From the NCBI GenBank assembly GCA_934777505.1, contig CAKVNM010000001.1, positions 294,419 to 358,418 of the forward strand: a stretch of 64,000 bases of DNA. The letters run 5' to 3'. How positions within the stretch are numbered: position 1 is the first letter of the stretch; each line of letters opens with the position of its first letter. The notes beneath the pieces were generated by a model. It made no database searches. It was not told the origin of the DNA and worked only from the letters and a program-made list of their open reading frames with translations. A program made the translations under genes and the position numbers. Positions 1 to 64,000 of the stretch are shown piece by piece. This DNA is from an uncultured Clostridia bacterium. Its GTDB lineage: Bacteria > Bacillota > Clostridia > Christensenellales > UBA1242.

Positions 1-518
1 TTTTCCGTTTTTTCCCTATTTGTACTGTCAAAGTAATGAGTATAAATCCCTTCCAAAACAATATTTTGACTTTGATTGATATACTCGCAAATCTTCTTAA
101 AAACCTTTATGTTAGATATGCCCAACCTATTCATACCTGTGTTAATTTTAAGATGCACTCTAACTTGTTTATTTAGGCGTTTCGCCACCTTTTCAAGCCT
201 TTTAAGATAGTCCAAACTTGACACGCTAAGGCTAATATTTTGCCTAATAATTTCAGCAAAACTATCACTATTAATCATGTTTAAAACAAGAATTGGCTTT
301 GACGAAACACGGCGAGTTTTAAGTGCCTCAAACTCGTCCGCAACACCAAAAAAATCAACGGTATTCATTATGCCTTTAACCACGCCTTCTATACCGTGGC
401 CGTAAGCGTCAGCCTTGACAATTGCACAGATTTTCACACCATTAAAAAAGCATTTGTAATTCAAAATATTTTGCCGAATATTGCCAGTATAAACTATAAA
501 ATCATTGAGTGAACGCAT
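1..518 (-). CDS. alr: alanine racemase, N-terminal part (runs off window edge)
   Basis: Not in the ORF track. Reverse translation from ATG (516-518) gives MRSLNDFIVYTGNIRQNILNYKCFFNGVKICAIVKADAYGHGIEGV. VKADAYGHG is the PLP-lysine motif of alanine racemase. Confidence 0.85.
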   Translation of the reverse strand, partial: MRSLNDFIVYTGNIRQNILNYKCFFNGVKICAIVKADAYGHGIEGVVKGIMNTVDFFGVADEFEALKTRRVSSKPILVLNMINSDSFAEIIRQNISLSVSSLDYLKRLEKVAKRLNKQVRVHLKINTGMNRLGISNIKVFKKICEYINQSQNIVLEGIYTHYFDSTNREKTE

Positions 519-606
519 ATAAAATATTTATGAAGTTTATCAAAAATATGACAACAAATTTATCTTATTGACATATGGCAGATTTTTCGATATAATTAAA
601 ATTAGT

Positions 607-1092
607 ATGGAAAACGAAAATATTGAAATAAAAGAAAATGAAAATCAAAATTTGACCGAAGAAGTCAAACTAACAAAAAAGCAAAGTTTTATGCAGTTTG
701 TAAAATTTCTTGGCTTCTCACTCTCTGCGGGCATTATTCAGTTTGGCTCGTTTGAACTCATGTATGATGTGTGTGGCTGGAAATCTTGGTGGGCAACCTA
801 TCTTATAAGCCTTGTGCTTTCGGTTTTGTGGAATTTCACATTCAACCGCAAATTCACATTTAAGTCAGCAAGCAACATTCCACTTGCCATGGGACTCGTG
901 CTAATCTATTACTGTGCGTTTACGCCAATCAGCGTGTTTGGTGGACGAGCATTGGAAGGTATCGGCTGGAATGGTACTCTCGTGACGGTTTTAATGATGA
1001 TTTTAAACTTTGCAACCGAATTTGTATGGGACAAGTTTGTGGTATTCAACGAAAAATTCACAAACAAGTTACTAAAAAAGAAAAGCAACTAA
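607..1092 (+). CDS. GtrA-family membrane protein
   Basis: Four hydrophobic segments and a NFTFNRKFTFK motif typical of the GtrA family. First in-frame ATG is at 607 (the track starts at TTG 568). Confidence 0.65.
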   Translation: MENENIEIKENENQNLTEEVKLTKKQSFMQFVKFLGFSLSAGIIQFGSFELMYDVCGWKSWWATYLISLVLSVLWNFTFNRKFTFKSASNIPLAMGLVLIYYCAFTPISVFGGRALEGIGWNGTLVTVLMMILNFATEFVWDKFVVFNEKFTNKLLKKKSN

Positions 1093-1814
1093 TCGGTTGC
1101 TTTTTTCTTGCCAAATTTGTCTATGCTATCGTCTTTGTAATGCACCACAAGTTTTTTGTTATCATACACAGCAAGTGCAATTTTTTTGAGTTCCTTTTTG
1201 TCTGTGATATTCAACTTTTTTAGTAGCCATTCTTGCGAAAGTCCAGCGTTATTTAAACTCGACAACGACATCTTGCCGTCAACAATCAAAATATTAGCAA
1301 GGTGCGCAGGCTTTGTGTTTAGACTTTTTAGGTCATGGATTTCTACGGGAGCGAACTCGCCTTTGGGCATAACGGACAGTTTTCCACTCGGTTCAAAAAT
1401 TGCGTACGCCACTTTGGTTATATCAAAATAGCCTTTTTCTCGAAGCATGGAAAGCAGGTCGTTTATGTCAATGTTTGCTCTGCAAACTTGCTTGTAGTTT
1501 ATCTTGCCTTCGTAAACAAGCGTTGTTGGCTTGCCTTTTAAAACACGCTTTAAAAATATTGCTTTTCTACCCAAGAACGCAACCAGTAGTGCTAAAAGAA
1601 AAAATATTGTCATTGCGATTAGATAGTAGTAAAACGGCTCGGTCAATGTTGACATCTCCGCCGAAATTGAACCAAGTGAAATTCCAACCGTGTAATCAAT
1701 AAATTCCAGTTGTGCAATCTGTTTTTTTCCAAGAATTTTGGAAATGATAAACAAATATACGAACGAAGTCACGGAATTTATTAGTATCCAAACAATAGGT
1801 TTTAATCCAAACAT
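1089..1814 (-). CDS. DUF421 (YetF-like) membrane protein
   Basis: N-terminal TM segments followed by ILGKKQIAQLEFIDY, typical of DUF421. Stop codons overlap convergently with the GtrA gene (CTAA). Confidence 0.65.
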   Translation of the reverse strand: MFGLKPIVWILINSVTSFVYLFIISKILGKKQIAQLEFIDYTVGISLGSISAEMSTLTEPFYYYLIAMTIFFLLALLVAFLGRKAIFLKRVLKGKPTTLVYEGKINYKQVCRANIDINDLLSMLREKGYFDITKVAYAIFEPSGKLSVMPKGEFAPVEIHDLKSLNTKPAHLANILIVDGKMSLSSLNNAGLSQEWLLKKLNITDKKELKKIALAVYDNKKLVVHYKDDSIDKFGKKKATD

Positions 1815-1998
1815 TTTTTAAGTTCTCTTTGCAATTTTATTACTAATTATTCTCTCAAAAAAAGTTTGTTATGCCTAATTTTTTTGAAGAATCACTACTT
1901 TTTTGCATTTTTTATTAAAAAAACAGCCATTTTGACCGTTTTTTTTGAATTTTTAAGTTTAAAGCATATTTTCTTTACTACAACTTATTAAGTCCACA

Positions 1999-2523
1999 CT
2001 ATTCGTTTTTAGCACCGCAGTGAGAGCAAATTTTGCCGTTAATTTCCGCACCACAATACAAGCATTTTTGTTTTGATTGGTCTTGATTTGTAACGACTCC
2101 ATTTGGAACGATTGCCGACCTACTGCCCTTATACTTAATCTTAAATTTTCCAGATTGCTCAAATTTTTCAACTTCTTCAAAAGTGAAAACTTCGCTCGAC
2201 ACATTGCTAATAAGTTCGCCTTTGTCGTTTGTAAAGTTGTATACAACCTTGAAAAGCGGAACATTATTCATTGCACCCATTCCCTTTTTTGAAACATAAG
2301 TTGCAACAGTTTCTTTGCCATTTTTTAAAATTTGCTTGTCAATTATTCTTAAAGCCAGATTTCTAATTCCGCACGCCAGCCCAGCAAAGCCAATTAGCAC
2401 AAAAATAATCAAAAACCACTTGTTTTCAACTTCTGGACTAAAAAGAAATATGAATGGAATCCCACCAAACAGCAATCCCCAAATAATAAAAAATATGTAG
2501 TTAAAGTTTTTGTAAAATTTCAT
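1999..2523 (-). CDS. membrane protein with C-terminal zinc ribbon (DUF3592-like)
   Basis: Two N-terminal TM helices, a beta-rich domain and a C-terminal CLYCGAEINGKICSHCGA zinc ribbon. Confidence 0.5.
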   Translation of the reverse strand: MKFYKNFNYIFFIIWGLLFGGIPFIFLFSPEVENKWFLIIFVLIGFAGLACGIRNLALRIIDKQILKNGKETVATYVSKKGMGAMNNVPLFKVVYNFTNDKGELISNVSSEVFTFEEVEKFEQSGKFKIKYKGSRSAIVPNGVVTNQDQSKQKCLYCGAEINGKICSHCGAKNE

Positions 2524-2923
2524 ATTCTCTCCCGATATTTTTATTCAATATTATCTACTTTTGCAATAAATATAATACAAGACACTAATAAAATATTAAC
2601 ATTAATTTTCAAATCGTTAACAATCAAAACAACTAATATAAATCTATCGCAAAAATTATAAGTTGTGTTCTTGTTTCCAAATCCAATTTTATTATATTAC
2701 ACTTTAACATTTTTACAAAATCAAACAAAGTGCATACATAGAATTTTACTGCACTGAGTAACGAAATATTTAATTAGGTTGAAAATTATAAATCCCTATT
2801 TTTAACTTTTTTAGAATAACACTTTCCTAACTATTTTTAATATGGTTGCTAACTTTTATATATGCTTTCCAGCAGAAATTCAATGAAAATACTGTTTTAT
2901 TAAGAAAAATACTAAAAAACAAT

Positions 2924-2950
2924 AAAAAACACTGAATTTTTCAGTGTTTT
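2924..2950 (-). terminator. intrinsic terminator downstream of hisS
   Basis: AACACTG/CAGTGTT stem followed by a U-run on the minus strand. Confidence 0.6.
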
Positions 2951-2976
2951 TCGTTATTTTGCAAATTTTTTAAAAA

Positions 2977-4233
2977 TTATAGTTCGCCATTATCGTTAAA
3001 GATTTCAACAAATTGAGTGTAGCCAAAAGTGCTGAGTTGTTCCTTTTGGAATTTAACATTTTTGTTTCTTGGAGAAATCATAACAATTTTTCCGCTAGCA
3101 CGAAGTTCGTTTGCTCTTTTGATTGTGCGTTCAAGTTTTTCGGCGTCAACATCTTTACTGATTAAAACAGCAATCTTTTCTTCGTTCGCAAGTGGAAGCA
3201 AATTATTTTCTTTGATAACGGAGATAATTCTCTCGAATCCAATCGAAAATCCGCAAGCGGTTGTTTCCTTTCCAGAATATTTGCCAATCATTTTGTCATA
3301 TCTTCCGCCACCAGCAACAGATGCGTGATAGTTACTAAGTTCAATCTCGAAAATTGGGCCAGTGTAGTAAGACATACCCCTAACCAAAGTTGGGTCAAAC
3401 ACAACCTTGCAGTCCTTTGAAACGATAGCCGATGCGCAACCAATAATCTTGTTTAAGTTGTCGATTGTGGATTCTTCAATAAAGCCGTCTGTTTTGCCTT
3501 TCAAAAATTCCTTGCAATCAATATTTTCGCAAGCGTCTGCAAACATACTGCAATATTTATCAACATCGGCAGGATTAAGTCCAAATTCTAGGAGTGAATT
3601 TTTAACGCCGTCCAAACCAATTTTGTCCATTTTGTCCAAAATAATATAAACAGTGTCGAGTTGGTCTTCTGGGAAGTTACACGATAGAGCCATTGCTTTT
3701 AGAATATTTCTGTCGTTTACTCTAACTTTTAATTCCTTGATGCCAAGTTCGTTAAGCATATTGCAGGTTGCTGTGATAAGTTCGATTTCTGCCAAACTAC
3801 TGCTATCGCCTAAAATATCAATATCGCATTGAGTAAATTGTCTAAATCTACCCTTTTGTGGTCTGTCTGCTCTAAACGATTCGCCGATTTGTAGTGACTT
3901 GAAAGGAAGTGGCAAATTTTCACCATTGTTTGCATAAAATCTTGCAAGTGGAACTGTTAGGTCATATCTTAGTCCGCTATCGCAAAGGTCGTCTTTGTTT
4001 TCTGCCTTGGCAAGTTTTTCGCCCCTTTTCAAAATCTTAAAAATCAAACTTTCGTTTTCGCCACCTTGCTTGTTTGTCAAGTTTTCGATATGTTCGATTA
4101 GTGGCGTGCTGATAAGCATAAATCCAAACTTTTTGTATGTATCTTTAATTTTTCTTAGTGCATATTCCCTGATAGCCATGTCGTTTGGCATTTGTTCAGG
4201 CATACCCTTTACTGGTGTTTTAATAAATTCCAT
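2977..4233 (-). CDS. hisS: histidine--tRNA ligase
   Basis: RYDLTVPLARFYA, FRADRPQKGRFRQF and AGGGRYD class II HisRS motifs. ATG at 4233 (MEFIKTPVKGM) follows GGAGAA. Confidence 0.9.
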   Translation of the reverse strand: MEFIKTPVKGMPEQMPNDMAIREYALRKIKDTYKKFGFMLISTPLIEHIENLTNKQGGENESLIFKILKRGEKLAKAENKDDLCDSGLRYDLTVPLARFYANNGENLPLPFKSLQIGESFRADRPQKGRFRQFTQCDIDILGDSSSLAEIELITATCNMLNELGIKELKVRVNDRNILKAMALSCNFPEDQLDTVYIILDKMDKIGLDGVKNSLLEFGLNPADVDKYCSMFADACENIDCKEFLKGKTDGFIEESTIDNLNKIIGCASAIVSKDCKVVFDPTLVRGMSYYTGPIFEIELSNYHASVAGGGRYDKMIGKYSGKETTACGFSIGFERIISVIKENNLLPLANEEKIAVLISKDVDAEKLERTIKRANELRASGKIVMISPRNKNVKFQKEQLSTFGYTQFVEIFNDNGEL

Positions 4234-4412
4234 TCGTTCTCCTTGTTCGCCTATCAAAAGGCATTTGTAGCAAAATTAGAAAGTTTATTATCAAATAATC
4301 TGCTCCAAGTTTGCTATATTTTTTAATAAAAATAATTTAGCAAAATTAGTGAATTTTGTCAAGCAAATAAAACTGCTTGTGATTGCGTTGATAACTTTAT
4401 AATTTAGGGGTA

Positions 4413-4441
4413 TTGACTTTTATTGCTCTGTTTGATATAAT
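4413..4441 (+). promoter_or_regulatory. sigma-A type promoter (TTGACT-17-TATAAT)
   Basis: Near-consensus -35 and -10 with 17-nt spacing, 34 nt upstream of ATG 4475. Confidence 0.65.
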
Positions 4442-4474
4442 ATGGTCGTAAAATTTTTACAAGGAGATTTTTAC

Positions 4475-5023
4475 ATGAAAAAAATTTATATAGTAAGAGA
4501 TACAGCAAGTGAATATTACTTTGCAGATAAAAAATCAGCATTAAGATTTAAAGAAATGAGCAGTTCACGAACATTAAAAGAACAAACTCTTTATGAAACT
4601 TTTGATGATTACAAAGGCTCTCAAAAAGATTATCAAAAAGAATTACTTTTCGCTATCAAAGAAACAAAAGAACAAATTGACAAATTTAAATCAGGTTACT
4701 TAGAAATTCGCCCAGAAAAAGCAAAAACTGAATATAGAACATACATTGTTTATTCCAAGGATATTGAAACAATCTTGAAAGACAAAAAATTGCCAGAACT
4801 TGTTTACTACTACGAAGCACCTAGTTTTGAAACAGTTAAAAGTGACTTTACAACAAAAGAGTTTGAAAAGCAATATCTTGACACCTACACTACTGCTTGC
4901 AAAAAAGCATTAATGAAATATGAAGAACTAAAAACAAAACTCAAAGATTATAAAGCCGAACTTAAACAGTTACACAATGAAAAGCCTAACAAATCCGCAA
5001 GTGAAAATGCAGATATTCAATAA
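4475..5023 (+). CDS. hypothetical protein, MKK[IV]YIV family paralog A
   Basis: AAGGAGA RBS and ATG at 4475. Clearly alignable by eye to the 5306 ORF along its whole length. C-terminal coiled-coil-like KLKDYKAELKQLHNEK. Confidence 0.75.
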   Translation: MKKIYIVRDTASEYYFADKKSALRFKEMSSSRTLKEQTLYETFDDYKGSQKDYQKELLFAIKETKEQIDKFKSGYLEIRPEKAKTEYRTYIVYSKDIETILKDKKLPELVYYYEAPSFETVKSDFTTKEFEKQYLDTYTTACKKALMKYEELKTKLKDYKAELKQLHNEKPNKSASENADIQ

Positions 5024-5046
5024 CATTTTGTAAATAAAAAACAAAA

Positions 5047-5072
5047 AAGACTGAAAAAATCGGTCTTTTTTT
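5047..5072 (+). terminator. intrinsic terminator
   Basis: AAGACTG-loop-CGGTCTT followed by a T-run. Confidence 0.7.
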
Positions 5073-5244
5073 ATGTTTTTATTGATATTTTTTTAAAAAA
5101 TTAGCATTTTATTAAAAAATATTAGTTTTACAAATTGCAATTTTATATTGATTAAAAGGTGCATTTCGTGCAATGAGTTTATATTTTTTTTGTCTAAATC
5201 TTCGCCTTAACCATTAATCAAAAATGTTGCAAAAACTTTTGATA

Positions 5245-5273
5245 TTGACTTTTATTGCCCTTTTTGATATAAT
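5245..5273 (+). promoter_or_regulatory. sigma-A type promoter (TTGACT-17-TATAAT), duplicate of 4413-4441
   Basis: Same hexamers and nearly the same spacer as the upstream cassette. Confidence 0.65.
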
Positions 5274-5305
5274 GTAGGTATAAATTTTTATAAGGAGAAT
5301 TTAAC

Positions 5306-5836
5306 ATGAAAAAAGTTTACATTGTATATGGCGATGGCGAGTATTACTTTTTCGATAAAGAATCAGCATATAAATTTAAAGATATGCAAGAAGGTATGCG
5401 AATTGAAGAAAGCGTAGTATACGAAAACTTGGAAGATTATAAAAATTATAGAAAAGAAACTTATCAAAAAATGTTACAATCTGCCATTAAAAAGACAGAA
5501 CAATATCTTGACGAGTTTAAATCAGGTTACCTACAAATTTGGCAAGAAAAATATTATATCTATTCAAAAGATATTGAATATGTTTTGACAAACAAACAGT
5601 TACCAAAAGAAGTTTTTTATAATGAACGCTGGGGCGGAACCGAAATCTCAGTTACAGTAAAACAAACAAAGGAGTTTAAGGCGCAATATCTTGATACCTT
5701 TATTAACCTTTGCAAAGAAGAATTGATGAATTATAAGAAACTAAAAAACGACCTAGAAAACTACAAAGCAGAACTTGAACAACTACAAAATGAAAAAATA
5801 GAAAGTTCTACAAACGAAAACACAGATGTTCAATAA
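5306..5836 (+). CDS. hypothetical protein, MKK[IV]YIV family paralog B
   Basis: AAGGAGAA RBS. Paralog of 4475-5023 (shared MKKxYIV, EYYFxDKxSA, FKSGYL, QYLDT, YKAELxQLxNEK). Confidence 0.75.
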   Translation: MKKVYIVYGDGEYYFFDKESAYKFKDMQEGMRIEESVVYENLEDYKNYRKETYQKMLQSAIKKTEQYLDEFKSGYLQIWQEKYYIYSKDIEYVLTNKQLPKEVFYNERWGGTEISVTVKQTKEFKAQYLDTFINLCKEELMNYKKLKNDLENYKAELEQLQNEKIESSTNENTDVQ

Positions 5837-5857
5837 CATTTTTTAAATTAAAACTAA

Positions 5858-5886
5858 AAAGACTTGAAAAAATCGGTCTTTTTTTT
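5858..5886 (+). terminator. intrinsic terminator, duplicate of 5047-5072
   Basis: AAGAC-loop-GTCTT followed by T8. Confidence 0.7.
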
Positions 5887-6597
5887 ACAGTGATTTTTAC
5901 TGTGTTGTTATATTGGTTTTGATTTACACTTGCATGGAGAAGATAAAAATTTTAAACTTGACCTAAACTAATGTTTTAGATATTTAAGCACTGTGGTTGA
6001 TTGCGTAAAAACGGAATATAGAAAATACACCTTAACAAGTTTTGAATCATATTTGTATTTAAATTATTAAAAAAACAGCACAATAGATTTTAAGCATATA
6101 CTACGCTCACCTGCAATTTTTATGGACGAAGTTTTACTAAACCACATTTTGCCTGACCACAATATATCGCCTACGCAAATGCTATCGCAAGAACTGGATT
6201 TAGGATATAACAGAATGATTGCCGTTGACCACGATTTTTTGCAATCTTTGAAAGATAACAAATTGACGAGTCATGTTTTTACAAAACACATAAATATAAT
6301 TCAGGGCGACAAAGACGATTATGTTGACATATTAAAAAATAAGCAATTTTATCAGTCTAACTTTTTGAACTACAATGTGCATACAAAAAAAATTTTACTA
6401 ATTAATTTTGAAATTTACAATTATAAAAATTATTAAAAGAAATTAATTAAGATTCGTTTTCACAATCTAAGACACACTTGCGCAAGTATAATGCTGAAAA
6501 ATAGTGTTTCTATGAAGCAGTTACAAGGTGGCTTGGTCATGCTGACTTCGGCACAATTTTTACAAATTCTATTAGACACTTATGAAATTTGGACATT

Positions 6598-6622
6598 AAA
6601 AAAGCCTTTTAAATAAAGGCTT
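6598..6622 (-). terminator. intrinsic terminator after tRNA-Lys
   Basis: AAGCCTTT/AAAGGCTT stem followed by a U-run on the minus strand. Confidence 0.6.
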
Positions 6623-6625
6623 CAA

Positions 6626-6701
6626 TGGTGGTCCCTCAGGGGCTCGAACCCTGGACCCACTGATTAAGAGTCAGTTGCTCTACCAACTGAGCTAAGGGAC
6701 C
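6626..6701 (-). tRNA. tRNA-Lys (anticodon CUU), CCA encoded
   Basis: Minus strand reads GGTCCCTTAGCTCAGTTGGTAGAGCAACTGACTCTTAATCAGTGGGTCCAGGGTTCGAGCCCCTGAGGGACCACCA. It folds as a cloverleaf with a 7-bp acceptor stem, GTTCGAG T-loop and CT-CTT-AA anticodon loop. Confidence 0.9.
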
Positions 6702-6721
6702 AAATTTTTATTGACTCAATT

Positions 6722-6750
6722 AGTATAATATTAAAAAAACAAAAAGTCAA
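6722..6750 (-). promoter_or_regulatory. promoter of tRNA-Lys (TTGACT-17-TATACT)
   Basis: Hexamers read on the minus strand about 20 nt upstream of the tRNA 5' end. Confidence 0.5.
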
Positions 6751-6850
6751 TATTTTTGAATAATATTTTTAACATAATTTTGATTGATTTATGCGGTCAA
6801 AAAAATTATAATATATGGAGTAATTTATAGTCAAAAATCAGGAGTTAAAA

Positions 6851-7363
6851 ATGGAATACAGAGATTTGTATGACGGAAACCGCATTCCAACGGGAGAAAA
6901 AATCGAAAAAAGCGAGCCTGTTCCAGCGGGAAGATTTTATGTTACCGTTGCCGTTTTTATGCAAAACAGTAAAAATGAATTTCTAATGCAAAGGCGTTCA
7001 AAAGACAAAGGCGGAAAATGGGCAACAACCGGCGGTCACCCAAAGAGTGGCGAAACAAGTTTGCAAGGTATCGTAACAGAAATCAAGGAAGAACTTGGAA
7101 TTGATGTCGACCCAAAAAATCTCATTTTCTATCACACGATAAAAACAAACAAGGACTTTGTTGACTTTTACTATCTTAATCAAGACTTTGACTTAAAAGA
7201 TTTGACGCTTCAAAAAGAAGAAGTGCAAGACGCAAAATGGTTCACGATTGAGGAAATTGAAAATTTGATAAAGAAGGACGACTTTTTCAAATCACACATT
7301 GACTATATTAAGAATTGTTTGGAATTTTTAAGCAAAAACAAAAAAATTGCCTGCTCAAATTAG
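6851..7363 (+). CDS. NUDIX hydrolase
   Basis: Nudix box GGHPKSGETSLQGIVTEIKEELG. AGGAG RBS. Confidence 0.8.
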   Translation: MEYRDLYDGNRIPTGEKIEKSEPVPAGRFYVTVAVFMQNSKNEFLMQRRSKDKGGKWATTGGHPKSGETSLQGIVTEIKEELGIDVDPKNLIFYHTIKTNKDFVDFYYLNQDFDLKDLTLQKEEVQDAKWFTIEEIENLIKKDDFFKSHIDYIKNCLEFLSKNKKIACSN

Positions 7364-7375
7364 CAAGCAATTTTT

Positions 7376-7942
7376 TTAATCTTCAAGCATATCAAGTCGC
7401 TCTTCTCTGTTCGACTGTCTGCTATCTTTTTTGGTCTGTTTATCGATTAGTTCCAAAATCTTGTCGACACTCTCGCCGTTAGCAAGTTTTGTTAAAAGTG
7501 ATTCGTAAAAGAAAAGTTTGTTAGACATATAGTTATATTTTTTTACAATCATGCCATAATCACCTTTCTCAAATTTGTGGAATTGACCGTAGTTGTCTGT
7601 CCAGCCGTTGAAAGGAAATTTGCCTTCGCTAACAATCTTTTTCATTTCGACATAGTCGGTTTCATAAACTCCGTTGGCAAGTTTTAAAATACATATACCT
7701 TCTGCAACGCCCGACTTAATTCTCTTGCAAACACCATAAATTAAATCCACAATTTCCTTTTTTCTATCACGATTAAAGTACTCTGCACAATCAGCATACA
7801 TACTCATTTCTTTAACAGCAAAACAATTGCCGTTATGCTTTTTATTTTGGATTCTTGCAAACGCAAAGGCTTCTTTCTTGCTCTCAAAAGCAACCCAATC
7901 ATTAACAATTACTTGACTAAAAACTATGTAAACTTTTTTCAT
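7376..7942 (-). CDS. hypothetical protein, divergent third member of the MKK[IV]YIV family
   Basis: Begins MKKVYIVF...FESKKEAFAFA, which parallels paralogs A and B. AAGGAGAA RBS and an upstream TTGACA-17-TATAAA. Confidence 0.65.
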   Translation of the reverse strand: MKKVYIVFSQVIVNDWVAFESKKEAFAFARIQNKKHNGNCFAVKEMSMYADCAEYFNRDRKKEIVDLIYGVCKRIKSGVAEGICILKLANGVYETDYVEMKKIVSEGKFPFNGWTDNYGQFHKFEKGDYGMIVKKYNYMSNKLFFYESLLTKLANGESVDKILELIDKQTKKDSRQSNREERLDMLED

Positions 7943-8018
7943 ATCATTCTCCTTAAAATCTTTATATCATTATATGCAAAAGATGTCAATAGAACTCCAA
8001 AAATTTTACAAAAAGTTT

Positions 8019-8864
8019 TTACTTTATTGACTGGTGGATTGTAAAAAAGTTTTTCCAAGGATTTTTGGAAAGATACTTTGTTGCAAGCGAGATATCAAAA
8101 GCATTTGGAGCAAACTTTTCTAGGTCGTTCCACGAAATCGGCATAGAAACAGTTGCGGTTTTTCTAATCCTAACCGAGTACGGCATGACGCAAGTTGCAC
8201 CCTTTTTATTCCTTAAATAATCAACAAAAATTTTGTGTTTGCGATTGACCTTCAAAGTGCTTGTTGTGAAAACTTCGCTCCACTTTTCTTCCAACAGCAA
8301 GGCACACTTTTTAGCAAAGTTATTTACGCTTCTAAAACTCTTTGAGTCTTTGAGCGGGACATAAATATGATAACCTTTGCCACCACTCGTTTTTAAAAAA
8401 CTTTTGAGATTTAGGCTTTGCAAGATTTCCTTTAAATAAAGTACGCCGTGCCTTAGAACATCAAGCGATAATTTTTCGTCAGGGTCTAAGTCAAATATCA
8501 AAATATCGGGAGCGTTAATGCTATTTTGCAAACAGTTCCATGCATGAAATTCGATAGAGCCAAGTTGCACTTGATTTATAAATTGTTCGATATTTTTTAA
8601 AAAAAAGTAGCAATTTTGCTGTTTTTTTGCTCCAAAAAACACTTTTTCAACATTTTCGTTTGGATTTGGGTGCTTTTTGAAAAATTTTTCACTAGGCTTT
8701 CCAGAGTGAAATCTTATAACACTAAGAAGCCTATTTTCAAAAAACGGCTTCATTTTTTTGTATGCCTTTTGATAATATTTTACGATATCAAGTTTAGTAA
8801 TTTTGCCATTTTCAAAAACAATTTTGTCGGGGTGAGTTATCTCTACATTACAAATTTTAGTCAT
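8019..8864 (-). CDS. ligD: NHEJ LigD polymerase/primase (POL) domain protein
   Basis: THPDKIVF...KLDIVKYY...HAW...IFDLDP...SGGKGYHIYVP, matching AEP primase-polymerase motifs of LigD-POL. 8-nt overlap with the upstream ligase gene. Confidence 0.8.
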   Translation of the reverse strand: MTKICNVEITHPDKIVFENGKITKLDIVKYYQKAYKKMKPFFENRLLSVIRFHSGKPSEKFFKKHPNPNENVEKVFFGAKKQQNCYFFLKNIEQFINQVQLGSIEFHAWNCLQNSINAPDILIFDLDPDEKLSLDVLRHGVLYLKEILQSLNLKSFLKTSGGKGYHIYVPLKDSKSFRSVNNFAKKCALLLEEKWSEVFTTSTLKVNRKHKIFVDYLRNKKGATCVMPYSVRIRKTATVSMPISWNDLEKFAPNAFDISLATKYLSKNPWKNFFTIHQSIK

Positions 8865-10290
8865 AATTTTTCTCCAAAAAAATTTGCTTTGGCTTTTTGT
8901 CTGTCCTTAGTTCAATAAAAGAAGGTTGTCTTAGAACACCGTCTTTTGTAAGTTCGGCAAACTGCACTTCGCACACCAATTTTGGCTTCACAAAATGCAC
9001 ATCATCTTTTGTGTTTGGGAAAGACACAAACGGAGAATTTTTTGCGACAATCTTGTTAAACATTTGCCTAAGTTCCTTGCGAGAATTATCATCAAAGCCC
9101 GTTCCAACTTTACCAACATAGACTAATTTATCTTTATCGTAGTAGCCAAGCAAAATTGCACTCATATTTTTATTTTTTGAAGTCGTTGTAAATCCACCAA
9201 TCACAAATTCTTGACGATTGTAGCACTTGATTTTTAACCAGTCGTCCGTTCTTGCCGACTTATAGGCGGAGTTTGTCCGTTTTGCAACAATTCCTTCAAG
9301 CCCATTTTTCTTTGCAAGGTTAAAACTCTGTTTTCCTTTTCCTATCACAAACGAACTAAAAATCAAATTTTGCGGACAAATTTTCATAAATTTTTTTAAA
9401 ATTTCTTTCCGTTCTAGCAGTGGCAAATCTCTCAAATCCTTGCCGTCCAACGCCAAAATATCAAAAATCACATAGGACAAATTGTCACCATTATGCTTGA
9501 TTTGTTCTTGTAGTAACGAAAAGTTAGAGCGACCGTTTTCGTCAAAACTAACAACTTCGCCGTCCAAAACCGCAGTGTGATTTTTGCAAAGTTTGGTCAA
9601 AGATTTTTCAATTTCTTGAAATTTTGAAGTATAATCAACATTATTTCGTGTTTTTAGTGTGATTTTTTGTTTTTCTGCAAAAGTTAGTATGCGATAGCCG
9701 TCATACTTGATTTCAAAAAGATAGTCTTGGGACGGTATTTTTGTTGATAAAAGAGCGAGCATGGGACTCACAGTTTTAAACGGATTTGGCTTGACGGATT
9801 TTCTCACGCTTGGTGTAGAAACACCGTTTTTGGATTTTATAATAAGCCAATTTTTTTCGTCCATTCTAACCAAATGCCACTCGCCAGAAAATTTTTCGCC
9901 ATGCAAAATAAATTCCAGTTTGCCATTTTTTAGACCATTTCTAAAACTAGTCAGTGGTTCATAAAATCCTTTGTCAAAAATTTCTACCAACCCTGCTCCA
10001 TATTGATTTTTTGGAATTTCGCCTTCAAAGCCTGCGTAGGACAACGGGTGATCTTCAACATGAACTGCGAGTCGCTTATCTTTGCTAGAATTAGACAATC
10101 CCTTTGGAACAGCCCACGACAAAAGCACTCCATTAAACTCCAAACGAAAGTCATAATGGTCTGTTGTTGCTTGATGAAATTGTATGACAAAAATGCGTTT
10201 CTTTTTTTGTTTTTTTGACGCTTTTGAAACTTTGCCAATCGGCTCGTCTGTTACGGAAAAATCTCGTTTTTGATTATATTTTTTTAGCAT
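8857..10290 (-). CDS. ligD: ATP-dependent DNA ligase LigD (3'-phosphoesterase + ligase domains)
   Basis: N-terminal FVIQFHQATTDHYDFRLE...WAVPKG (PE domain) and the EIKYDGYR adenylation motif I. Confidence 0.85.
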   Translation of the reverse strand: MLKKYNQKRDFSVTDEPIGKVSKASKKQKKKRIFVIQFHQATTDHYDFRLEFNGVLLSWAVPKGLSNSSKDKRLAVHVEDHPLSYAGFEGEIPKNQYGAGLVEIFDKGFYEPLTSFRNGLKNGKLEFILHGEKFSGEWHLVRMDEKNWLIIKSKNGVSTPSVRKSVKPNPFKTVSPMLALLSTKIPSQDYLFEIKYDGYRILTFAEKQKITLKTRNNVDYTSKFQEIEKSLTKLCKNHTAVLDGEVVSFDENGRSNFSLLQEQIKHNGDNLSYVIFDILALDGKDLRDLPLLERKEILKKFMKICPQNLIFSSFVIGKGKQSFNLAKKNGLEGIVAKRTNSAYKSARTDDWLKIKCYNRQEFVIGGFTTTSKNKNMSAILLGYYDKDKLVYVGKVGTGFDDNSRKELRQMFNKIVAKNSPFVSFPNTKDDVHFVKPKLVCEVQFAELTKDGVLRQPSFIELRTDKKPKQIFLEKNYD

Positions 10291-10317
10291 AACAAATTCC
10301 TTTAAATTTAAAAAATA

Positions 10318-11163
10318 TTATTTTTTTTTGGTTTTTGATGGCTTTTTTGCGTTATTTTTACTAGTTTTTGATACTTTTTCTGTTTTTTGAGATTTTGAAG
10401 AAGTCATTTTTGATGTGCTAACACTCTTTTTTAAGGCGTCCATAAGATCGATGATTTTGACTGGCTTTGACGAGTTTTTGCTTGTTACGATTTTCTTTCC
10501 AGCGATTTTTTGTTTGATTGCTTTTTTAATTTTTTCGTTGTATTCATCCTTGTACTTTTCAGGCTCGAAAGGTGCTGCCATTTGATTAATCAAGGTTGTG
10601 GCAAGGTCGAGTTCCTGTTTTTGAATTTTTAGTTTTTTGACTTCTGGCGAGTCTTGAACTTCGTCATTAAAAAACAGAGTGTTAACAAGCATTTTGCCAT
10701 TACTTGCACGAAGCAATAGCAAACTTTCTTTTGTTCCTAGCACTGTTTTGGCTATTCCTGCTTTGTTCTCTCTTTCCATGGCTTCAAGAAGAACCAAAAA
10801 AGCACGGTCAGAGCCGTCCGGTTCAACATAGTAGGACTTATCAAAAAATATTGGGTCGACTTCGTCAAGATTAACAAAACATTCAATAGTGATGTTTTTG
10901 TCTTTTGTGGACTTGATTTTTTCAAAGTCGTCATCAGTAAAAATCACATACTTATCTTTTTCATACTGATAGCCACGGACGATATTTTCGTTTTTGACTT
11001 CCTTGTTTTCACAGTCAACACAAGTTTTTTTGTACTTTACCCTGCTCATCGTTTTTTTATCGAGCAAGTTAAAACCGATGTCGTTTTGCTTTATACTATT
11101 TGTTAAAACGATTGGAATATACACCAGTCCAAACGAAATTGCACCCTTGAAAGAATACGCCAT
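10318..11163 (-). CDS. ku: Ku DNA end-binding protein
   Basis: N-terminal GAISFGLVYIPIVL, Ku core and a basic Lys-rich C-terminal tail. Confidence 0.85.
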   Translation of the reverse strand: MAYSFKGAISFGLVYIPIVLTNSIKQNDIGFNLLDKKTMSRVKYKKTCVDCENKEVKNENIVRGYQYEKDKYVIFTDDDFEKIKSTKDKNITIECFVNLDEVDPIFFDKSYYVEPDGSDRAFLVLLEAMERENKAGIAKTVLGTKESLLLLRASNGKMLVNTLFFNDEVQDSPEVKKLKIQKQELDLATTLINQMAAPFEPEKYKDEYNEKIKKAIKQKIAGKKIVTSKNSSKPVKIIDLMDALKKSVSTSKMTSSKSQKTEKVSKTSKNNAKKPSKTKKK

Positions 11164-11293
11164 AATTCACCTCAAAATTATTATTTACAATTTGAAAAAT
11201 AATATTGAGTAGTTCAAAGATAAAACACATAAAAATTTTGATTTTATTAAAAAAATTGGGATTTTTGCATAAAAAAACCACAAAAATGTGGTT

Positions 11294-12568
11294 TTAATCG
11301 GTTAATTCTATAATTTTTGATTTAAACTTGCAGTGCTTTTGCATAATTTCTTTGCGGTTTTTCATAAAGTTTTCGAGTCCAACAATATGCACATTTGCTT
11401 GTTTAAAATAGTGATATGTGACTGGATTGAGTTCCAAAATTACATCTTTTTTTAATCCATAAGGATTGTTACTATCAAGTCTTGAAACGATATAAGCCGT
11501 GGCAATTCCAGTTGGTCTGCAAACAACTTTTGTGTAAAGTTTAAGGTCGTCATAACTTAAAATCGTCTTTTTCCAAGTCTTTTCGAGCATGGATTGATAC
11601 TGCTTTTCAAGTTCCTTGATATACTCTGCTCTTTTGGTTTTGTCCACAAAATGTTCTTGGTCGGCGAGTCCTTCAAAGTAGTTTTGATAAAGTTCAATTT
11701 CCTTTTCAAAACTAACATGGAGTCCGTCTTGTTCGATTGTGTACACCGCTTTGTTTTGAAGGTCTAATGAGAAATTTTCGTCTTTACTAGAAAAATATTT
11801 TTCAAGTTCAAAAGCGTTGTTTGCAAAATCTATATCTCTGTTTCTAACAACACCCACAAACACAATCACAAGTGTTAGCCACAAAATAGTACACAAAGCA
11901 AAGAGCGAAATGACCACATAGAACTTTGTGCCAAGTGGACTTTTTGAGCCTTCCAAAATGCTTAGTCCACACAATATTGCAAGTGGAATTAGTCCAAGCA
12001 GTGACTTTTTAACATAACTTTTTCGGGCTTGCGTTGTAAATCCAAGGTTGTAGAAATCAGTTAAAAAGTCTTTTTTGAGTACCGATTTTGTTTTTCTATA
12101 AACGAATATTAGCACCACCGCTATGAGAGCCAACACCACTGCACTAACAAGCACGAATATGCCAACATTGATAAGGACTTCGTGCCTACGCTCAATGTTT
12201 TTTTGTGCATCCATGTTTAGCGTTTCGCTTTGAAGTCCAAAAATCTCATTACCCATTTTTAGATATGTAATTTGAATTGTTTGATTAACAAGGTTACTTG
12301 CATCGTTAAAATCAATATATTGAGCAAAGATTGGTCTAATTTCGTACACCTTTTCGCTAGTGTCAACAATTTGAATAGTGTCAGCGTCTTGTCTTACTTC
12401 ACTCACGGTTATGCTGATTTGCTCCAAGTTTTCGTACTTAAAATTTTTGCTTGCAACAAACGAAGTTATTGAGCAAACCAAGCAAACAACGGCGATAAAA
12501 ATCAAGCCTACTATGCATAATCTATAAATTCTACGACTTGTATTTTGAATTTCTATTGTATTGTCCAT
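11294..12568 (-). CDS. hypothetical multi-pass membrane protein
   Basis: Long ORF with about 4 TM segments and a soluble C-terminal domain, followed immediately by a terminator hairpin (11275-11293). No recognisable family. Confidence 0.6.
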   Translation of the reverse strand: MDNTIEIQNTSRRIYRLCIVGLIFIAVVCLVCSITSFVASKNFKYENLEQISITVSEVRQDADTIQIVDTSEKVYEIRPIFAQYIDFNDASNLVNQTIQITYLKMGNEIFGLQSETLNMDAQKNIERRHEVLINVGIFVLVSAVVLALIAVVLIFVYRKTKSVLKKDFLTDFYNLGFTTQARKSYVKKSLLGLIPLAILCGLSILEGSKSPLGTKFYVVISLFALCTILWLTLVIVFVGVVRNRDIDFANNAFELEKYFSSKDENFSLDLQNKAVYTIEQDGLHVSFEKEIELYQNYFEGLADQEHFVDKTKRAEYIKELEKQYQSMLEKTWKKTILSYDDLKLYTKVVCRPTGIATAYIVSRLDSNNPYGLKKDVILELNPVTYHYFKQANVHIVGLENFMKNRKEIMQKHCKFKSKIIELTD

Positions 12569-12630
12569 AATGTTATTATTATATGAAAAAAATCGTTTTT
12601 AGTCAACCAAAAAGGTTGATAGCAAAGTCT

Positions 12631-12672
12631 AAAAAAAGCATAACTTTGTGATAGTTAAAGTTACGCTTTTTT
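12631..12672. terminator. bidirectional intrinsic terminator downstream of asnS
   Basis: 10-bp stem GCATAACTTT/AAAGTTACGC flanked by an A-run and a T-run. Confidence 0.6.
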
Positions 12673-12722
12673 GTTATTTTATTTTTCACTTTTCACGCAA
12701 AAATCAAAGCATTGCTTGTAGT

Positions 12723-14102
12723 CTAATACAAACAGTTGTTTGGAGTGCGTGGGAATGGGATTACATCTCGAATATTATCAATGCCTGTTAGGTACATGAT
12801 AAGTCTTTCAAAGCCCATACCAAAACCTGAGTGAACATTTGTGCCGTACTTTCTAAGGTTCAAGTACCAGTCGATAACATTTGTGTCAACGCCCATTTCT
12901 TTGCAACGAGCAACAATCTTGTCGTAGTCTTCTTCCCTTTGACTTCCGCCCATCAATTCGCCTGCGCCCGGAACTTCAAGGTCGACAGCGGCAACAGTTT
13001 TGCCGTCTTTGTTTTGCTTCATGTAGTAAGCCTTGATGTCTTTTGGCCAGTTTTTAATAAATACAGGTCCGCCAAAATATTCTGTGATATATTTTTCGTG
13101 TTCCTTGGCAATATCTCCGCCTTCTTCTGGCTCAAATTCCCACTTTACTGGGGCTTTTTTCAAGATGTCAATAACATCTTTGTGGTCGATTCTAACAAAC
13201 TTGCTGGTGGTGAGTTTTGTTAGTCTTTCGATAAGTCCTTTTTGAACAAAGTTATCGAGCATTTTTAACTCGTCTGGGCAAGAATCAAGCACTGTTTTAA
13301 CAACAAATTTGAGCATATCTTCTTCGATATCCATCAAGCCTTCAAGGTCGCAGAACGAGATTTCTGGCTCTATCATCCAAAATTCGTTGGCGTGAGTTTT
13401 TGTGTTTGAGTTTTCGGTTCTAAAAGTTGGCCCAAAGGTGTAGATTTTTCCAAAAGCGCTAGCAAACGCTTCGCCGTGGAGTTGTCCACTACCCGTGATA
13501 AAAGCCAGTTTGCCGAACAAATCTTTTTTCATGTCGACTGTGCCGTCTTCGTTTTTTGGAAGATTGTTGAAATTAAGTGTTGTGATTTTGAACATTTGGT
13601 CAGAGCCTTCGCAATCGGTGGTTGTGATTAGTGGGGTGTGAACATAAAGATAGCCATTGGATTGGAAATATGTGTGGATTGCCATGGCTGCCACGCTACG
13701 AATTCTAAACACCGCTTGGAAAAGGTTGGTTCTTGGACGCAAATATGCTTGCTCACGCAAGAATTCTCTTGTGTGTGGTTTTGGTTGAATTGGATAGTCG
13801 TCTGGCGATGCTCCAAGAAGAGTTACGCTTTCTGCCTTAACTTCAAACAACTGATTTTTGCCTTGCGACTCCACCACCAAACCTTTAACATTGATGCTAG
13901 AACCAACTAAGATTTTTTGAATATCGGCAAAGTTTGCTAGGCTGTCTTCGTAAACAATTTGAACCGACTTGAACGCTGTGCCGTCTGTGAAATCAATAAA
14001 GCCAAAGTTTTTTTGTCTGCGGTGATTTTTAACCCAACCGTTTAGTTCAATCGTTTGACCAATTAGAGTTTTATAGTCTTTGTTTAAATCTTTTATGTCC
14101 AT
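12723..14102 (-). CDS. asnS: asparagine--tRNA ligase
   Basis: FRTENSNTKTHANEFWMIEPE and GFGMGFERL class IIb motifs. ATG at 14102 (MDIKDL) follows AAGGAG. Confidence 0.9.
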   Translation of the reverse strand: MDIKDLNKDYKTLIGQTIELNGWVKNHRRQKNFGFIDFTDGTAFKSVQIVYEDSLANFADIQKILVGSSINVKGLVVESQGKNQLFEVKAESVTLLGASPDDYPIQPKPHTREFLREQAYLRPRTNLFQAVFRIRSVAAMAIHTYFQSNGYLYVHTPLITTTDCEGSDQMFKITTLNFNNLPKNEDGTVDMKKDLFGKLAFITGSGQLHGEAFASAFGKIYTFGPTFRTENSNTKTHANEFWMIEPEISFCDLEGLMDIEEDMLKFVVKTVLDSCPDELKMLDNFVQKGLIERLTKLTTSKFVRIDHKDVIDILKKAPVKWEFEPEEGGDIAKEHEKYITEYFGGPVFIKNWPKDIKAYYMKQNKDGKTVAAVDLEVPGAGELMGGSQREEDYDKIVARCKEMGVDTNVIDWYLNLRKYGTNVHSGFGMGFERLIMYLTGIDNIRDVIPFPRTPNNCLY

Positions 14103-14177
14103 GATACGCTCCTTTGAAAGTAAAGTTTTTGAGTAATAATTTTTATTAAGTATAGTTTTTTGATGACGATATGTCAA

Positions 14178-14507
14178 CTATTCAAGGCGTTCTCCGCCCA
14201 AAATGTGAACATGAAGATGTGGCACTGTTTGACCAGCATCATCGCCTTGATTGATAACAATTCTGTATCCGTTTTCAAGCCCAAGTTTAGAAGTCAAAGT
14301 TGGAATAGTTTTGAAAATATCCAAAAGCATTTTTTCGCCTTGCTTGTCCATTTCGCTGAGCAACTTGAAGTGCTTTTTTACGATGCAAAGATAGTGGTGT
14401 TTTGCCTTTGGCTCAATATCTTTGATGATAAAAAAGTTTTCGTTTTCAAAAAGTTTTGGAGAGGGAATTTCTCCGTTTTGAATTTTACAAAAAATACAAT
14501 CGTTCAT
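14178..14507 (-). CDS. HIT-family (histidine triad) protein
   Basis: HLHVHIL histidine triad and N-terminal CIFCKI. Confidence 0.85.
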   Translation of the reverse strand: MNDCIFCKIQNGEIPSPKLFENENFFIIKDIEPKAKHHYLCIVKKHFKLLSEMDKQGEKMLLDIFKTIPTLTSKLGLENGYRIVINQGDDAGQTVPHLHVHILGGERLE

Positions 14508-14521
14508 TTTTTTAATCTCCT

Positions 14522-15805
14522 TTAATCAACAATTTTGCCAATCATTCCGTCTTTAAGAATACTAACAAGTTTAACTTTTTCTATGTCATACATTTTTTTA
14601 ACTGGCTTTTTAACATACACTTTTATGTACGACTCAGTGTAGCCAAAGGCATAACTGTCGTCTTGACCTTCAAGCAATACCGACTGAGTTTTGTTTAGCA
14701 TATTTTGCAAAAATTCGCTATGAAGTTTGCTGTCAAGTTCTTCCAAAATTTTTACACGCTCTTTCTTTACTGCCCCGTTAACCTGTGGCATACGGCTTGC
14801 TTTTGTGCCTGCCCTAAGACTATATGGGAATATGTGCATTTTAAAAAATCTTGCTTTTTTTATTGTGTCCACCGTTTCCAAAAAGTCTTGCTCGGTTTCG
14901 GTTGGAAAGCCAACGATAACATCGGTTGTGATAACGGCGTCACTAAAATATTTTCTAATCAACTCCACTTTGTCAAGATAGTCTTTGATGGTGTAGTGTC
15001 TGTTCATGAGTGACAAAATTCTGTCGCAACCACTTTGCATTGACAAGTGAAATTGTGGACAAAAGTTTGGCATTGCAGACACGATTTTTAAAAAATCATC
15101 GTCTATAACATTGACTTCTAGCGAACTAATCCTAATTCTTGCATCAAGGTGGCTGAGCGACTGTAAAACTTGTCCAAGAGCAAGTTTGCCGTCAATTCGA
15201 TAATCACTCATATTGATACCAGTCAAAACAATCTCTTTGTTAAATTTGCTAAGATATGTGGCTTCGCTAACGATTTCGTTCAAATCTCGGCTTCTGCTTC
15301 TGCCACGAATAAATGGAATCAAACAGTATGAGCAAAAGTTGTTGCAACCATCTTGAATTTTCAAGTATGCTCGTGTTCGGCTGAGTGTATGTGACGAAAA
15401 ATTGTCATAGTCTAGTGTGAGTTTTTTGTATTGATTTCTGTCGTAATCACTAGTTATTGAGTTTTTAGTATACGAGTCGATAAACGAAGAAATATCATTT
15501 TTTCTAGCATTACCGCCAGCATAAATCACGCTTGGATTTTTCAAAAACTGTTCCAAACTATGCTCGCTTGCACAACCGCAAACAACGATTTTTGCATTTG
15601 GATTTTTATTTAAAATTTTGGTCATATAAGAACGGGATTTATGCTCAGCTTCGTTTGTGACTGCACAAGTGTTCAAAACATAAATGTCTGCGTCACTAAC
15701 AAACTCTGTTGTTGCGTCATATCCCAGTTTTAAAAGTTCTTCTTTTATTGCTCCGCTTTCGTACTGACTAACCTTACAGCCCAGCGTTAACAAACTAATT
15801 TTCAT
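14522..15805 (-). CDS. mtaB: tRNA threonylcarbamoyladenosine methylthiotransferase MtaB
   Basis: N-terminal TLGCKVSQYES, radical-SAM CNNFCSYC and a C-terminal TRAM-like region. Confidence 0.8.
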   Translation of the reverse strand: MKISLLTLGCKVSQYESGAIKEELLKLGYDATTEFVSDADIYVLNTCAVTNEAEHKSRSYMTKILNKNPNAKIVVCGCASEHSLEQFLKNPSVIYAGGNARKNDISSFIDSYTKNSITSDYDRNQYKKLTLDYDNFSSHTLSRTRAYLKIQDGCNNFCSYCLIPFIRGRSRSRDLNEIVSEATYLSKFNKEIVLTGINMSDYRIDGKLALGQVLQSLSHLDARIRISSLEVNVIDDDFLKIVSAMPNFCPQFHLSMQSGCDRILSLMNRHYTIKDYLDKVELIRKYFSDAVITTDVIVGFPTETEQDFLETVDTIKKARFFKMHIFPYSLRAGTKASRMPQVNGAVKKERVKILEELDSKLHSEFLQNMLNKTQSVLLEGQDDSYAFGYTESYIKVYVKKPVKKMYDIEKVKLVSILKDGMIGKIVD

Positions 15806-16547
15806 TTTTATTCCACTCTCCTAACAAAAACATAACCACGCTTGTGAGTGCTATGCTTGCGGTTTCTGCTCTTAAAATTCTACTGCCAAGCGACACCGAT
15901 TTTGCGTTTGGTAGTTGTGCTATTTTTTGATTTTCGTCTGGACTAAAACCACCTACACTACCTATGATTATCGCAACTTTTTGAGAATTAGTATCATTAT
16001 TATCGAGAAAATTCTCAGCAAAGTTTTGATTTGATTTTTCGTAGGCAAAAATAACTTTGTCAAACTCAGCCAAACTTTCAATCATCTGGTCAAAAGTTTG
16101 AACAGGAGTGATTTCAACTTTCTTGCTTCTGCCACACTGTTTTAGTGCTTCGATGCTAATTTTTTCGAGCCTATCGAGCCTTGTTGTGTTTGGTTTTACT
16201 TGGCAAAAACTTGAATAAAACGGAACGATTTTTTGCACGCCAAGTTCGGTCAATTTTTGAGTTATGAGTTCAAACTTGTCGGCTTTGACGAGTGCTTGAA
16301 AAACGCAAACAAAATTTTTAGTTTCGGTGCGAACTGTGTTTTCGCTTGTAATTAAAGCGTCAAGCGAATTTTTGCTTATTGACTTAATCTGTGCGGTAAA
16401 ATCTTTTCCCGAGCCGTTAAAAACTGGCACGAAATCTCCAACACTATTTCGCAAAACTTTTGTTATATGCAAAAACTCGTCACCACTAATAGTGACGGTT
16501 TGTCCAATAACTAGGTCTTGATTTGGAAGATAAAATTTTCGTGCCAT
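15795..16547 (-). CDS. rsmE: 16S rRNA (uracil1498-N3)-methyltransferase RsmE
   Basis: PUA-like N-terminus and a QKLTELGVQKIVPF / LGSRILRAETA SPOUT C-terminus. ATG at 16547 (MARKFY). Confidence 0.8.
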   Translation of the reverse strand: MARKFYLPNQDLVIGQTVTISGDEFLHITKVLRNSVGDFVPVFNGSGKDFTAQIKSISKNSLDALITSENTVRTETKNFVCVFQALVKADKFELITQKLTELGVQKIVPFYSSFCQVKPNTTRLDRLEKISIEALKQCGRSKKVEITPVQTFDQMIESLAEFDKVIFAYEKSNQNFAENFLDNNDTNSQKVAIIIGSVGGFSPDENQKIAQLPNAKSVSLGSRILRAETASIALTSVVMFLLGEWNKNEN

Positions 16548-16555
16548 AAAAATCT

Positions 16556-16825
16556 CTACTTTTTGTTTACTGCTCCGCAGGCTGGGCATTTTGTTTCGTC
16601 ATCTTTAAGTTCTGCTCCACAATACTCACAATGTCTAACATACTTTGCTGGGTTAACCTGCTTGTCTATGCTTTCTTTTAAGGTGTTAATAAACTCTGGT
16701 TGTTGTTCCAAGAGTTTTTGATTATGTTTTGACATTTTAGAAATTCTAACCAAAGCAAAAACAAATACTGCAATAAAAAGAGCAACGAAAACTATTGGAA
16801 TAATGATAAAAAATATTTGGTTCAT
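16556..16825 (-). CDS. small membrane protein with zinc ribbon
   Basis: One N-terminal TM helix and CEYCGAELKDDETKCPACGA. Confidence 0.55.
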   Translation of the reverse strand: MNQIFFIIIPIVFVALFIAVFVFALVRISKMSKHNQKLLEQQPEFINTLKESIDKQVNPAKYVRHCEYCGAELKDDETKCPACGAVNKK

Positions 16826-16860
16826 ATTAAACTCCTTGCATTAACATAACTTATTATAAC

Positions 16861-16891
16861 AAAAAAGTGCTAACTATGTTAACACTTTTTT
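16861..16891 (-). terminator. intrinsic terminator downstream of dnaJ
   Basis: 9-bp stem (one G-U pair on the minus transcript) followed by a U-run. Confidence 0.55.
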
Positions 16892-16899
16892 ATGATTTT

Positions 16900-18048
16900 T
16901 TATGATATTTTGCTTAAATAATCTCGATACTTTGCATAACTTGAAGAACCAATATTGTCTGCCACTTGACTTAGCAACTCTTTTGTTTGTCTGTCGAGTG
17001 ACTTTGGCATTTCAACAACAACTTTGACTTTCAAATCTCCACGAGAAGTTGAATGGCCTAGTTTTGTTATGCCCTTGCCTTTGATGTTAAAGGTTGTGTT
17101 GGTTTGAGTTAGTGGTGGAATAACAAGTTCGATTGTTTCGTTGATTGCAGGAACTTTGATTTTTCCGCCAAGCAAACTGATTGTGAATGGAAGTGGTACT
17201 TCAACAATCAAATCAAAGCCGTCACGCTTTAACACTGGATGCGAACCAACAGAAATCAAAAGTTTTAAGTCGCCTTTCGCCCCGTTTGTTCCGTTTGCAT
17301 GACCTTCGTTTTTGATAGACAAAATTTGGTCGTTGTCAATTCCCGCTGGGATTTGAACATTGATTGTTCTTGTTTTTCTAACTGTGCCTGTTCCGCCACA
17401 ATGTTCGCACTTGTTTTTAATAATCTTGCCAGTTCCGTTACAATCCTGACAAGTTCCAACATTTACAACTCTGCCAAGGAAAGTTTGCTGAGTGTATCTC
17501 ACCTGACCTGTGCCGTTACAAGTTGGACAAACAGAGTAGTCGTTGCTTGTTTTTGCACCTGTTCCCGAACAGAACTCGCAAGTTTCAATTCGGCTAACAC
17601 TAATGCTCTTTTTAACACCTGTGCAGGCTTCCATAAACGAAATGTTAACTTTTAGGTTAATATCATCGCCACGAGTATTCTTTGATTGTTTTGAACCGCT
17701 TGAACCACCAAACGCTCCAAAAATATCGCCAAATATTCCGCCAAGGTCGTCAAAACCACCAAAGCCACCGCCAAAGTTGGAACTACTAAATCCGCCAAAA
17801 CCACCGCTGTTTGCACCAAATGGATTGCCGTCTGGCGAGCCAAACTGGTCGTAGTTTTTTCGCTTTTGCTCATCGCCCAAAACTTCGTAGGCTTCGCTGA
17901 TTTCCTTGAACTTGCTTGCTGCCACTTCATCGTTTGGGTGCAAGTCTGGGTGATATTGTTTGGCTAGTTTTCGATAGGCTGACTTTATCTCATCGGCTGA
18001 TGCTGTCTTTGACACTCTAAGAATGTCATAATAATTTTTATTTGCCAT
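16900..18048 (-). CDS. dnaJ: molecular chaperone DnaJ
   Basis: J-domain HPD (YHPDLHP), G/F-rich linker and four CxxCxGxG zinc-finger repeats. Confidence 0.95.
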   Translation of the reverse strand: MANKNYYDILRVSKTASADEIKSAYRKLAKQYHPDLHPNDEVAASKFKEISEAYEVLGDEQKRKNYDQFGSPDGNPFGANSGGFGGFSSSNFGGGFGGFDDLGGIFGDIFGAFGGSSGSKQSKNTRGDDINLKVNISFMEACTGVKKSISVSRIETCEFCSGTGAKTSNDYSVCPTCNGTGQVRYTQQTFLGRVVNVGTCQDCNGTGKIIKNKCEHCGGTGTVRKTRTINVQIPAGIDNDQILSIKNEGHANGTNGAKGDLKLLISVGSHPVLKRDGFDLIVEVPLPFTISLLGGKIKVPAINETIELVIPPLTQTNTTFNIKGKGITKLGHSTSRGDLKVKVVVEMPKSLDRQTKELLSQVADNIGSSSYAKYRDYLSKIS

Positions 18049-18133
18049 ATTCTACGCCTTTATATTATTTTTTTACTTTAAACATAAGAAAGGAAATTGC
18101 TTTCCTTTCCTAGTATAAAAGTGTAATCAAACC

Positions 18134-19993
18134 TTACTTGTTGTCCTCTGTGGTGTATTGGCTTGGGTCAACATTAACATCATCGCCAGTTGTAGAAGAT
18201 GTGTTATTATCTCCTGTTCCTTGCTCTGAGCCTTGACCTTGGTTGTTAGCACCAGTTGAGTTTTGATAAAGTTTTGTTACGATTGGTTCTGTTGTTTTTG
18301 AAAGTGTTTCAAGAGCCTTTCTAATATCATCAGCATTTTCTGCTTGAATATCTTTCTTTGCTTGTTCGATAGCAGTTTCGAGAGTGTGTTTTTCGTCTTC
18401 GGTTAGTTTGTCGGCACTGTCTTTCATCATCTTTTCAAGTCCCAAGATAACACTGTCGGCTTGGTTTCTTGTGTCGATAACTTCCTTTCTCTTTTTGTCT
18501 TCTTCGGCAAATTGTTCTGCTTCTTTTACTGCTTTGTCGATATCTTCTTCTTTAAGGTTAGAAGAAGCAGTGATTGTGATTGATTGTTCCTTGTTTGTTG
18601 CAAGGTCTTTTGCACTAACATGAACAATTCCGTTTGCATCAATATCAAATGTTACTTCGATTTGAGGAACGCCACGAGGTGCAGGTGGAATATCGTTCAA
18701 ACTAAATCTTCCAAGAGTCTTATTGTCTTTTGCAAACTCTCTTTCGCCTTGCAAAACATGAATATCAACACCTGGTTGATTATCTGCTGCTGTTGAGAAG
18801 ATTTGACTCTTTTTTGTAGGGATTGTTGTGTTACGATTGATAATCTTTGTGCATACTCCGCCCAAAGTTTCGATACCAAGTGAAAGTGGTGTTACATCAA
18901 GCAATAGCACATCTTTAACATCGCCCTTTAAAACACCGCCTTGAATTGCTGCACCAACTGCAACACATTCATCTGGGTTGATACCTTTGTATGGTTCTTT
19001 GCCCATGTAGTTTTTAAGTTGTTCGACAACTGCTGGGATTCTGGTTGAACCACCAACCAAGATAACTTTGCTGATATCGTCTTTTGTGATTTTTGCATCT
19101 TTTAGAGCGTTTTCTACTTTTTGAAGTGATGTTTTGATGTAGCCATCAATCAAACTTTCAAATTTTGCTCTTGTTAGAGTGTATTCAAGATGTTTTGGAC
19201 CTGTTGCATCGGCTGTGATAAATGGCAAGTTGATTGTTGCACTTGTTGCAGAAGAAAGGTCGATTTTGGCTTTTTCTGCTGCTTCTTTTAATCTTTGCAT
19301 AGCCATTTTGTCTGTTGACAAATCAATGCCGTTGTTTGCTTTAAAGTCTTCAACAAGAAGATTGATGATTGCGTTATCAAAATCATCGCCACCAAGATGT
19401 GTATCACCGTTGGTTGACAAAACTTCAAACACGCCATCGCCAATTTCAAGAACAGATACATCGAATGTACCACCGCCAAGGTCATAAACCAAGATTTTTT
19501 GGTTAGAATTGTCGGCTTTGTCAAGACCATAAGCAAGTGATGCTGCTGTTGGTTCGTTGATAATTCTTAGAACATTAAGACCTGCAATTTTTCCTGCATC
19601 TTTTGTTGCTTGTCTTTGACTATCATTAAAGTATGCTGGAACAGTTATAACGGCTTCGGTAACCTTTTCGCCAAGATAACTTTCTGCATCTTGTTTTAAT
19701 TTTTGCAAAATCATTGCTGAAATTTCTTGTGGAGAATATTCTTTTCCACCAAGGCTGACTTTTACATCTTCGCCCATTTTTCTTTTAATACTCAAAATAG
19801 TGTTTTCGGCGTTTGCAACTGCTTGACGCTTTGCAACTTGACCTACTAGTCTATCTCCATTTTTGGCAATAGCAACACAACTTGGAGTTGTTCTACCTCC
19901 TTCGCTGTTAGGGATTACAGTTGGTTCGCCGCCTTCCATAACGGCAACGCAACTATTTGTTGTTCCCAAATCAATACCTATAACTTTACTCAT
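18134..19993 (-). CDS. dnaK: molecular chaperone DnaK
   Basis: [17 protein letters not shown] and VGGSTRIP motifs. ATG at 19993 follows AAAGGAGA (the track ORF is extended upstream). Confidence 0.95.
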
Positions 19994-20069
19994 ACTATTA
20001 TCTCCTTTTGCTAAGTATTTTAACTTTTTTAATAGATTTTGAACTATATTTTTAACTAATTTTTGTGGA

Positions 20070-20783
20070 TTATAACTTGTTAACTTTGACAACCGAATGA
20101 CGAATAACTTTTCCGTCTAGCATAAATCCTGCTTGATATTCTTCCAAGATTTCGTCTTCCTTTTTGTCTGGGTCGTTACCAGTTAAAACCGCATTGTGAT
20201 AATTTGGGTCAAAAATTTGATTTTCTGTTTCAATTTTTTTAACCCCAAGACTTTCTAGTGACTGCATGATTTGCGAAGCCACAAGGTCGAGTGATTTAAT
20301 AAAATCAGCGTCCGTAACTTGCTTTTTTGCATTGTCGATGCTATCAATCACTGGCAAGAATTTTTCCACCGCTAACACAATCCCGTTTTGTTTGGATTGC
20401 TTTTCGGCTTCTCTTGTTCGTTTGCGATAGTTATCAAACTCTGCTTGAATGCGTTGAGCAAGTTCTAAGTAGTTGTCTTGCTTTTCGCACTCGCAAGTGT
20501 CTTCACAAGGCTCGTCTTGCTTGTCGCAATCACACTCGCCGTCTTCATGACAACCGCAAGTGCAATCATCATCACACTCATGTTTATCATTGCAACCGCA
20601 AGAACAAGTTTCATCGCAAGAGCAATCGCCTTCACAACCGCAAGAGCATTTTTCTTTTTCCTGACCACAAGTGCAATCAGGTGAACATTTGTTTTCTTCG
20701 GTGCAAGTGCAATCTTCCCCGCAAGTGCAGGTGTCATTACAGCCACATGAAGTTTGTTTGTTAAAATGTTTATGTTTAGACAT
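20070..20783 (-). CDS. grpE: nucleotide exchange factor GrpE with Cys-rich N-terminal extension
   Basis: C-terminal two thirds is canonical GrpE ([14 protein letters not shown]...[16 protein letters not shown]). The first 100 residues contain 26 Cys in CxC/CxxxC arrays. GGAGG RBS. Confidence 0.9.
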
Positions 20784-20792
20784 TATTGCCTC

Positions 20793-20891
20793 CTACTTAC
20801 TTTCTTCTTCTTTGTCGTCTTCGTTTTCTTTTTCGTCATCTTTGCTTGGACAAGCAAATGGGCAATTTGAACAATCGTGGTTACAAGCCAT
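20793..20891 (-). CDS. unannotated 32-aa Cys-rich acidic peptide
   Basis: Hand translation gives MACNHDCSNCPFACPSKDDEKENEDDKEEESK. AAGGAGG RBS lies 7 nt upstream, the ATG lies 1 nt after the hrcA stop, and its TAG abuts the grpE RBS. Below the ORF-track size cutoff. Confidence 0.55.
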   Translation of the reverse strand: MACNHDCSNCPFACPSKDDEKENEDDKEEESK

Positions 20892-20892
20892 A

Positions 20893-21957
20893 TTACTTAC
20901 CTCCTTGATTATTGTTGGTATCTGCTTCGAGCAGATTAAGTTTGTTAAGTTCTTCTACAATAAACTTTAACGCACCAGCCGTTCGGGAGTAGTCCATACG
21001 CTCTGGACCAATAACACCGATACTAGCCACTGTGCTACCGTCTATTTTGTATTCGGCCTTGATGACCGAGCAGTTTTCGAGTTCTTCGTTCTCGTTTTCC
21101 GAACCAATTTTGAATGACAAGCCGTCTTTTGTTTCGTCACCGCTAAACACTTTTTTTATCTCGTCTTCGTCTTCCATAAAGTTAAGCACTTTTTTTGCTC
21201 TGTCTATATTGGAATACTCAGGGTTGTTAAGTAGTTTTGTCCTTCCAGCACTGGCAACTTGTTTTGAACAAGTCAAGTTTTCCAAGCACACCATCAAGTT
21301 GTCAAATATTCCCGCAAACGAAACCAAGTCATTTGTCATATCATTAAGATAATGTGGCAAATTTTCGATTAGGTCGGCGATTGTTTTGCCCTTAAAGTGA
21401 TTTGTTAGGAAGTTGCTTGCGTCAATACAGTCATTGTCGCTAACGCCGTTTGATAGTTCCATTGTGTTGTTGATTATGCCACTTTTTGTGCCAATTAACA
21501 CAATCGCACTACCGTCAATTAGTGGTATGATTTTTATGCTTTCAACGATTAGTCCTTTGTAGGAATTAAGCACCACAAAAGTTGGATAATTTGTGGCTTC
21601 GCTGATAACAGACGCAAGTTGACTGACAATCTCGCTAACACTTTCGGTTCGTTTTCTAAAAATTTCCCTAACTGTTAACAGCGACTTTTGGTCGAACTTG
21701 GTGTTTTTCATCAGTTCGTTAACATAAAACCTATACGCTTTGCTGGTTGGAATCCTGCCACTAGAAGTGTGAAGTTGTTTTAAGTACCCCATGGCTTCCA
21801 AGGCATTAAGTTCGTTTCTTAGTGTGGCAGGGCTTATGTCTTTAAGGTGGTTATCATGCACCGCTCCGCTTGTGATGGGACTAGCGGACTGAATGTAGTC
21901 ATTGATACTACTATACAAAATTTTGAGTTTTCTTTCGCTCAGATTTTCGCTAACCAT
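20893..21957 (-). CDS. hrcA: heat-inducible transcription repressor HrcA
   Basis: N-terminal winged helix (LSERKLKIL...ISPATLRNELNALEAMGYL) and the operon position. ATG at 21957 follows GGAGGA. Confidence 0.9.
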   Translation of the reverse strand: MVSENLSERKLKILYSSINDYIQSASPITSGAVHDNHLKDISPATLRNELNALEAMGYLKQLHTSSGRIPTSKAYRFYVNELMKNTKFDQKSLLTVREIFRKRTESVSEIVSQLASVISEATNYPTFVVLNSYKGLIVESIKIIPLIDGSAIVLIGTKSGIINNTMELSNGVSDNDCIDASNFLTNHFKGKTIADLIENLPHYLNDMTNDLVSFAGIFDNLMVCLENLTCSKQVASAGRTKLLNNPEYSNIDRAKKVLNFMEDEDEIKKVFSGDETKDGLSFKIGSENENEELENCSVIKAEYKIDGSTVASIGVIGPERMDYSRTAGALKFIVEELNKLNLLEADTNNNQGGK

Positions 21958-21973
21958 AAGTCCTCCATATATA

Positions 21974-22000
21974 TTAGCACTCATTTCCTTTGACTGCTAG
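21974..22000. promoter_or_regulatory. CIRCE operator (HrcA binding site), imperfect
   Basis: TTAGCACTC-N9-GACTGCTAG versus consensus TTAGCACTC-N9-GAGTGCTAA. One arm is perfect and the other matches 7 of 9. Confidence 0.75.
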
Positions 22001-22004
22001 CACT

Positions 22005-22033
22005 ATTCTAAACCTATTATATGTGTTTGTCAA
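22005..22033 (-). promoter_or_regulatory. promoter of hrcA operon (TTGACA-17-TAGAAT)
   Basis: Hexamers read on the minus strand. CIRCE starts 5 nt downstream of the -10. Confidence 0.65.
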
Positions 22034-22198
22034 GTATTTATGTCAAAAAATTTTAACTTTTTTTTAATTTATAATGTTAGTTATATGGTATATATAGTTT
22101 ATAATATAACTAATAACGGAAACGGCTCGATATATGGAATATTATTCCAATAATCAAGTAAAATAGTTAAGGTAGAATAAAGTTAAGGAGAAATATTC

Positions 22199-22415
22199 AT
22201 GAAACCAGAAGATTTTGGACTAAACCTTGCAAAACTAAGAATATCAAAAGGCATATCGCAGTAAAAAAAATATCGCAGTAAAAAAAAGTGTAATGCTTGA
22301 CAAAGATGTTACATATATCAACAAGATTGAAAACGGCAAGGCTTTTCCAAGCGTCAAAATGGTTTTTGAAATTGCAAACGCTTTGCAAATTGAGCCTTAT
22401 GAGTTTTTTAAATAA
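22199..22415 (+). pseudogene. disrupted XRE-family helix-turn-helix regulator
   Basis: AAGGAG RBS, then MKPEDFGLNLAKLRISKGISQ-stop. The HTH continues in another frame (SVMLDKDVTYINKIENGKAFPSVKMVFEIANALQIEPYEFFK). Confidence 0.65.
22254..22287 (+). repeat. perfect 17-bp tandem duplication (TATCGCAGTAAAAAAAA x2)
   Basis: Read directly. It sits exactly at the break point of the XRE reading frame. Confidence 0.9.
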
Positions 22416-22586
22416 TAGAAGCACATTTTGTGTTTCTTTTTTTATCATAACTTTTTTATAATCGCCACATAAAAATACAACAATTTTTGAGTATCTTATA
22501 TATGTTTTTAATTTTATAACAGAATAACCTTAATAAAATAGAAGTTTTAGGCGTTAAACTTTAAGATTCAACATAATTACAAACAC

Positions 22587-22611
22587 AAAAAAGAACTACA
22601 AATTGTAGTCC
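22587..22611 (-). terminator. intrinsic terminator after rnpB
   Basis: GGACTACA/TGTAGTTC stem followed by a U-run on the minus strand. Confidence 0.55.
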
Positions 22612-22617
22612 CTTTTT

Positions 22618-22965
22618 AATGAGATAGTCTATAAGCCGAGTTCTGTATTTGACGATTATCTATCTAGACACATTGTTTCCAATATGTTCGAGCGGTGTAT
22701 ATGGCAAAGCGAACAACTTATACGCCATTTATACCTTGCATCAGGTGGGGTTTGCAATGCCCTGCTTGTCACCAAGCAAGCGGTGGTCTCTTACACTCGC
22801 CTTTTCAACCTTGCCGTTTGATAAAATCAACTTGGGCGGTATGCTTTCTGTTGTACTTTCCTTAAAGTCACCCTCACTAGCAGTTAACTAGCACCCTGTT
22901 CTGTGATGCTCGGACTTTCCTCGTGAGTAAAACTCCCGCAATCGTCTGGCTAACTCACTATGAAT
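22618..22965 (-). ncRNA. rnpB: RNase P RNA (type A-like)
   Basis: Minus strand contains GAGGAAAGTCCGAGC (P4/CR-I), CAGGGTGC, GTAAGAGACCACCG, GCAAACCCCACCTG and ACAGAACTCGGCTTATAG (CR-V). 5' ATAGT pairs with 3' ACTAT (P1). Ends are approximate, within about 5 nt. Confidence 0.85.
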
Positions 22966-22995
22966 AGTTTACGCATTTTTTCAAAAAAGTCAATA

Positions 22996-23694
22996 CTATT
23001 GAAAAATATTTTTTCCTTTAAGTGAGCCTTTGATTGTATCTAGTGCCTTGTTTTCTAGTCTGGAAATATACGATCTACTGATTCCAAGCATTTTGGAAAC
23101 TTCTCGCTGAGTGTAGGCTGGCGTGTTGTTGAGTCCAAATCGCAAGCAGATTATTTGATATTCACGCTCTGGAAGTGTGGATTTTATGAGTTTTAAAACA
23201 TCACGAGTTAAAAGCGAACTTTCAACACTGCCAATAAGGTCGTCATCGCTGGCGATGATATCTTTTAGCGTGATTTCGTTGCCATCTTTGTCCTTGCCCA
23301 AACTTTCTTCCAACGAGTAGACGCTGTTATGCTTTTTTGTCATTCTTAAAAGCATTAAAATTTCATTTTCTATACACCTTGCAGCGTAGGTGGAAAGTTG
23401 CGTGTTTTTGCCAAGTTCGTAGGTGTTGATTGCCTTTATAAGTCCAATCGTTCCAACGCTGATAAGGTCATCGGCTTCGCCAGCGGTGGAGTATTTTTTT
23501 ACGATATGTGCAACAAGCCGTAGGTTATGTTGAATAAGCCTGTCTTTTGCCTGCTTGTCGCCCTGCTTGAATAGTTTTATACACTCGATTTCTTCTTCCT
23601 GAGTGAGCGGTTTTGGAAAGCCCGTAGCATTGTTAACAAAGCCAGTAAAGCACATAATTCTGCTCAAAAAATTAACAAAACTTTCTACAATCAT
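22996..23694 (-). CDS. sigK: sporulation sigma factor SigK (pro-sigma-K)
   Basis: Pro-sequence and junction FTGFVNNATGFPKPL. HNLRLVAHIVKKY, TYAARCIENEILM and GISRSYISRLE match SigK rather than SigE. ATG at 23694 follows GGGGGAA. Confidence 0.75.
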   Translation of the reverse strand: MIVESFVNFLSRIMCFTGFVNNATGFPKPLTQEEEIECIKLFKQGDKQAKDRLIQHNLRLVAHIVKKYSTAGEADDLISVGTIGLIKAINTYELGKNTQLSTYAARCIENEILMLLRMTKKHNSVYSLEESLGKDKDGNEITLKDIIASDDDLIGSVESSLLTRDVLKLIKSTLPEREYQIICLRFGLNNTPAYTQREVSKMLGISRSYISRLENKALDTIKGSLKGKNIFQ

Positions 23695-23790
23695 ACATTT
23701 CCCCCACAACTGCCGTGATAATAAATTTATATGAGAGATTGTGTCGAAAATTGCTTGTACGGAAAAATTTAGGGGAAACAAAACTCACTA

Positions 23791-23819
23791 TTGACTTTTA
23801 ATAGTTTAAGGCATATAAT
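23791..23819 (+). promoter_or_regulatory. promoter TTGACT-17-TATAAT ending 6 nt before ATG 23826
   Basis: Read directly. There is no Shine-Dalgarno between the -10 and the ATG. Confidence 0.6.
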
Positions 23820-23825
23820 TGAAGC

Positions 23826-24422
23826 ATGAAAATTAGTAAAAAAGAATTAGAAGCATTAAAAACAGTAATTGAAAGAGATAAAGACAAAGTAAGTTTTGCA
23901 AAAGATTATTTTGTAACAGACAAGAAAGGCAATTTGGCTTGCATAACAAATATAACGGCAGAAAGGGGCGAGTCTTCTTACAACAGTTTGTCTGTTAAGG
24001 AACTTGAATTTAACGGCACAGACTACTACGAAAAAACGGTTGCACTTTGCGACTATATGGTAGTTAATGGAGAAAAAGGCAAGCATATTTTTATAGTACT
24101 AATCGAAGTGCTTTCTTGTGGCAACTATAATCGTGGCTACGGAAGTTTGATTTTAAAATTTTTGGAAGACCAATGCAAACAACTCGGGATTGAAGAAATT
24201 AGGGGTAAATTTAAGCCAATCGCCCCTGCTCGTCCAGAATATGTTAGAAACTTTTACACTGTTAACGGTTTTGAATTTTATGACCACCTTGGCTATGACA
24301 TGATTAGAAAAATGCAACCAACTTTTAGAAGTTTTGACAGCAAAAATATCAACGGCGTTGACTTTGTTTGCTTGAACGATAACGAAATTACTGTTTATGA
24401 AGAAGATATTTTAACAAAATAA
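23826..24422 (+). CDS. GNAT-like acetyltransferase-fold protein, paralog 1
   Basis: C-terminal half IEV..NRGYGSLILKFLE...EEIRG..P.APARPEYVRNFYTVNGFEF resembles GNAT motif A/B. The N-terminal half is unknown. Confidence 0.55.
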   Translation: MKISKKELEALKTVIERDKDKVSFAKDYFVTDKKGNLACITNITAERGESSYNSLSVKELEFNGTDYYEKTVALCDYMVVNGEKGKHIFIVLIEVLSCGNYNRGYGSLILKFLEDQCKQLGIEEIRGKFKPIAPARPEYVRNFYTVNGFEFYDHLGYDMIRKMQPTFRSFDSKNINGVDFVCLNDNEITVYEEDILTK

Positions 24423-24435
24423 AAAGAGAGAAATC

Positions 24436-25059
24436 ATGACAACAGAAAATGAAAATTTGATTGCTTTAAAAGAATTTTTAAGCAAAGAAAAACAAAAAAA
24501 TCCCGACACTGAACATTATTTTGTAATCGACAAGTTTGGACGATGGCTGATTTTAACAAGAGGCAAAGCCGACAAAGAATGGTCAAGTTTTGTTAGTGCA
24601 AGCCTTAGGAGCGTAAGTTTTAAAGACGGCAAAGTTAGCCGAACAAGATTAGTTGCAAACTGCGACTACATTCTCTGCAATCCCGACAAAACCTACATCA
24701 AATTTAAGGGCAAACATCACCTTTACATCAGTTTGATAGAAGTATATAGCGAGCAAGATTTTAACAAGGGTTATGGCACAATTTTGCTAAGATTTTTGGA
24801 AAAAGAAGCCTTGAAATATAGCCTTGAAGAAATCAGGGGACTATGCGTTCCAATGCCACCTGCTCGTCCAGAATATGTTAAAAATTTTTATAAAGTTAAT
24901 GGTTTTAGATTTTACAAAAAGAAAAACAATCTTTGCATTATAAAACCAAAGTTAACATTTAGAAAACTGGACGAAATTCAAAAAAACGGACTATCATTTT
25001 TGATTTTGAACGAACTTGTTAACACTAGCGAAGAAGTCGAAGAAGTACAAGAATTTTAA
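24436..25059 (+). CDS. GNAT-like acetyltransferase-fold protein, paralog 2
   Basis: Collinear with paralog 1 (IEV..FNKGYGTILLRFLE...EEIRG..PMPPARPEYVKNFYKVNGFRF). Confidence 0.55.
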   Translation: MTTENENLIALKEFLSKEKQKNPDTEHYFVIDKFGRWLILTRGKADKEWSSFVSASLRSVSFKDGKVSRTRLVANCDYILCNPDKTYIKFKGKHHLYISLIEVYSEQDFNKGYGTILLRFLEKEALKYSLEEIRGLCVPMPPARPEYVKNFYKVNGFRFYKKKNNLCIIKPKLTFRKLDEIQKNGLSFLILNELVNTSEEVEEVQEF

Positions 25060-25063
25060 AAAA

Positions 25064-25086
25064 AGCGACAATTTTGTCGCTTTTTT
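25064..25086 (+). terminator. intrinsic terminator
   Basis: GCGACA-loop-TGTCGC followed by T6. Confidence 0.7.
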
Positions 25087-25108
25087 ATTGTTTTTTGTAA
25101 TTTTTTTA

Positions 25109-25181
25109 GCATTTTTCAATATTTTTTTGCTTTTTCAATATTCTTTGGCATTTTTAATATATTTTAGCATTTTTCACTAAT
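25109..25181 (+). repeat. four phased degenerate direct repeats (GCATTTTTCAATATT-like, 19-20 bp period)
   Basis: Units start at 25109, 25129, 25148 and 25167. They lie between two convergent terminators. Confidence 0.6.
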
Positions 25182-25184
25182 TAT

Positions 25185-25211
25185 AAAAAAATTCACTAGA
25201 AATTAGTGAAT
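25185..25211. terminator. bidirectional terminator downstream of rnj
   Basis: ATTCACTA/TAGTGAAT stem flanked by A6 and T6. Confidence 0.65.
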
Positions 25212-25222
25212 TTTTTGTTTTA

Positions 25223-27331
25223 CTAATCTGTTTCCAAAACGATTGTTAGAATTACTGGTCTACGCTTTGTCTTTTTGAAGAAGAATGACAAGAGTGCTTT
25301 TCTAACACTGAGTTTTACTTGTTGAACATCAGCGTTTTTGATAGAAATTTGGGAAAGGGTTTCCCTAATCACTTGCTTGCCTTCTCTAATCAAACTTTCC
25401 ATTTCGTTTGAGTAAATTAGACCACGAGAAATAATATCTGGACCAGAAGTGATTTCGCCTGTTACGGTGTTAAGACCAATAACAGCAACGGCTAGACCGT
25501 CTTCGGCTAGTTGCTTTCTATCTCTTAGAACAGAACTATCACTTTCGCCAAGACCAAGACCATCAACCAATCTTTCGCCTGATGGAATATTGCCCGCAAC
25601 CTTGATGCTACGAGAGTTAACTTCGATAACATTTCCAACTTCTGGCAAAATGATATTTCTTGCTTCTGTTCCCATCTTGATTGCCAAATCTTTGTGGAGT
25701 TTTAAGTGTCTAAACTCGCCGTGAACTGGAATGAAATATTTTGGCTTTACGAGTGTGTGAATAAGTTTGATTTCTTCTTGATGAGCGTGTCCTGATGCAT
25801 GGACTGGTTCGAGTGAGTTATAAACTACATTGCAACCAATTTTGTAAAGTGCGTTAATCACATTGTTAATGGATTTTTCGTTACCAGGGATTGGTGCTGC
25901 ACTGATGATAACAGCGTCATGCTCGCCAAGTTTGATTTTTTGGAACTCTCCGCTTGCCATACGAGTTAGCGCACTTCCCGGCTCGCCTTGGCTACCAGTT
26001 GTGATAACCAAAACTTCGCTGTCTTTATACTTGCCAACATCGTCAATATCAATAAAGATTTTTGGATTGAATTTGAGTTCGCCAATTTTGTAAGCAATTT
26101 CGGTTACATTTTGCATACTTCTGCCTGTGAATGTAACTTTTCTGCCATACTTTTCAGCAAGAGATAGTAGTTGTTGAAGTCTATAAACATTGCTTGCGAA
26201 TGTTGCAACGATAAGTCTTTCGTCACTAAATCTTTCAAAAAGTTCGTCCAATTTTTTGGCAACTTTGCTCTCGCTCATGGAGTAGCCTTCTTTTTCGATG
26301 TTAGTGCTTTCGCAGGTTAGAAGCATTACGCCTTTGCTACCAAGTTCAGCAAATCTTGCTAGGTCAGTAACCTTATCAAATGAGTTAAAGTCAATCTTAA
26401 AGTCGCCGGTGTGAACCATTAATCCTGCTGGCGTTGTGATTGCAAGAGCCATTGAACCTGGGATGGAGTGGTTAACATTGATAAATTCAACACTAAAACA
26501 ACCAAGTTTGATAACATCGCCTGCTTTAATTGAATTGAGTTTTGCTTTGATTTTTGGAAACTCTCTAAGTTTGTTTTGAATAAGAGCCATTGTGATACGG
26601 CTGCCATATACTGGAACTTCGAGTTCGTTTAGAACATAAGGCATTGCACCAATGTGGTCTTCGTGTCCATGGGTTACAACAATGCCACGAATACGCTCTT
26701 TGTTTTGAACAAGATACGAAATTTCTGGAACAACAAGGTCGATACCTGGCATCAAATCGCTATATGGGAAAGTTGAACCGCAGTCAATAATGATAATATC
26801 TCTGCCGTATTCAAGAGCCATCATGTTTTTGCCGATTTCGCAAACGCCACCCAAAAACATAACTTTTAGTGAGTTTTTGGATTTGTTTTTGAACGCTGGC
26901 TTGGTGTCCAAATCGTCTTTGATTGTTATGATTTGCTCAACTTTGTTTTGAGCGTTTTCTTTGTCTATTCTTTCAAACAAATTGAGTTTTCGTGGAGCGT
27001 TTGTATGCTCTTTTTTTACTCTAATTGGAGCAGTATCGGTTGAATAAGTTGTGCGTCTAACAGTTTGAATGTTTGTGACTGTTTCCTGCTCTTTTTTTGC
27101 TTTTAATTCCTTTATTTTTTCTGGTGAAATTTGACCAGACAAGTTAACACCATTGATTTCTACATTGTTTAAACCATCGGTGTTTTTGATTTTTGATTTT
27201 GCAAACGGATTTCTGCGTGGCGACTTTTTTGCTACCACATCTTTTGCTTCATGAATCGGTTTGCTTTCTGTTTTTGGCAAAGTTTTAACATTGCTCAAAA
27301 ACATATTCTTTGTTGGTTTTTGTTCGTTCAT
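25223..27331 (-). CDS. rnj: ribonuclease J with ~154-aa basic N-terminal extension
   Basis: Metallo-beta-lactamase/beta-CASP motifs (VTHGHEDHIGA, GDFK, SGHA). ATG at 27331 follows GGAGAA. Confidence 0.9.
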   Translation of the reverse strand: MNEQKPTKNMFLSNVKTLPKTESKPIHEAKDVVAKKSPRRNPFAKSKIKNTDGLNNVEINGVNLSGQISPEKIKELKAKKEQETVTNIQTVRRTTYSTDTAPIRVKKEHTNAPRKLNLFERIDKENAQNKVEQIITIKDDLDTKPAFKNKSKNSLKVMFLGGVCEIGKNMMALEYGRDIIIIDCGSTFPYSDLMPGIDLVVPEISYLVQNKERIRGIVVTHGHEDHIGAMPYVLNELEVPVYGSRITMALIQNKLREFPKIKAKLNSIKAGDVIKLGCFSVEFINVNHSIPGSMALAITTPAGLMVHTGDFKIDFNSFDKVTDLARFAELGSKGVMLLTCESTNIEKEGYSMSESKVAKKLDELFERFSDERLIVATFASNVYRLQQLLSLAEKYGRKVTFTGRSMQNVTEIAYKIGELKFNPKIFIDIDDVGKYKDSEVLVITTGSQGEPGSALTRMASGEFQKIKLGEHDAVIISAAPIPGNEKSINNVINALYKIGCNVVYNSLEPVHASGHAHQEEIKLIHTLVKPKYFIPVHGEFRHLKLHKDLAIKMGTEARNIILPEVGNVIEVNSRSIKVAGNIPSGERLVDGLGLGESDSSVLRDRKQLAEDGLAVAVIGLNTVTGEITSGPDIISRGLIYSNEMESLIREGKQVIRETLSQISIKNADVQQVKLSVRKALLSFFFKKTKRRPVILTIVLETD

Positions 27332-27419
27332 ATTTTCTCCTATATTAAACAATATTTCATGCCGAAAACCACCACACATAGTGGCACACTAATATTGAGT
27401 TATTTTTACTAAATCAAAG

Positions 27420-28355
27420 TTAAATTATGTCTATAACCTTGCTAAATTTATCTTGTTCTTCCAACTTTTTTGGCATCATGATTGTTTGACTATCGGCATA
27501 ATATCTCATGCCTGTACATTCATAATATGCAACATTTTTGAAAATCAAAAGTGTTAGAACTGATAGTGGAATTGTGATTAATAGTGCAATTCCAAAAGTA
27601 AAGAACACTGCAAACATATTCATTACAAGAAGCAATACTGAAATAATCAAAATATTACTAAAAATTGAAACGAATTTTTTGCTAACTGCTTTAAAGTTGT
27701 TTTTTATTGCTTGACCTAGACTACAATTATTGACAACAAGTGATGTTTCCACACCAACTAAAAGTGTTTGTTTTAGACTTAATATCAAAATAAAGTATAG
27801 CAATGCAACGATTGGAGCAAGTGCTAAAACGCATTTGCTAAGTCCATAATAAATTGCCATTGTTCCACCAACGATAATCAAATCAAAGATAAAACTTGTT
27901 GCAAGTTTTACGAGTCCTAGTTTTGCTGATTTTCCAAAGTTTGCAACATAGCAGTTGATAAAACCAAGTTTTAGGTTGCTACTCATAAACGAGTGAACAT
28001 CATCAACGATTGCTAGATATGAAAGTCTGTCGATGTAGTAGTAGAACACAACAAGCAACACTTGGCTAACGATTGCAAGTGCTAGCAGTCCTGCGTTTGA
28101 CACGATTTCATAAAACTTTTTTACAATCAAAACAGCAATATTAACCAATTCTACAAGGTTAAAATTCAAAAACATATTAGACAAATTTGTCTGTAAAAAT
28201 GTAAAAAAACTTTGACTTATTAGTGCATTTATTATAGGCAAACAAAAGACAGTTGTCAAGCCTATTAGGCAAATTGCCACGATTAATTTATAAAGTAAAA
28301 TTTTCCAAACCATTGAAAAATTGTTTAATATCAACTTAAAAGTACTTTTAAACAT
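27420..28355 (-). CDS. hypothetical polytopic membrane protein
   Basis: Long ORF with at least 6 hydrophobic segments. No motif recognised. Confidence 0.55.
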   Translation of the reverse strand: MFKSTFKLILNNFSMVWKILLYKLIVAICLIGLTTVFCLPIINALISQSFFTFLQTNLSNMFLNFNLVELVNIAVLIVKKFYEIVSNAGLLALAIVSQVLLVVFYYYIDRLSYLAIVDDVHSFMSSNLKLGFINCYVANFGKSAKLGLVKLATSFIFDLIIVGGTMAIYYGLSKCVLALAPIVALLYFILILSLKQTLLVGVETSLVVNNCSLGQAIKNNFKAVSKKFVSIFSNILIISVLLLVMNMFAVFFTFGIALLITIPLSVLTLLIFKNVAYYECTGMRYYADSQTIMMPKKLEEQDKFSKVIDII

Positions 28356-28379
28356 ATATTCTCCATTTTTACATTTGTA

Positions 28380-29195
28380 TTAATAGTTATAATATTTTCG
28401 GTTGTCATATCTTGGAATACTTGATAGTTCAAAATACGATGTCATGCTAAGAGTTGTGTAGTACATAAATAATATCAATGTGCCAAACACATTAGTGATA
28501 TAACATAGCGAACCTTTTAGCAAGCAAGCCATAGGAATTATGATAACAAAAGGAACAATCATTGCAAGCAAAAATTTGAAATTGTTTTTGTTTAAAATTT
28601 TGATTGAATTTGAAATTGCCTGCTTTGTTGGATAGCCACTAATTAGCATATTTGGAATTGTTAGGAATATGATTGCTGTTAGTTGCACAAAGATTGCAAA
28701 CTTTAACGCACAGAAAATGATTGCAACAACAATATTTCCAACATTTGGTGCGCTACCTATTCCACTGATGATAATATGAAGTAGCATCAAAATTGCACTG
28801 AGCAAAAATTGAAGTACGAACCAAATTAGCCAAATCATAGCAATGTTCAAAATAACAACCAAAATGTTATTGTTCAAATATTGACTCATGCTTTTGTAGT
28901 TCAACTTTCCGCTACGCATATGGTTTTCCATTTGACCAATCGCAAGACTAACAAAAATCGAAACGATAATAACTGCAAGGAATGCAAAGAAAATTGTTAG
29001 TGCCTTGAAATCGACTAGTGCATAGAAAATATCTCCAAAACTATTAACGACAATGCCAGAATAGTTAGTCATGAATTCAAAAAGTTTGAAAGGCGACAAA
29101 AGACCGCCAATAAAAGCAGTTGGCACTAGTGCGAGCAAAAAGATATACAAAAAGTTTTTAAATAAATAACTTAAACTGTTCTTCAAATATTTCAT
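28380..29195 (-). CDS. hypothetical polytopic membrane protein
   Basis: Long ORF with about 6 hydrophobic segments, adjacent to and co-oriented with 27420-28355. Confidence 0.55.
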   Translation of the reverse strand: MKYLKNSLSYLFKNFLYIFLLALVPTAFIGGLLSPFKLFEFMTNYSGIVVNSFGDIFYALVDFKALTIFFAFLAVIIVSIFVSLAIGQMENHMRSGKLNYKSMSQYLNNNILVVILNIAMIWLIWFVLQFLLSAILMLLHIIISGIGSAPNVGNIVVAIIFCALKFAIFVQLTAIIFLTIPNMLISGYPTKQAISNSIKILNKNNFKFLLAMIVPFVIIIPMACLLKGSLCYITNVFGTLILFMYYTTLSMTSYFELSSIPRYDNRKYYNY

Positions 29196-29309
29196 AATCT
29201 ATTACCTACATATAATTATATATCATATATACAAAACTTGCAAACATTATTTTTGTTTCTTTTCCAAAAATTATTGTCGAAAAAGTCTTGATTAAAACTA
29301 TTTAAAAGC

Positions 29310-29340
29310 AAAAAAGTTCAAGAAAAATTTGTCTTGAACT
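29310..29340 (-). terminator. intrinsic terminator about 110 nt downstream of cysS
   Basis: AGTTCAAGA/TCTTGAACT stem followed by a U-run on the minus strand. Confidence 0.6.
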
Positions 29341-29449
29341 TTGTAAAAATTATAAAATTTGTTGATTTTTTCTTAAAAAACCCTGTTTTTTGCTGATTTT
29401 TCACTAATTTTTCGTGATTTTTTAGTAATTTTCTAAAATTGTCGCACAA

Positions 29450-30859
29450 TTATAGTTTTTTAACTTTACTTCCGTCTTTGGTGTCGATAATTTCAAATCC
29501 CATGCTTTTGATTTGCTCACGAATAGCGTCAGCGGTGGCAAAATCTCTGTTTTTCTTTGCCATAGTACGCTTTTCAAGTAATTCCAAAATTTCTGCTGGG
29601 ACATTCTCGTGTTCCGTCTTGCGTTCGCTAGCAAACAACTCGCCAATTCCAATTCCAAGAACGGTGTCAAAGTTTTTGAGTAGTTCCACCTTGGTTTTGT
29701 CGTTCATGTCGGCTTTCAAAACATCAAAAATTGTTGTGATTGCCATGGAAGTATTTAGGTCGCTAGCAAGTGCATCTTTGAACTTTTGATTGAACAAATC
29801 AAATTTGTCTTGCTCTAAACTTTCAGCCGAGTTGACATCAAGTTTTGCAATTTTTTCCATCATTTTGTTGTATGCATTTTTGGCTGAATCCAAAATTTCG
29901 TACGAGAACAAAAGTTGTTTTCTGTAATGCGACTGTAAGCAGAAGAACTTGTAAACATCTGGACTGTAACCTTTGGAAGTCAAAAGTGAAAGCGTCAAAA
30001 ACTCACCCGAACTCTTGCTCATTTTACCATGATTTGTGATTAAGTGTTCAACATGGAACCAATATTTGCACCACTTGTGGCCAATATAACTTTCGGTTTG
30101 TGCAATTTCGTTGGTGTGATGTGGGAATCTGTTGTCAACGCCACCGCAGTGAATATCCAAGTTTTCGCCAAGAGTTTTTAGCGAGATTGCCGAACATTCA
30201 ATATGCCAACCGGGGTATCCAACTCCCCAAGGGCTATCCCATTTGAGTGCTTGATTTTCAAACTTTGACTTTGTAAACCACAAAACAAAATCGTTTTTGT
30301 TTTTCTTGTTTGTGTCTTCCAAAACGGAGTCCCTAACACCAACTGCGGTGTCTTCTTCGTTTTGATTGCCAAATCTAAAATATTTTTCAAGTTTTGAAGT
30401 GTCGAAATAAATATTTCCGTTGCTAGCATAAGCATAGCCAGTATCAAGCAGTTTTGTGATGATTTTAATGTAGTCGTCAATGCAAGTTGTGGCTGGCACA
30501 ACAAATTCTGGCCACTTTAAGCGAAGCGCTTGTGTGTCCGCCTTGAATGCATTTGTGTACTCTTGTGCAATTTCCAAAACAGACTTATGTTCCCTTTTTG
30601 CACCAAGAAGCATTTTGTCTTCGCCAGTGTCGCTGTCGTGTTCGAGATGTCCAACATCGGTTATGTTCATAGCACGCTTTACATGATAGCCAAGATAGTT
30701 TAAGGATTTTTCCAAAACATCTTCCATGATGTACGACCTAAGATTGCCGATATGTGCAAAGTGATAAACTGTTGGCCCGCAAGTGTACATTGTGACCATA
30801 TTTTTGTTGGTAGGCTCAAACTGTTCTATAGTTCTAGTTGCTGAGTTGTAAAGTTTCAT
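29450..30859 (-). CDS. cysS: cysteine--tRNA ligase
   Basis: CGPTVYHFAHIGN (HIGH) and KMSKS motifs. ATG at 30859 (MKLYNS) follows AGGAGAG. Confidence 0.9.
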   Translation of the reverse strand: MKLYNSATRTIEQFEPTNKNMVTMYTCGPTVYHFAHIGNLRSYIMEDVLEKSLNYLGYHVKRAMNITDVGHLEHDSDTGEDKMLLGAKREHKSVLEIAQEYTNAFKADTQALRLKWPEFVVPATTCIDDYIKIITKLLDTGYAYASNGNIYFDTSKLEKYFRFGNQNEEDTAVGVRDSVLEDTNKKNKNDFVLWFTKSKFENQALKWDSPWGVGYPGWHIECSAISLKTLGENLDIHCGGVDNRFPHHTNEIAQTESYIGHKWCKYWFHVEHLITNHGKMSKSSGEFLTLSLLTSKGYSPDVYKFFCLQSHYRKQLLFSYEILDSAKNAYNKMMEKIAKLDVNSAESLEQDKFDLFNQKFKDALASDLNTSMAITTIFDVLKADMNDKTKVELLKNFDTVLGIGIGELFASERKTEHENVPAEILELLEKRTMAKKNRDFATADAIREQIKSMGFEIIDTKDGSKVKKL

Positions 30860-30904
30860 ATTCTCTCCTAGTCTGTCAAATTTTGACATATTTTACTTAG
30901 ATAT

Positions 30905-30934
30905 ATTATAGTTATATTCCACAAAACTTGTCAA
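30905..30934 (-). promoter_or_regulatory. promoter of cysS (TTGACA-18-TATAAT)
   Basis: Hexamers read on the minus strand, leaving a short leader that contains a TGTCAAATTTTGACA hairpin. Confidence 0.55.
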
Positions 30935-31062
30935 TGTTTTAACGGCCGATTATTCTTCGCCCACCCAAACTTTTATCATTTTTTACAATTTGCGACACGG
31001 AAGATTAATTCCAAACTTTTACTATTTATAACTCAAATATTTGCACTTTCTTTTATTTACGC

Positions 31063-31096
31063 AAAAAAAGTGCTAACAATTCGTTAGCACTTTTTT
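31063..31096. terminator. bidirectional terminator at the left edge of the phage-like cluster
   Basis: AGTGCTAAC/GTTAGCACT 9-bp stem flanked by A-run and T-run, 7 nt after the holin stop. Confidence 0.7.
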
Positions 31097-31102
31097 GCTA
31101 CA

Positions 31103-31423
31103 TTACTCATTTTTTGTGTTTGGGTTTGGTTTGTCTGTTTGCTTTGAGTCGTATATTTTATCATTAATATCATGACTAATGTTGTCGGCACAACTTTGTG
31201 CTTCGTCTATCTGTTTTTTTAGGTCATCGCTAGGATTATCTTTTTCGTCATCTTTGCTGATAACGCCAAGTGCGATTAAAATTCCAAGAACGGTTGCACA
31301 AATGCTAGTGATTGCAACAATGTTAACCGAAAAATTTAGGACAGTGCCAAGAGTGGTTATTAGCACCACGATTGAAGCAATTAGTCCCACCCAAAATTTA
31401 TAACTTTTCAACTTGTTTTTCAT
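31103..31423 (-). CDS. holin (phi LC3 / LL-H-like family)
   Basis: N-terminal KNKLKSYKFWVGLIASIVVLI, two TM helices and a charged C-terminal tail. AAGGAGAA RBS lies inside the upstream gene. Confidence 0.6.
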   Translation of the reverse strand: MKNKLKSYKFWVGLIASIVVLITTLGTVLNFSVNIVAITSICATVLGILIALGVISKDDEKDNPSDDLKKQIDEAQSCADNISHDINDKIYDSKQTDKPNPNTKNE

Positions 31424-31664
31424 CTGTTTCTCCTTTGGTTAAATTTTTTGTTTTCTTTGACTTTTTGAAAACAATCTGTTTAACCTGTTCGACTTCTGCT
31501 TTGATATCATTAACAACTCCAAGATGGTCTGTTAAATCTTTAATTGTTTGTTGATACTTGTTTTCTCGCTGATGACTGTCTTTTAAAACAAACACAAATA
31601 GTCCCAAAAATAGTACTGCCCAAAGCCCGTTTTTTATTGCCAAATCCAAAATTCGTTCCCACAT
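31398..31664 (-). CDS. BhlA/UviB-family holin-like protein
   Basis: KNGLWAVLFLGLFVFVLKDSHQRENKYQQTIKDLT matches the BhlA/UviB N-terminal TM helix plus the RE.KY signature. Confidence 0.65.
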   Translation of the reverse strand: MWERILDLAIKNGLWAVLFLGLFVFVLKDSHQRENKYQQTIKDLTDHLGVVNDIKAEVEQVKQIVFKKSKKTKNLTKGETDEKQVEKL

Positions 31665-31666
31665 AA

Positions 31667-31834
31667 TTAACCTTCAAAAGATTTTAGCGAAACCGAATTT
31701 AAAAACTCTTGTTTCAAATTTTCATACTCTTTGATGTCAAGACCATTATTGAACATCAAAATTTCTCCGTCAAGAAAGATTTGCTTTTTGTTATACAAGT
31801 CAAAATCTTTTTTCAGCCCGTCAAGCGTTATCAT
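31667..31834 (-). CDS. 55-aa hypothetical protein (unannotated)
   Basis: Hand translation gives MITLDGLKKDFDLYNKKQIFLDGEILMFNNGLDIKEYENLKQEFLNSVSLKSFEG. Its ATG overlaps the upstream stop (ATGA) and it fills the gap to the BhlA gene. Confidence 0.45.
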   Translation of the reverse strand: MITLDGLKKDFDLYNKKQIFLDGEILMFNNGLDIKEYENLKQEFLNSVSLKSFEG

Positions 31835-33357
31835 ATCAAGTTCTCGCTTTCGACCAAATTAACTTTTAAAGTCAAGTTTGATATGTATGCTTTTTGCTCG
31901 GTTGTTTCAATTTTAAAACCTATTTGTTTGCCCGTGAGTCTTACTGGAAATTTGCTGATTGTTTCGCTTCCACGAATTTTGAAAGTCTTTTTTTCTTTCT
32001 CCGTAAAAATTGTTAAGGTGCAGTCGTACTTGCTAATCAAACTAACTTCCTTGACCACTTTTTTCTTGAAAGAATAACCAAGGTCACTGAGTGGCGAACA
32101 CCAATATTTTTGAGTATTGTCTTCAAAAAATTTGCCGTCACTCGTTAGTTCCGCAAGTTTTTTTGTGTTACCAACATTAAAGCAGAACACAAGTTTGTTC
32201 AAGCAGTCGGCTTGAAGCGAAATCATATCGGCAATGTCAAGACCCCTGCAAATTGAATAGGTTTTGTCGAGCGGGTCAAAACAAATCAAGCAGTTGTTTA
32301 TGCAGTTTTCGCTGGACTCGCAACCAACAACTTTGCCGTCATCAAAATTGGCTCTTAAAGCCAAGTAAAACTTTCCGCCGTGATATGCACTAACTGCGTG
32401 CTTGTTGTCGATACCCCTAATCAAGTTTTCAAAACCGAACTCCAATTTTTTTGCGGTAATGCCGTCAAAACTAATAAGACCGTCACGAGTGAGCATAATC
32501 ATTTCGTCACCGCAAATTTGAATAGTGTTTGCGTAAATCATATCACTAGAATGATACATATTTGACCACGAAGGCACATTTTTTTCGTCTTCGTAGTGAG
32601 TTAGTTTTAAGATTGTGTAGTCCCTAAAAATATAGATATGGTTTTGAAAATTGATGAGTTCGTTCATCTTGCCTTGACCGTCATTGACTTCAATCGAGCC
32701 TTCGCCAGCCGTTTTGTCAAACTCGTCACACCAAAGCGGAATGTTATAACTGCTGGTGTATCTTAATGTTTTTTGGTCAATACCAGTGATGTAATAAATT
32801 CGTTTGTTATACTCGCAAAGCGAAACGATTGTTGGACAATTTGGATACGATTTTGGTTGCACCTGACCGTTCCAAACGCACACGCCGTCTGCAACGCTTG
32901 TTAAAACAACCACATCGTTAGAAGCGATTTTTAGGTTGTAGCCTTTAAACTTTTCGGTGTACTCTGGAACTAATCTTGTTGTGGTTGGATATGCTGTGTT
33001 AACCGCAATAAACCAAGGGTGATTGTCGCTAGCATAAAGCACAATTCTATCTCTTTGACCTTGGTGCATTTGGCTATATCCCCTGTAAAAACAAAGCCCT
33101 TTTATGTCGTAATCAAAATCGTCATAGTGAATGATTGTTGTAACGCTATCGTCCAATTTTTGCGTTGGAACAAGAAAATCATTTACGCCAATTCCTTGCG
33201 TTAAAGTTCCATTGTTAAAGTTGAAGTTGTAGCAAGAAACAGCCGTACTCATGCTGGCAATATTTTCGCCAGAATTGATATCAAGTCCCTTGCTAAAATC
33301 GCTAACGGTTAGCGTTATGGTGTCGTTTTTTTTGGTGGTTATGAGTGTGTTTTTCAT
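31831..33357 (-). CDS. phage structural protein, 508 aa (possible tail/nozzle-like protein)
   Basis: Position after the head genes and beta-rich sequence. ATG at 33357 forms TAATG with the upstream stop and follows AAGGTGG. No family recognised by eye. Confidence 0.6.
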   Translation of the reverse strand: MKNTLITTKKNDTITLTVSDFSKGLDINSGENIASMSTAVSCYNFNFNNGTLTQGIGVNDFLVPTQKLDDSVTTIIHYDDFDYDIKGLCFYRGYSQMHQGQRDRIVLYASDNHPWFIAVNTAYPTTTRLVPEYTEKFKGYNLKIASNDVVVLTSVADGVCVWNGQVQPKSYPNCPTIVSLCEYNKRIYYITGIDQKTLRYTSSYNIPLWCDEFDKTAGEGSIEVNDGQGKMNELINFQNHIYIFRDYTILKLTHYEDEKNVPSWSNMYHSSDMIYANTIQICGDEMIMLTRDGLISFDGITAKKLEFGFENLIRGIDNKHAVSAYHGGKFYLALRANFDDGKVVGCESSENCINNCLICFDPLDKTYSICRGLDIADMISLQADCLNKLVFCFNVGNTKKLAELTSDGKFFEDNTQKYWCSPLSDLGYSFKKKVVKEVSLISKYDCTLTIFTEKEKKTFKIRGSETISKFPVRLTGKQIGFKIETTEQKAYISNLTLKVNLVESENLI

Positions 33358-33968
33358 TAGAACCACCTTCTTGACTTCACATAAATTCCGCCAAGTTTGG
33401 CAAAATTTTGATTAAGTGCATTTTCAAATTTTTCCTTCCACATATCGCTTTCGTCATACATTCCTTTGATTAAAGTATAGTATGAACAAACACCATAGCA
33501 CACCGTGAGTAGTGAGAGTTTTCCATAGTAATCATTAAAACTACTTTCAAAATCAAGTTCGTTTGGAATTATTGCGTATTTTATAGTGTAAGTTCCGTCA
33601 CTAACAAGAATATTTCCGCCACTAATGCTATAATTTTGTTTTATTCCACCGCAAGAAATCTCTTTAATTTTAAAGAGTTTTTGAGAAAGAGTATCAATAG
33701 CAATCTTTCCACTTTTACTTGTCACTTCTTCTTCCACAACTATTGGGCGATTTTCGGTTGCAATTTTGATTAAAACGATATTAATCGTATCGAGAATTAG
33801 TCTTAAATCCTTAATCGACTGCTCGTTGTAATAGTCAAGTTCCAAGCCTTCGCAGTTGAACAAGTTTGTGATTGTCATATTATTTTTTTTGCAGTAACTA
33901 ATGCAATTTTTCACATCAAATTCATTCAATAATTTTGCCGTTAAATCTATAATATCTATAACTTTCAT
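33357..33968 (-). CDS. phage structural protein, 203 aa (possible head-tail adaptor)
   Basis: Synteny only. Confidence 0.55.
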   Translation of the reverse strand: MKVIDIIDLTAKLLNEFDVKNCISYCKKNNMTITNLFNCEGLELDYYNEQSIKDLRLILDTINIVLIKIATENRPIVVEEEVTSKSGKIAIDTLSQKLFKIKEISCGGIKQNYSISGGNILVSDGTYTIKYAIIPNELDFESSFNDYYGKLSLLTVCYGVCSYYTLIKGMYDESDMWKEKFENALNQNFAKLGGIYVKSRRWF

Positions 33969-33981
33969 ATAACCTCCTTTT

Positions 33982-34362
33982 TTATTCCCATTTGTTTTGA
34001 TAAGTCTTTAAAAAATCGCCGTCAAAAGTTTTTTGACTCAAAAACTCAAACATTTCTTTTGTTTTAAAAGATGCTTCGTCAATCAAGTTTTGTTCTTGCT
34101 CTCGTTCCAGCTTTTGATTATGCTCCTCCATGTCTTGAAGCAGTTTTTTTCTATGCTCCACTTTGGTTTTTAGAACAAAGTCTACCGAGCGACTATCAAG
34201 AGCCGAAAACGGGAGCACGAGTTCCAAAGTTGACTTTGCTCTTTTGTAGTGGACTTCAAACTTTTTTGACAAAGGATTAAACAAAACAAAGTAGTTTTTG
34301 TCGATACTTTTTAGTCTGTTTGATATGTTAAACAAATCGTTTTTTACTAAAATCTTTTTCAT
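33982..34362 (-). CDS. phage protein, 126 aa
   Basis: Synteny only. The C-terminal half is charged and helical. Confidence 0.55.
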   Translation of the reverse strand: MKKILVKNDLFNISNRLKSIDKNYFVLFNPLSKKFEVHYKRAKSTLELVLPFSALDSRSVDFVLKTKVEHRKKLLQDMEEHNQKLEREQEQNLIDEASFKTKEMFEFLSQKTFDGDFLKTYQNKWE

Positions 34363-34373
34363 AAAAATTAATT

Positions 34374-34399
34374 AAAAAGGCAAAGAAAATTTCTTTGCC
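34374..34399 (-). terminator. intrinsic terminator/attenuator immediately after the capsid gene
   Basis: GGCAAAGAA/TTCTTTGCC 9-bp stem followed by U5 on the minus strand, between the capsid stop (34420) and the next ATG (34362). Confidence 0.6.
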
Positions 34400-34419
34400 A
34401 GTTTAATTACTCCTTTTTG

Positions 34420-35601
34420 TTAGTCTGTTGTTGTGAGTGTAGCAACAATGTTAGAAATTTTTGCTTGACCTGCTGGTTTTTGGCAGATTAAATCTGCGTA
34501 TTTAACGAGTGTTGCTGAATATGTTGCAAAGCCTGCATTTTGTTTTAGAACCTTGCCGTCTTCGCCTTCTAGCCATTGCCAGTCGCAAAGTTGATGCAAA
34601 GCAAAGTCTTTTGTGTTTAGAAGATACATTGTTCCGTCTTCAACAAATCTGTCGGCAACAACTGGAATACCGCTATAACTCATAGCCTTGTATCCGCCTT
34701 GCAAGTCCATAATGTCGATGTTGCGTTTGTTTGTAGACAAATATTGTTGATATAGTCTTTTAACATCGTATGAGCAAGCGATATAGTCAACGGTGCTTCC
34801 AACATTTTCGTCAAGTTTGTCGATTGCGTCTTGAATAACTGTGTCGCTAATCAATTTTTCTGTTGCGTCCATGTGTGGAACTAGCCAACCATTTGTGCTT
34901 CTGTCTACACCATAGATTGTGCCAGTAGAAGCAAAGATTTTGCCAAGACCTGTTAGTTCGTTTCCTTTTGAGCCTTGAACTGTGAGATAGCAGTTTGCAA
35001 CAACCTTTGAATCAAGTGTTTTGCTAACTGTAATTGTTTTATTTGTTCTGTCAACAGATGTAATTCTTGCACCTGCCATTTCGCTAACGATTGCGTTTGC
35101 TGATGTGTAGAAATCAACAACCATGCCTTCGATAAGGTTCTTTACGCTATCCATTGTGATAACGCCACTAGCAACTGATTTTACTGTTGCAAGTTTGCCT
35201 GAGCCATCGCCAAAAAGCATTCTTCCAAAGTTGAATTTGCTAGCCCTGATAAGACCTTCCATTTCGGCGTTCAAAAGGTTAACAAAAGCACCAACAGAAT
35301 ATTCGCTGGCTCTTACTGCCTTGTCTGTGATTTCAATTTTACCGTAAAGGTTTTTAAGTTCTGTAACAAACTTAACATAGTTGTTTCCAGCAGATTGTGG
35401 CAATGCACCTTCTTCTGTGCCTGCACCAATTCCACCATTAATTCCAAATGGTGCAATTTTGATAATTTCTTTGCCATAAACATCTGCCGAAGTTTGTTCG
35501 ATTTTTGCTAAGAGTGGGTTTACTTTGTCGTTTAGTTGATTTGCAACAACATCAAGATAAATTTTCTTTAATGCGTTGTCTGCACTTGTTAATGTAACCA
35601 T
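34420..35601 (-). CDS. major capsid protein (HK97-fold type)
   Basis: 393 aa placed after the scaffold gene. Pattern LYGKIEITDKAVRAS...FVNLLNAEMEGLIRA...MLFGDGSGKLA is typical of Phage_capsid-family proteins. Strong RBS. Confidence 0.7.
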   Translation of the reverse strand: MVTLTSADNALKKIYLDVVANQLNDKVNPLLAKIEQTSADVYGKEIIKIAPFGINGGIGAGTEEGALPQSAGNNYVKFVTELKNLYGKIEITDKAVRASEYSVGAFVNLLNAEMEGLIRASKFNFGRMLFGDGSGKLATVKSVASGVITMDSVKNLIEGMVVDFYTSANAIVSEMAGARITSVDRTNKTITVSKTLDSKVVANCYLTVQGSKGNELTGLGKIFASTGTIYGVDRSTNGWLVPHMDATEKLISDTVIQDAIDKLDENVGSTVDYIACSYDVKRLYQQYLSTNKRNIDIMDLQGGYKAMSYSGIPVVADRFVEDGTMYLLNTKDFALHQLCDWQWLEGEDGKVLKQNAGFATYSATLVKYADLICQKPAGQAKISNIVATLTTTD

Positions 35602-35619
35602 AATATTTCTCCTTTTTTT

Positions 35620-36273
35620 CTACTTATTGTTAACAAGCGACATCATGTATTCTCCTGCTTCTTTGATTGTTTTTGGTTTTGAAGGCGGAGTTATCATCAT
35701 GTTTGCCCCAACTGGCGAAGCCATGATTGGAAGCGTTTTTGACGACATGATTTCGCTCAAATATGTCTCCAAAATTTTTTCTTTGATTTTGTCGTTTTTC
35801 AAAACATAGTTTTCAACAAAATCTTCGTCAACGAGCATTTCGTCTTTTGTTTTGAAGTGGTTTGCCTTTACTTTTTCAAATGCTAAATCAAGGGAGTTTG
35901 GGCTTTCGGCCAAAACTTTATCACTTTTTATAACAGTAGAAATTTCGTCCGCAAACTGTTTTGCGTTTGGATTATCTTCAAAAAATTTGTTAATTTTTTC
36001 GTAATCCGCAAAGCCTTGTGGTGAAGCATCGTTTTCACTAGTAGAAGTTGATGTTTCATTGTCACCTGCTTTTAGTTTGTTTAGTGCTTGACACTTTTTT
36101 GTGAACTCTTTTTCAAGGTTCACATACGCTTTTTCAAGTTCACTAAAATTTTTGAATTTGTTAAGGGAGCCAGATTCTTCAACATTTTGAGCCACTTCTT
36201 CTCTTTGCATAGTAGCACCATTTTTGCTCTCAGTGATGTTTTCTAGTTGTTCCCCGTTTTTTGTTTCTTCCAT
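35620..36273 (-). CDS. capsid scaffolding protein
   Basis: Acidic helical protein between portal and capsid. FKNFSELEKAYVNLEKEFTKKCQ resembles Firmicute phage scaffold proteins. Confidence 0.6.
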   Translation of the reverse strand: MEETKNGEQLENITESKNGATMQREEVAQNVEESGSLNKFKNFSELEKAYVNLEKEFTKKCQALNKLKAGDNETSTSTSENDASPQGFADYEKINKFFEDNPNAKQFADEISTVIKSDKVLAESPNSLDLAFEKVKANHFKTKDEMLVDEDFVENYVLKNDKIKEKILETYLSEIMSSKTLPIMASPVGANMMITPPSKPKTIKEAGEYMMSLVNNK

Positions 36274-36275
36274 TA

Positions 36276-38156
36276 TTATTCTCCTTTTGGCATTAGTTTT
36301 TTGTGTTGATTGATGTGATTTAAAAACACTTGTTTTATGCTTGGATTACGCTTTATCATTTTTTCGTATTCACTGCCAAGCATAAAGGCAATGTGTTCGT
36401 CAATATGCAATTTGTGGTCGTCAATTTCGAGCACTTCCTGACTTGCTCCACCAAGCATTACAAGATTTTCTTTTCCTGCTTTTCTCATGTGAAGTTCGCT
36501 GATATCGTTTTGAGTTTCCCAAATGCCGTAGCCAAGCATTTCCAAGGTTTTGCTTCTAACTCGGTTGGAAATCTTGCCGTTTTCGTCTGCTAAAAGACCC
36601 GCCTCCAAAAGTTTGAAAATCATGTTTCGCTTTTGAGCCAAAGTGTCGCCAATTTCGTTGGCGGTTTCTAGCACAACATCGTCTGCTCCAATCTCGCTAC
36701 CCTTAAAGTAAAACATTTCAACCGAGCCGTCTTGCCCAATAATTTTGCAAATTCTGGTTGACAAAGCATATTGTTTGTATAGTTTTAAAATTTGCTTACC
36801 CAAAATTTTTACGGCTGATTTGATTTGGTCGGCAGAGTTGCTGAGCCTATTGTTTTCCTGTTCGACCAAGATTTCAAGAGCCACACCCGAAATATTTGAA
36901 GATGTGATATCTTGGCTAATCATCATTTCGGACACACCACTGATACTAGCAAATTCTGCAAGCAAGCGTTCTTCTTCCTTCTCAAAATCGGTTGGCATAG
37001 ACCCTGAGTTCATAATCTCTGGCTTGTTTGCTCCTTGCCTGTAAACCAAAACCTTGCCGGGACTCATTCCCTCTTCTTCCAAGTTTTCGGTGTCAACGCT
37101 TCCGTCTTCAACGGTCAAAATTCCCATTGCCATTCGGTTCATAAACTCGTGCTTACGATTTTTTACTGCGTTGTAGGCTCTTTGAATTGGAATTAATCTT
37201 TCAATAATGCTTGTTCCCCAAAATCTGTTTGCTTCAACAATAGAACACTGCTTGATGAACGGAAATCCACGCTTTTTGTCGTCCTTGTTGATGTATGGCA
37301 AGTCGCCAATAAACACAAGTTTGTCGCCAGCAACTATTGTTAGTCTGCCGTTTGGATAATCCACTGTTGGTGCTTCATACTTTTCAATAACCAGCGCACA
37401 GTTGTCAACTTTTTGACTAATCACTTTGGCAATTTGCGAGTTGTAGCCAAGCCCGCCGATTGTGCTGGAAACATTGTCAAGCGTCATAACATCAAGACTG
37501 GTTGGATTGACATCAACACCCCAAATGCTTTTGATAGTTCTAACATCGTAACATTTTGCGTGAATAATGCTCATGCAGTCATCAATATTTTCCGCATTGC
37601 TGTTGTCTGGAAAAATCTCATAAGGTGGACAAACAACAATTTTTATTTCGCCTTCCTTGATTTCGTTTCCGTGTTCGTCATGACCAACTGTTAGTCCGCC
37701 GTTGCTGTCCCAAGTGACTTTGTAGAAACTTGTTCCGCAAATTTCACTCCAATTTGTTGCCTGAGCAATCAAATCACTCATGCCAAGTTTGTAATAAACG
37801 GCGTTCAAAATGTTTTTGCTAACTTTTGCGGTGTTAAGGTCGTTTTCGCTGTTGGTTGCAGGAACAACATTCATTTTTGGTCTAATTGTTCCAAGTCTGC
37901 TTTTTCGTTGTTCCAAAATTGGTGCAATGTGATTGTAGACTTCTCGCTCCTGCCAAAAAAATTGTTTTTGGAAATCTTCAACTTCGCCCATGCTAGTAAT
38001 TCCGCAATATTGATTTCCACCAAGAAAGTTCATGTTTAGTTGCCACTGTCTTTCGTAATTTTTTCTTGCTTGCTGACGATTTCTAAAATCATGAAGCACG
38101 CTTGCAACGATATCTTCAACAAACTTTTGATTTTGAGCATCTTGTTTTTTAGTCAT
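36276..38156 (-). CDS. portal protein
   Basis: 626 aa, positioned between the terminase module and the scaffold. N-terminal RNRQQARKNYERQWQLNMNFLGGNQY and NHIAPILEQRKSRL are portal-like. Confidence 0.7.
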   Translation of the reverse strand: MTKKQDAQNQKFVEDIVASVLHDFRNRQQARKNYERQWQLNMNFLGGNQYCGITSMGEVEDFQKQFFWQEREVYNHIAPILEQRKSRLGTIRPKMNVVPATNSENDLNTAKVSKNILNAVYYKLGMSDLIAQATNWSEICGTSFYKVTWDSNGGLTVGHDEHGNEIKEGEIKIVVCPPYEIFPDNSNAENIDDCMSIIHAKCYDVRTIKSIWGVDVNPTSLDVMTLDNVSSTIGGLGYNSQIAKVISQKVDNCALVIEKYEAPTVDYPNGRLTIVAGDKLVFIGDLPYINKDDKKRGFPFIKQCSIVEANRFWGTSIIERLIPIQRAYNAVKNRKHEFMNRMAMGILTVEDGSVDTENLEEEGMSPGKVLVYRQGANKPEIMNSGSMPTDFEKEEERLLAEFASISGVSEMMISQDITSSNISGVALEILVEQENNRLSNSADQIKSAVKILGKQILKLYKQYALSTRICKIIGQDGSVEMFYFKGSEIGADDVVLETANEIGDTLAQKRNMIFKLLEAGLLADENGKISNRVRSKTLEMLGYGIWETQNDISELHMRKAGKENLVMLGGASQEVLEIDDHKLHIDEHIAFMLGSEYEKMIKRNPSIKQVFLNHINQHKKLMPKGE

Positions 38157-38373
38157 AATTTTCCTCCTTTAATTTTTTGATAATTAGATTTTTTGGACTT
38201 TTTGGCGTAACAAATTTGCCAATGTTTTTGTACATTTTGTTCAAGCAATCTTTGCACAAACAAAATCTGTGTTTAAAAATATTTTTGTAAGTTAAACAAA
38301 TTGTTGCAATATTTTTGCACTCGTCTTGGTCGCACTTTTTAATGTTTTTTAGTTTTTCAATCGTTATTAACAT
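38149..38373 (-). CDS. 74-aa Cys-rich (zinc-ribbon-like) phage protein
   Basis: CDQDEC...C...CLCKDC. Overlaps both neighbouring genes. Confidence 0.5.
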   Translation of the reverse strand: MLITIEKLKNIKKCDQDECKNIATICLTYKNIFKHRFCLCKDCLNKMYKNIGKFVTPKSPKNLIIKKLKEENYD

Positions 38374-38731
38374 TTCCTTCGTTCTCCTTAATATGTTTTA
38401 AAATTTCATCTATTTTCGCATCAAGTTGTTCGTCCGTTAGGCTTGACAAATCTTCCTTGCTATCAATCTTTTCAAGTTCTAGCAAAACCTTTACTGCCGT
38501 AACATCTGGTGGAACATTCTTGGTGGTGATTTTCTTTTTTACTAAATGCTCGTTTTGGTTTTCGTCAAGCGAAAATTCTTCGATAATTTCCTTACTATCG
38601 TAGCCAACTGCTTTTTTGGTTAAAGCCTTGATGATATCTTGTTTGCTATCAATTTGCTCAAAAAAATCACTTTTTTTGGTGTTTTTAAGTGATTTTTTCG
38701 TGTTTTTTTCTGTTTTTTTGAGTTTATCCAT
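38357..38731 (-). CDS. 124-aa phage protein, weakly small-terminase-like
   Basis: Basic N-terminus. KKKITTKNVPPDVTAVKVLLE resembles the K..PPD.TA..FWLKNR segment I recall from Firmicute phage TerS proteins. 8-nt overlap with TerL. Confidence 0.35.
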   Translation of the reverse strand: MDKLKKTEKNTKKSLKNTKKSDFFEQIDSKQDIIKALTKKAVGYDSKEIIEEFSLDENQNEHLVKKKITTKNVPPDVTAVKVLLELEKIDSKEDLSSLTDEQLDAKIDEILKHIKENEGNVNND

Positions 38732-40166
38732 AAATTCCTAGCCTTTCTCGTTTTAGTGATGAAATCAATTTTTGCTTGTATTTTTGAGTGTCGGTTTGCG
38801 GTTTAAGTTGTTCAAAATTGTCTTGCTTAGACATTATGTAGTACCTTAATTCGTCCATGGAGTGGTCGTCTTTTTTCACTGGCGATTCATCATTTCCAAA
38901 GGTGTAGGATTTGATTTCTCTAATCATGTTTGTGCAATTTTTAAAGATAAAAAGTTTTCTAACTCCGTTTGCGTCACAGATATATTTTCTAACCTTTTGC
39001 AAGCCGACCAAACTTTTGTTAACCTTTGTGTTGCAGTTGATTTTGTAGTTATAAAACTGCTCGGCAACGGTGTCCTGACAGGCAAGAGTTTTTTGAAGCG
39101 AAGCACTATCAATCAAGGCGTTCAAGTATCCTTTGCTGTTTTTTGGCCAGCCAAGTTCGTCCGCTATTATGTGAATTTTTTGAGCGTGCTGTTCAATACT
39201 CGTTTGACTTGCATACACTTCGGCTACAACATAAATATTGCCGTCATAATCACAAGCATAAAAATGACAAGAAAGTGGATTTGTAAATCCGGGATCAATC
39301 GAAATGTTATCAAACCACTCCTTAGGAACATCAAAAGGCTCAATAACATTAAAGTTTTCATCAAAATTTGGATAAACAAGCCCGTTTGAAGATATAAATT
39401 TGCCATCACACCTACTTTCCAACTCCCTCTCACTCATTTGACTTTTTAATTTTTGGACTTCTTGCTGGTTTAAAAATGGATTGTCCTGCCAAGAGATATT
39501 TTCATACCACACTTCGCTATCGTTTCGCTCGTTAAGATAGATTTCGTTATACACCCAAGTTAGACCTTTAAGCGGAGTCATCGTTCCAAAAATTTCTCCG
39601 CACCTGTCAATAACTCTCATCTTACATTCAATGTAAATGTCTTTTGGCGGTTCTTCATCAAACCAAACATAATCAAGCGATGTGCCTTGAAACTTCTCTC
39701 TGCCTTGGTCGCAACTTTTAAAGCCAATTGTACTGATTTTTCCAGATACATTCCTAATCAAAATTTTGTCGATAATACCATACTCCATACTCTCTTTTTT
39801 GCCACTTTGCATAACAACATCAACAATCCAATCTTTGTTTAGGTAGTAAAGTATTTTTTGCTGAGCCACATCTCGTTGAACCTGAGTTGTCAACGAAACC
39901 ACCCAGCCGTCCGTAAACTCTTTGTTGGGTTTGAACGGGTGATTGCCACGAGCAAGCCACACCGTTTCCACCGCACCGCATTCGGTTTTACCCGTTCGAT
40001 TTCCACCAAACACCCACCTGTTTTTTTTGGTGTTTTTGTGAAAAATCAACTGTTTTTCGTGAACTAAACTGCCACAGTTATATCTTTTTAGAGTATTTTC
40101 GCTATATCGCCGATTTTTTTCATAAATCAAACTATCTAGCATTCTTACTAACTTTTGCTTGTCCAT
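38724..40166 (-). CDS. terL: terminase large subunit
   Basis: Walker A GGNRTGKT, Walker B LDYVWFDEEP and a C-terminal RNase H-like nuclease segment SIDPGFTNP...DDHSMDELRY. Confidence 0.85.
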   Translation of the reverse strand: MDKQKLVRMLDSLIYEKNRRYSENTLKRYNCGSLVHEKQLIFHKNTKKNRWVFGGNRTGKTECGAVETVWLARGNHPFKPNKEFTDGWVVSLTTQVQRDVAQQKILYYLNKDWIVDVVMQSGKKESMEYGIIDKILIRNVSGKISTIGFKSCDQGREKFQGTSLDYVWFDEEPPKDIYIECKMRVIDRCGEIFGTMTPLKGLTWVYNEIYLNERNDSEVWYENISWQDNPFLNQQEVQKLKSQMSERELESRCDGKFISSNGLVYPNFDENFNVIEPFDVPKEWFDNISIDPGFTNPLSCHFYACDYDGNIYVVAEVYASQTSIEQHAQKIHIIADELGWPKNSKGYLNALIDSASLQKTLACQDTVAEQFYNYKINCNTKVNKSLVGLQKVRKYICDANGVRKLFIFKNCTNMIREIKSYTFGNDESPVKKDDHSMDELRYYIMSKQDNFEQLKPQTDTQKYKQKLISSLKRERLGIYG

Positions 40167-40234
40167 AACCGTCCTTTTTGTTTAATTTTATTATTTTAGT
40201 AAATACTAATTACATATAATAATTAGGTAGAAAA

Positions 40235-40990
40235 ATGAAAAAATTTGTTTATATATTCGGCTGTTTTTTGTTTGTGTTTTTTTCTATATTTTTGGTTAAT
40301 AGTGTTAAGAAAGAAGAAACGAGTTCATCAAATCTTAGCGGTTACGCCTTTGTTAACACCAATAACTGCTATTTTTATAGGTTTTTGACAACAGAAGAAA
40401 ATCTTAACAACAAATACTTTTTGCTAGAAAAAACTTATTTTGTTAGAGTTATCGAAAACGCAAACGAAGAATTTTACAAAGCCGAATATAATGGAATAAA
40501 GGGATATGTTAAGAAAACAGACATTGAATTTGTTGAAGAAATTCCAGAAAATCCTTTTCTTGTTGGAATAACTTTTGATATCTACTCGGCGTCTAGCGTG
40601 GAGTTACGACTCGAACCGTCCACCAAAAGTGGTATTGGCTCAGTGCTTATGAGTATTCCAGCGGGTCAAAAAAATCTTTCGTATATTGGCAAGATTGCTG
40701 GCGAAGAAAGCATGGACGGGCTTGGTAACATTTGGTATTACGCCAGTTACACGCTTCCAAACGGCAAAGAAATTTGCGGTTATGTTTACTCCCCGCTAAC
40801 CCGAAATCTTAGTCCCATAAGCGAGAATAACGAAAATCTAACAGTGGTTTCCGTCAGTCAATATGTTCCCGTTAGCAGTCTTTTATATCTCAATCTTTCC
40901 ACAAAAAACATGATTATTTTAATCATTTCAATTCCTGCAATCGTGGTTTTATATTTGTTTGTAAAACCGTCAAAAATTTTAAAAGAATGA
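40235..40990 (+). CDS. SH3b-domain membrane protein encoded antisense inside the phage-like cluster
   Basis: N-terminal and C-terminal TM helices with two SH3b-like segments (FYKAEYNGIKGYVKKTDIEF, IWYYASYTLPNGKEICGYVYSP). It has its own -10 and terminator. Confidence 0.55.
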   Translation: MKKFVYIFGCFLFVFFSIFLVNSVKKEETSSSNLSGYAFVNTNNCYFYRFLTTEENLNNKYFLLEKTYFVRVIENANEEFYKAEYNGIKGYVKKTDIEFVEEIPENPFLVGITFDIYSASSVELRLEPSTKSGIGSVLMSIPAGQKNLSYIGKIAGEESMDGLGNIWYYASYTLPNGKEICGYVYSPLTRNLSPISENNENLTVVSVSQYVPVSSLLYLNLSTKNMIILIISIPAIVVLYLFVKPSKILKE

Positions 40991-41001
40991 TTTTTTGCTA
41001 T

Positions 41002-41031
41002 AAAAAACACGAAATTTTCGTGTTTTTTTAA
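41002..41031. terminator. bidirectional terminator between the regulator and the SH3/terminase genes
   Basis: Perfect palindrome AACACGAAAA/TTTTCGTGTT flanked by an A-run and a T-run. Confidence 0.7.
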
Positions 41032-41055
41032 TAAAAATTTGATATTCTTTTGATT

Positions 41056-41583
41056 TTAAGCCATTTTTGGTTTAATACTCAAACAACTTAAAACAGGAGC
41101 AACTTCGCTTATGCCATCTTCTTCTTCGGTTTCTTCGGTGTTAAAGCCGTTAAAGATTTCCTTTATCCAATTTTCTTTTCCAAGCACAAGGTTAAGGCTA
41201 TCGTGGTCGTAACCAGATGCAACAAGTTCGTTGCCAAACTGTTCCAAGGCTCTATCCACCCTTCTAAAAAAAGTTCTGCGAGTCATAGACAAAACTTCTA
41301 TCATCACTTCGGTTTTGAGTCGGTCAAAATATTTTAGCACCAAGAGCCTTGCATTGTTTGCATCAATTTTTGACATGATGTTTTCGATTAGCACTTTTAA
41401 GTTTATAAGTAATTTTTTTCGTTGAATAAGATTAATGATTTTTTCCGCATTTTCAAGAGTCGAAAGTTTGTTTCTGCTGGAATTAACACCTTGGTTTACA
41501 ACTAGTGAGTCTATCGCACTTGCTATATTGTCCAAACAGTTATAACTGGTTAGTAGTGTTTTTGCCCAAATTTTTTGTTTCAT
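41056..41583 (-). CDS. sigma-70 region-4 / ArpU-like putative late transcription regulator
   Basis: ARLLVLKYFDRLKTEVMIEVLSMTRRTFFRRVDRALEQF resembles region-4 HTH proteins of phage (ArpU/RinA, UviA-like). Sits at the head of the cluster. Confidence 0.45.
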   Translation of the reverse strand: MKQKIWAKTLLTSYNCLDNIASAIDSLVVNQGVNSSRNKLSTLENAEKIINLIQRKKLLINLKVLIENIMSKIDANNARLLVLKYFDRLKTEVMIEVLSMTRRTFFRRVDRALEQFGNELVASGYDHDSLNLVLGKENWIKEIFNGFNTEETEEEDGISEVAPVLSCLSIKPKMA

Positions 41584-41612
41584 TTTTATGGTCTCCTTTT
41601 GTGTTCGAGAAT

Positions 41613-41642
41613 ATTATAAAAATCAAAAACTTGCTGTGTCAA
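41613..41642 (-). promoter_or_regulatory. promoter of the regulator gene (TTGACA-18-TATAAT)
   Basis: Hexamers read on the minus strand. Confidence 0.55.
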
Positions 41643-41654
41643 AGGTTTGTGACA
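41637..41654. promoter_or_regulatory. inverted repeat TGTCA-N8-TGACA overlapping the -35 (operator candidate)
   Basis: Read directly. Shares its half-site with the palindrome at 41745-41760. Confidence 0.4.
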
Positions 41655-41744
41655 GATTTTTGTAAAAAAATACAGAATTTTACAAAATTTTACAAATTTG
41701 TGATATTTTATCGAACATCTGTTCTAAATATACCACATTAAACC

Positions 41745-41760
41745 TGACAACAGTTTGTCA
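41745..41760. promoter_or_regulatory. palindrome TGACAA-CAGT-TTGTCA (second operator candidate)
   Basis: Read directly, about 100 bp upstream of the promoter. Confidence 0.35.
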
Positions 41761-41802
41761 TGATTTTCTAAAATTGCCAATTTTTTTGATTTTTTTCTTG
41801 AC

Positions 41803-41835
41803 AAAAAAAGCCAGCGTTTTTTTTGCTGGTTTTTT
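41803..41835. terminator. terminator downstream of the SSB-like gene
   Basis: GCCAGC/GCTGG stem flanked by A7 and T-runs. Confidence 0.6.
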
Positions 41836-41881
41836 AAGTTTTCATATATTATTACAGTTTTACAATGCAAAACTATTAGCC

Positions 41882-42574
41882 CTAAATTGCCACAGTATTG
41901 CTTGTGTCTGTGCTTTGATTCATGATTAGTGGCAAGGTGTCGTCAAGCCTTTCTTCTGCCCCCGCCTTGCAAATTCTAATTATCGAAATTTCGTAAGCCG
42001 TTTTGCTAACAACGCTTCCGTCATCAAGTTTCTTTTCGTAATTTCGGCTTTGAATACGCCCGAAAATGCTAACTTTTTCGCCAACAGACAAGTTTTTTGC
42101 ATATCTAGCGTTCCTACCCCATGCAATGCAAGGCAAGTAGTCACTCTTGTTGTATGCTCTGTTAACCGCAATCAAGATGTCGCAAATTTCTCTTTTAAAA
42201 GGCGTGGTTCTAAATGTAGGCTCTTTACAAACAAAGCCAACAAGTTCGATTGTGTTTGGGTTTTCTTCGCTACTATCGAACATGAAAACTTCTCTTGCAA
42301 ACACGGTCAAAACAAGTTTGCTTTTGCCGTCAAGTTGCTTGTTGTAACTTCTAAATTGTCCGTTAACGCAAATTTTATTGCCCACTTCAAGACTAAATTC
42401 TTCCACAAACTTTTCCGACAATAGCACGGGAATTGTGTCCACGCTACTTGATAGTCTTGAAACTTCAAGGTCGATTTCGTAAAAGTTTTCGTCAAACACC
42501 TGATGACTAAGTTTTGGTGCGCTGATAATTTTTCCAAAAAGATGTACTTTATTGTTGTTCATTTGTTCAAACAT
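41882..42574 (-). CDS. tandem OB-fold, SSB-like protein
   Basis: Two similar halves (HLFGKIISAPKLSH...CVNGQFRSYNK and ELVGFVCKEPTFRT...SIFGRIQSRNYEK) resembling SSB/PriB OB folds. GGAGGA RBS lies 14 nt after the deacetylase stop. Confidence 0.5.
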   Translation of the reverse strand: MFEQMNNNKVHLFGKIISAPKLSHQVFDENFYEIDLEVSRLSSSVDTIPVLLSEKFVEEFSLEVGNKICVNGQFRSYNKQLDGKSKLVLTVFAREVFMFDSSEENPNTIELVGFVCKEPTFRTTPFKREICDILIAVNRAYNKSDYLPCIAWGRNARYAKNLSVGEKVSIFGRIQSRNYEKKLDDGSVVSKTAYEISIIRICKAGAEERLDDTLPLIMNQSTDTSNTVAI

Positions 42575-42588
42575 TGATAAATTTCCTC

Positions 42589-43359
42589 CTAAATTTTTGC
42601 TGACTGCATACCGTTGTTATCTATAAAGTAATCTTCCTTTAAAATAACATCGCCAACATTCGTAACCGTAAATCCCTTTTTTTGAAGTCTGTCTAGCACA
42701 AGTGGCAACGCTTCTAAAATGTGGTCGCTGTTGTTGTGACAAAGAATGATACTTCCCTTTCTTGCACCGTTGATAATCCTTGTTGTAATTTCCATGGCAC
42801 TGAGTCCTTTCCAATCCAGACTGTCAACATCCCACTGAATTGTTGTGAGTCCAAGTTCGGTTGCGGTTTCGATTAGTGTGTCGTTATACGCTCCAAACGG
42901 TGGTCTAAACAATTCAATTTTTGTGTCTGTGATGTCTGTGATTAGTTTGCAACAAGTTTCAAGTTCCAACTTCATTTGAGATTTTGAAAGTTTGGTCATG
43001 TCTGGGTGTGTGTTGGAGTGTGTTCCAATTTCAAACCCATTTTCGTGAATTTTTTTGACCATTTCTGGATAGTCTTCCACCCAAAAACCCGTCAAGAAAA
43101 ATGTTGCTGTAACCCCATATTCCTTGCAAATTTCCATGATTTTTTCCGTTTTGTCAGCACCCCAAGCAGCATCAAAACTGATTGCGACCTTGTTTTCCGT
43201 GGTGTTGACATAGTAAATAGGAACTTTTCTTAAACTTGCTCCAAAATACACACTTGCTGGAACATTCCCGTTTATGTTTAGTGACAATAGAACGACTGTT
43301 AAAATTATTAGTAAAAATGCCTTTAAAGTTTTCATTCTTACACAATAGATATGCATCAT
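42589..43359 (-). CDS. polysaccharide deacetylase (NodB domain; PdaB-like)
   Basis: Signal/TM N-terminus, AISFDAAWG, GTHSNTHPDM and ILCHN motifs. Start is approximate (ATGATG follows AGGGAGA). Confidence 0.8.
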   Translation of the reverse strand: MMHIYCVRMKTLKAFLLIILTVVLLSLNINGNVPASVYFGASLRKVPIYYVNTTENKVAISFDAAWGADKTEKIMEICKEYGVTATFFLTGFWVEDYPEMVKKIHENGFEIGTHSNTHPDMTKLSKSQMKLELETCCKLITDITDTKIELFRPPFGAYNDTLIETATELGLTTIQWDVDSLDWKGLSAMEITTRIINGARKGSIILCHNNSDHILEALPLVLDRLQKKGFTVTNVGDVILKEDYFIDNNGMQSAKI

Positions 43360-43574
43360 CAGTTCTCCCTTTAATTTTAATATACTTGGAATTTTTTTCA
43401 ACGCCAAAAGACTATTGTTTTTTACGAATAATGCCGAAAAATGAAGAAATATCAATTTTCAGTTTCCATACATTATTTTACTAATCAAACAAAAAAAATA
43501 TGTGCCAAATCACTTTTTAGCACATTTTTTGATAATAATTTTTTTAACATAAAAAAAACTAGGCCAATCCTAGT

Positions 43575-43994
43575 TTATTCTGCAATCAATTCGCTAGCGT
43601 AGTTCAAACTTGCCTTGTTGATATAATCCTTTCTTGCCGAATCGCTATATCTTCCAATTTGATTTGCAACAAAGTTGATATATTTTTTTCTGTTTTCGGC
43701 GTGAGTTTCTTCGCTCTCGTAGTTTTCAATCTTTGGAGCAACAACGCCATAATTTGTTGTTAGAGTGATAGCATAATCAAATGCACCAAAAACTACCTTG
43801 ATAGACCTGCTTGTGTCGTCACTAATAAAATCATATTCCATATAGTCATCGTGTCTTTGCTTGATTGTGATAATGTCGATAACATCGTCATAGTCGGCGT
43901 ATTCAACTTCTTCCAACTGTACTTTTAGTCCGTACTTGATAAAGTCAACAACAAGTTTATCGTCCAATTTTCCCAAAACATCAATATAGTTCAT
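43575..43994 (-). CDS. hypothetical acidic protein, 139 aa
   Basis: ORF with RBS (AGGAGA) and a terminator. No motif recognised. Confidence 0.5.
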   Translation of the reverse strand: MNYIDVLGKLDDKLVVDFIKYGLKVQLEEVEYADYDDVIDIITIKQRHDDYMEYDFISDDTSRSIKVVFGAFDYAITLTTNYGVVAPKIENYESEETHAENRKKYINFVANQIGRYSDSARKDYINKASLNYASELIAE

Positions 43995-44105
43995 AATAAT
44001 CTCCTGCCTATTAATATGATATTATTATAATATATATTGCACAGCAAGTCAATATGCAATTTTTGATTTTTAATAGCAAAATTTTGACGACTAGCAAAAT
44101 GTTGC

Positions 44106-45398
44106 CTACTTTTTCTTACGACTATCTTTAACCTTTTTTCTTATCAAATTTTTTTCTCTGCCGTTACCAAGTGGCGTGTAGTAAACCCTGTCACGCAACT
44201 CGTCTGGCAAATATTGCTGATAAACATAGCCACCGTAGTCGTGTGGGTATTTATACTTTCCTGTTCCGTCATCGTTGGTGCTTGGGTGATTTTTTAATGC
44301 GTTTGGAACGATTACTTTTTTAACATTAACCGCATCTTTTTCGGCAAGTTCTTTTGCAATGATAACCGAGTTTGACTTGTCGGCTTCGCAGGCGTAGATT
44401 ATTGCGTGAGTTAGCGGAATTAAGCCTTCTGGTTTGCCCATATGTTCATATGCAATCAAACTGCTGGTGGCTAAAAGCAATGCGTTGCTGTCTGCCATGC
44501 CAATATCTTCGCTACAATGTGCAATTAGTCTTCTAAAAATAATCAGCGGGTCAACACCACATTCTATCATTCTAAAAGCATAGAACAACGCCCCTTCACA
44601 GTCGCTACCCCTAATGCTTTTGCAAAAAGCGGAAAGCATATCATAGTACTCGTCTTCGCTAATCGACATAACTTTTTTGTCTACGCACTCGCTAAGAATT
44701 TCTTTTGTTAGCACAATTTTGCCGTCTTGAACGGGCGCTGTGTTGCTAGCGAGTTCCAGAGCGTTAAGTGCCATTCTAACATCTCCGCCAACGCTAAATG
44801 CCAAAAAATCAAGAGCGTCTGGCAAGATTTCGATTGGCATATTTCCAAGCCCGTTTGGGTTTTTTATGGCGTTTAAAACCGCAAGTTTAACATCGTTTTT
44901 GTTTAGTGGTTTAAACTCAAAAACCTTGCACCTAGAAACTATCGCTTTTGTCATGTTTGTAAAAGGATTTTCGGTTGTCGAGCCAATAAAAATTATTGAG
45001 CCGTCTTCGATTGCTTCGAGCATACTATCGCTTTGTGCTTTGTTAAAGCGATGACATTCGTCAAGTAGCAAATATGTTCGTTTTGAGTAGAGCCTAAGGT
45101 TGTTTCGGGCTTCGTCAATCACCTTTTTAACATCGGCAACATTTGACGATATTGCATTGAGTTTCCTAAACTCTGCGTTGCAATATTTTGCTATCAAGTT
45201 TGCAAGAGTGGTCTTTCCTGTCCCGGGTGGACCATAAAAAATACATGAACCCAAAGTGCCTTTTAAGATTGCTTGTCTTATGATTGAGCCTTGTTTTATG
45301 ATATGTTCTTGTCCAACAAACTCATCAAGTGTTTGTGGTCTAACTCTGTCCGCCAAGGGAGCATACTGTTTTGTGTTAGTTGAAAATAAGTCTTCCAT
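44106..45398 (-). CDS. rarA: replication-associated recombination protein A (AAA+ ATPase)
   Basis: LADRVRPQTLDEFVGQEHI, GPPGTGKTTLA, LLDECHRFNK and the MgsA C-terminal domain. Confidence 0.9.
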   Translation of the reverse strand: MEDLFSTNTKQYAPLADRVRPQTLDEFVGQEHIIKQGSIIRQAILKGTLGSCIFYGPPGTGKTTLANLIAKYCNAEFRKLNAISSNVADVKKVIDEARNNLRLYSKRTYLLLDECHRFNKAQSDSMLEAIEDGSIIFIGSTTENPFTNMTKAIVSRCKVFEFKPLNKNDVKLAVLNAIKNPNGLGNMPIEILPDALDFLAFSVGGDVRMALNALELASNTAPVQDGKIVLTKEILSECVDKKVMSISEDEYYDMLSAFCKSIRGSDCEGALFYAFRMIECGVDPLIIFRRLIAHCSEDIGMADSNALLLATSSLIAYEHMGKPEGLIPLTHAIIYACEADKSNSVIIAKELAEKDAVNVKKVIVPNALKNHPSTNDDGTGKYKYPHDYGGYVYQQYLPDELRDRVYYTPLGNGREKNLIRKKVKDSRKKK

Positions 45399-45453
45399 AG
45401 TTTTATTATATCATTTTTGGCACAAAAAATCCTAGTAAAAACTAGGATTTAAT

Positions 45454-48165
45454 CTATGCTCTTTTCATTTTTTTGCGGTCGATAAAGTAAATTACAACCA
45501 CGCCAAGCATAACAACAACTAGTAGAATAATAAGGAATTTGCTAGACGCTTTTGCACTATCTTTTGCAGGTGTCATGTTTGCAACAAATTCGCTTTCTAC
45601 ACTAATCAAATTTTCGCTTTGATTTGCTGATTTTACGCTTGAAGCGATATAAGCAACGCTTAGAGTGTTGTTCACATCAAGGTCGGCATATTTTACTGTT
45701 AATTTGTTGTCAACAACTTGCATTTTTTCACCGTTTAGTAAAACATAGTCAATTTCATAGCCACTATCAACATTAAAGTTATAAGTGATTTCTTCGTTCT
45801 CTGCAAGGAAGTTCACGCTACTATTTGTTGATGTTGTGACGCTTCCGTTTTTGCCGTCAAAGTTTGTAATAATACCCTTTTTTGACACTGGAACTTTGCT
45901 AGAATCAAGAGCCACAACAACATAAGGGCTAAAACTATTAACTTTTACAACGATTCCATATTCAGTAATCACTGCGTCAAGAACTTCTGGGTTGTCGTAG
46001 TCGAGTTCACCACTTTCTAGTCGTTTAAAGTGATAAACTTTGAAAGTTACGCCTTTATCCTTTGCAGAATAACCTGCTGGGAAGCCAAAAGATAACTTCA
46101 TGTATGAGCCATTTGGAATGATTGCTTTTTGAGCGCAAACATTCAAGTTGATTTCGTAAGTTTCGCTTTTTAGAACAGAATTTTGTGGAAGATTGGAAGA
46201 AACTGCTTCGCTCAACTCTGCACTGTTTTGTGGAGTTGTAACAACAAGAGCAATTTGACTGCGTTCGTTTTCGCTAACCATTGTGCCGTCTTCTTTCTTC
46301 CAGCCGTTCATTGACAAATCGCCATTGCCAGCAAGTGTTGGTTGACCATATACATCAAGATTTAGTCTGCCGTCATTAAAGATTTTTCCGCAGTAAACTG
46401 AGTCCCTAGAAAATACTGAGCCAAATGTGTTTGGAGCAGAACTTGTTACGCCGTTGATTTCGCCAACCAAGTTTTCAACTTTGAATGTGTACAAAAGTGA
46501 ATTGTGTTGGAACATTGGGCTTGCTTGGAATTTGAACTTGATTGTTCGGTTGCCGTCCCACACATCTTCGCCATATTCTAGCGTAACATATTGTCTTAGT
46601 TCGGCATCGTCAATAGTTCTGTTATTCTTTGCTTTGTAAGTATAAGAGATTGTTACTGGTTTGCTTTCGTCAATTTTTTTGAGTTGTTGGTCGAAAGTAA
46701 CGACAAATTCATACTTTGTTTCAATATTCAAATCTCTTAGTCCAAAATAATCTGGATTAATTGATTGAACATAAGGTGGAGCAACATAATTTGGGTCGTT
46801 GTTGATATTTTCAATTTGACAACTTGTTGCAACGATATTTTCGTCTGTAATGTTATCATATTTTGACCAAACATCGTACTCTTTGTTGTATAAGCCAGCG
46901 TTTGCGTTGATATTTAATACTGCAATTTGCACGCTTTTGATATGAATATCTGCAAACGACACTGTGATTGTTGAGTAGTCATCATAGTTTTTAACGAGTC
47001 CGTCAAATGCAACTGCACAATATTCAAGTGTTGACCATTCGCTGTACTCGTCTTTACCTGTGTTTGTGCTAACAGTTCTCATAGCAATAAACAAATTGTC
47101 TTCTTGTTTCAACTTCAAAGCACCTTTGCTGTCGTAACTAACCGAAATTGTAGTGCTTCCAGAATTATTGAGTTTTGATTCTACTTGCAATTTTCCGTCT
47201 GTTGAAGTTATGTAGTAAGTATAAAGTGTTGGATATGGCATTTTAAAGTTTGACGAAGAAACAATTTGGTCTTCAAAGTGGTCGGCTTTGAAACTTTGAG
47301 AGTCTAGCATCAAATATCTGTTTGGACTAACTTCGCTGTCGTTCCAAGTTGTATCAACACCAAGCCAGTTGCTGTCGATATTAACATAGTTCCACATGTG
47401 TGGTTCAAGTTCGCCTTCGTTAACTGCATATCCTTGCACAAGCACATTTGTGATGTCAAGTTTGTCGAGCAAAACCTTAAATAGTCTTGAATAGCCTTCG
47501 CAAACTGCCTTTTTGTTGATTAATGCACCAAAACTCGTTCTAATCGAACTAGCATATTCCTGCTCGCTACTTGATGAGCAAAAACTATATTCAGTGTTAC
47601 CTGTAACAAAATCATTAACAATTCTAACTTTTTGCTTTGCTGTCAAATCTTTGCCGATATTTGAAACAAATGCTTCCACTGCTTGATTGAAAGCACTAAC
47701 CTTTGCTGGAATATTGGTTGAATTAAATCCGTCAACAAGGTAGTCAGTTGTTCTTCCTGAGCCAATCTTTACGATATAATCATTGTTTTTTTGATAAACC
47801 GAAATGCTTAATTTATCAAAGTCAACATAAAAGATTTCTGCGTGGTCAAATCTGTAACAGTCGAGTGCACTGCCAAAATCTTTGAGCAAAGTTGCATCTC
47901 CGTTTGCGTAATTAGCGCCCATTGCCTTAACGCTAACATCTGTGATTTCATAACTTTCGCCAAGCACAAAAAGTCCGTTTTTATCCATGTAATCAAGTGC
48001 TTGATAGATTGTTTTTGCTCTGCCTGTCAAAGTCTGTCCGTAGTAGCCGAAATCACTTCCAGCATTAGTTGAAGCCGACACTATTTGGCAAAACGAAAAC
48101 ATTGGGCAAATCATTGCTAGAACTAGAATAAAACTAGCAACAACATTTTTTATCTTTTTTGTCAT
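45454..48165 (-). CDS. transglutaminase-like domain surface protein, 903 aa
   Basis: Signal peptide, transglutaminase core (AVCEGYSRLF...PHMWNYV...GVDTTW), beta-rich repeats and a C-terminal TM anchor. Confidence 0.75.
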   Translation of the reverse strand: MTKKIKNVVASFILVLAMICPMFSFCQIVSASTNAGSDFGYYGQTLTGRAKTIYQALDYMDKNGLFVLGESYEITDVSVKAMGANYANGDATLLKDFGSALDCYRFDHAEIFYVDFDKLSISVYQKNNDYIVKIGSGRTTDYLVDGFNSTNIPAKVSAFNQAVEAFVSNIGKDLTAKQKVRIVNDFVTGNTEYSFCSSSSEQEYASSIRTSFGALINKKAVCEGYSRLFKVLLDKLDITNVLVQGYAVNEGELEPHMWNYVNIDSNWLGVDTTWNDSEVSPNRYLMLDSQSFKADHFEDQIVSSSNFKMPYPTLYTYYITSTDGKLQVESKLNNSGSTTISVSYDSKGALKLKQEDNLFIAMRTVSTNTGKDEYSEWSTLEYCAVAFDGLVKNYDDYSTITVSFADIHIKSVQIAVLNINANAGLYNKEYDVWSKYDNITDENIVATSCQIENINNDPNYVAPPYVQSINPDYFGLRDLNIETKYEFVVTFDQQLKKIDESKPVTISYTYKAKNNRTIDDAELRQYVTLEYGEDVWDGNRTIKFKFQASPMFQHNSLLYTFKVENLVGEINGVTSSAPNTFGSVFSRDSVYCGKIFNDGRLNLDVYGQPTLAGNGDLSMNGWKKEDGTMVSENERSQIALVVTTPQNSAELSEAVSSNLPQNSVLKSETYEINLNVCAQKAIIPNGSYMKLSFGFPAGYSAKDKGVTFKVYHFKRLESGELDYDNPEVLDAVITEYGIVVKVNSFSPYVVVALDSSKVPVSKKGIITNFDGKNGSVTTSTNSSVNFLAENEEITYNFNVDSGYEIDYVLLNGEKMQVVDNKLTVKYADLDVNNTLSVAYIASSVKSANQSENLISVESEFVANMTPAKDSAKASSKFLIILLVVVMLGVVVIYFIDRKKMKRA

Positions 48166-48270
48166 ATAATCCCCCTTTTTTCTAGCCTAGTATATCACAC
48201 ACAAAAACAAAAAATCAAACTTATATTAGCAAAAGATAACTACTTTTTTTACTATATCATATAGTAAAAT

Positions 48271-48759
48271 ATGACCTACGACCGAGCAAAAGCAATCAGT
48301 TACGCTCTAAAATGGTGGAATAGCAGAAATCCACTTTTTTACGACTTTGAAAATATCGGCGGAGATTGCACAAATTTTGTTAGCCAATGCCTACTATATG
48401 GCGGTATGAAAATGCACTACAACAACTGGTTTTTTAGAAACATCAACCACCGCTCGCCAAGTTGGAGTGGCGTAAACGAATTTTGCAATTTCTTGCTAAC
48501 CAACCAAGTAGAAACATCGCCGATTGGCGTGCTATCATCAATCAGTCAAGTGATTGAAGGCGACATTGTTCAACTAACCCTTGGCGGACACTCAACTTTT
48601 CACCACTCTATGCTAATAACAAAAATTAATCACGAAAAAGAGCCCAGCAATCGAACTTTTGACGACATTTTTATTACTTGCCACACAGTAGATGCAAAAA
48701 ATGTTATGCTATCGGCTTACGATATCAAAGACATACGGTTTATAAAAATTTTGAATTAA
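48271..48759 (+). CDS. putative amidase-domain (Amidase_6-like) protein
   Basis: GGDCTNFVSQCL catalytic-Cys segment and HHSMLIT. Confidence 0.6.
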   Translation: MTYDRAKAISYALKWWNSRNPLFYDFENIGGDCTNFVSQCLLYGGMKMHYNNWFFRNINHRSPSWSGVNEFCNFLLTNQVETSPIGVLSSISQVIEGDIVQLTLGGHSTFHHSMLITKINHEKEPSNRTFDDIFITCHTVDAKNVMLSAYDIKDIRFIKILN

Positions 48760-48978
48760 TGCATTGATTTGGATTTAGTGCTTTGATATCGTTGATAATA
48801 GTTTGAATTGATACTAAGTTGATATGAATTAATAACGCTATCAAATATTGTTGAATTAATTTAAATAGTTTAATATTGAGTGGAATATTGAAGTTTGGGA
48901 ATATTAATCTTCTTGTTGTGTTGGAGTTTATTGTGCGAAAATCTATTCTTGTGTGAAGTTTATTGCGTAAAAAGTCTG

Positions 48979-48997
48979 TCTTAGTAAATTAAGATTA
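48979..48997. repeat. near-copy (17 of 19) of the 19-bp element TCTTAGTAAACTAAGAGTA
   Basis: TCTTAGTAAATTAAGATTA, read directly. Confidence 0.6.
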
Positions 48998-49040
48998 ATA
49001 TAAATCTAACACACTCACTAAGGTGTTTTTGTGTATTTTC

Positions 49041-49059
49041 TACTCTTAGTTTACTAAGA
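49041..49059. repeat. 19-bp element, inverted copy (TACTCTTAGTTTACTAAGA)
   Basis: Exact reverse complement of 49818-49836. The core 16 bp is palindromic. Confidence 0.85.
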
Positions 49060-49094
49060 ATTAATTATTTTTATACTTTAATATCTGCTCAAAA

Positions 49095-49949
49095 CTACTC
49101 TATTCGTGTTTTAAGATATAGCACCGAGCCAGCCTTTCGTTTAGACTGCAACGATAGTGCTTTTAGAGTATTTAACGCCAACAAAGCAACATCTTTACTG
49201 CTTTCGTAGAATATCACATCTGGCTTTTTGTTCGTCAAAACTATTGGCAGAGTTTGTGCCGATTTTTTCGCCACTTTTTTATATGTAACAGGAGTTGGAA
49301 CAAGCGGGTTATTGATGAGTGAATTTTGAATTTGCGTCTTTATTAGATTAAAATGCGTACAACCAAGTACAACCCTACGAATGTTCATTTTTGCATATTT
49401 TTTTAATTTTTTATCTAAATATGGCTGTAAAAGTGTCAAATTTTCAACATTTTCATCAATTTTTTTCGCCAAATCTTTAAAATCACAGGTTTTTATATTT
49501 TCGCTTTTTAAGTAATTTTTAATATCTTTGTTATATTTTCTAGTGGCAGTAGTACATAAAACAAGAGTCGGTTTTTTATAGTTTTTTATCTTTGGCGTCA
49601 CGGTTAAAATCGGCATTTTAAATTTTGATTTAAACTTGTCATCTATAACCGAACTCATGGTGTTACACGCAATAACAATCATCTTTGCAGGGTATATTTT
49701 TAATGCACTCGTAAGCAAGTCTTTGCATATCTTTTTTAGCCTATGTTTGCTCTTTTTTCCATACGGGCAATTTTTGTTATCTTCGATATAAACAAAGTTC
49801 TCCGCTGGCAAAACTCGTCTTAGTAAACTAAGAGTATACTTTCCGCCATTACCACTATCAACAATCAAAATGTTTTTTTCACGCATGGACGAGCCAAGAT
49901 TTTTGCCCGAAAAGTTAGAGTCATCGCCAAAAAATATTGTATTATTCAT
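49095..49949 (-). CDS. murI: glutamate racemase (divergent)
   Basis: VDSGNGG, IACNTMSS and LGCTHFNL motifs. Start is uncertain (ATG 49949 or 49886; neither has a clear RBS). Confidence 0.7.
   Translation of the reverse strand: MNNTIFFGDDSNFSGKNLGSSMREKNILIVDSGNGGKYTLSLLRRVLPAENFVYIEDNKNCPYGKKSKHRLKKICKDLLTSALKIYPAKMIVIACNTMSSVIDDKFKSKFKMPILTVTPKIKNYKKPTLVLCTTATRKYNKDIKNYLKSENIKTCDFKDLAKKIDENVENLTLLQPYLDKKLKKYAKMNIRRVVLGCTHFNLIKTQIQNSLINNPLVPTPVTYKKVAKKSAQTLPIVLTNKKPDVIFYESSKDVALLALNTLKALSLQSKRKAGSVLYLKTRIE
49818..49836. repeat. 19-bp element TCTTAGTAAACTAAGAGTA inside the murI 5' coding region
   Basis: Read directly. On the coding strand it encodes YTLSLLRR. Confidence 0.85.
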
Positions 49950-49967
49950 ACTAATAACTTATGCTTA

Positions 49968-50849
49968 TCAAACAAAAAATGTTTCAAAATCTTGTTTGTT
50001 CAAATGTGGATTTAAGCACTCGTTCAAACTTTCCGCAACAACGCCAGAACAAAACGAAAGTTGCTGGTCAATTTCTCTTGGCATGATTATCAAATCTTTT
50101 ATGCCCGACTCAGTATTTTTGCCACTTTTTTTCACGCCAAGTTTTGAAATCTTTTCTTCAACAAGGTCGCTTGCATACACCACAAACGGCACTCCAATCG
50201 TAATCACGGGAACACTCAAAGTTTTTGCACTGATTTCTTGCCTAGCGTTGTCAACGCCAGAACCGGGTACAATTCCCACATTGGCAATTTGAATATTTGT
50301 GCAAAGTCGTTTGTGAGAACTTGCAACAAGCGTGTCAATTAAAATAACAAGTTCAGGGCTTATGCTATCCACCACGCCTTTAATAATATCAAAACTTTCT
50401 AGCCCCGTTTGACCAAACACATTGGTGCTGATTTTGCTAACCGCACACAAATCGCTATCCTTAACCGACATCACGGCGTGCCTTGTGGTCAAGACTTTTT
50501 CCACCACCTTTGGACCAAAGCAGTCGGCAGTGAGTTTTGGATTGCCAAGCCCAACAATCAAGCAGGACTTAACATCTTCTAATCCGCACTTTTCGATAAC
50601 TTTGCCAACTAAAAAAACAAGTTCTTTTTTTATCGTTTCTCTTTCAATCGACTGCACGAGTGGCGAAAATGGGATATTAAGCAAAGCATAAAACCCCTGT
50701 TCACGACCATATTTTTTTGACATTTCATTGGATTTGATATCAACCGTCACACTTTTAATATTTTTACTAATTCTTTTTTCAACTTTCAAGTAGTCTTTTT
50801 TTGATATTAGTTTTTTGCTAAATTCCACCGCTAGGTCACTTGTTCTCAT
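49968..50849 (-). CDS. gpr: GPR germination protease
   Basis: MRTSDLAVE N-terminus, GLGN...T.D..GP and IDTLVAS segments typical of GPR endopeptidase. AAGGAGAG RBS. Confidence 0.75.
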   Translation of the reverse strand: MRTSDLAVEFSKKLISKKDYLKVEKRISKNIKSVTVDIKSNEMSKKYGREQGFYALLNIPFSPLVQSIERETIKKELVFLVGKVIEKCGLEDVKSCLIVGLGNPKLTADCFGPKVVEKVLTTRHAVMSVKDSDLCAVSKISTNVFGQTGLESFDIIKGVVDSISPELVILIDTLVASSHKRLCTNIQIANVGIVPGSGVDNARQEISAKTLSVPVITIGVPFVVYASDLVEEKISKLGVKKSGKNTESGIKDLIIMPREIDQQLSFCSGVVAESLNECLNPHLNKQDFETFFV

Positions 50850-50963
50850 CTAAAATCTCTCCTTAAAAAAATATTATTGACATAAAATTGATAAATTTTC
50901 TTGCATTAACAAAATAAATGTGTTACACTATACAAGAATTTTTAAAATGAGAGGTAAATAATC

Positions 50964-51233
50964 GTGCCAAATATTAAATCAGCAATTAAAAGAGTTACAG
51001 TTAACGGCAAAAAAGCCGATGCAAACAGAGGCATTAAAAGTGAAATGCTTTCTACTGTTAGAAAATACAAAGCGTTGATTGCTAACGGCAAAATCGAAGA
51101 AGCAAAGGCAGAATATAGCCATGTTGTTTCTGTTGTAGATGGTGCTGTTTCAAAGGGTATTATCAAGAAAGAAAATGCCGACCGTAAAAAAGCAAGACTC
51201 GCATTAGCACTTAACAAAGCAGAAAATAATTAG
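50964..51233 (+). CDS. rpsT: 30S ribosomal protein S20
   Basis: PNIKSAIKRV N-terminus and a basic helical protein. GTG start follows GAGAGG. Confidence 0.9.
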   Translation: MPNIKSAIKRVTVNGKKADANRGIKSEMLSTVRKYKALIANGKIEEAKAEYSHVVSVVDGAVSKGIIKKENADRKKARLALALNKAENN

Positions 51234-51238
51234 TAAAA

Positions 51239-51270
51239 CAAAAAACTTAGGGATTTCCCTAAGTTTTTTT
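51239..51270. terminator. bidirectional terminator between rpsT and spoIVA
   Basis: CTTAGGG/CCCTAAG stem flanked by A5 and T7. Confidence 0.7.
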
Positions 51271-51284
51271 GTGCAATTTTTTTA

Positions 51285-52760
51285 TTATAGCAAAATGCAA
51301 ATTACTCCGCCCTTGCCTTCGTTAACAATTCTGGACAAAGTTTTTCGCATTTTCTTTTGCGCTTCTTGTGGCATTGCAACCAGTTTGTTGTTCAAGCCTT
51401 CGTTTACGAGCATATGCAAACTTTTGCCAAACATTTCGGTTTCCCAAATTCCTTGCGGATTGCTTTCAAACTCGTTTAGAAGATACTTAACCAAGTCTTC
51501 ACTCTGCTGTTCTGTTCCAACGATTGGACTAACTTCGGTGTTGATATCAACTCTCATGATATGAAGAGATGGCGCTGATGCTTTGAGTCTAACTCCAAAC
51601 TTGCTTCCTTGCCTTACGATTTCTGGGTCTTCCAGAGTCATTTCGTCAAGATTTGGGAACACAACGCCATAGCCTGTTTCGTTGACTTCGTCAAGTGCAA
51701 CTTTGAGTTTGTCGTACTCTTTTTTTGCAAAAGTTAGTTCTTTAAGATAACTAACCAAATGATAGTCGTCAGTGATTTCTTGACCGCACTGCTCACTAAG
51801 AACTTTATAAAATACTTCCGCTTTTGGCTCTATTGAAAGCACGATATTGCCTTCGCCAAGCAAGATTTTACTCTCCATTAATGGTTCAAAATTTTCACTA
51901 TTTTCAAACAATGTTTTTGAAAGTTTAAAGTCGCCAATTTTGTCGAGTCCTTGGCAAGATTGCTTGATTTCTGTAATAATTTCCGTGATTAATGGGTGAT
52001 TGAACGAAAGTGCTTCCAGCCATTTTGGCATTTTAACCAAGATTGAATTAACAGGCATTTCGCTAAGAAGTGCGTTGAAAATTGTGTTGATATTTTCTTC
52101 GCTTAACTCTTTTACATTCATTACTAAGCATGGTGCGTTGTATTTTTCTTGCAAACTTTGAGCAAGGTCTTTTGCGCTTTGACTATTTTCGTCTGCTGTG
52201 TTTAGTAGCACAACAAAAGGACGATTGTTTCGTTTTAGTTCCGCAACAACTTTTTCTTCGGCTTCAATATAGTTTTCCCTTGCAATATCGCCTATTGTTC
52301 CATCGGTTGTAACCAACACTGCAACATTTGAGTGGTCGGTTATAACCTTTTTTGTTCCAATTTCTGCCGCTTCGTCAAAAGGCATAGGATTAACACTCCA
52401 AGGCGTTTTGACAAATCTTGGCTTGCCAGTTTCTTCCGAGCCAATCGCACCCGAAACCATATATCCCACACAGTCGATAAGCCTGATATTCATCTCCACT
52501 TCGTCAAGACAAATTTTTACGGCTTCGTTTGGCACAAACTTTGGCTGAGTGGTCATGATTGTTTTGCCTTGCGCACTTTGAGGAAGTTCATCAATAGTTC
52601 TTTGTTTGGCAAAGTTATTTTTAATATTAGGAAGCACTAATGTGTTCATAAAATTGGTTATAAAAGTGCTTTTTCCAGTTCTAACAGGTCCAACAACTCC
52701 AAGATAAACATCTCCATTGAAACGCTGAGCAATATCTTTGTAAATATCAAATCGTTCCAT
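51285..52760 (-). CDS. spoIVA: stage IV sporulation protein A
   Basis: FDIYKDIAQRFNGDVYLGVVGPVRTGKSTFI (Walker A) and collinear SpoIVA length. ATG at 52760 follows GGAGGA. Confidence 0.9.
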   Translation of the reverse strand: MERFDIYKDIAQRFNGDVYLGVVGPVRTGKSTFITNFMNTLVLPNIKNNFAKQRTIDELPQSAQGKTIMTTQPKFVPNEAVKICLDEVEMNIRLIDCVGYMVSGAIGSEETGKPRFVKTPWSVNPMPFDEAAEIGTKKVITDHSNVAVLVTTDGTIGDIARENYIEAEEKVVAELKRNNRPFVVLLNTADENSQSAKDLAQSLQEKYNAPCLVMNVKELSEENINTIFNALLSEMPVNSILVKMPKWLEALSFNHPLITEIITEIKQSCQGLDKIGDFKLSKTLFENSENFEPLMESKILLGEGNIVLSIEPKAEVFYKVLSEQCGQEITDDYHLVSYLKELTFAKKEYDKLKVALDEVNETGYGVVFPNLDEMTLEDPEIVRQGSKFGVRLKASAPSLHIMRVDINTEVSPIVGTEQQSEDLVKYLLNEFESNPQGIWETEMFGKSLHMLVNEGLNNKLVAMPQEAQKKMRKTLSRIVNEGKGGVICILL

Positions 52761-52845
52761 AAATTCCTCCATGATTTGCTATACTTTAATCTATGAAGAA
52801 ATTTTTTCATATAGAACAAAAATGCACCGAATGTGGTGCATAATT

Positions 52846-53733
52846 TTATTCGTTATCAAACGGCTCTAATTGGTCTTGTGTTTTAACAGATTCAAGAACG
52901 CTTGCGTAGTTATAAGTTTTCTTTCGGCTCTCATAAGACGAACGCATACGCCTTTTTTCCGCCTGATACTTTTGTTTTTCTTCTTTGAACCTTTTTTTGT
53001 CTTGCCTAAACTTTTCTTTTTCCTGCTTAAATTCTTGCTTGACTTCGTTTTTCTCTTGCTTATATTCGGTTTTTATTGCCGAATTTTTCTTGTGAAACTG
53101 CTTTTTTATTGATTTTTGCAAGTTTGCCTTGTTCTCTTTTCCAACAAGCAATCTTCTAATATTACCCCTGTGAGCAAAAATTGTTAAAAGATAGATTGTA
53201 AAAAGTAGCATACAAACTGCGGTGTTGTTATAGTTTTTAATGCCTTGAATGATGGTCAACGCCGACACAATCGAAAGTGACGCAAACGAGCCATAATCAA
53301 AGAACCATAGATAAACGAACGCTAACACAAAGAATATCAAAAGCCAAAGTGGGTCGGCAACCATGAACACACCAAGTGCACACGCAATTCCTTTTCCGCC
53401 TTTGAACTTGTAGAAAACTGGATAGTTGTGACCAAGAATAACGCAAAGTCCGCCAATATATAGTCCAACCATGCCACTAGGTGTTCCAAATCCAAACAAA
53501 ATTTCGCCAACGAGTGCTGGGATTGCTCCTTTGATTGCGTCACAAAGCAGTGTTAAAATTCCCATCTTGAAACCATAGTTTCTTAGCATATTCATTGAAC
53601 CTGGATTTCCGCTACCTTTTTTGGTGATGTCCCCATGTTTAAGTTTGGAGAAAATTCGAGCAAACGAAATATTGCCCACCAAGTATGAACCAATAATAAG
53701 CAAAAAATATTTTAAAAATAATATAAAATCCAT
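52846..53733 (-). CDS. plsY: glycerol-3-phosphate acyltransferase PlsY with ~95-aa Lys/Glu-rich C-terminal extension
   Basis: GSGNPGSMN and KGGKG motifs in a core of about 200 aa, followed by KTEYKQEKNEVKQEFKQEKEKFRQDKKRFKEEKQKYQAEKRR. Confidence 0.85.
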   Translation of the reverse strand: MDFILFLKYFLLIIGSYLVGNISFARIFSKLKHGDITKKGSGNPGSMNMLRNYGFKMGILTLLCDAIKGAIPALVGEILFGFGTPSGMVGLYIGGLCVILGHNYPVFYKFKGGKGIACALGVFMVADPLWLLIFFVLAFVYLWFFDYGSFASLSIVSALTIIQGIKNYNNTAVCMLLFTIYLLTIFAHRGNIRRLLVGKENKANLQKSIKKQFHKKNSAIKTEYKQEKNEVKQEFKQEKEKFRQDKKRFKEEKQKYQAEKRRMRSSYESRKKTYNYASVLESVKTQDQLEPFDNE

Positions 53734-53742
53734 AAATTTCCT

Positions 53743-54693
53743 TTATTCGCTCACACCTTGCACAGTGCAATTTTCTGGTTCATCTGGAATATAAATTGGA
53801 ATGTTTAACTTGCGAGTAAGATAGTTTTCAAGTCCTGTCATGTTAGCAAGTCCACCAATAATGTAAATTCCGTTTTTTGTGATGTCATTAATGATATCAG
53901 CACTGCAATTATAAAGCAAATGCTCCATTGCTTGTTTGATTCTTTCAAAAAATTCAATCATGGCTTCCCTAACTTCGATAGCCGAAATAATTTCCGTTAC
54001 TGGCTTTTTTGTGTCAAGGTCAACGCCTGTAATTTCAATATTTGTGGTGTCTTGCGTATACAAACTTCCGCAATCGTTCTTGATTTTTTCTGCAACAAGC
54101 GGACTAAATTCCACATTCTTGATTGCCTTAAAGTAGTCGATTATGGCGTTATCAATTTCTTTTCCTCCAAAGTCAACACTAAATCCTTGGGTAGTTTTAT
54201 CAAGACTAATCACAGCAAAATTTGATGTTCCGCCACCAAGGTTAATACAGCCAACTGCACTTGATTTTGCGATGTTAACATTCGCACCTTTTAGTCCTGC
54301 AAGGCAAACATTTTCAAACCTAACAATCGTTATGTTGTTTGCGTATGCAACATTTTTAAAAGCTAAAAGTTCGTTGTCGCTTAGCCCGATACTCACGCAA
54401 AATGTAACTTCTGCACTGCCACGATTTTCGCACACTTTGTTTAAAAATCCGTGAAGCATTAATCCAGCCATTCTCTCATCAGTAACAACGCCGTGGCTGA
54501 TTGGTTCAACAATCAAAAAACTATCATCAATTTTGCCTTGCATTTTTTTTGCGACAAACCCGACTTCATACTCTTTGCTATTATACTTGTTGATTGCCAC
54601 AATACTAGGTTCTCTAAGGACGATACCATAACCCATTTTGTATATGACAGTGTTGCTACTGCCCATTTCTATTACAAATTTTTCTTTTGCCAT
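53743..54693 (-). CDS. MreB-family actin-like protein (divergent)
   Basis: GIVLREPSIVA, LGGGTSNFAVIS and a C-terminal IIGGLA, collinear with MreB. Several nucleotide-site residues are substituted. Confidence 0.65.
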   Translation of the reverse strand: MAKEKFVIEMGSSNTVIYKMGYGIVLREPSIVAINKYNSKEYEVGFVAKKMQGKIDDSFLIVEPISHGVVTDERMAGLMLHGFLNKVCENRGSAEVTFCVSIGLSDNELLAFKNVAYANNITIVRFENVCLAGLKGANVNIAKSSAVGCINLGGGTSNFAVISLDKTTQGFSVDFGGKEIDNAIIDYFKAIKNVEFSPLVAEKIKNDCGSLYTQDTTNIEITGVDLDTKKPVTEIISAIEVREAMIEFFERIKQAMEHLLYNCSADIINDITKNGIYIIGGLANMTGLENYLTRKLNIPIYIPDEPENCTVQGVSE

Positions 54694-54768
54694 ACAATTA
54701 TTATATCAAATTATTGATTTTTTACAAACAATCTTTAACAAAAAAAGCCCTTTTTAATGGGGCTTTTT

Positions 54769-56283
54769 CTATAATATTTCGAGTCTTTTTTTGAACGCTC
54801 TAACAAAGTCAACTTCGCATTTTAATGCTTCTCTAATTTCCATTTCAACAGGATTGTCGACAACTGTTTTCAAAATAACGCTGTCGCCCAAAATATCGCA
54901 ACTAATGTCTTGTATTCTGTTTTTGTTGAAAATATCAAGAGCGTTTGCCATTCTAATGATAATGCCAAGTTTTTTAACCGCATCAACATCTTCTTCGGTC
55001 AAAATTTCTCTGTACTTAACAAAGTCTGCCATGCTAAAATCTTCGGTTTTTTGGCAAGCAACTGCAAAGGCAGCCAAAATTTGTTCTTTATGAGTAACGC
55101 CATATAGGTCGGATTTCAAAACAATATCAAATCCGTTCTTTTGATAGTTTGTGGCACAAATTCTCTTTCCGCAATCGTGCAATGTAGAAGCCACTCTAAG
55201 AACTTTTACAAATGTTCTTGGAAGTTTGTGTAAAACTTTGAGTTGCTTATACAAAAGCATTGCAAGAGTGTAAACGGTGCTTGTGTTTGCACTGTAATTG
55301 TTATATGCTTCGGTATTCTTTGCAAGGCTGTAACCCAAAATATCTGTGATTGGTTTTTCCAAAGTTATTGGACTTGCAATGTTGAACATAATTCCGTGAG
55401 ATAGACCATTTTCGCTAATCACGATTGTTTGGCAATTTGTCTTGTCGATGATTGCCTTGATGATACATAGTCCACTAGCCAAAACATCTGCTCTATCACT
55501 GCTGATGCCTTTGATTTTTCTGGTTTTGTCGATATCAAGAACTTTTATAAAATCGTAAACATCTTCAACATCTTGTTTTGTCATAACATAGTTATGCTCT
55601 TTTTCGTAAGGGTATTTTTTCAACTTTCTTGATAGTTTTCCAAGACTTGAAAAGATTGAGCCAACACCAACAATTTGAGTTTCTTGTTCCATGTCGCCAA
55701 GCCAAGACAAGTCGTCAAGTTCTTTTGTGAACTTTTTGGTCATCTTTTCGCAATAAGCCTGTGGAGCAAGTTTTGCATCGTGACACGCTTCTGCAAGGTT
55801 ACATGAACCAAAATCAAAAGTTTCTTGATTGAGCAAACTTCTGCGGTTGTAATTCAAAATTTGGCTCTTGTTTCCGTCAATAGAAATAATGAGTCCCTTT
55901 GACACATCAAGCGAGTTGATTACTGCTGTGTAACTATAATAAATTTGCTCGTCTTTTTCAAGTATTCTAAACTTAAAACCACTTTGGCTATAAAGTTCAT
56001 CAATAAAACTGTTGTGATTTTTTGCGTCAAGATATTCAAACGATGCAACACATTCAACTTGTTGCACATCTTGCGATTGACAATATGCCTTGTAGTTTTT
56101 TAGTATTACGATTAACTCTTGCGTTCTTGATGGCTTGATTAACCAATCTTCATACAAATCAGATGCAATTCTAATAGCGTCTGTTGACTGCGAAATTACT
56201 TCAAAAGTTTCGTTGTCGAGCGCTTTTGCAACTGTTAATTTTACTTGTAGTGTTCCTAATTCGATAACTGCTATTTTTTTCAA
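54769..56283 (-). CDS. Ppx/GppA-family phosphatase with C-terminal HD domain
   Basis: N-terminal IAVIELGTLQVKL (ASKHA fold) and an HD segment (ASTLHDCGK). TTG start follows AGAGGA. Confidence 0.7.
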   Translation of the reverse strand: MKKIAVIELGTLQVKLTVAKALDNETFEVISQSTDAIRIASDLYEDWLIKPSRTQELIVILKNYKAYCQSQDVQQVECVASFEYLDAKNHNSFIDELYSQSGFKFRILEKDEQIYYSYTAVINSLDVSKGLIISIDGNKSQILNYNRRSLLNQETFDFGSCNLAEACHDAKLAPQAYCEKMTKKFTKELDDLSWLGDMEQETQIVGVGSIFSSLGKLSRKLKKYPYEKEHNYVMTKQDVEDVYDFIKVLDIDKTRKIKGISSDRADVLASGLCIIKAIIDKTNCQTIVISENGLSHGIMFNIASPITLEKPITDILGYSLAKNTEAYNNYSANTSTVYTLAMLLYKQLKVLHKLPRTFVKVLRVASTLHDCGKRICATNYQKNGFDIVLKSDLYGVTHKEQILAAFAVACQKTEDFSMADFVKYREILTEEDVDAVKKLGIIIRMANALDIFNKNRIQDISCDILGDSVILKTVVDNPVEMEIREALKCEVDFVRAFKKRLEIL

Positions 56284-56373
56284 AATTTTATCCTCTTTTC
56301 TTCAAATTTGTTTCGGCTTGATTATAACATAAAAATCAGGTATTATACAATACCTTTTTTTAAAATTTTGTTA

Positions 56374-56559
56374 TTATTTAGAATTTTCTTCAACAATTTT
56401 TTCGATTGCTTGCACATTTTCTTCGTCTATCATTGGACAAATGTCTTGTGGGGCTTTTTTTGCTAAAATTGCTTTTGCACAACATTCACAGTCGTCATAT
56501 CCGCAACCGCCACAGTTGTAGCCACCAAGCAAGTTTTTTACTTTTTCTACTGCTTCCAT
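56374..56559 (-). CDS. small Fe-S cluster domain protein (RnfB N-terminal-like)
   Basis: GGYNCGGCGYDDCECCAKAI...CP pattern. AGGAG RBS. Confidence 0.6.
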   Translation of the reverse strand: MEAVEKVKNLLGGYNCGGCGYDDCECCAKAILAKKAPQDICPMIDEENVQAIEKIVEENSK

Positions 56560-56648
56560 ATTTACTCCTAATAATTTTATACAATTATTAATAGCAAACT
56601 TTTTGAAAAATGTAAAACAAAATCAAGCCCCAAGCGTTAAATCATATT

Positions 56649-57032
56649 TTATTTTTTATCTTTTTGTGGCTTGAAAATGAAAATTGAAACAAATTGGAAC
56701 ACGCCAAGCAAAATTAAAAATATTGCAAAGTAGATTTTTAAATCTTTTGGCTCGACAATATTTGCAAGCAATGCACCGCCAACAGCACTAATCACTCCCG
56801 TTATGATAATCCAAAAACTGTTTTTTGCTTCCACCATTTTGTTTTTAAAATGTATGATTAACGCAACCACGCTCATTGGCAAAAATGCCAGCAAATTTAT
56901 ACCCTGAGCCACATTTTGTTCAATGCCCAAAAAGATATTGAGAAGTGGTATCAATAAAGTGCCACCACCCATACCCATTCCGCCGAGTACGCCACCCACA
57001 ACGCCAATCAAAATCAGCCATAAAATGTCCAT
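56649..57032 (-). CDS. TauE/SafE-family half-size membrane protein (C-terminal-half equivalent)
   Basis: 4 TM helices and GGxLGGMGMGGGTLLIPLL. AAGGAG RBS. Confidence 0.65.
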   Translation of the reverse strand: MDILWLILIGVVGGVLGGMGMGGGTLLIPLLNIFLGIEQNVAQGINLLAFLPMSVVALIIHFKNKMVEAKNSFWIIITGVISAVGGALLANIVEPKDLKIYFAIFLILLGVFQFVSIFIFKPQKDKK

Positions 57033-57058
57033 ATTTTACTCCTTAATGATATCAAATC

Positions 57059-57430
57059 TCAAAAAAATAATTTTATGCCCGCACCAATCATGATGAGTGA
57101 AAAAATTATTCTTAAAACCTTGTTGTTGAGTTTTTTGAGTAGCAACGCTCCAACAACTCCACCAACCACAAATCCAATGCTAGAATAAAGCAGTTGTAGC
57201 CAGTCAATACTGCCCTTTATAATATACACAATACTACTAACAATGCACAGCGGAAGGATAACAAATATTGCGGTTGCGTGTGCCTTTTTTTCGGGCATTT
57301 TAAGCAAGAAAACTAATAGTGGCACAACAATCATTCCGCCTCCACCACCAAAAAAGCCATTTAAAAATCCCACAATCAGCCCGCCGATTAGCCCCGTCCA
57401 CACAATTCTTGACTTTGATAAATTTTCCAT
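57059..57430 (-). CDS. TauE/SafE-family half-size membrane protein (N-terminal-half equivalent)
   Basis: 4 TM helices and GFFGGGGGMIVVPLLVF. Confidence 0.65.
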   Translation of the reverse strand: MENLSKSRIVWTGLIGGLIVGFLNGFFGGGGGMIVVPLLVFLLKMPEKKAHATAIFVILPLCIVSSIVYIIKGSIDWLQLLYSSIGFVVGGVVGALLLKKLNNKVLRIIFSLIMIGAGIKLFF

Positions 57431-57562
57431 AAAATTAGGATTGGTAATTTTTTAAAAAATATTAATCCTAAAATAATTTTTAAAAATGCGTTTAAGCGTT
57501 TGCTAATTATGATAATATTGTATATAATTAAGTGTTTATATAAATTATTAGAAAGGTGGAAT

Positions 57563-60500
57563 ATGACAACAAAAAACATGAATGTAAAAACAAAAATTTT
57601 ATCTATCTTTTTGGCAATTATTCTATTGCTATCAAACTGCGTTTTTTTGCAATTTATATTTAGCAAAAAGGTTTTTGCAGACCAAGACCTAACCGAAGTT
57701 AGCATCACAAATGCTAGTTTTAATGACGATATCGTTAGCGGTAGCGTGGTTTCTCCTACTGGCTGGTCAAAGGTTAACGAAAGCAGAAATGTAACAAATG
57801 GTATCATTTCTCTAAACCAAGAAATCTTTGAAAAACAAATGGCCGACAGTTACAAACTTTCGTTCAAACCATACTCATATCAATCAATGAGTGACGAACA
57901 AATTTTGATGCTAAACGCTAAAAACGAAAAACAAAACATGGGTTATCAAAGCGAAGTTATCACACTCAACAAAAACTCATACTACAAAATTTCGTTCAAG
58001 GCTTTAACCGAAAACAACGGCGCAAATGTTATTGCAAGTGCAAACCTAACAAACGCAGACGCTTTAACAAGCACTCCAATCTCTATCGTTACAAGCGGTA
58101 ACTGGAAAGAATATTCCATGCTAGTTGAAACAAGCAAGATTGCAAACCTTGACACTAATCTTCAACTATGGCTTGGATTTAACAACGGCGTTGGAAGTTA
58201 CGGTGCAGTGTTCTTTGACGATGTTAAGGCTTACGAACTTAGCGAAAACGCATATAACACAATGTTAAATGCTAACCGCACAAACAGTGCCTACGCTTTC
58301 TACAACCTTAACCAATCACTCTACACTCAGTTCGACAACAACGGATTTGAAAATTCTCTTCTAACTGGTTGGGAAACATTGCAAAACGAAAGTGACATCG
58401 CCAACGAAAACAACTATGCTGGAATTGTTAACTTCAACTCCAACGACTACAAAAACATCTACAAACTCAGCGAAAAGCCAACAGATGCAAACATCTACAA
58501 CAACAATCAAGCACTACTTATCAACAACAACCAAGCAAGTGCTATTGGCTTTAAGTCTACTTCAACAATCACAATCAAACAACACCACTTCTACAAAATC
58601 AGTATCCTTGCAAAAACTAATATTTCAACAGGCACAGCAAGTGCAATCCTAACAGAAAACAACCCATATAGCGGAATTTATGACGACTTTGCAGTTAAGA
58701 CTTTCACAAGAGAAATCAACACAACTTCGTCAACAAACGCAAAAACAAACGACTGGATCGAATATAGTTTCTACATTCAAGGCAGAAGTTTTGAAGACAC
58801 AACCGTAAACCTTGAACTATGGCTTGGTAAGGACGAAAAAGCAGTCGGCTATGCTATGTTCGATAACATTTTGGTTTATGAAATCAACTACAACGACTAC
58901 ACAACAGGCATTAGTCAATCCAATGCAACAGATGCAAACTTTGCTTCAAAAACAGATTTGACAATCGCAAACGGAAAGTTCAACCTTGTTGAATCTGCTC
59001 CTAGTGACTCCTACCCTTACACTCCACAAGAATGGACAAACAAATCAACCGAAGCAAATCCAACTCAAAGCGGTGTTATCAACACACTCGACACTTCAAT
59101 GCTTCCAAACATCACAAATCCAACATCTGGAAACATTTATTCAAACAACAATAACATTTTGATGATTGGAAACCTTGGCTCTAACGCTCAAACCTACACA
59201 ACAAAAAATACTTTCACTCTAAAAGCAAATTCTTACTACAAACTTTCATTCAAAGTTCAAACACAAAACCTTGGAAATGGTGCAACTGCTGGATTTAAAC
59301 TATACAGCGACACTTTGACTCTTAAAGAAATGATGTATATTGAATCCAACGACACTTGGACAACCTACAAACTTCTTATTAAAACAGGTCAAAACGACTA
59401 CACTTGCAACATTGAACTCAGCCTTGGTTCAAAACACAACGGAACAGGCTACGCTTTCTTTGACGATGTTATTCTAACCGACTCAACCGAAGCAAACTAC
59501 AATCAAACCCTATCAAGTAACTCACTTAGAGTTAACCTTGCTAGTGACGACTTTACAAACACAAGCGACAAGAGAGTTGACGGACTATATGAAAGCAACT
59601 CACTCACAAGCAACAACGCTTCTGCAACATTTGGTGCAGTATCTGGAATTGTTGATGTAACAAAAACAGACGCAATGATAGGTTCATTAACAGGCGTTCA
59701 AAATCCACTACTCCCACAAGGCGTTAGCGGTAATGTTGCTGTTATCAAATCGGGCGAAGACGCAAACTACACTCTAACCACAAAAGAAAGTTTCAAACTT
59801 TCAACAGACGAATCAAAAAAATACTACAAGATTAGCGTTTGGGTTTTAACTCAAAACCTATCTCAACAAGATTCAAACAAAAACAAGATTGAAGGCACAG
59901 ACGACTACTATCCATATGGTGCAACAATCATGCTAACAAGCATCAACAAAACATTCAGCGGAATCAACACAAACGGCGAATGGAAAGAATATATTTACTA
60001 CATCAACACCACAGACGAAGCAACGATTCAAATTGTTCTTGGACTTGGCTCATCAAATGCACTAACTGCTGGCGTTGTGTTCTTCTCCAACTTGCAAGTT
60101 GAAACAATCACTCAAACTGCATACTACGAAGGTGTTGCTCCACTAGAAGATGACGACACAATCACAAACATTATGGCAGTTGGTTCAACAAAGATTGAAA
60201 ACCCAGACAATACCGACACAGACAATTCTGGTTCAAACTTCAACTGGCTTGTTATTCCTACCCTAATCACAAGTATTGCATTACTCATTGCCATCATTGG
60301 CATTGCAATTAGAAACTTTGCTAGAAAACACCCACGCAAAGCAAAACTTGGCAAACTTGCTTATAACAGAGAAATCACTCTTGCAAAAGACTTTGACAAA
60401 CTTGAAGAATACAAGAGAAATCAACAACTTATCAAGGAACTCGAAGCACAACTTGTACAAGTTAAACTTGATATTGAACAAGCAAAACAAGAATACAAAC

Positions 60501-60793
60501 AAGACGAAAAAGCACACAAAGAGCAACTTGAAAAAGAAATCAACGCTCAACGAAGCACTAAGTCAAGAAGCGAAATCAAGGCTTATGCTACCGAAAAGAA
60601 ACTTCAATTCAAACTTGACAGACTTGCAAGATACAAACAGCGTCAAACAGAACTTGAAGCAAAATATCGTGCTATTCAACTTGAAATCGAAGCAATTTAT
60701 CAAGAAGAACTTCGCTTGATTAGACTTTACAAAGAGTACAAAAAACAAGTTAAGGCAAAGAAAAAAGAACTCAAAGCAAAAAATCATAAATAA
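57563..60793 (+). CDS. large surface protein with four CBM4_9-like repeats, a TM anchor and a cytoplasmic coiled-coil tail
   Basis: Signal/TM N-terminus. Four repeat modules each have YK[IL]S..A/V.T.N and L.LWLG....G.A.FD[DN]. TM at NWLVIPTLITSIALLIAIIGIAI, then a K/E/Q-rich tail. ATG at 57563 follows AAAGGTGGA. Confidence 0.7.
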   Translation: MTTKNMNVKTKILSIFLAIILLLSNCVFLQFIFSKKVFADQDLTEVSITNASFNDDIVSGSVVSPTGWSKVNESRNVTNGIISLNQEIFEKQMADSYKLSFKPYSYQSMSDEQILMLNAKNEKQNMGYQSEVITLNKNSYYKISFKALTENNGANVIASANLTNADALTSTPISIVTSGNWKEYSMLVETSKIANLDTNLQLWLGFNNGVGSYGAVFFDDVKAYELSENAYNTMLNANRTNSAYAFYNLNQSLYTQFDNNGFENSLLTGWETLQNESDIANENNYAGIVNFNSNDYKNIYKLSEKPTDANIYNNNQALLINNNQASAIGFKSTSTITIKQHHFYKISILAKTNISTGTASAILTENNPYSGIYDDFAVKTFTREINTTSSTNAKTNDWIEYSFYIQGRSFEDTTVNLELWLGKDEKAVGYAMFDNILVYEINYNDYTTGISQSNATDANFASKTDLTIANGKFNLVESAPSDSYPYTPQEWTNKSTEANPTQSGVINTLDTSMLPNITNPTSGNIYSNNNNILMIGNLGSNAQTYTTKNTFTLKANSYYKLSFKVQTQNLGNGATAGFKLYSDTLTLKEMMYIESNDTWTTYKLLIKTGQNDYTCNIELSLGSKHNGTGYAFFDDVILTDSTEANYNQTLSSNSLRVNLASDDFTNTSDKRVDGLYESNSLTSNNASATFGAVSGIVDVTKTDAMIGSLTGVQNPLLPQGVSGNVAVIKSGEDANYTLTTKESFKLSTDESKKYYKISVWVLTQNLSQQDSNKNKIEGTDDYYPYGATIMLTSINKTFSGINTNGEWKEYIYYINTTDEATIQIVLGLGSSNALTAGVVFFSNLQVETITQTAYYEGVAPLEDDDTITNIMAVGSTKIENPDNTDTDNSGSNFNWLVIPTLITSIALLIAIIGIAIRNFARKHPRKAKLGKLAYNREITLAKDFDKLEEYKRNQQLIKELEAQLVQVKLDIEQAKQEYKQDEKAHKEQLEKEINAQRSTKSRSEIKAYATEKKLQFKLDRLARYKQRQTELEAKYRAIQLEIEAIYQEELRLIRLYKEYKKQVKAKKKELKAKNHK

Positions 60794-60807
60794 CTTTAAT
60801 ATCAAAA

Positions 60808-60836
60808 ATAGAGCAAATCACTGCTCTATTTTTTTG
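60808..60836 (+). terminator. intrinsic terminator
   Basis: ATAGAGCA/TGCTCTAT stem followed by a T-run. Confidence 0.7.
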
Positions 60837-61216
60837 TTCTTGTGCCTTTTGTTTTGGTTATTCTTAACTTTTTTGACAACTATGTTTTGATAATTTTTAG
60901 ACTATCCTTTTGTTTGTATTTATGATATCTTTTGACTTTATCAGTTTCAACGAAATAAAAACTATTAATGAATACTTAAACTCATATCACAAAGTTTTAA
61001 ATATTCGTGCAAAAAGTTTTTGTAACAAAAGTAAGCACTTTAACGCTTTAAAACACAACAATTTATATCTTTTTAAAATATGCTAAACAAAGCAGTTAAT
61101 TTTTAAAAATTTAGCACAAAAAGTCATAACGCAAAGACTTGCAAATATACTTTACAAAAAAGCTTTTTATATAAAAAATTCGTTTTTAATGGATTTTTTA
61201 TTAATTTTTAACACTT

Positions 61217-61525
61217 TTATTGTGGAATTAAGATTTTTTGACCAATAAACACAGTGTTTGTGCCATTAAATTTTTGCAAGGTTTTTTCATCAACATTATA
61301 CCTTTTTGCCAAGATATTCAAAGTTTCAAGCGGTTGCACAACATGAATTTTAATATTGGAGCGTGGAAGAAAAATCACATCTCCTTCTTGCAACAACTCG
61401 TCACTAGTATCGTTATATTTCAAAATATAGTCCCTTGTCACATCAAAAATTTCGGCAATATCGTCCAGCGTATCACCCTTTCTAACTCTAAACAAAATCT
61501 TGCTTGACATATTAAGTTTTTTCAT
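61217..61525 (-). CDS. protein with two LysM domains
   Basis: VRKGDTLDDIAEIFDV...ILKYN and HVVQPLETLNILAKRYNVDEKTLQKFN. Confidence 0.75.
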   Translation of the reverse strand: MKKLNMSSKILFRVRKGDTLDDIAEIFDVTRDYILKYNDTSDELLQEGDVIFLPRSNIKIHVVQPLETLNILAKRYNVDEKTLQKFNGTNTVFIGQKILIPQ

Positions 61526-61646
61526 TTTATCACCCAACTAAATATATTCAAGATTTTATAATATTATTAAATAAAGATTAATAAAATATGTTGAAGTACA
61601 CTCTAAGGAGACTTTTACTATCAAAAACATATTCAAAGCAGTTGCC

Positions 61647-63161
61647 GTGATTCTTGGGTTTTCTGCAATTTTAAAAGTTATTGGTTTTGCGCTTAGGATT
61701 ATTCTTTCAAGAGAACTCGGGGCGGAAGTTTTGGGCTACTATCAAGTGGCTCTGTCTTTCTACGGAGTTCTTTGCACAATTATCGGCAGTGGCATACCCG
61801 TAACAATTTCGCACTACTCTGCCAGAAGTTCGGTTAACAAAAATTTCAAAACGGAGTCCAGCGCCGTAACCGCTTCGCTCATTATCGAAGTTGTTGTGTC
61901 GCTAGTGCTATCAATTTTGGTTATTGTTTTAAAAAATGTGATTGCAAGACTCACAAGCGTGATTACTGCAAATATGCTTTTATTTTTGCTCCCTGCGGTG
62001 TTTGCAGGAGCAATATATGCAAGTTTTCGTGGCGCACTTTGGGGTAGAAAAAAACATTTTGACAACTGTATTAGTGAAGTTGGCGAACAAGGATTTAGGC
62101 TAATCTTATTTTTAATCTTTTTCTCGTTCACAACTCCAAGTGCAAAAGCGGGCTACTATGCTGCTCTTTGCAACAGTTTGTCGTGCTTTGTTAGCATGGC
62201 AATATCAATATTTTTCTACTTCAAAAACGGTGGCAAACTTTCAAATCCAAAACCTGAGTTTAAAAAAGTACTCAAAACTTCAAGTGCCATCACGCTCGTT
62301 AGAGTCATCAGCAGTCTTGCTCAGCCACTCATAGCAATTATTCTTCCGCTAAGGCTAGTTTCGGCTGGATTTACGGACGAACAGGCCATGAGTTTGTTTG
62401 GCGTGGCTCTTGGAATGACTATGCCACTACTCATGCTCCCAAACACAATAATCGGCTCTTACGCCACCGCTTTAATCCCCGAACTATCTTCAAGTTTGGA
62501 AGCCAAAAACAAAAAAGAGTTTAACTCTCAAATTGCAACCGCAATCACACTATCCCTACTCATCTGCTTTTGTTTTTTGCCAATATACTTTGGACTTGGC
62601 GAACAAATCGGCTTGCTACTTTTTGGCAATTCCACCAGTGGCTATCTTCTAAAAGTTACTTGCTGGTCAATAATCCCGATTGGACTATGCGGAATAACCC
62701 ACAGCATACTTAATGTTTTGGGCTTGGAAACTCGTGGATTTATTCATCAACTAATCGGCTCAGTTTTGCTTGGGCTTTCCATTTGGTTCTTGCCAAAATA
62801 TGTTGGAATTTCATCACTAGCCTACGGCATGGGTGGTTGTATGCTCATAACCACAATCTTAAACATGATTTTAATTAACAAAAAAACAGATGTTTCTAGC
62901 GAGATTTTTAAGCCTTTTGTGCTAATGACTATCTTTTGCATTCCGTCAAGCCTACTATCAAACTTTTTGTTTGGAGTTTTAAAGTATATTATGACGCCAT
63001 TTTTTGCCGTGTGTTTCAGTGCAGGATTTGGACTTTTAATGTTCTTACTGCTTTCTATTATGTTTGGCGTTATTAATATTTCGGCAATCTTTGTAAAACT
63101 AAAAAATGTAAAAGTTCACAAATTTAAGTCAAAAAAGCATAAAAAAGCGTTAAAAACTTAG
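61647..63161 (+). CDS. MOP-superfamily polysaccharide/lipid II flippase (SpoVB/MurJ-like)
   Basis: About 14 TM segments and N-terminal VIGFALRIILSRELGAEVLGYYQVA. GTG 61647 is the first canonical start, but the frame is open from 61575 (see finding). Confidence 0.65.
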   Translation: MILGFSAILKVIGFALRIILSRELGAEVLGYYQVALSFYGVLCTIIGSGIPVTISHYSARSSVNKNFKTESSAVTASLIIEVVVSLVLSILVIVLKNVIARLTSVITANMLLFLLPAVFAGAIYASFRGALWGRKKHFDNCISEVGEQGFRLILFLIFFSFTTPSAKAGYYAALCNSLSCFVSMAISIFFYFKNGGKLSNPKPEFKKVLKTSSAITLVRVISSLAQPLIAIILPLRLVSAGFTDEQAMSLFGVALGMTMPLLMLPNTIIGSYATALIPELSSSLEAKNKKEFNSQIATAITLSLLICFCFLPIYFGLGEQIGLLLFGNSTSGYLLKVTCWSIIPIGLCGITHSILNVLGLETRGFIHQLIGSVLLGLSIWFLPKYVGISSLAYGMGGCMLITTILNMILINKKTDVSSEIFKPFVLMTIFCIPSSLLSNFLFGVLKYIMTPFFAVCFSAGFGLLMFLLLSIMFGVINISAIFVKLKNVKVHKFKSKKHKKALKT

Positions 63162-63186
63162 TTTTTAGAAAAAAACTAATAATTTT

Positions 63187-63930
63187 TTGAGTTTTTCAAA
63201 AAATACTAATATGTTTACACTTTTAATGCGATGTATAATGATATACCTTGTGGTGTTAGTAATTTTTAGGTTAATGGGCAAAAGGCAACTGGGCGAACTT
63301 CAACCATTTGAGTTTGTAATCACGCTAATAATTGCCGACCTTGCTACTATTCCTATGGCTGAAATCAACATTCCAATCGTGCATGGACTTGTTCCACTTT
63401 TAACCTTGATGCTTCTGCACTTTTCTCTTTCATGGATATCCAGAAAGAGCATTTTTATGCGAAAAGTTATCAACGGCAAACCCGTGCTTGTTATCACGCC
63501 AAACGGCATTAACTACGAAGCACTCAAAGAACTCAACATGAACCTAAACGACCTTAACGAAGCGCTTAGAAACTTAAACTACTTTTCGCTTGACCAAATT
63601 GACTACGCCATTGTTGAAACTAATGGAAAAATGACAGTCCTTCCAAACAGCGACAACGCCCCACTTTGTGCAACCGATTTTAATATAAAAAAAGAGCAAT
63701 CTGCTCTGCCAGTTATGATTATTAATGATGGGAAAATTATGAAAGAAAATCTTAATGTATCCAAAATTGACGAAAAATTCGTACTTGACCAGATTAGAAA
63801 AGTTGGAGCATTCAAGCCAAAAGATGTTATCGTTGCAACAATTGACAACCTTGGAAAAATGTATGTGCAAGTAAAAGACAAGCCCTATGCAATCATTCAA
63901 ACAAAGCACAAAATGGGGGTTATAAAATGA
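63187..63930 (+). CDS. DUF421 (YetF-like) membrane protein
   Basis: VIFRLMGKRQLGELQPFEFV, a second DUF421 family member in the window. ATG 63211 is an alternative start. Confidence 0.65.
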   Translation: MSFSKNTNMFTLLMRCIMIYLVVLVIFRLMGKRQLGELQPFEFVITLIIADLATIPMAEINIPIVHGLVPLLTLMLLHFSLSWISRKSIFMRKVINGKPVLVITPNGINYEALKELNMNLNDLNEALRNLNYFSLDQIDYAIVETNGKMTVLPNSDNAPLCATDFNIKKEQSALPVMIINDGKIMKENLNVSKIDEKFVLDQIRKVGAFKPKDVIVATIDNLGKMYVQVKDKPYAIIQTKHKMGVIK

Positions 63931-64000
63931 AAACCCGATACTTTATAATCGTTTTTTTGACCATAATTTTGATTGGACTTGTGGTGGCTGAACAACTTTT
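63927..64000 (+). CDS. small membrane protein, 5' part (runs off window; DUF4363-like position)
   Basis: ATGA overlap with the DUF421 stop and a GGGGG RBS. Translates MKTRYFIIVFLTIILIGLVVAEQL. Confidence 0.45.
   Translation, partial: MKTRYFIIVFLTIILIGLVVAEQL

Follow-up and report, generated by a model that had tools for sequence, protein, structure and literature searches.

The grpE gene of the window (the whole stretch of DNA that was analyzed, 64,000 nucleotides from an uncultured gut bacterium of the Clostridia, probably Christensenellales-like) encodes a GrpE co-chaperone in which the GrpE domain is preceded by a cysteine-rich N-terminal tail. The tail is real, obligatorily translated, specifically enriched in cysteine, conserved by lineage and variable in length, and it is a widespread family trait common to dozens of related bacteria. 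On balance the gene appears to encode a functional nucleotide-exchange factor in which a metallothionein-like domain of about 90 residues replaces the short disordered N-terminus.

A cysteine-rich GrpE in a heat-shock operon

The grpE reading frame (window positions 20070-20783, minus strand) specifies a protein of 237 residues. Translation reproduced exactly the protein of the initial annotation, which had described a continuous frame with a GGAGG ribosome-binding site; the site, a strong one, was read 7 nt upstream of the ATG codon. The GrpE domain was recognized by several methods. Pfam GrpE (PF01025) matched residues 100-236 to profile positions 25-165 of 165 (E=4.3e-33), the NCBIfam GrpE equivalog models also matched, and the PDB GrpE chains 4ani, 3a6m and 1dkg aligned from residue 100, the equivalent of residue 53 of E. 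coli GrpE. AlphaFold2, given an input alignment of 43 sequences, returned the GrpE fold with pLDDT values above 92, comprising helices at residues 97-155 and 159-178 followed by six strands. Pfam, AlphaFold2 and the PDB alignments place the onset of the canonical fold at about residue 97-100, as expected from the earlier description of a canonical GrpE following the cysteine stretch. The protein has the marks of the GrpE family: a whole-domain profile match, the predicted fold and a location in a dnaK/dnaJ operon with HrcA/CIRCE.

The tail was said to have 26 cysteine residues in the first 100, and we counted that number, all at residues 13-99 and arranged as CxC, Cx3C and Cx5C. Most non-cysteine positions up to residue 104 are occupied by Asp (15), Glu (14), Lys (9), Thr (9) or Gly (8), and the sole aromatic residue of the tail is a Phe at position 7, outside the cysteine core. 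In the remaining 47 long ORFs of the window, 1.5% of residues are cysteine, and the runner-up 100-residue stretch, the DnaJ zinc finger, contains nine. Relative to this ORF background the probability of at least 26 cysteines in 100 residues is about 1e-24, which excludes a chance origin of the cysteine density. A genome-wide cysteine-rich habit was also rejected for the window, as the 64 kb contain no further real ORF that is cysteine-dense.

After codon 1 of grpE, the next in-frame ATG, GTG or TTG is codon 136, which falls well inside the GrpE fold. Hence, a complete GrpE with its dimerization helix must begin at codon 1, and by this reading of the gene the tail must be translated as an obligatory part of the complete protein. 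The internal start downstream of the cysteine region that the initial annotation regarded as a possible flaw is not available. A protein identical to the window GrpE is encoded on ENA, Logan and NCBI contigs (up to 370 kb in length) that represent at least three independent assemblies, and the grpE DNA is identical in loci L081 and L082. These identities exclude an assembly artifact and, with the lack of a start before codon 136, bear out the earlier opinion that the extension is not an artifact of annotation.

A wrong start codon or gene-calling artifact that would put the cysteine region outside GrpE had some apparent backing in the databases, where P0001 and three other cluster members (the 273-residue entries are P0001, P0124, P0126 and P0127) show a different N-terminus fused to a small ORF, with 36 extra residues from that upstream ORF placed before the tail. 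However, the TAG of the window is also present in the DNA of L083, where P0001 is encoded, and the 273-residue form arose there when a gene caller read this TAG as Gln. L084 and L088 do not preserve the reading frame of the small ORF relative to grpE, which also counts against a fusion. The fusion was therefore rejected as a calling artifact. Together with the absence of an alternative in-frame start, the contiguity of the extension with GrpE in dozens of lineages leaves the wrong-start reading essentially refuted, and we accord it almost no likelihood. The same contiguity answers the concern that relatives might carry the region as a separate or degraded ORF.

Gene order on the minus strand is CIRCE, hrcA, a 32-residue ORF, grpE, dnaK and dnaJ (Table 1), which is a class I heat-shock operon. 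The CIRCE search gave one match, with two mismatches, where 0.04 were expected by chance. The likely true start of hrcA gives a product of 354 residues, the length also found in L082 and L083. On the syntenic dnaJ orthologs Pfam matched DnaJ, DnaJ_C and DnaJ_CXXCXGXG. The hrcA-grpE-dnaK-dnaJ synteny is kept in L084, L086, L088 and L089, and the order conserved in relatives is RNase J, two unknown paralogs, a sigma factor and then hrcA onward. RNase P RNA lies between the sigma factor and hrcA in the window.

Table 1 Features of the grpE region of the window
Feature	Position	Strand	Remarks
CIRCE-like inverted repeat, TTAGCACTC-N9-GACTGCTAG	21974..22000	.	HrcA operator upstream of hrcA
hrcA, heat-shock repressor	20893..21957	-	Pfam HrcA E=5e-48
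Small ORF, 32 aa, MACNHDCSNCPFACPSKDDEKENEDDKEEESK	20793..20891	-	Between hrcA and grpE
GGAGG ribosome-binding site of grpE	20789..20793	-	Overlaps TAG stop of 32-aa ORF; read from sequence
Cys-rich N-terminal extension, codons 1-100 of grpE	20484..20783	-	Metallothionein-like, 26 Cys at residues 13-99
GrpE domain, codons 101-237 and stop codon	20070..20483	-	Long helix, helical bundle, beta domain
dnaK, 619 aa counted from its ATG	18134..19993	-	Pfam HSP70 E=8e-252; exact protein P0141
dnaJ, four usual CxxCxGxG zinc-finger motifs	16900..18048	-	Window translation
Membrane zinc-ribbon ORF, 89 aa	16556-16825	-	After dnaJ

The normal hrcA-grpE-dnaK-dnaJ context given in the initial annotation held as to gene order but overlooked the small cysteine-containing ORF between hrcA and grpE. 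The four cysteines of this ORF form a CX3CX2CX3C-P motif ahead of an acidic tail. The ORF has an AAGGAGG site of its own and an ATG one base past the hrcA stop codon, is identical in four assemblies, was called as a gene in L082 and has orthologs at the same position in L084, L086 and L088. Its database matches (Fer4_10 and radical-SAM in Pfam and NCBIfam) were weak, sub-threshold and at the level of the motif. If the tail is a control element of the Hsp70 cycle, a reading considered below, the four-cysteine protein could be its partner, for example as a metal or electron donor.

The ferredoxin-like CX3CX2CX3CP motif of the adjoining ORF and the many cysteines of the tail also bring to mind an Fe-S cluster-binding tail that would tie DnaK/GrpE to Fe-S maturation, as in the HscA and Ssq1/Mge1 systems, and Hsp70 systems do participate in Fe-S biogenesis elsewhere. 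However, CxC and Cx3C dominate the tail, which has neither a CxxCxxC...CP arrangement nor another Fe-S spacing (ferredoxin CxxCxxCxxxCP; radical SAM CX3CX2C). No Fer4 or other Fe-S Pfam family matched the tail, and no Fe-S assembly genes were found among the annotated neighbors in the window and the syntenic loci. We consider an Fe-S tail highly improbable.

Distribution and variation of the tail

The initial annotation treated the cysteine tail as a one-off and advised a look at GrpE orthologs. That look overturned the notion, as dozens of related lineages have the extension: of the 120 nearest GrpEs, six or more N-terminal cysteines occur in 67, one to five in 18 and none in 35, the last having a canonical-type N-terminus. 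When 1.84 billion cluster representatives were searched exhaustively with HMMER, at least six N-terminal cysteines were present in 37 of the best 148 representatives (50% identity clusters) examined. N-terminal cysteine number spans 0-45 among relatives, the extremes being P0150 (45 cysteines in 159 residues) and P0163 (35 cysteines). A second architecture, found in P0190, P0192, P0195, P0225 and L006, has an N-terminus of 170-240 residues composed of repeated C-x-x-D-C-D-C-G-C units plus long His runs.

In a neighbor-joining tree of 253 GrpE domains the cysteine-rich state grouped by clade. The clade of the window GrpE (about 30 sequences) has 6-29 cysteines throughout, with the exception of one near-loss. 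P0013, the closest relative by GrpE domain (76% identical), has only three cysteines, and at least one lineage can thus dispense with the tail. All of the named carriers are uncultured Clostridia ('Catabacter' MAGs, Candidatus Apopatousia equi of the Christensenellales, and MAGs from human, horse, rabbit and chicken gut), and the carriers in general belong to uncultured Clostridia that are probably Christensenellales-like. Among the 80 genome loci listed there was no cultured isolate with a cysteine-rich GrpE tail.

Core composition and cysteine spacing were computed over the 67 cysteine-rich tails of the 120 nearest GrpEs. The cores are 31% Cys, 14% Glu, 13% Asp, 10% Asn, 8% Gly, 5.5% Lys and 5% His, and the hydrophobic and aromatic residues F, Y, L, V, I and M are each present at 0.4% or less. 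Consecutive cysteines are spaced as CxC in 50% of cases, Cx3C in 25% and Cx5C in 8%, the minor classes being CC (3%) and CxxC (2.6%). His runs such as HHKHHKH and HHNHHHHHNHHH are frequent in the tails of relatives. In an alignment of 29 tails (A2), the only columns that were invariant or at least 90% conserved were the initiator Met and 11 cysteines, although this evidence is soft because low-complexity cysteine-rich alignments line up cysteines by construction.

Strain variation bears on the same question. In 10 variants of the window protein every amino acid difference falls within residues 1-100 and the GrpE domain is unchanged; one change alters a cysteine (C56Y, in a contig of 1.2 kb). 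The DNA of the window and of L083 differ in the tail by seven nonsynonymous changes, none at a cysteine, plus a synonymous TGT>TGC change, versus five changes in the GrpE domain that are all synonymous. Four species-level clusters taken together had 32 variable sites out of 316 in the tail and 21 out of 535 in the domain. Of the variable tail sites, three were cysteines compared with 6.7 expected (P ~0.07, not significant). This depletion is weak, lies in the expected direction and is no more than suggestive of cysteines being spared from change.

Given this variability we weighed whether the tail could be a functionless, tolerated low-complexity expansion of a disordered N-terminus that arose by compositional drift or slippage. 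Tail length is extremely variable, non-cysteine positions evolve fast, P0013 has nearly lost its tail, and AlphaFold2 predicts disorder, all of which would suit such an expansion. However, cysteine is rare in the window and chemically costly, yet about 31% Cys is kept across GrpEs that are merely 45-60% identical. Moreover, the CxC/Cx3C spacing is regular and non-random, and hydrophobic residues are excluded from the tail. No nucleotide tandem repeat was found in the cysteine-coding region of grpE, and thus the tail is not a fresh slippage product; a recent tandem duplication was rejected on the same ground. A functionless expansion therefore seems to us quite unlikely.

Proposed metal buffering and a possible switch

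The initial annotation had thought of a metal, Fe-S or redox function, and a functional reading of this kind is plausible. The composition and motif spacing of the tail fit a metallothionein-like metal-thiolate domain. The content of 26 cysteines per 100 residues lies within the operational range for metallothioneins (about 15-30% Cys with CxC, CxxC or CC), and the cysteine core has the near absence of aromatic and hydrophobic residues typical of these proteins. The CxCxxxCxCxxxCxC pattern of the tail is, we take it, that of the cysteine domains of plant type-1 metallothioneins. Metallothioneins are small free-standing proteins, whereas the tail is fused to a 137-residue GrpE domain.

Database searches with the tail gave little beyond GrpE itself. 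Pfam gave no match to the tail alone even at E<=10, nor did NCBIfam. A search with the first 100 residues alone, as proposed in the initial annotation, disappointed: HMMER with a single tail sequence found no homologs in 5.8 billion proteins, because composition filtering suppresses such a sequence. In contrast, a profile built from 29 tails found 31 matches in the same 5.8 billion proteins, of which 27 were GrpEs. The non-GrpE matches were P0302 and P0311, both DUF1292 proteins with the same CxCG[DE][DE] module inserted mid-protein, together with P0298 and a protein encoded beside ychF that carries modules at its two ends (P0312). Judged from these matches, the cysteine module is portable yet overwhelmingly associated with GrpE. 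There was no significant match to a curated metallothionein family (Pfam PF00131, PF01439, PF02069 and others; PDB). The sole database resemblances, both sub-threshold, were nonetheless to metallothioneins: the best PDB match of the tail was the Cd-metallothionein 6qk5 (E=2.7, below significance), and Pfam Metallothio_2 matched the module-bearing DUF1292 protein P0302 with E=0.054, below the cut-off.

The AlphaFold model suggested at the outset was informative for the GrpE fold, which is confident from residue 97, but not for the tail. Residues 1-96 were predicted as an unstructured coil with block-mean pLDDT values of 44-60 (10-residue blocks). Such a low-confidence coil is what would be expected of an apo-metallothionein, but it is neutral for or against metal binding.

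Our preferred interpretation, which we hold somewhat more probable than not, is that the tail is a metallothionein-like metal-thiolate domain on an HrcA/CIRCE-regulated GrpE and serves as a stress-inducible metal buffer. Metal binding, the choice of metal and the physiological role of the tail are all points that we infer from sequence. The 26 thiolates, with flanking Asp, Glu and His residues, would enclose several soft metal ions in metal-thiolate clusters. The identity of the metal cannot be read from the sequence; candidates are Zn(II), Cu(I) or Cd(II), and possibly Ni or Co where His runs occur. By analogy with the 20-Cys mammalian metallothionein the predicted load per chain would be about 9 divalent or about 15 Cu(I) ions. 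As GrpE is a parallel dimer, the two tails would lie next to each other where the long helices end. As grpE lies within the HrcA/CIRCE-controlled hrcA-smORF-grpE-dnaK-dnaJ operon, metal-buffering capacity would rise automatically with proteotoxic, metal or oxidative stress.

The same cysteines could instead switch the DnaK cycle in response to redox state or metal: a Zn-thiolate tail would be oxidized on exposure to O2/ROS, or would take up and give off metal. The formation of disulfides, the loss of metal or a compaction of the tail beside the substrate-binding domain of DnaK would then alter nucleotide exchange or substrate release, in the manner of Hsp33 and Ruc. The position of the tail suits such a switch. 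Work on the E. coli and G. kaustophilus GrpE-DnaK complexes places the GrpE N-terminus close to the substrate-binding domain of DnaK, and the tail takes the place of this N-terminal segment, the GrpE alignment to E. coli beginning only at its end. The hosts are gut anaerobes. Chaperones switched by redox chemistry at Zn-Cys centers are known, among them the HrcA-regulated Ruc, whose gene neighbors dnaK, grpE and hrcA in many phyla (PMC7448276).

However, a switch would be expected to have a fixed geometry, yet cysteine number ranges so widely and the sequence between cysteines drifts freely. The same module occurs in unrelated proteins, and the tail lacks the CxxC...CxxC zinc-center pattern of Hsp33 and Ruc, CxxC accounting for 2.6% of spacings. 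A single four-cysteine zinc center with paired CxxC motifs is not present, and no related Pfam family was matched. We regard a redox or metal switch as possible but rather unlikely. The specific proposal that the 26-Cys tails of both subunits, adjacent to each other at the dimer tip of GrpE, provide metal- or redox-gated control of the Hsp70 cycle, tuning DnaK exchange or substrate release, is doubtful to a marginally greater degree. Should the tail be such a gated control element, it would give metals and oxidants a direct input into the proteostasis of strict anaerobes.

Capacity buffering was preferred to a precise switch because of the range of cysteine numbers, the drift between cysteines, the His runs and the presence of the module in unrelated proteins. 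In particular, cysteine counts of 0-45 and the occurrence of the module in DUF1292 proteins and two other proteins argue that the module is autonomous and is valued for its capacity. The sequence data thus point to an autonomous capacity module rather than to a precisely built regulatory element.

Comparison with known systems

GrpE is among the best-studied co-chaperones, and full-text literature searching turned up no report of a cysteine-rich or metal-binding GrpE, which agrees with the initial annotation, to which no described GrpE with a cysteine cluster was known. Canonical GrpEs (PF01025; 1DKG of E. coli, 4ANI of G. kaustophilus and 3A6M of T. thermophilus) share with the window GrpE the full domain (the C-terminal 137 residues), the confidently predicted fold and the hrcA-grpE-dnaK-dnaJ operon. 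The canonical N-terminus is short, cysteine-free and charged, whereas that of the window GrpE has about 90 residues with 26 cysteines. Public records label the cysteine-rich proteins just 'nucleotide exchange factor GrpE' and thus domain-based annotation conceals the tail completely. A whole clade of uncultured animal-gut Clostridia carries GrpEs with clusters of 6-45 cysteines.

The likeness to metallothioneins (plant type 1, the fungal Cu-metallothioneins with CxCxxxCxC, bacterial SmtA/BmtA and MymT) lies in a content of about 30% Cys, the dominance of CxC, the near lack of aromatic residues and predicted disorder in the metal-free state. The GrpE tail differs in being a fused domain with no significant Pfam or PDB metallothionein match, and its metal binding is predicted. 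To our knowledge, bacterial metallothioneins are few; should the GrpE tail bind metal, a new bacterial module of metallothionein-like character would be added to them. A metal-binding tail would also couple the DnaK cycle of strict anaerobes physically to metal or oxidative stress.

Hsp33, Ruc (M. tuberculosis Rv0991c) and the DnaJ zinc finger resemble the window GrpE in having cysteine-metal centers within the chaperone network, the metal of the GrpE tail being predicted. These proteins have one or two defined four-cysteine zinc centers built from CxxC pairs, whereas the GrpE tail has 26 cysteines in variable CxC/Cx3C arrays.

By analogy of design, the closest analog of the cysteine-tailed GrpE is H. 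pylori HspA. Both are heat-shock co-chaperones with a terminal, lineage-restricted tail rich in Cys/His, metal binding being a prediction in the case of GrpE. The HspA tail serves metal storage and detoxification (PMC5116745). Its domain B, a segment of 27 residues with 8 His and 4 Cys, binds Ni, and deletion of the domain lowers cellular Ni content and tolerance (PMC5116745). HspA is a GroES with a C-terminal tail, whereas the window protein is a GrpE with an N-terminal tail of about 90 residues that has 26 Cys and few His, and the two tails show no homology. The Ni tail on a GroES nevertheless provides a design precedent for a metal-handling tail on a heat-shock co-chaperone. If the GrpE tail binds metal, it would be the second, independent heat-shock co-chaperone recruited for metal handling, after HspA. 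The cysteine-tailed GrpE is a known co-chaperone and a known metal-binding type of composition joined in a new, widespread combination.

Variation in the GrpE N-terminus among relatives

Judged on the GrpE domain, the nearest relative is P0013 (76% identical), a database protein whose N-terminus consists of 68 residues with only 3 Cys. The P0013 locus retains full synteny and the small ORF upstream of grpE, and P0013 is a natural near-loss of the Cys tail. The strain could serve for comparison with Cys-tailed relatives. A second GrpE architecture (P0190, P0192, P0195, P0225 and the GrpE of locus L006) has an N-terminus of 170-260 residues. An amphipathic or hydrophobic stretch is predicted at its start, 3-8 C-x-x-D-C-D-C-G-C repeats with roughly 10-residue spacers follow, and a long His run (e.g., HHNHHHHHNHHH) leads into the GrpE domain.

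Coordinates of the features discussed; P- and L-numbers are database proteins and genomic loci of relatives
Feature	Location	Strand
Small ORF, 32 aa, MACNHDCSNCPFACPSKDDEKENEDDKEEESK, between hrcA and grpE	window 20793-20891	minus
ORF, 89 aa, directly downstream of dnaJ	window 16556-16825	minus
RNase P RNA, bacterial class A (262 bits), between hrcA and sigma-factor gene	window 22616-22957	minus
Tandem paralogue 1, 198 aa	window 23826-24422	plus
Tandem paralogue 2, 207 aa	window 24436-25059	plus
P0001 locus	L083 2347-3168	
P0013	L084 5001-5585	
Second-architecture GrpE	L006 2061-3200	
P0311, DUF1292 with inserted Cys module	L090 1220-1639	
P0312, gene adjoins ychF	L092 901-1500	

The Cys module outside GrpE

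The CxCG[DE][DE] Cys module of the GrpE tails also sits mid-protein in the DUF1292 proteins P0302 and P0311, the genes of module-bearing DUF1292 proteins being adjoined by those of an FtsK/EssC-like ATPase and a WXG100 protein. In P0312 such modules lie on both sides of a central domain of no known kind. Given its presence in the DUF1292 proteins and P0312, the module is portable between proteins. P0298 is another protein that carries it.

Genes flanking the heat-shock operon

Mechanically called ORFs at the RNase P RNA upstream of hrcA are spurious. Beyond it, two tandem paralogues have …GYG.(L/I)(I/L)L(K/R)FLE…EEIRG…PARPEYV.NFY.VNGF.FY in common, and Pfam gave no family for either. The pair is conserved in synteny in L081, L084 and L086, flanked by the sigma-factor gene on one side and that of RNase J on the other; we take their GYG motif to recall GNAT acetyltransferases. 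On the dnaJ side, the product of the 89-aa ORF has a single transmembrane helix and, at its C-terminus, a zinc ribbon, CEYCG…CPACG (Pfam Zn_Ribbon_1 E=4e-6). The ORF is conserved in place in two relatives, with 93 aa in L088 and 92 aa in L089.

The small ORF between hrcA and grpE

The 32-aa small ORF has a separate RBS, and its product consists of a CX3CX2CX3C-P motif followed by an acidic tail. Orthologues occupy the same position in L084 (MYDNDKLNECDHDCAHCPFVCPSNNSGDDKKEDDDKE), L086 (MCYECDHDCNSCGQECPFAKDVEDAKKAIESEKEE) and L088 (MGCNHDCENCIFGSCSTNEEEENDEEETDDKDNK), whereas none is present at the L089 locus. In L002 ('uncultured Catabacter' MAG, about 1170-1670), a Cys-rich tail (…MGKKCDGNCDSCKGCGDGNDNE) ends the HrcA reading frame, and hrcA is separated from grpE by another small ORF rich in Cys, MIDKTRCFGDCDTCSFGHNCSCLYDEDYDDDCAYYDCESDDCDNCDLKD.

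Four 273-aa 'GrpE' entries (P0001, P0124, P0126 and P0127) have the small ORF joined to GrpE, with Gln at the position of the TAG stop. We rejected this fusion as a database artefact: the DNA was read at the P0001 locus and carries TAG, hence the gene caller had applied a TAG=Gln code. Such entries can mislead start-site calls made by homology.

Searches with the small ORF gave just weak motif-level matches, to Fer4_10 (E=0.02) and radical-SAM STM4011 (E=0.01), and it may encode an undescribed small protein of the heat-shock operon. Its product bears a loose likeness to Ruc, the HrcA-regulated Zn-Cys redox-regulated chaperone of M. tuberculosis (Rv0991c), in that both have four Cys plus a tail, which in Ruc is disordered, but the small-ORF product differs in not being a zinc ribbon.

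What the first reader, a model, noticed from the sequence alone, without database searches (positions are those of the whole stretch)
31063..41654. Compact tail-less phage-derived DNA-packaging/capsid/lysis cluster: candidate domesticated, GTA-like or satellite-type particle
All genes but one lie on the minus strand, and from the large terminase onward they are overlapping or coupled. The order is: sigma-r4/ArpU-like regulator, large terminase (intact Walker A/B and nuclease), 124-aa and 74-aa small proteins, portal, scaffold, HK97-type capsid, 126-aa, 203-aa and 508-aa unknown proteins, a 55-aa ORF, a BhlA/UviB-like protein and a holin. I can recognise no integrase or recombinase, no repressor or antirepressor module and no replication genes. 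I also see no tail tube, sheath, tape-measure or baseplate genes and no endolysin. Both flanks are visible and are housekeeping genes (cysS on the left, an SSB-like/deacetylase operon on the right), with clean terminators at both edges and no direct repeats that I could see. At about 10.5 kb it is smaller than known autonomous tailed phages, yet every ORF is intact with good RBSs, which argues for selection rather than decay. The 203-aa plus 508-aa pair after the head genes could be a minimal podovirus-type adaptor and nozzle. Possible interpretations are a gene-transfer-agent-like particle, a capsid-forming satellite that borrows tails, or a host-domesticated particle (perhaps sporulation- or stress-linked) under control of its own sigma-like factor.
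Basis: partly seen in the sequence, partly recalled or inferred. Interest (0 to 1): 0.75.

Follow-up and report, generated by a model that had tools for sequence, protein, structure and literature searches.

The report
Domesticated short-tailed phage particle cluster
This is a 10.7-kb set of phage head, neck and lysis genes with no integration or replication genes, fixed in the chromosome of hundreds of gut Clostridia species and apparently switched on by DNA damage, so it most likely makes small particles that package host DNA (a gene-transfer-agent-like element).

Summary
Window 31063-41761 carries a coupled minus-strand operon with this gene order:
- large terminase
- truncated small terminase
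- 74-aa protein
- P22-type portal
- scaffold
- podovirus-type capsid protein
- 126-aa protein
- adaptor
- nozzle
- 55-aa ORF
- BhlA-like protein
- holin

A RinA/sigma-r4-like regulator has its own promoter region.

"Tail-less" is wrong. Structure prediction and fold search identify the 203-aa and 508-aa proteins as a podovirus head-to-tail adaptor and tail nozzle. Needle, fibre and endolysin genes are absent in cis.

Relatives of the capsid gene occur in 387 species-representative genomes, mostly Christensenellales or Clostridia gut and rumen MAGs. In the 80 loci fetched the gene order is the same, there is one locus per assembly, and the long loci sit next to the same host genes (pdaB-like/ssb on one side, RNase J on the other). 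No integrase or att repeats were seen.

Capsid, portal and nozzle divergence tracks RNase J (Mantel r 0.75-0.88). ORFs stay intact although synonymous sites are saturated.

A LexA box lies upstream of the regulator in 19 of 37 loci exactly, and in 11 more with one mismatch (P about 1e-28).

Best reading: a vertically inherited, SOS-controlled, GTA-like particle. The closest analogue is FpGTA of Faecalibacterium (2026), but the capsid belongs to a different family. Packaging and transfer are untested.

The parts
41745..41760 (.). Palindrome TGACAAAC/TGTTGTCA upstream of the regulator gene; candidate operator for an unknown factor
   Evidence: Read from the sequence. Conserved in the alignment of the window with L001, L002, L004 and L007.
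41713..41724 (.). LexA (Cheo) box: CGAACATCTGTTCt on the + strand
   Evidence: It is the only GAAC-N4-GTTC match in the 64-kb window. An exact box lies within 400 nt upstream of the regulator gene in 19 of 37 loci, and a one-mismatch box in 11 more. Nineteen of all 34 boxes in 1.23 Mb fall in 1.2% of the sequence, P about 5e-28.
41613..41642 (-). Perfect-consensus sigma-70-type promoter (TTGACA-18-TATAAT) in front of the regulator gene, preceded by conserved TTTGTAAAA repeats
41056..41583 (-). 175-aa regulator, RinA / sigma-70 region-4-like; putative late-operon activator
   Evidence: phrog_36 5e-11. TIGR01636 RinA family 2e-4, below cut-off, and sigma70-ECF r4 region. A family member is present in 39 of the 80 loci.
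41002..41029 (.). Bidirectional hairpin terminator between the convergent regulator and 251-aa genes
   Evidence: Read from the sequence.
40235..40990 (+). 251-aa membrane-anchored SH3-like protein, transcribed divergently from terL; probably a host gene trapped inside the locus
   Evidence: SH3_3 hit below cut-off. Conserved in 41 loci. Retained in L114, a relative that lacks the cluster.
40167..40234 (.). 68-bp AT-rich divergent intergenic region that should hold the late-operon promoter; contains the inverted repeat CTAATTA-N7-TAATTAG
   Evidence: Sequence. Compared with relatives; only a loose TTAtTATATG similarity with L001 and L002.
38724..40166 (-). Large terminase (480 aa)
   Evidence: Terminase_6N 6e-15, phrog_2 1e-28. 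Walker A GNRTGKT and Walker B-like VWFDEE are visible in the translation.
38357..38731 (-). 124-aa truncated small-terminase-like protein
   Evidence: Twenty of 23 family members hit phrog_309 (TerS) and 10 hit phrog_23444 (TerS). For the window protein the match covers only profile positions 196-242 of 319.
38149..38373 (-). 74-aa Cys-rich (zinc-ribbon-like) protein, function unknown
   Evidence: Translation. Present in 26 loci.
36276..38156 (-). Portal (626 aa), P22/SU10 type
   Evidence: PF16510 5e-24, PF23899 9e-9, phrog_156 6e-41.
35620..36273 (-). 217-aa acidic protein; putative scaffold, assigned by position only
   Evidence: No family hit. Conserved between portal and MCP in 73 loci.
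34420..35601 (-). Major capsid protein (393 aa), podovirus-type HK97 fold
   Evidence: NF033394 capsid_maj_Podo 250 bits against a cut-off of 80. phrog_14242 1e-60.
34379..34399 (-). Hairpin plus T-run directly after the capsid gene; possible attenuating terminator
33982..34362 (-). 126-aa protein of unknown function between capsid and adaptor
   Evidence: phrog_17018 (unknown function) 7e-5. No PDB sequence match. FpGTA I has an 'unknown' small protein at the equivalent accession position.
33357..33968 (-). Head-to-tail adaptor (203 aa)
   Evidence: AF2 model with pLDDT 88.8. Foldseek top hits are mostly adaptor-position chains in podovirus tail and portal-tail complexes: KHP30 7wmp_m 5e-5, Pa223 9nwi_A, SU10 7z4b_DU, T7 gp11 7box.
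31831..33357 (-). Tail nozzle/hub (508 aa from the ATG; the ORF extends to a GTG at 33366)
   Evidence: AF2 model with pLDDT 88.6 and pTM 0.88. The top 27 Foldseek PDB hits are all podovirus tail complexes: Pa223 9nwi_Y 2e-19, VP1 8zkk_O, SU10, P22 9jg6_a, T7 gp12.
31667..31834 (-). 55-aa ORF, function unknown
   Evidence: No tblastn match in relatives; an unrelated 84-94-aa ORF occupies this position in some relatives.
31398..31664 (-). BhlA/UviB-like holin-family protein (88 aa)
   Evidence: PF10960 3e-16.
31103..31423 (-). Holin (106 aa)
   Evidence: PF04531 1e-4, phrog_297 2e-8.
31063..31096 (-). Hairpin terminator that ends the operon
   Evidence: Read from the sequence.

Best explanation
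The cluster is a domesticated, vertically inherited remnant of a short-tailed (podovirus-type) phage. It is kept under purifying selection at one chromosomal locus in a large group of gut and rumen Clostridia, mostly labelled Christensenellales.

Proposed mechanism:
1. DNA damage inactivates LexA, which is inferred to bind the conserved box upstream of the regulator gene.
2. The RinA/sigma-r4-like regulator is made and switches on the translationally coupled late operon.
3. Scaffold, capsid protein and portal build a small head.
4. The terminase fills it with DNA. Its small subunit matches only a C-terminal part of the TerS profile, so it may lack the usual N-terminal DNA-recognition region. 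The inference is headful packaging with little sequence preference, that is, host DNA.
5. A 12-mer adaptor and a 6-mer nozzle close the portal.
6. BhlA and the holin, together with a cell-wall hydrolase encoded elsewhere, release the particles.

Shown here: gene identities, folds, synteny, co-divergence with a host gene, purifying selection, and LexA-box conservation.

Inferred: LexA binding, activation by the regulator, non-specific packaging, particle release, and any DNA delivery.

In this lineage no needle, fibre or receptor-binding genes sit in the cluster. They are either elsewhere in the genome, as in FpGTA, or the particles are not infective.
For: - Module identities.
- Nozzle and adaptor folds.
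- Truncated TerS-like protein.
- Distribution: capsid-gene relatives in 387 species-representative genomes; 80 loci fetched from 80 different assemblies.
- Gene order: identical core order in those loci. In the subset with long flanks the same host neighbours occur, pdaB-like/ssb upstream and membrane-protein genes plus RNase J downstream.
- Mobility genes: no integrase or replication gene and no att repeats.
- Co-divergence: Mantel r against RNase J is 0.75 for MCP, 0.86 for portal and 0.88 for nozzle, each P = 2e-4. MCP diverges more slowly than RNase J.
- Tree topology: the NJ trees recover the same clades.
- Selection: dS is at or near saturation (0.8 or more) in every pair. dN/dS, where computable, is mostly about 0.05-0.3, like the flanking host genes.
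- Free phage relatives: only 21 short IMG/VR contigs carry a relative. The 19 close ones show genes of this cluster in the same order, and no complete phage genome was seen. The nearest phage capsids are 28% identical.
- LexA box enrichment.
- Literature: a podovirus-like GTA with the same module order exists in Faecalibacterium. GTA-type packaging of 4-7-kb host DNA fragments was observed for Christensenellaceae MAGs for which no gene cluster was reported (PMC12946183).
Against: - There is no direct evidence of particles, of packaged DNA or of transfer.
- No needle, fibre, receptor-binding or endolysin gene lies in the cluster, and no homologue of the relatives' tail genes lies elsewhere in the window.
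- A relative, L114, has the syntenic site without the cluster, so the element is dispensable.
- Most pda-ssb loci at 55-62% SSB identity lack it.
- Direct LexA control and a RinA-type activator are also ordinary prophage features.
- The LexA box lies 71 nt upstream of the consensus promoter and overlaps only a weak promoter-like site, so repression geometry is uncertain.
- The link to the Christensenellaceae packaging events in the literature is circumstantial.
Confidence: 0.6

Rival explanations
1. It is a PBSX-like or lysis-type domesticated element. The particles are made and package DNA but do not deliver it. The selected function would be SOS-triggered lysis, DNA or public-goods release, or killing or interference with competitors or phages.
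For: This lineage has no receptor-binding, fibre or needle genes in cis. Lysis genes are inside the operon. Control appears to be through the SOS response. PBSX is a precedent cited in PMC12946183.
Against: A head with only an adaptor and a nozzle has no contractile killing device. Many relatives do encode tail and fibre proteins right after the nozzle, with phrog_5302 and phrog_4176 hits, which suggests adsorption matters in at least some lineages. Terminase and portal are as conserved as the capsid, which argues that DNA packaging itself is selected.
Confidence: 0.22
2. It is a capsid-forming satellite or a piece of a split element that borrows tail fibres, lysis enzymes or replication from a helper prophage.
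For: The cluster is compact, carries head and packaging genes, and lacks distal tail parts and an endolysin.
Against: There is no integrase, replication module, att repeats or helper-sensing genes. There is one locus per assembly among the same host genes across deeply diverged species, with host-like divergence. It encodes its own adaptor and nozzle.
Confidence: 0.06
3. It is an ordinary defective prophage remnant with no current function, or an active small temperate podovirus.
For: All recognisable genes are phage-type, and some copies were called viral by IMG/VR. One strain carries a type I R-M system inserted right after the capsid gene. One relative lacks the cluster.
Against: Core genes are called at near family-typical length in most loci that reach them, across about 80 species, with synonymous sites at or near saturation and dN/dS mostly 0.05-0.3. 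The capsid protein is more conserved than RNase J. No replication or integration genes are present, and no complete phage relatives were found.
Confidence: 0.07

Closest known systems
FpGTA of Faecalibacterium prausnitzii (operon I, 10.5 kb; PMC12946183, Nat Commun 2026)
   Same: Both are about 10-kb chromosomal operons in gut Clostridia with no integrase or replication genes. The structural genes fall in the same order, inferred for FpGTA from consecutive accession numbers: TerL, portal, a small protein next to the capsid gene, MCP, a small unknown protein, adaptor, nozzle. In both, the TerS appears to lack a DNA-binding region. Both are podovirus-like. FpGTA is near-ubiquitous within its genus.
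   Different: - The FpGTA capsid protein is named N4-gp56 family. The window capsid protein matches NF033394 (capsid_maj_Podo) and gives no N4-gp56 hit at E up to 0.1.
- FpGTA has a Prp-like protein where this cluster has a scaffold-like protein.
- Here TerS sits after TerL.
- The holins and the regulator are in cis here. In FpGTA the lysis and fibre genes form a second operon about 125 kb away.
- LexA-box control is seen here and is not reported for FpGTA.
- The host order differs.
- I could not do a direct sequence comparison with FpGTA proteins.
RcGTA-type GTAs of Alphaproteobacteria
   Same: Both are vertically inherited head-packaging clusters under purifying selection and host regulatory input, with a TerS that lacks the DNA-binding domain (as cited in PMC12946183; the rest from general knowledge) and a dedicated sigma-like activator (GafA in RcGTA, from my own knowledge).
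   Different: RcGTA is siphovirus-like, with a tail tube and tape measure, and its proteins are unrelated in sequence. It is regulated by CtrA and quorum sensing rather than through a direct LexA box.
PBSX of Bacillus subtilis
   Same: Both are SOS-inducible defective phage-like elements of a Gram-positive spore former that package (or are proposed to package) host DNA.
   Different: PBSX is myovirus-like with a contractile tail, is about 28 kb long, and acts as a bacteriocin.
P22 / SU10 / T7-type podovirus virion modules
   Same: The portal is P22/SU10 type. The adaptor and nozzle folds and the order portal-scaffold-capsid-adaptor-nozzle match.
   Different: There is no tail needle, tailspike or fibre, no ejection proteins, and no replication, lysogeny or endolysin genes in this cluster.
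Capsid-forming PICIs (cf-PICIs)
   Same: Both are small elements that encode their own capsid, portal and terminase but not a complete tail.
   Different: cf-PICIs have an integrase, a replication module and att sites, and they are mobile. None of these was found here.

Membership tests
Gene transfer agent (functional class) | Encoded in the host chromosome, without integration, excision or autonomous replication functions | tested here: met
   No integrase, recombinase or replication hits in the cluster or its scanned flanks. No att repeats.
Gene transfer agent (functional class) | Vertical inheritance with purifying selection across a host clade | tested here: met
   Capsid-gene relatives in 387 species genomes and one locus per assembly. 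Shared flanks in the long loci. Mantel r 0.75-0.88 against RNase J. NJ trees recover the same clades. dN/dS mostly 0.05-0.3 with dS at or near saturation.
Gene transfer agent (functional class) | Particles package essentially random host DNA | not testable with these tools
   Only indirect evidence: a truncated TerS-like protein, and published GTA-type packaging in Christensenellaceae MAGs not linked to any cluster.
Gene transfer agent (functional class) | Head capacity smaller than the encoding locus | not testable with these tools
   The locus is about 10.7 kb. Published fragment sizes for Christensenellaceae MAGs are 4.1-7.1 kb, but those MAGs were not shown to carry this cluster.
Gene transfer agent (functional class) | Delivery of packaged DNA to recipient cells | not testable with these tools
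   No receptor-binding or fibre gene in cis in this lineage.
FpGTA family (Faecalibacterium) | Same structural gene order (TerL, portal, MCP, adaptor, nozzle) | tested here: met
   Compared with the published annotations of RCH50852 through RCH50846; FpGTA order is inferred from consecutive accession numbers.
FpGTA family (Faecalibacterium) | Orthologous capsid protein (N4-gp56 family) | tested here: not met
   The window MCP matches NF033394 capsid_maj_Podo and shows no N4-gp56 family hit at E up to 0.1. The test is indirect because FpGTA sequences could not be fetched.
FpGTA family (Faecalibacterium) | Second operon with fibre, RBP, holin and endolysin genes | tested here: inconclusive
   Not present in the 64-kb window. 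The rest of the genome is not available. Here the holins are in cis.
Capsid-forming PICI / phage satellite | Integrase, att sites and a replication/primase module | tested here: not met
P22/SU10/T7-like podovirus virion module | P22-type portal, dodecameric adaptor fold and beta-propeller nozzle fold | tested here: met
P22/SU10/T7-like podovirus virion module | Needle or plug, tailspikes or fibres, and ejection proteins | tested here: not met
   Absent from the window cluster. Some relatives have them: a 793-aa protein matching phrog_5302 (tail protein) and a 665-aa protein matching phrog_4176 (tail fibre).
RinA/ArpU-type late transcriptional activators | Family HMM match above cut-off | tested here: inconclusive
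   TIGR01636 gives 21.4 bits against a cut-off of 31.9. phrog_36 'transcriptional regulator' gives 5e-11.
LexA (SOS) regulon member | Conserved CGAAC-N4-GTTCG operator in the promoter region | tested here: met
   Window box at 41713-41724 matches 13 of 14 positions. Exact core in 19 of 37 loci and a one-mismatch core in 11 more; P about 5e-28. LexA binding itself was not tested.

The most novel reading that the evidence does not exclude
This is an independent domestication of a podovirus into an SOS-triggered gene transfer agent. It would be inherited vertically across much of the Christensenellales. It would be the unidentified source of the 4-7-kb host-DNA packaging reported for gut Christensenellaceae. 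The window's lineage would be a stripped-down form whose particles lack cis-encoded fibres.
Probability: 0.4. Interest if true: 0.8.

Novelty: new member of a known kind. Interest (0 to 1): 0.68.

Why it matters
GTAs are known from very few lineages. The first podovirus-like one, and the first from a human gut commensal, was reported only in 2026 (FpGTA).

This cluster would be a second, apparently non-orthologous, podovirus-derived GTA-like family. Relatives of its capsid gene occur in 387 species-level genomes of Christensenellales-type gut and rumen bacteria, a group repeatedly linked to host health and heritability.

It gives a concrete gene candidate for the GTA-type packaging seen for Christensenellaceae in faecal virus-like-particle sequencing. 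It also gives a simple, testable induction route: DNA damage, then LexA, then the regulator.

It is also a caution for virome and prophage callers, because IMG/VR already lists fragments of it as viral.

Tried and rejected
- **Other proteins against family libraries.** The 126-, 55-, 74-, 217- and 251-aa proteins gave nothing useful in Pfam, PHROGs or NCBIfam. A profile of the 126-aa family against PDB sequences gave only noise.
- **DUF7934.** This protein follows the nozzle in most relatives. Its profile against PDB gave only coiled-coil noise, and it had no phage tblastn hit.
- **Nozzle against phage genomes.** tblastn of the nozzle against 50,697 phage genomes gave no match. The fold search was needed to identify it.
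- **Direct link to FpGTA.** I looked for Faecalibacterium members of the capsid family through the 50%-representative search and cluster look-up. No Faecalibacterium names came up among the ten clusters sampled. FpGTA sequences could not be fetched, so homology was judged only from published annotations.
- **The 271- and 311-aa genes left of cysS.** I considered them as possible fibres or lysins because they follow the holin in relatives. I rejected this because both are polytopic membrane proteins.
- **SSB and deacetylase as part of the element.** I rejected this because the pair occurs widely without the cluster.
- **A canonical promoter around the palindrome and box.** The spacing is 23 nt, which is non-canonical, so I dropped the claim.
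- **A conserved motif upstream of terL.** Across loci there is only a loose similarity among the closest relatives.
- **dN/dS.** It is limited by dS saturation, so the values are rough upper-bound-type estimates.
- **Sporulation link.** The organism has SpoIVA and Gpr, but nothing connects them to the cluster.

Full report
**1. The observation**

The window is a low-GC (about 36%) Clostridia chromosome. It carries a class A RNase P RNA, hrcA, cysS, spoIVA and gpr.

| Product | Evidence |
|---|---|
| Large terminase | Terminase_6N, phrog_2 |
| Portal | P22/SU10 type |
| Major capsid protein | NCBIfam NF033394 capsid_maj_Podo, 250 bits; phrog_14242 1e-60 |
| BhlA-family protein | Family searches, |
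| Holin | Family searches, |
| 175-aa regulator | phrog_36; weak RinA and sigma-70 region-4 matches |

From terL to the holin, neighbouring genes overlap or are at most 57 nt apart. Hairpin terminators follow the holin, the regulator and the capsid gene. No flanking direct repeats beyond AT-rich chance matches were found. No integrase, repressor or replication genes were seen among the window ORFs scanned or in a relative's annotated neighbourhood.

**2. The unknown proteins**

- The 508-aa protein gave a confident AlphaFold model from 34 homologues (pLDDT 88.6, pTM 0.88). Its 27 best Foldseek hits in the PDB are all podovirus tail complexes, matching the nozzle/hub chain: Pa223 2e-19, VP1, SU10, P22 tail complex, T7 gp12.
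- The 203-aa protein (pLDDT 88.8) matches mostly adaptor-position chains in podovirus tail and portal-tail complexes: KHP30, Pa223, SU10, T7 gp11. The element therefore has a neck and a short tail core and is not tail-less.
- The 124-aa protein is a truncated small-terminase relative. Twenty of 23 family members hit PHROG TerS families. For the window protein the match covers only positions 196-242 of a 319-position profile.
- The 217-aa protein is a scaffold by position only.
- The 126-, 74- and 55-aa proteins remain unknown.
- No needle, fibre, receptor-binding or endolysin gene is in the cluster. No homologue of the relatives' tail genes occurs elsewhere in the window.

**3. Comparative evidence**

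A scan of one genome per species (185,579 species) found relatives of the capsid gene in 387 genomes. The 80 best, at 58-85% identity, come from 80 different assemblies. Most are labelled Clostridia, Christensenellales or Christensenellaceae MAGs from human, ruminant and rabbit guts; a few carry other labels.

The core gene order in those loci is constant: regulator, 251-aa gene on the opposite strand, terL, TerS-like, an optional 74-aa gene, portal, scaffold, MCP, an optional 126-aa gene, adaptor, nozzle.

After the nozzle, lineages differ:
- Most have a DUF7934 protein with or without a variable gene.
- Some have a 793-aa tail protein (phrog_5302) and a 665-aa tail fibre (phrog_4176).
- The window's clade has only a small ORF before bhlA and the holin.

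The long-flank loci share the same host genes on both sides. A PdaB-like deacetylase and a PRK05813-type SSB lie upstream. Two polytopic membrane proteins and RNase J lie downstream. In the window, cysS has been inserted between the holin and those membrane-protein genes.

Divergence tracks the host:
- Pairwise divergence of capsid, portal and nozzle correlates with that of RNase J, with Mantel r of 0.75, 0.86 and 0.88 (each P = 2e-4).
- The capsid protein is more conserved than RNase J.
- Neighbour-joining trees of RNase J, capsid and portal recover the same clades.
- Synonymous sites are at or near saturation between even the closest genomes. Core genes are nonetheless called at near family-typical length in most loci that reach them, and dN/dS is mostly 0.05-0.3, like the flanking host genes.

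Free phage relatives are lacking:
- The nearest phage capsids in 50,697 phage genomes are 28% identical, and the nozzle has no hit at all.
- IMG/VR holds only 21 short contigs with a relative. The 19 close ones show genes of this cluster in the same order, and none is a complete phage genome.

Together this argues for a single-copy, vertically inherited, selected element. It argues against a mobile prophage, a satellite or a decaying remnant.

**4. Limits to that picture**

- One relative, L114 on an 899-kb contig, has the syntenic site (pda, ssb, two minus-strand genes, the 251-aa gene, a membrane-protein gene, RNase J) without the regulator or the terL-to-holin operon. It nests among cluster-bearing taxa in the RNase J tree. 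The simplest reading is loss, and the 251-aa gene is probably a host gene trapped in the locus.
- Most other pda-ssb loci at 55-62% SSB identity have no cluster, so the element is clade-restricted and not universal.
- In one strain a type I restriction-modification system sits immediately after the capsid gene.

**5. Regulation**

The only GAAC-N4-GTTC site in the 64-kb window is at 41713-41724. It reads CGAACATCTGTTCt, which matches 13 of 14 positions of the Firmicutes LexA box. It lies in the intergenic region upstream of the regulator gene.

The same core occurs within 400 nt upstream of the regulator gene in 19 of 37 loci, and with one mismatch in 11 more. Nineteen of all 34 occurrences in 1.23 Mb of loci fall in that 1.2% of the sequence (P about 5e-28).

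The aligned upstream region also conserves three other features: a palindrome (TGACAA-N4-TTGTCA), tandem TTTGTAAAA repeats, and a perfect-consensus sigma-70 promoter.

The box overlaps only a weak promoter-like site and lies 71 nt upstream of the consensus promoter. How LexA would repress is therefore not settled. A second regulatory input is likely.

**6. Mechanism proposed**

SOS induction relieves LexA. The RinA/sigma-r4-like protein then activates the coupled late operon from the 68-bp terL/251-aa intergenic region. Heads assemble on the portal with the scaffold. TerL, together with a TerS that matches only a C-terminal part of the TerS profile and so may lack the N-terminal recognition region, packages DNA by a headful mechanism with little specificity. 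The adaptor and nozzle seal the head. BhlA and the holin, plus an unlinked hydrolase, lyse the cell.

Gene identities, folds, synteny, selection and the operator motif are shown here. The functional steps are inferred.

**7. Comparison with known systems**

The closest known system is FpGTA of Faecalibacterium (PMC12946183).
- FpGTA I is a 10.5-kb operon whose structural genes, ordered by accession number, run TerL, portal, a Prp-like protein, MCP, an unknown small protein, adaptor, nozzle.
- It makes roughly 40-nm particles that carry 8.4-8.9 kb of random host DNA.
- Fibre, RBP, holin and endolysin genes sit in a second operon about 125 kb away.
- The same study saw GTA-type packaging of 4.1-7.1-kb fragments for Christensenellaceae MAGs and did not report a gene cluster for them.

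The present cluster works like FpGTA on paper but is probably not a member of that family. The FpGTA capsid protein is annotated as N4-gp56 family, whereas this capsid belongs to capsid_maj_Podo with no N4-gp56 hit. A scaffold replaces the Prp-like protein. The regulator and holins are in cis. I could not fetch FpGTA sequences, so this comparison is indirect.

No paper in the searchable library describes this Christensenellales cluster.

**8. Verdict**

| Reading | Confidence |
|---|---|
| Domesticated, SOS-controlled, podovirus-derived GTA-like particle | about 0.6 |
| Non-transferring lysis or PBSX-like role | about 0.2 |
| Satellite | below 0.1 |
| Simple remnant or active small phage | below 0.1 |

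It is a new member of a recently recognised kind. It is of real interest because it is widespread, experimentally tractable, and may explain published packaging data.

Noticed in passing
window 29450-30889 (cysS), with promoter at 30905-30934: In the window, cysS with its own perfect-consensus promoter sits between the holin and the 271-aa membrane-protein gene. In the closest relatives (L001, L002, L081) the holin abuts that membrane-protein gene directly. cysS is therefore a lineage-specific insertion or translocation into the locus.
   Followed up: partly
L114 10600-15800 (PPCM01000005.1, 899-kb contig): This is an 'empty site' relative. It has pda, ssb, two minus-strand genes, the 251-aa SH3-like gene, a membrane-protein gene and RNase J. 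It has no regulator and no terL-to-holin operon. It nests among cluster-bearing taxa in an RNase J tree, which suggests secondary loss.
   Followed up: partly
L086 6600-15300 and L098 1000-9700 (IMG/VR contigs): These copies are 98-100% identical to L051 up to the capsid gene. They then continue into three small minus-strand genes and a type I restriction-modification system (hsdM-like 516 aa, 374 aa, hsdR-like 946 aa) instead of the 126-aa, adaptor and nozzle genes. This looks like a defence-island insertion or replacement inside the cluster.
   Followed up: partly
L034 13016-13909, L044 14944-15957 and 39 other loci: A roughly 300-aa DUF7934 protein (PF25588, 4e-42), helical or coiled-coil in character, follows the nozzle or one variable gene in 41 of the 80 loci. 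It is absent from the window's clade. Its function is unknown; it could be a tail plug, a needle or an ejection protein.
   Followed up: partly
window 41660-41760: The regulator's upstream region conserves a 16-nt palindrome (TGACAAACTGTTGTCA) and tandem TTTGTAAAA repeats with an inverted copy, in addition to the LexA box. This points to a second, unidentified DNA-binding input.
   Followed up: no
window 57500-60793 (+): A 1097-aa ORF with no Pfam hit lies in a region of unusual composition: AT skew +0.13 to +0.26 and GC skew -0.15 to -0.24. It is opposite in strand to most neighbouring genes.
   Followed up: no
window 45454-48759: A 903-aa transglutaminase-core protein is followed on the other strand by a 162-aa Amidase_6 protein (PF12671, 1.5e-36). 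The amidase is the nearest candidate cell-wall hydrolase to the endolysin-less lysis genes. It is not linked to the cluster in relatives.
   Followed up: no
window 49968-52772 and 22996-23781: Sporulation genes are present: gpr germination protease, spoIVA, and a sigma factor next to the RNase P RNA. The organism is therefore a likely spore former. I found no evidence that ties the cluster to sporulation.
   Followed up: partly
window 34379-34399: A 9-bp-stem hairpin with a T-run sits directly after the capsid gene and inside the operon. It could attenuate transcription so that head genes are expressed above neck and lysis genes.
   Followed up: no
L034 15032-16573 and 10 other loci: In the Christensenellaceae-labelled clade the genes after DUF7934 look like host genes, for example a 510-aa protein with a DnaQ-type exonuclease-like C-terminus (phrog_192, 9e-48). 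No bhlA/holin pair is detected adjacent to the cluster there. The lysis genes may therefore not be part of the conserved core.
   Followed up: partly
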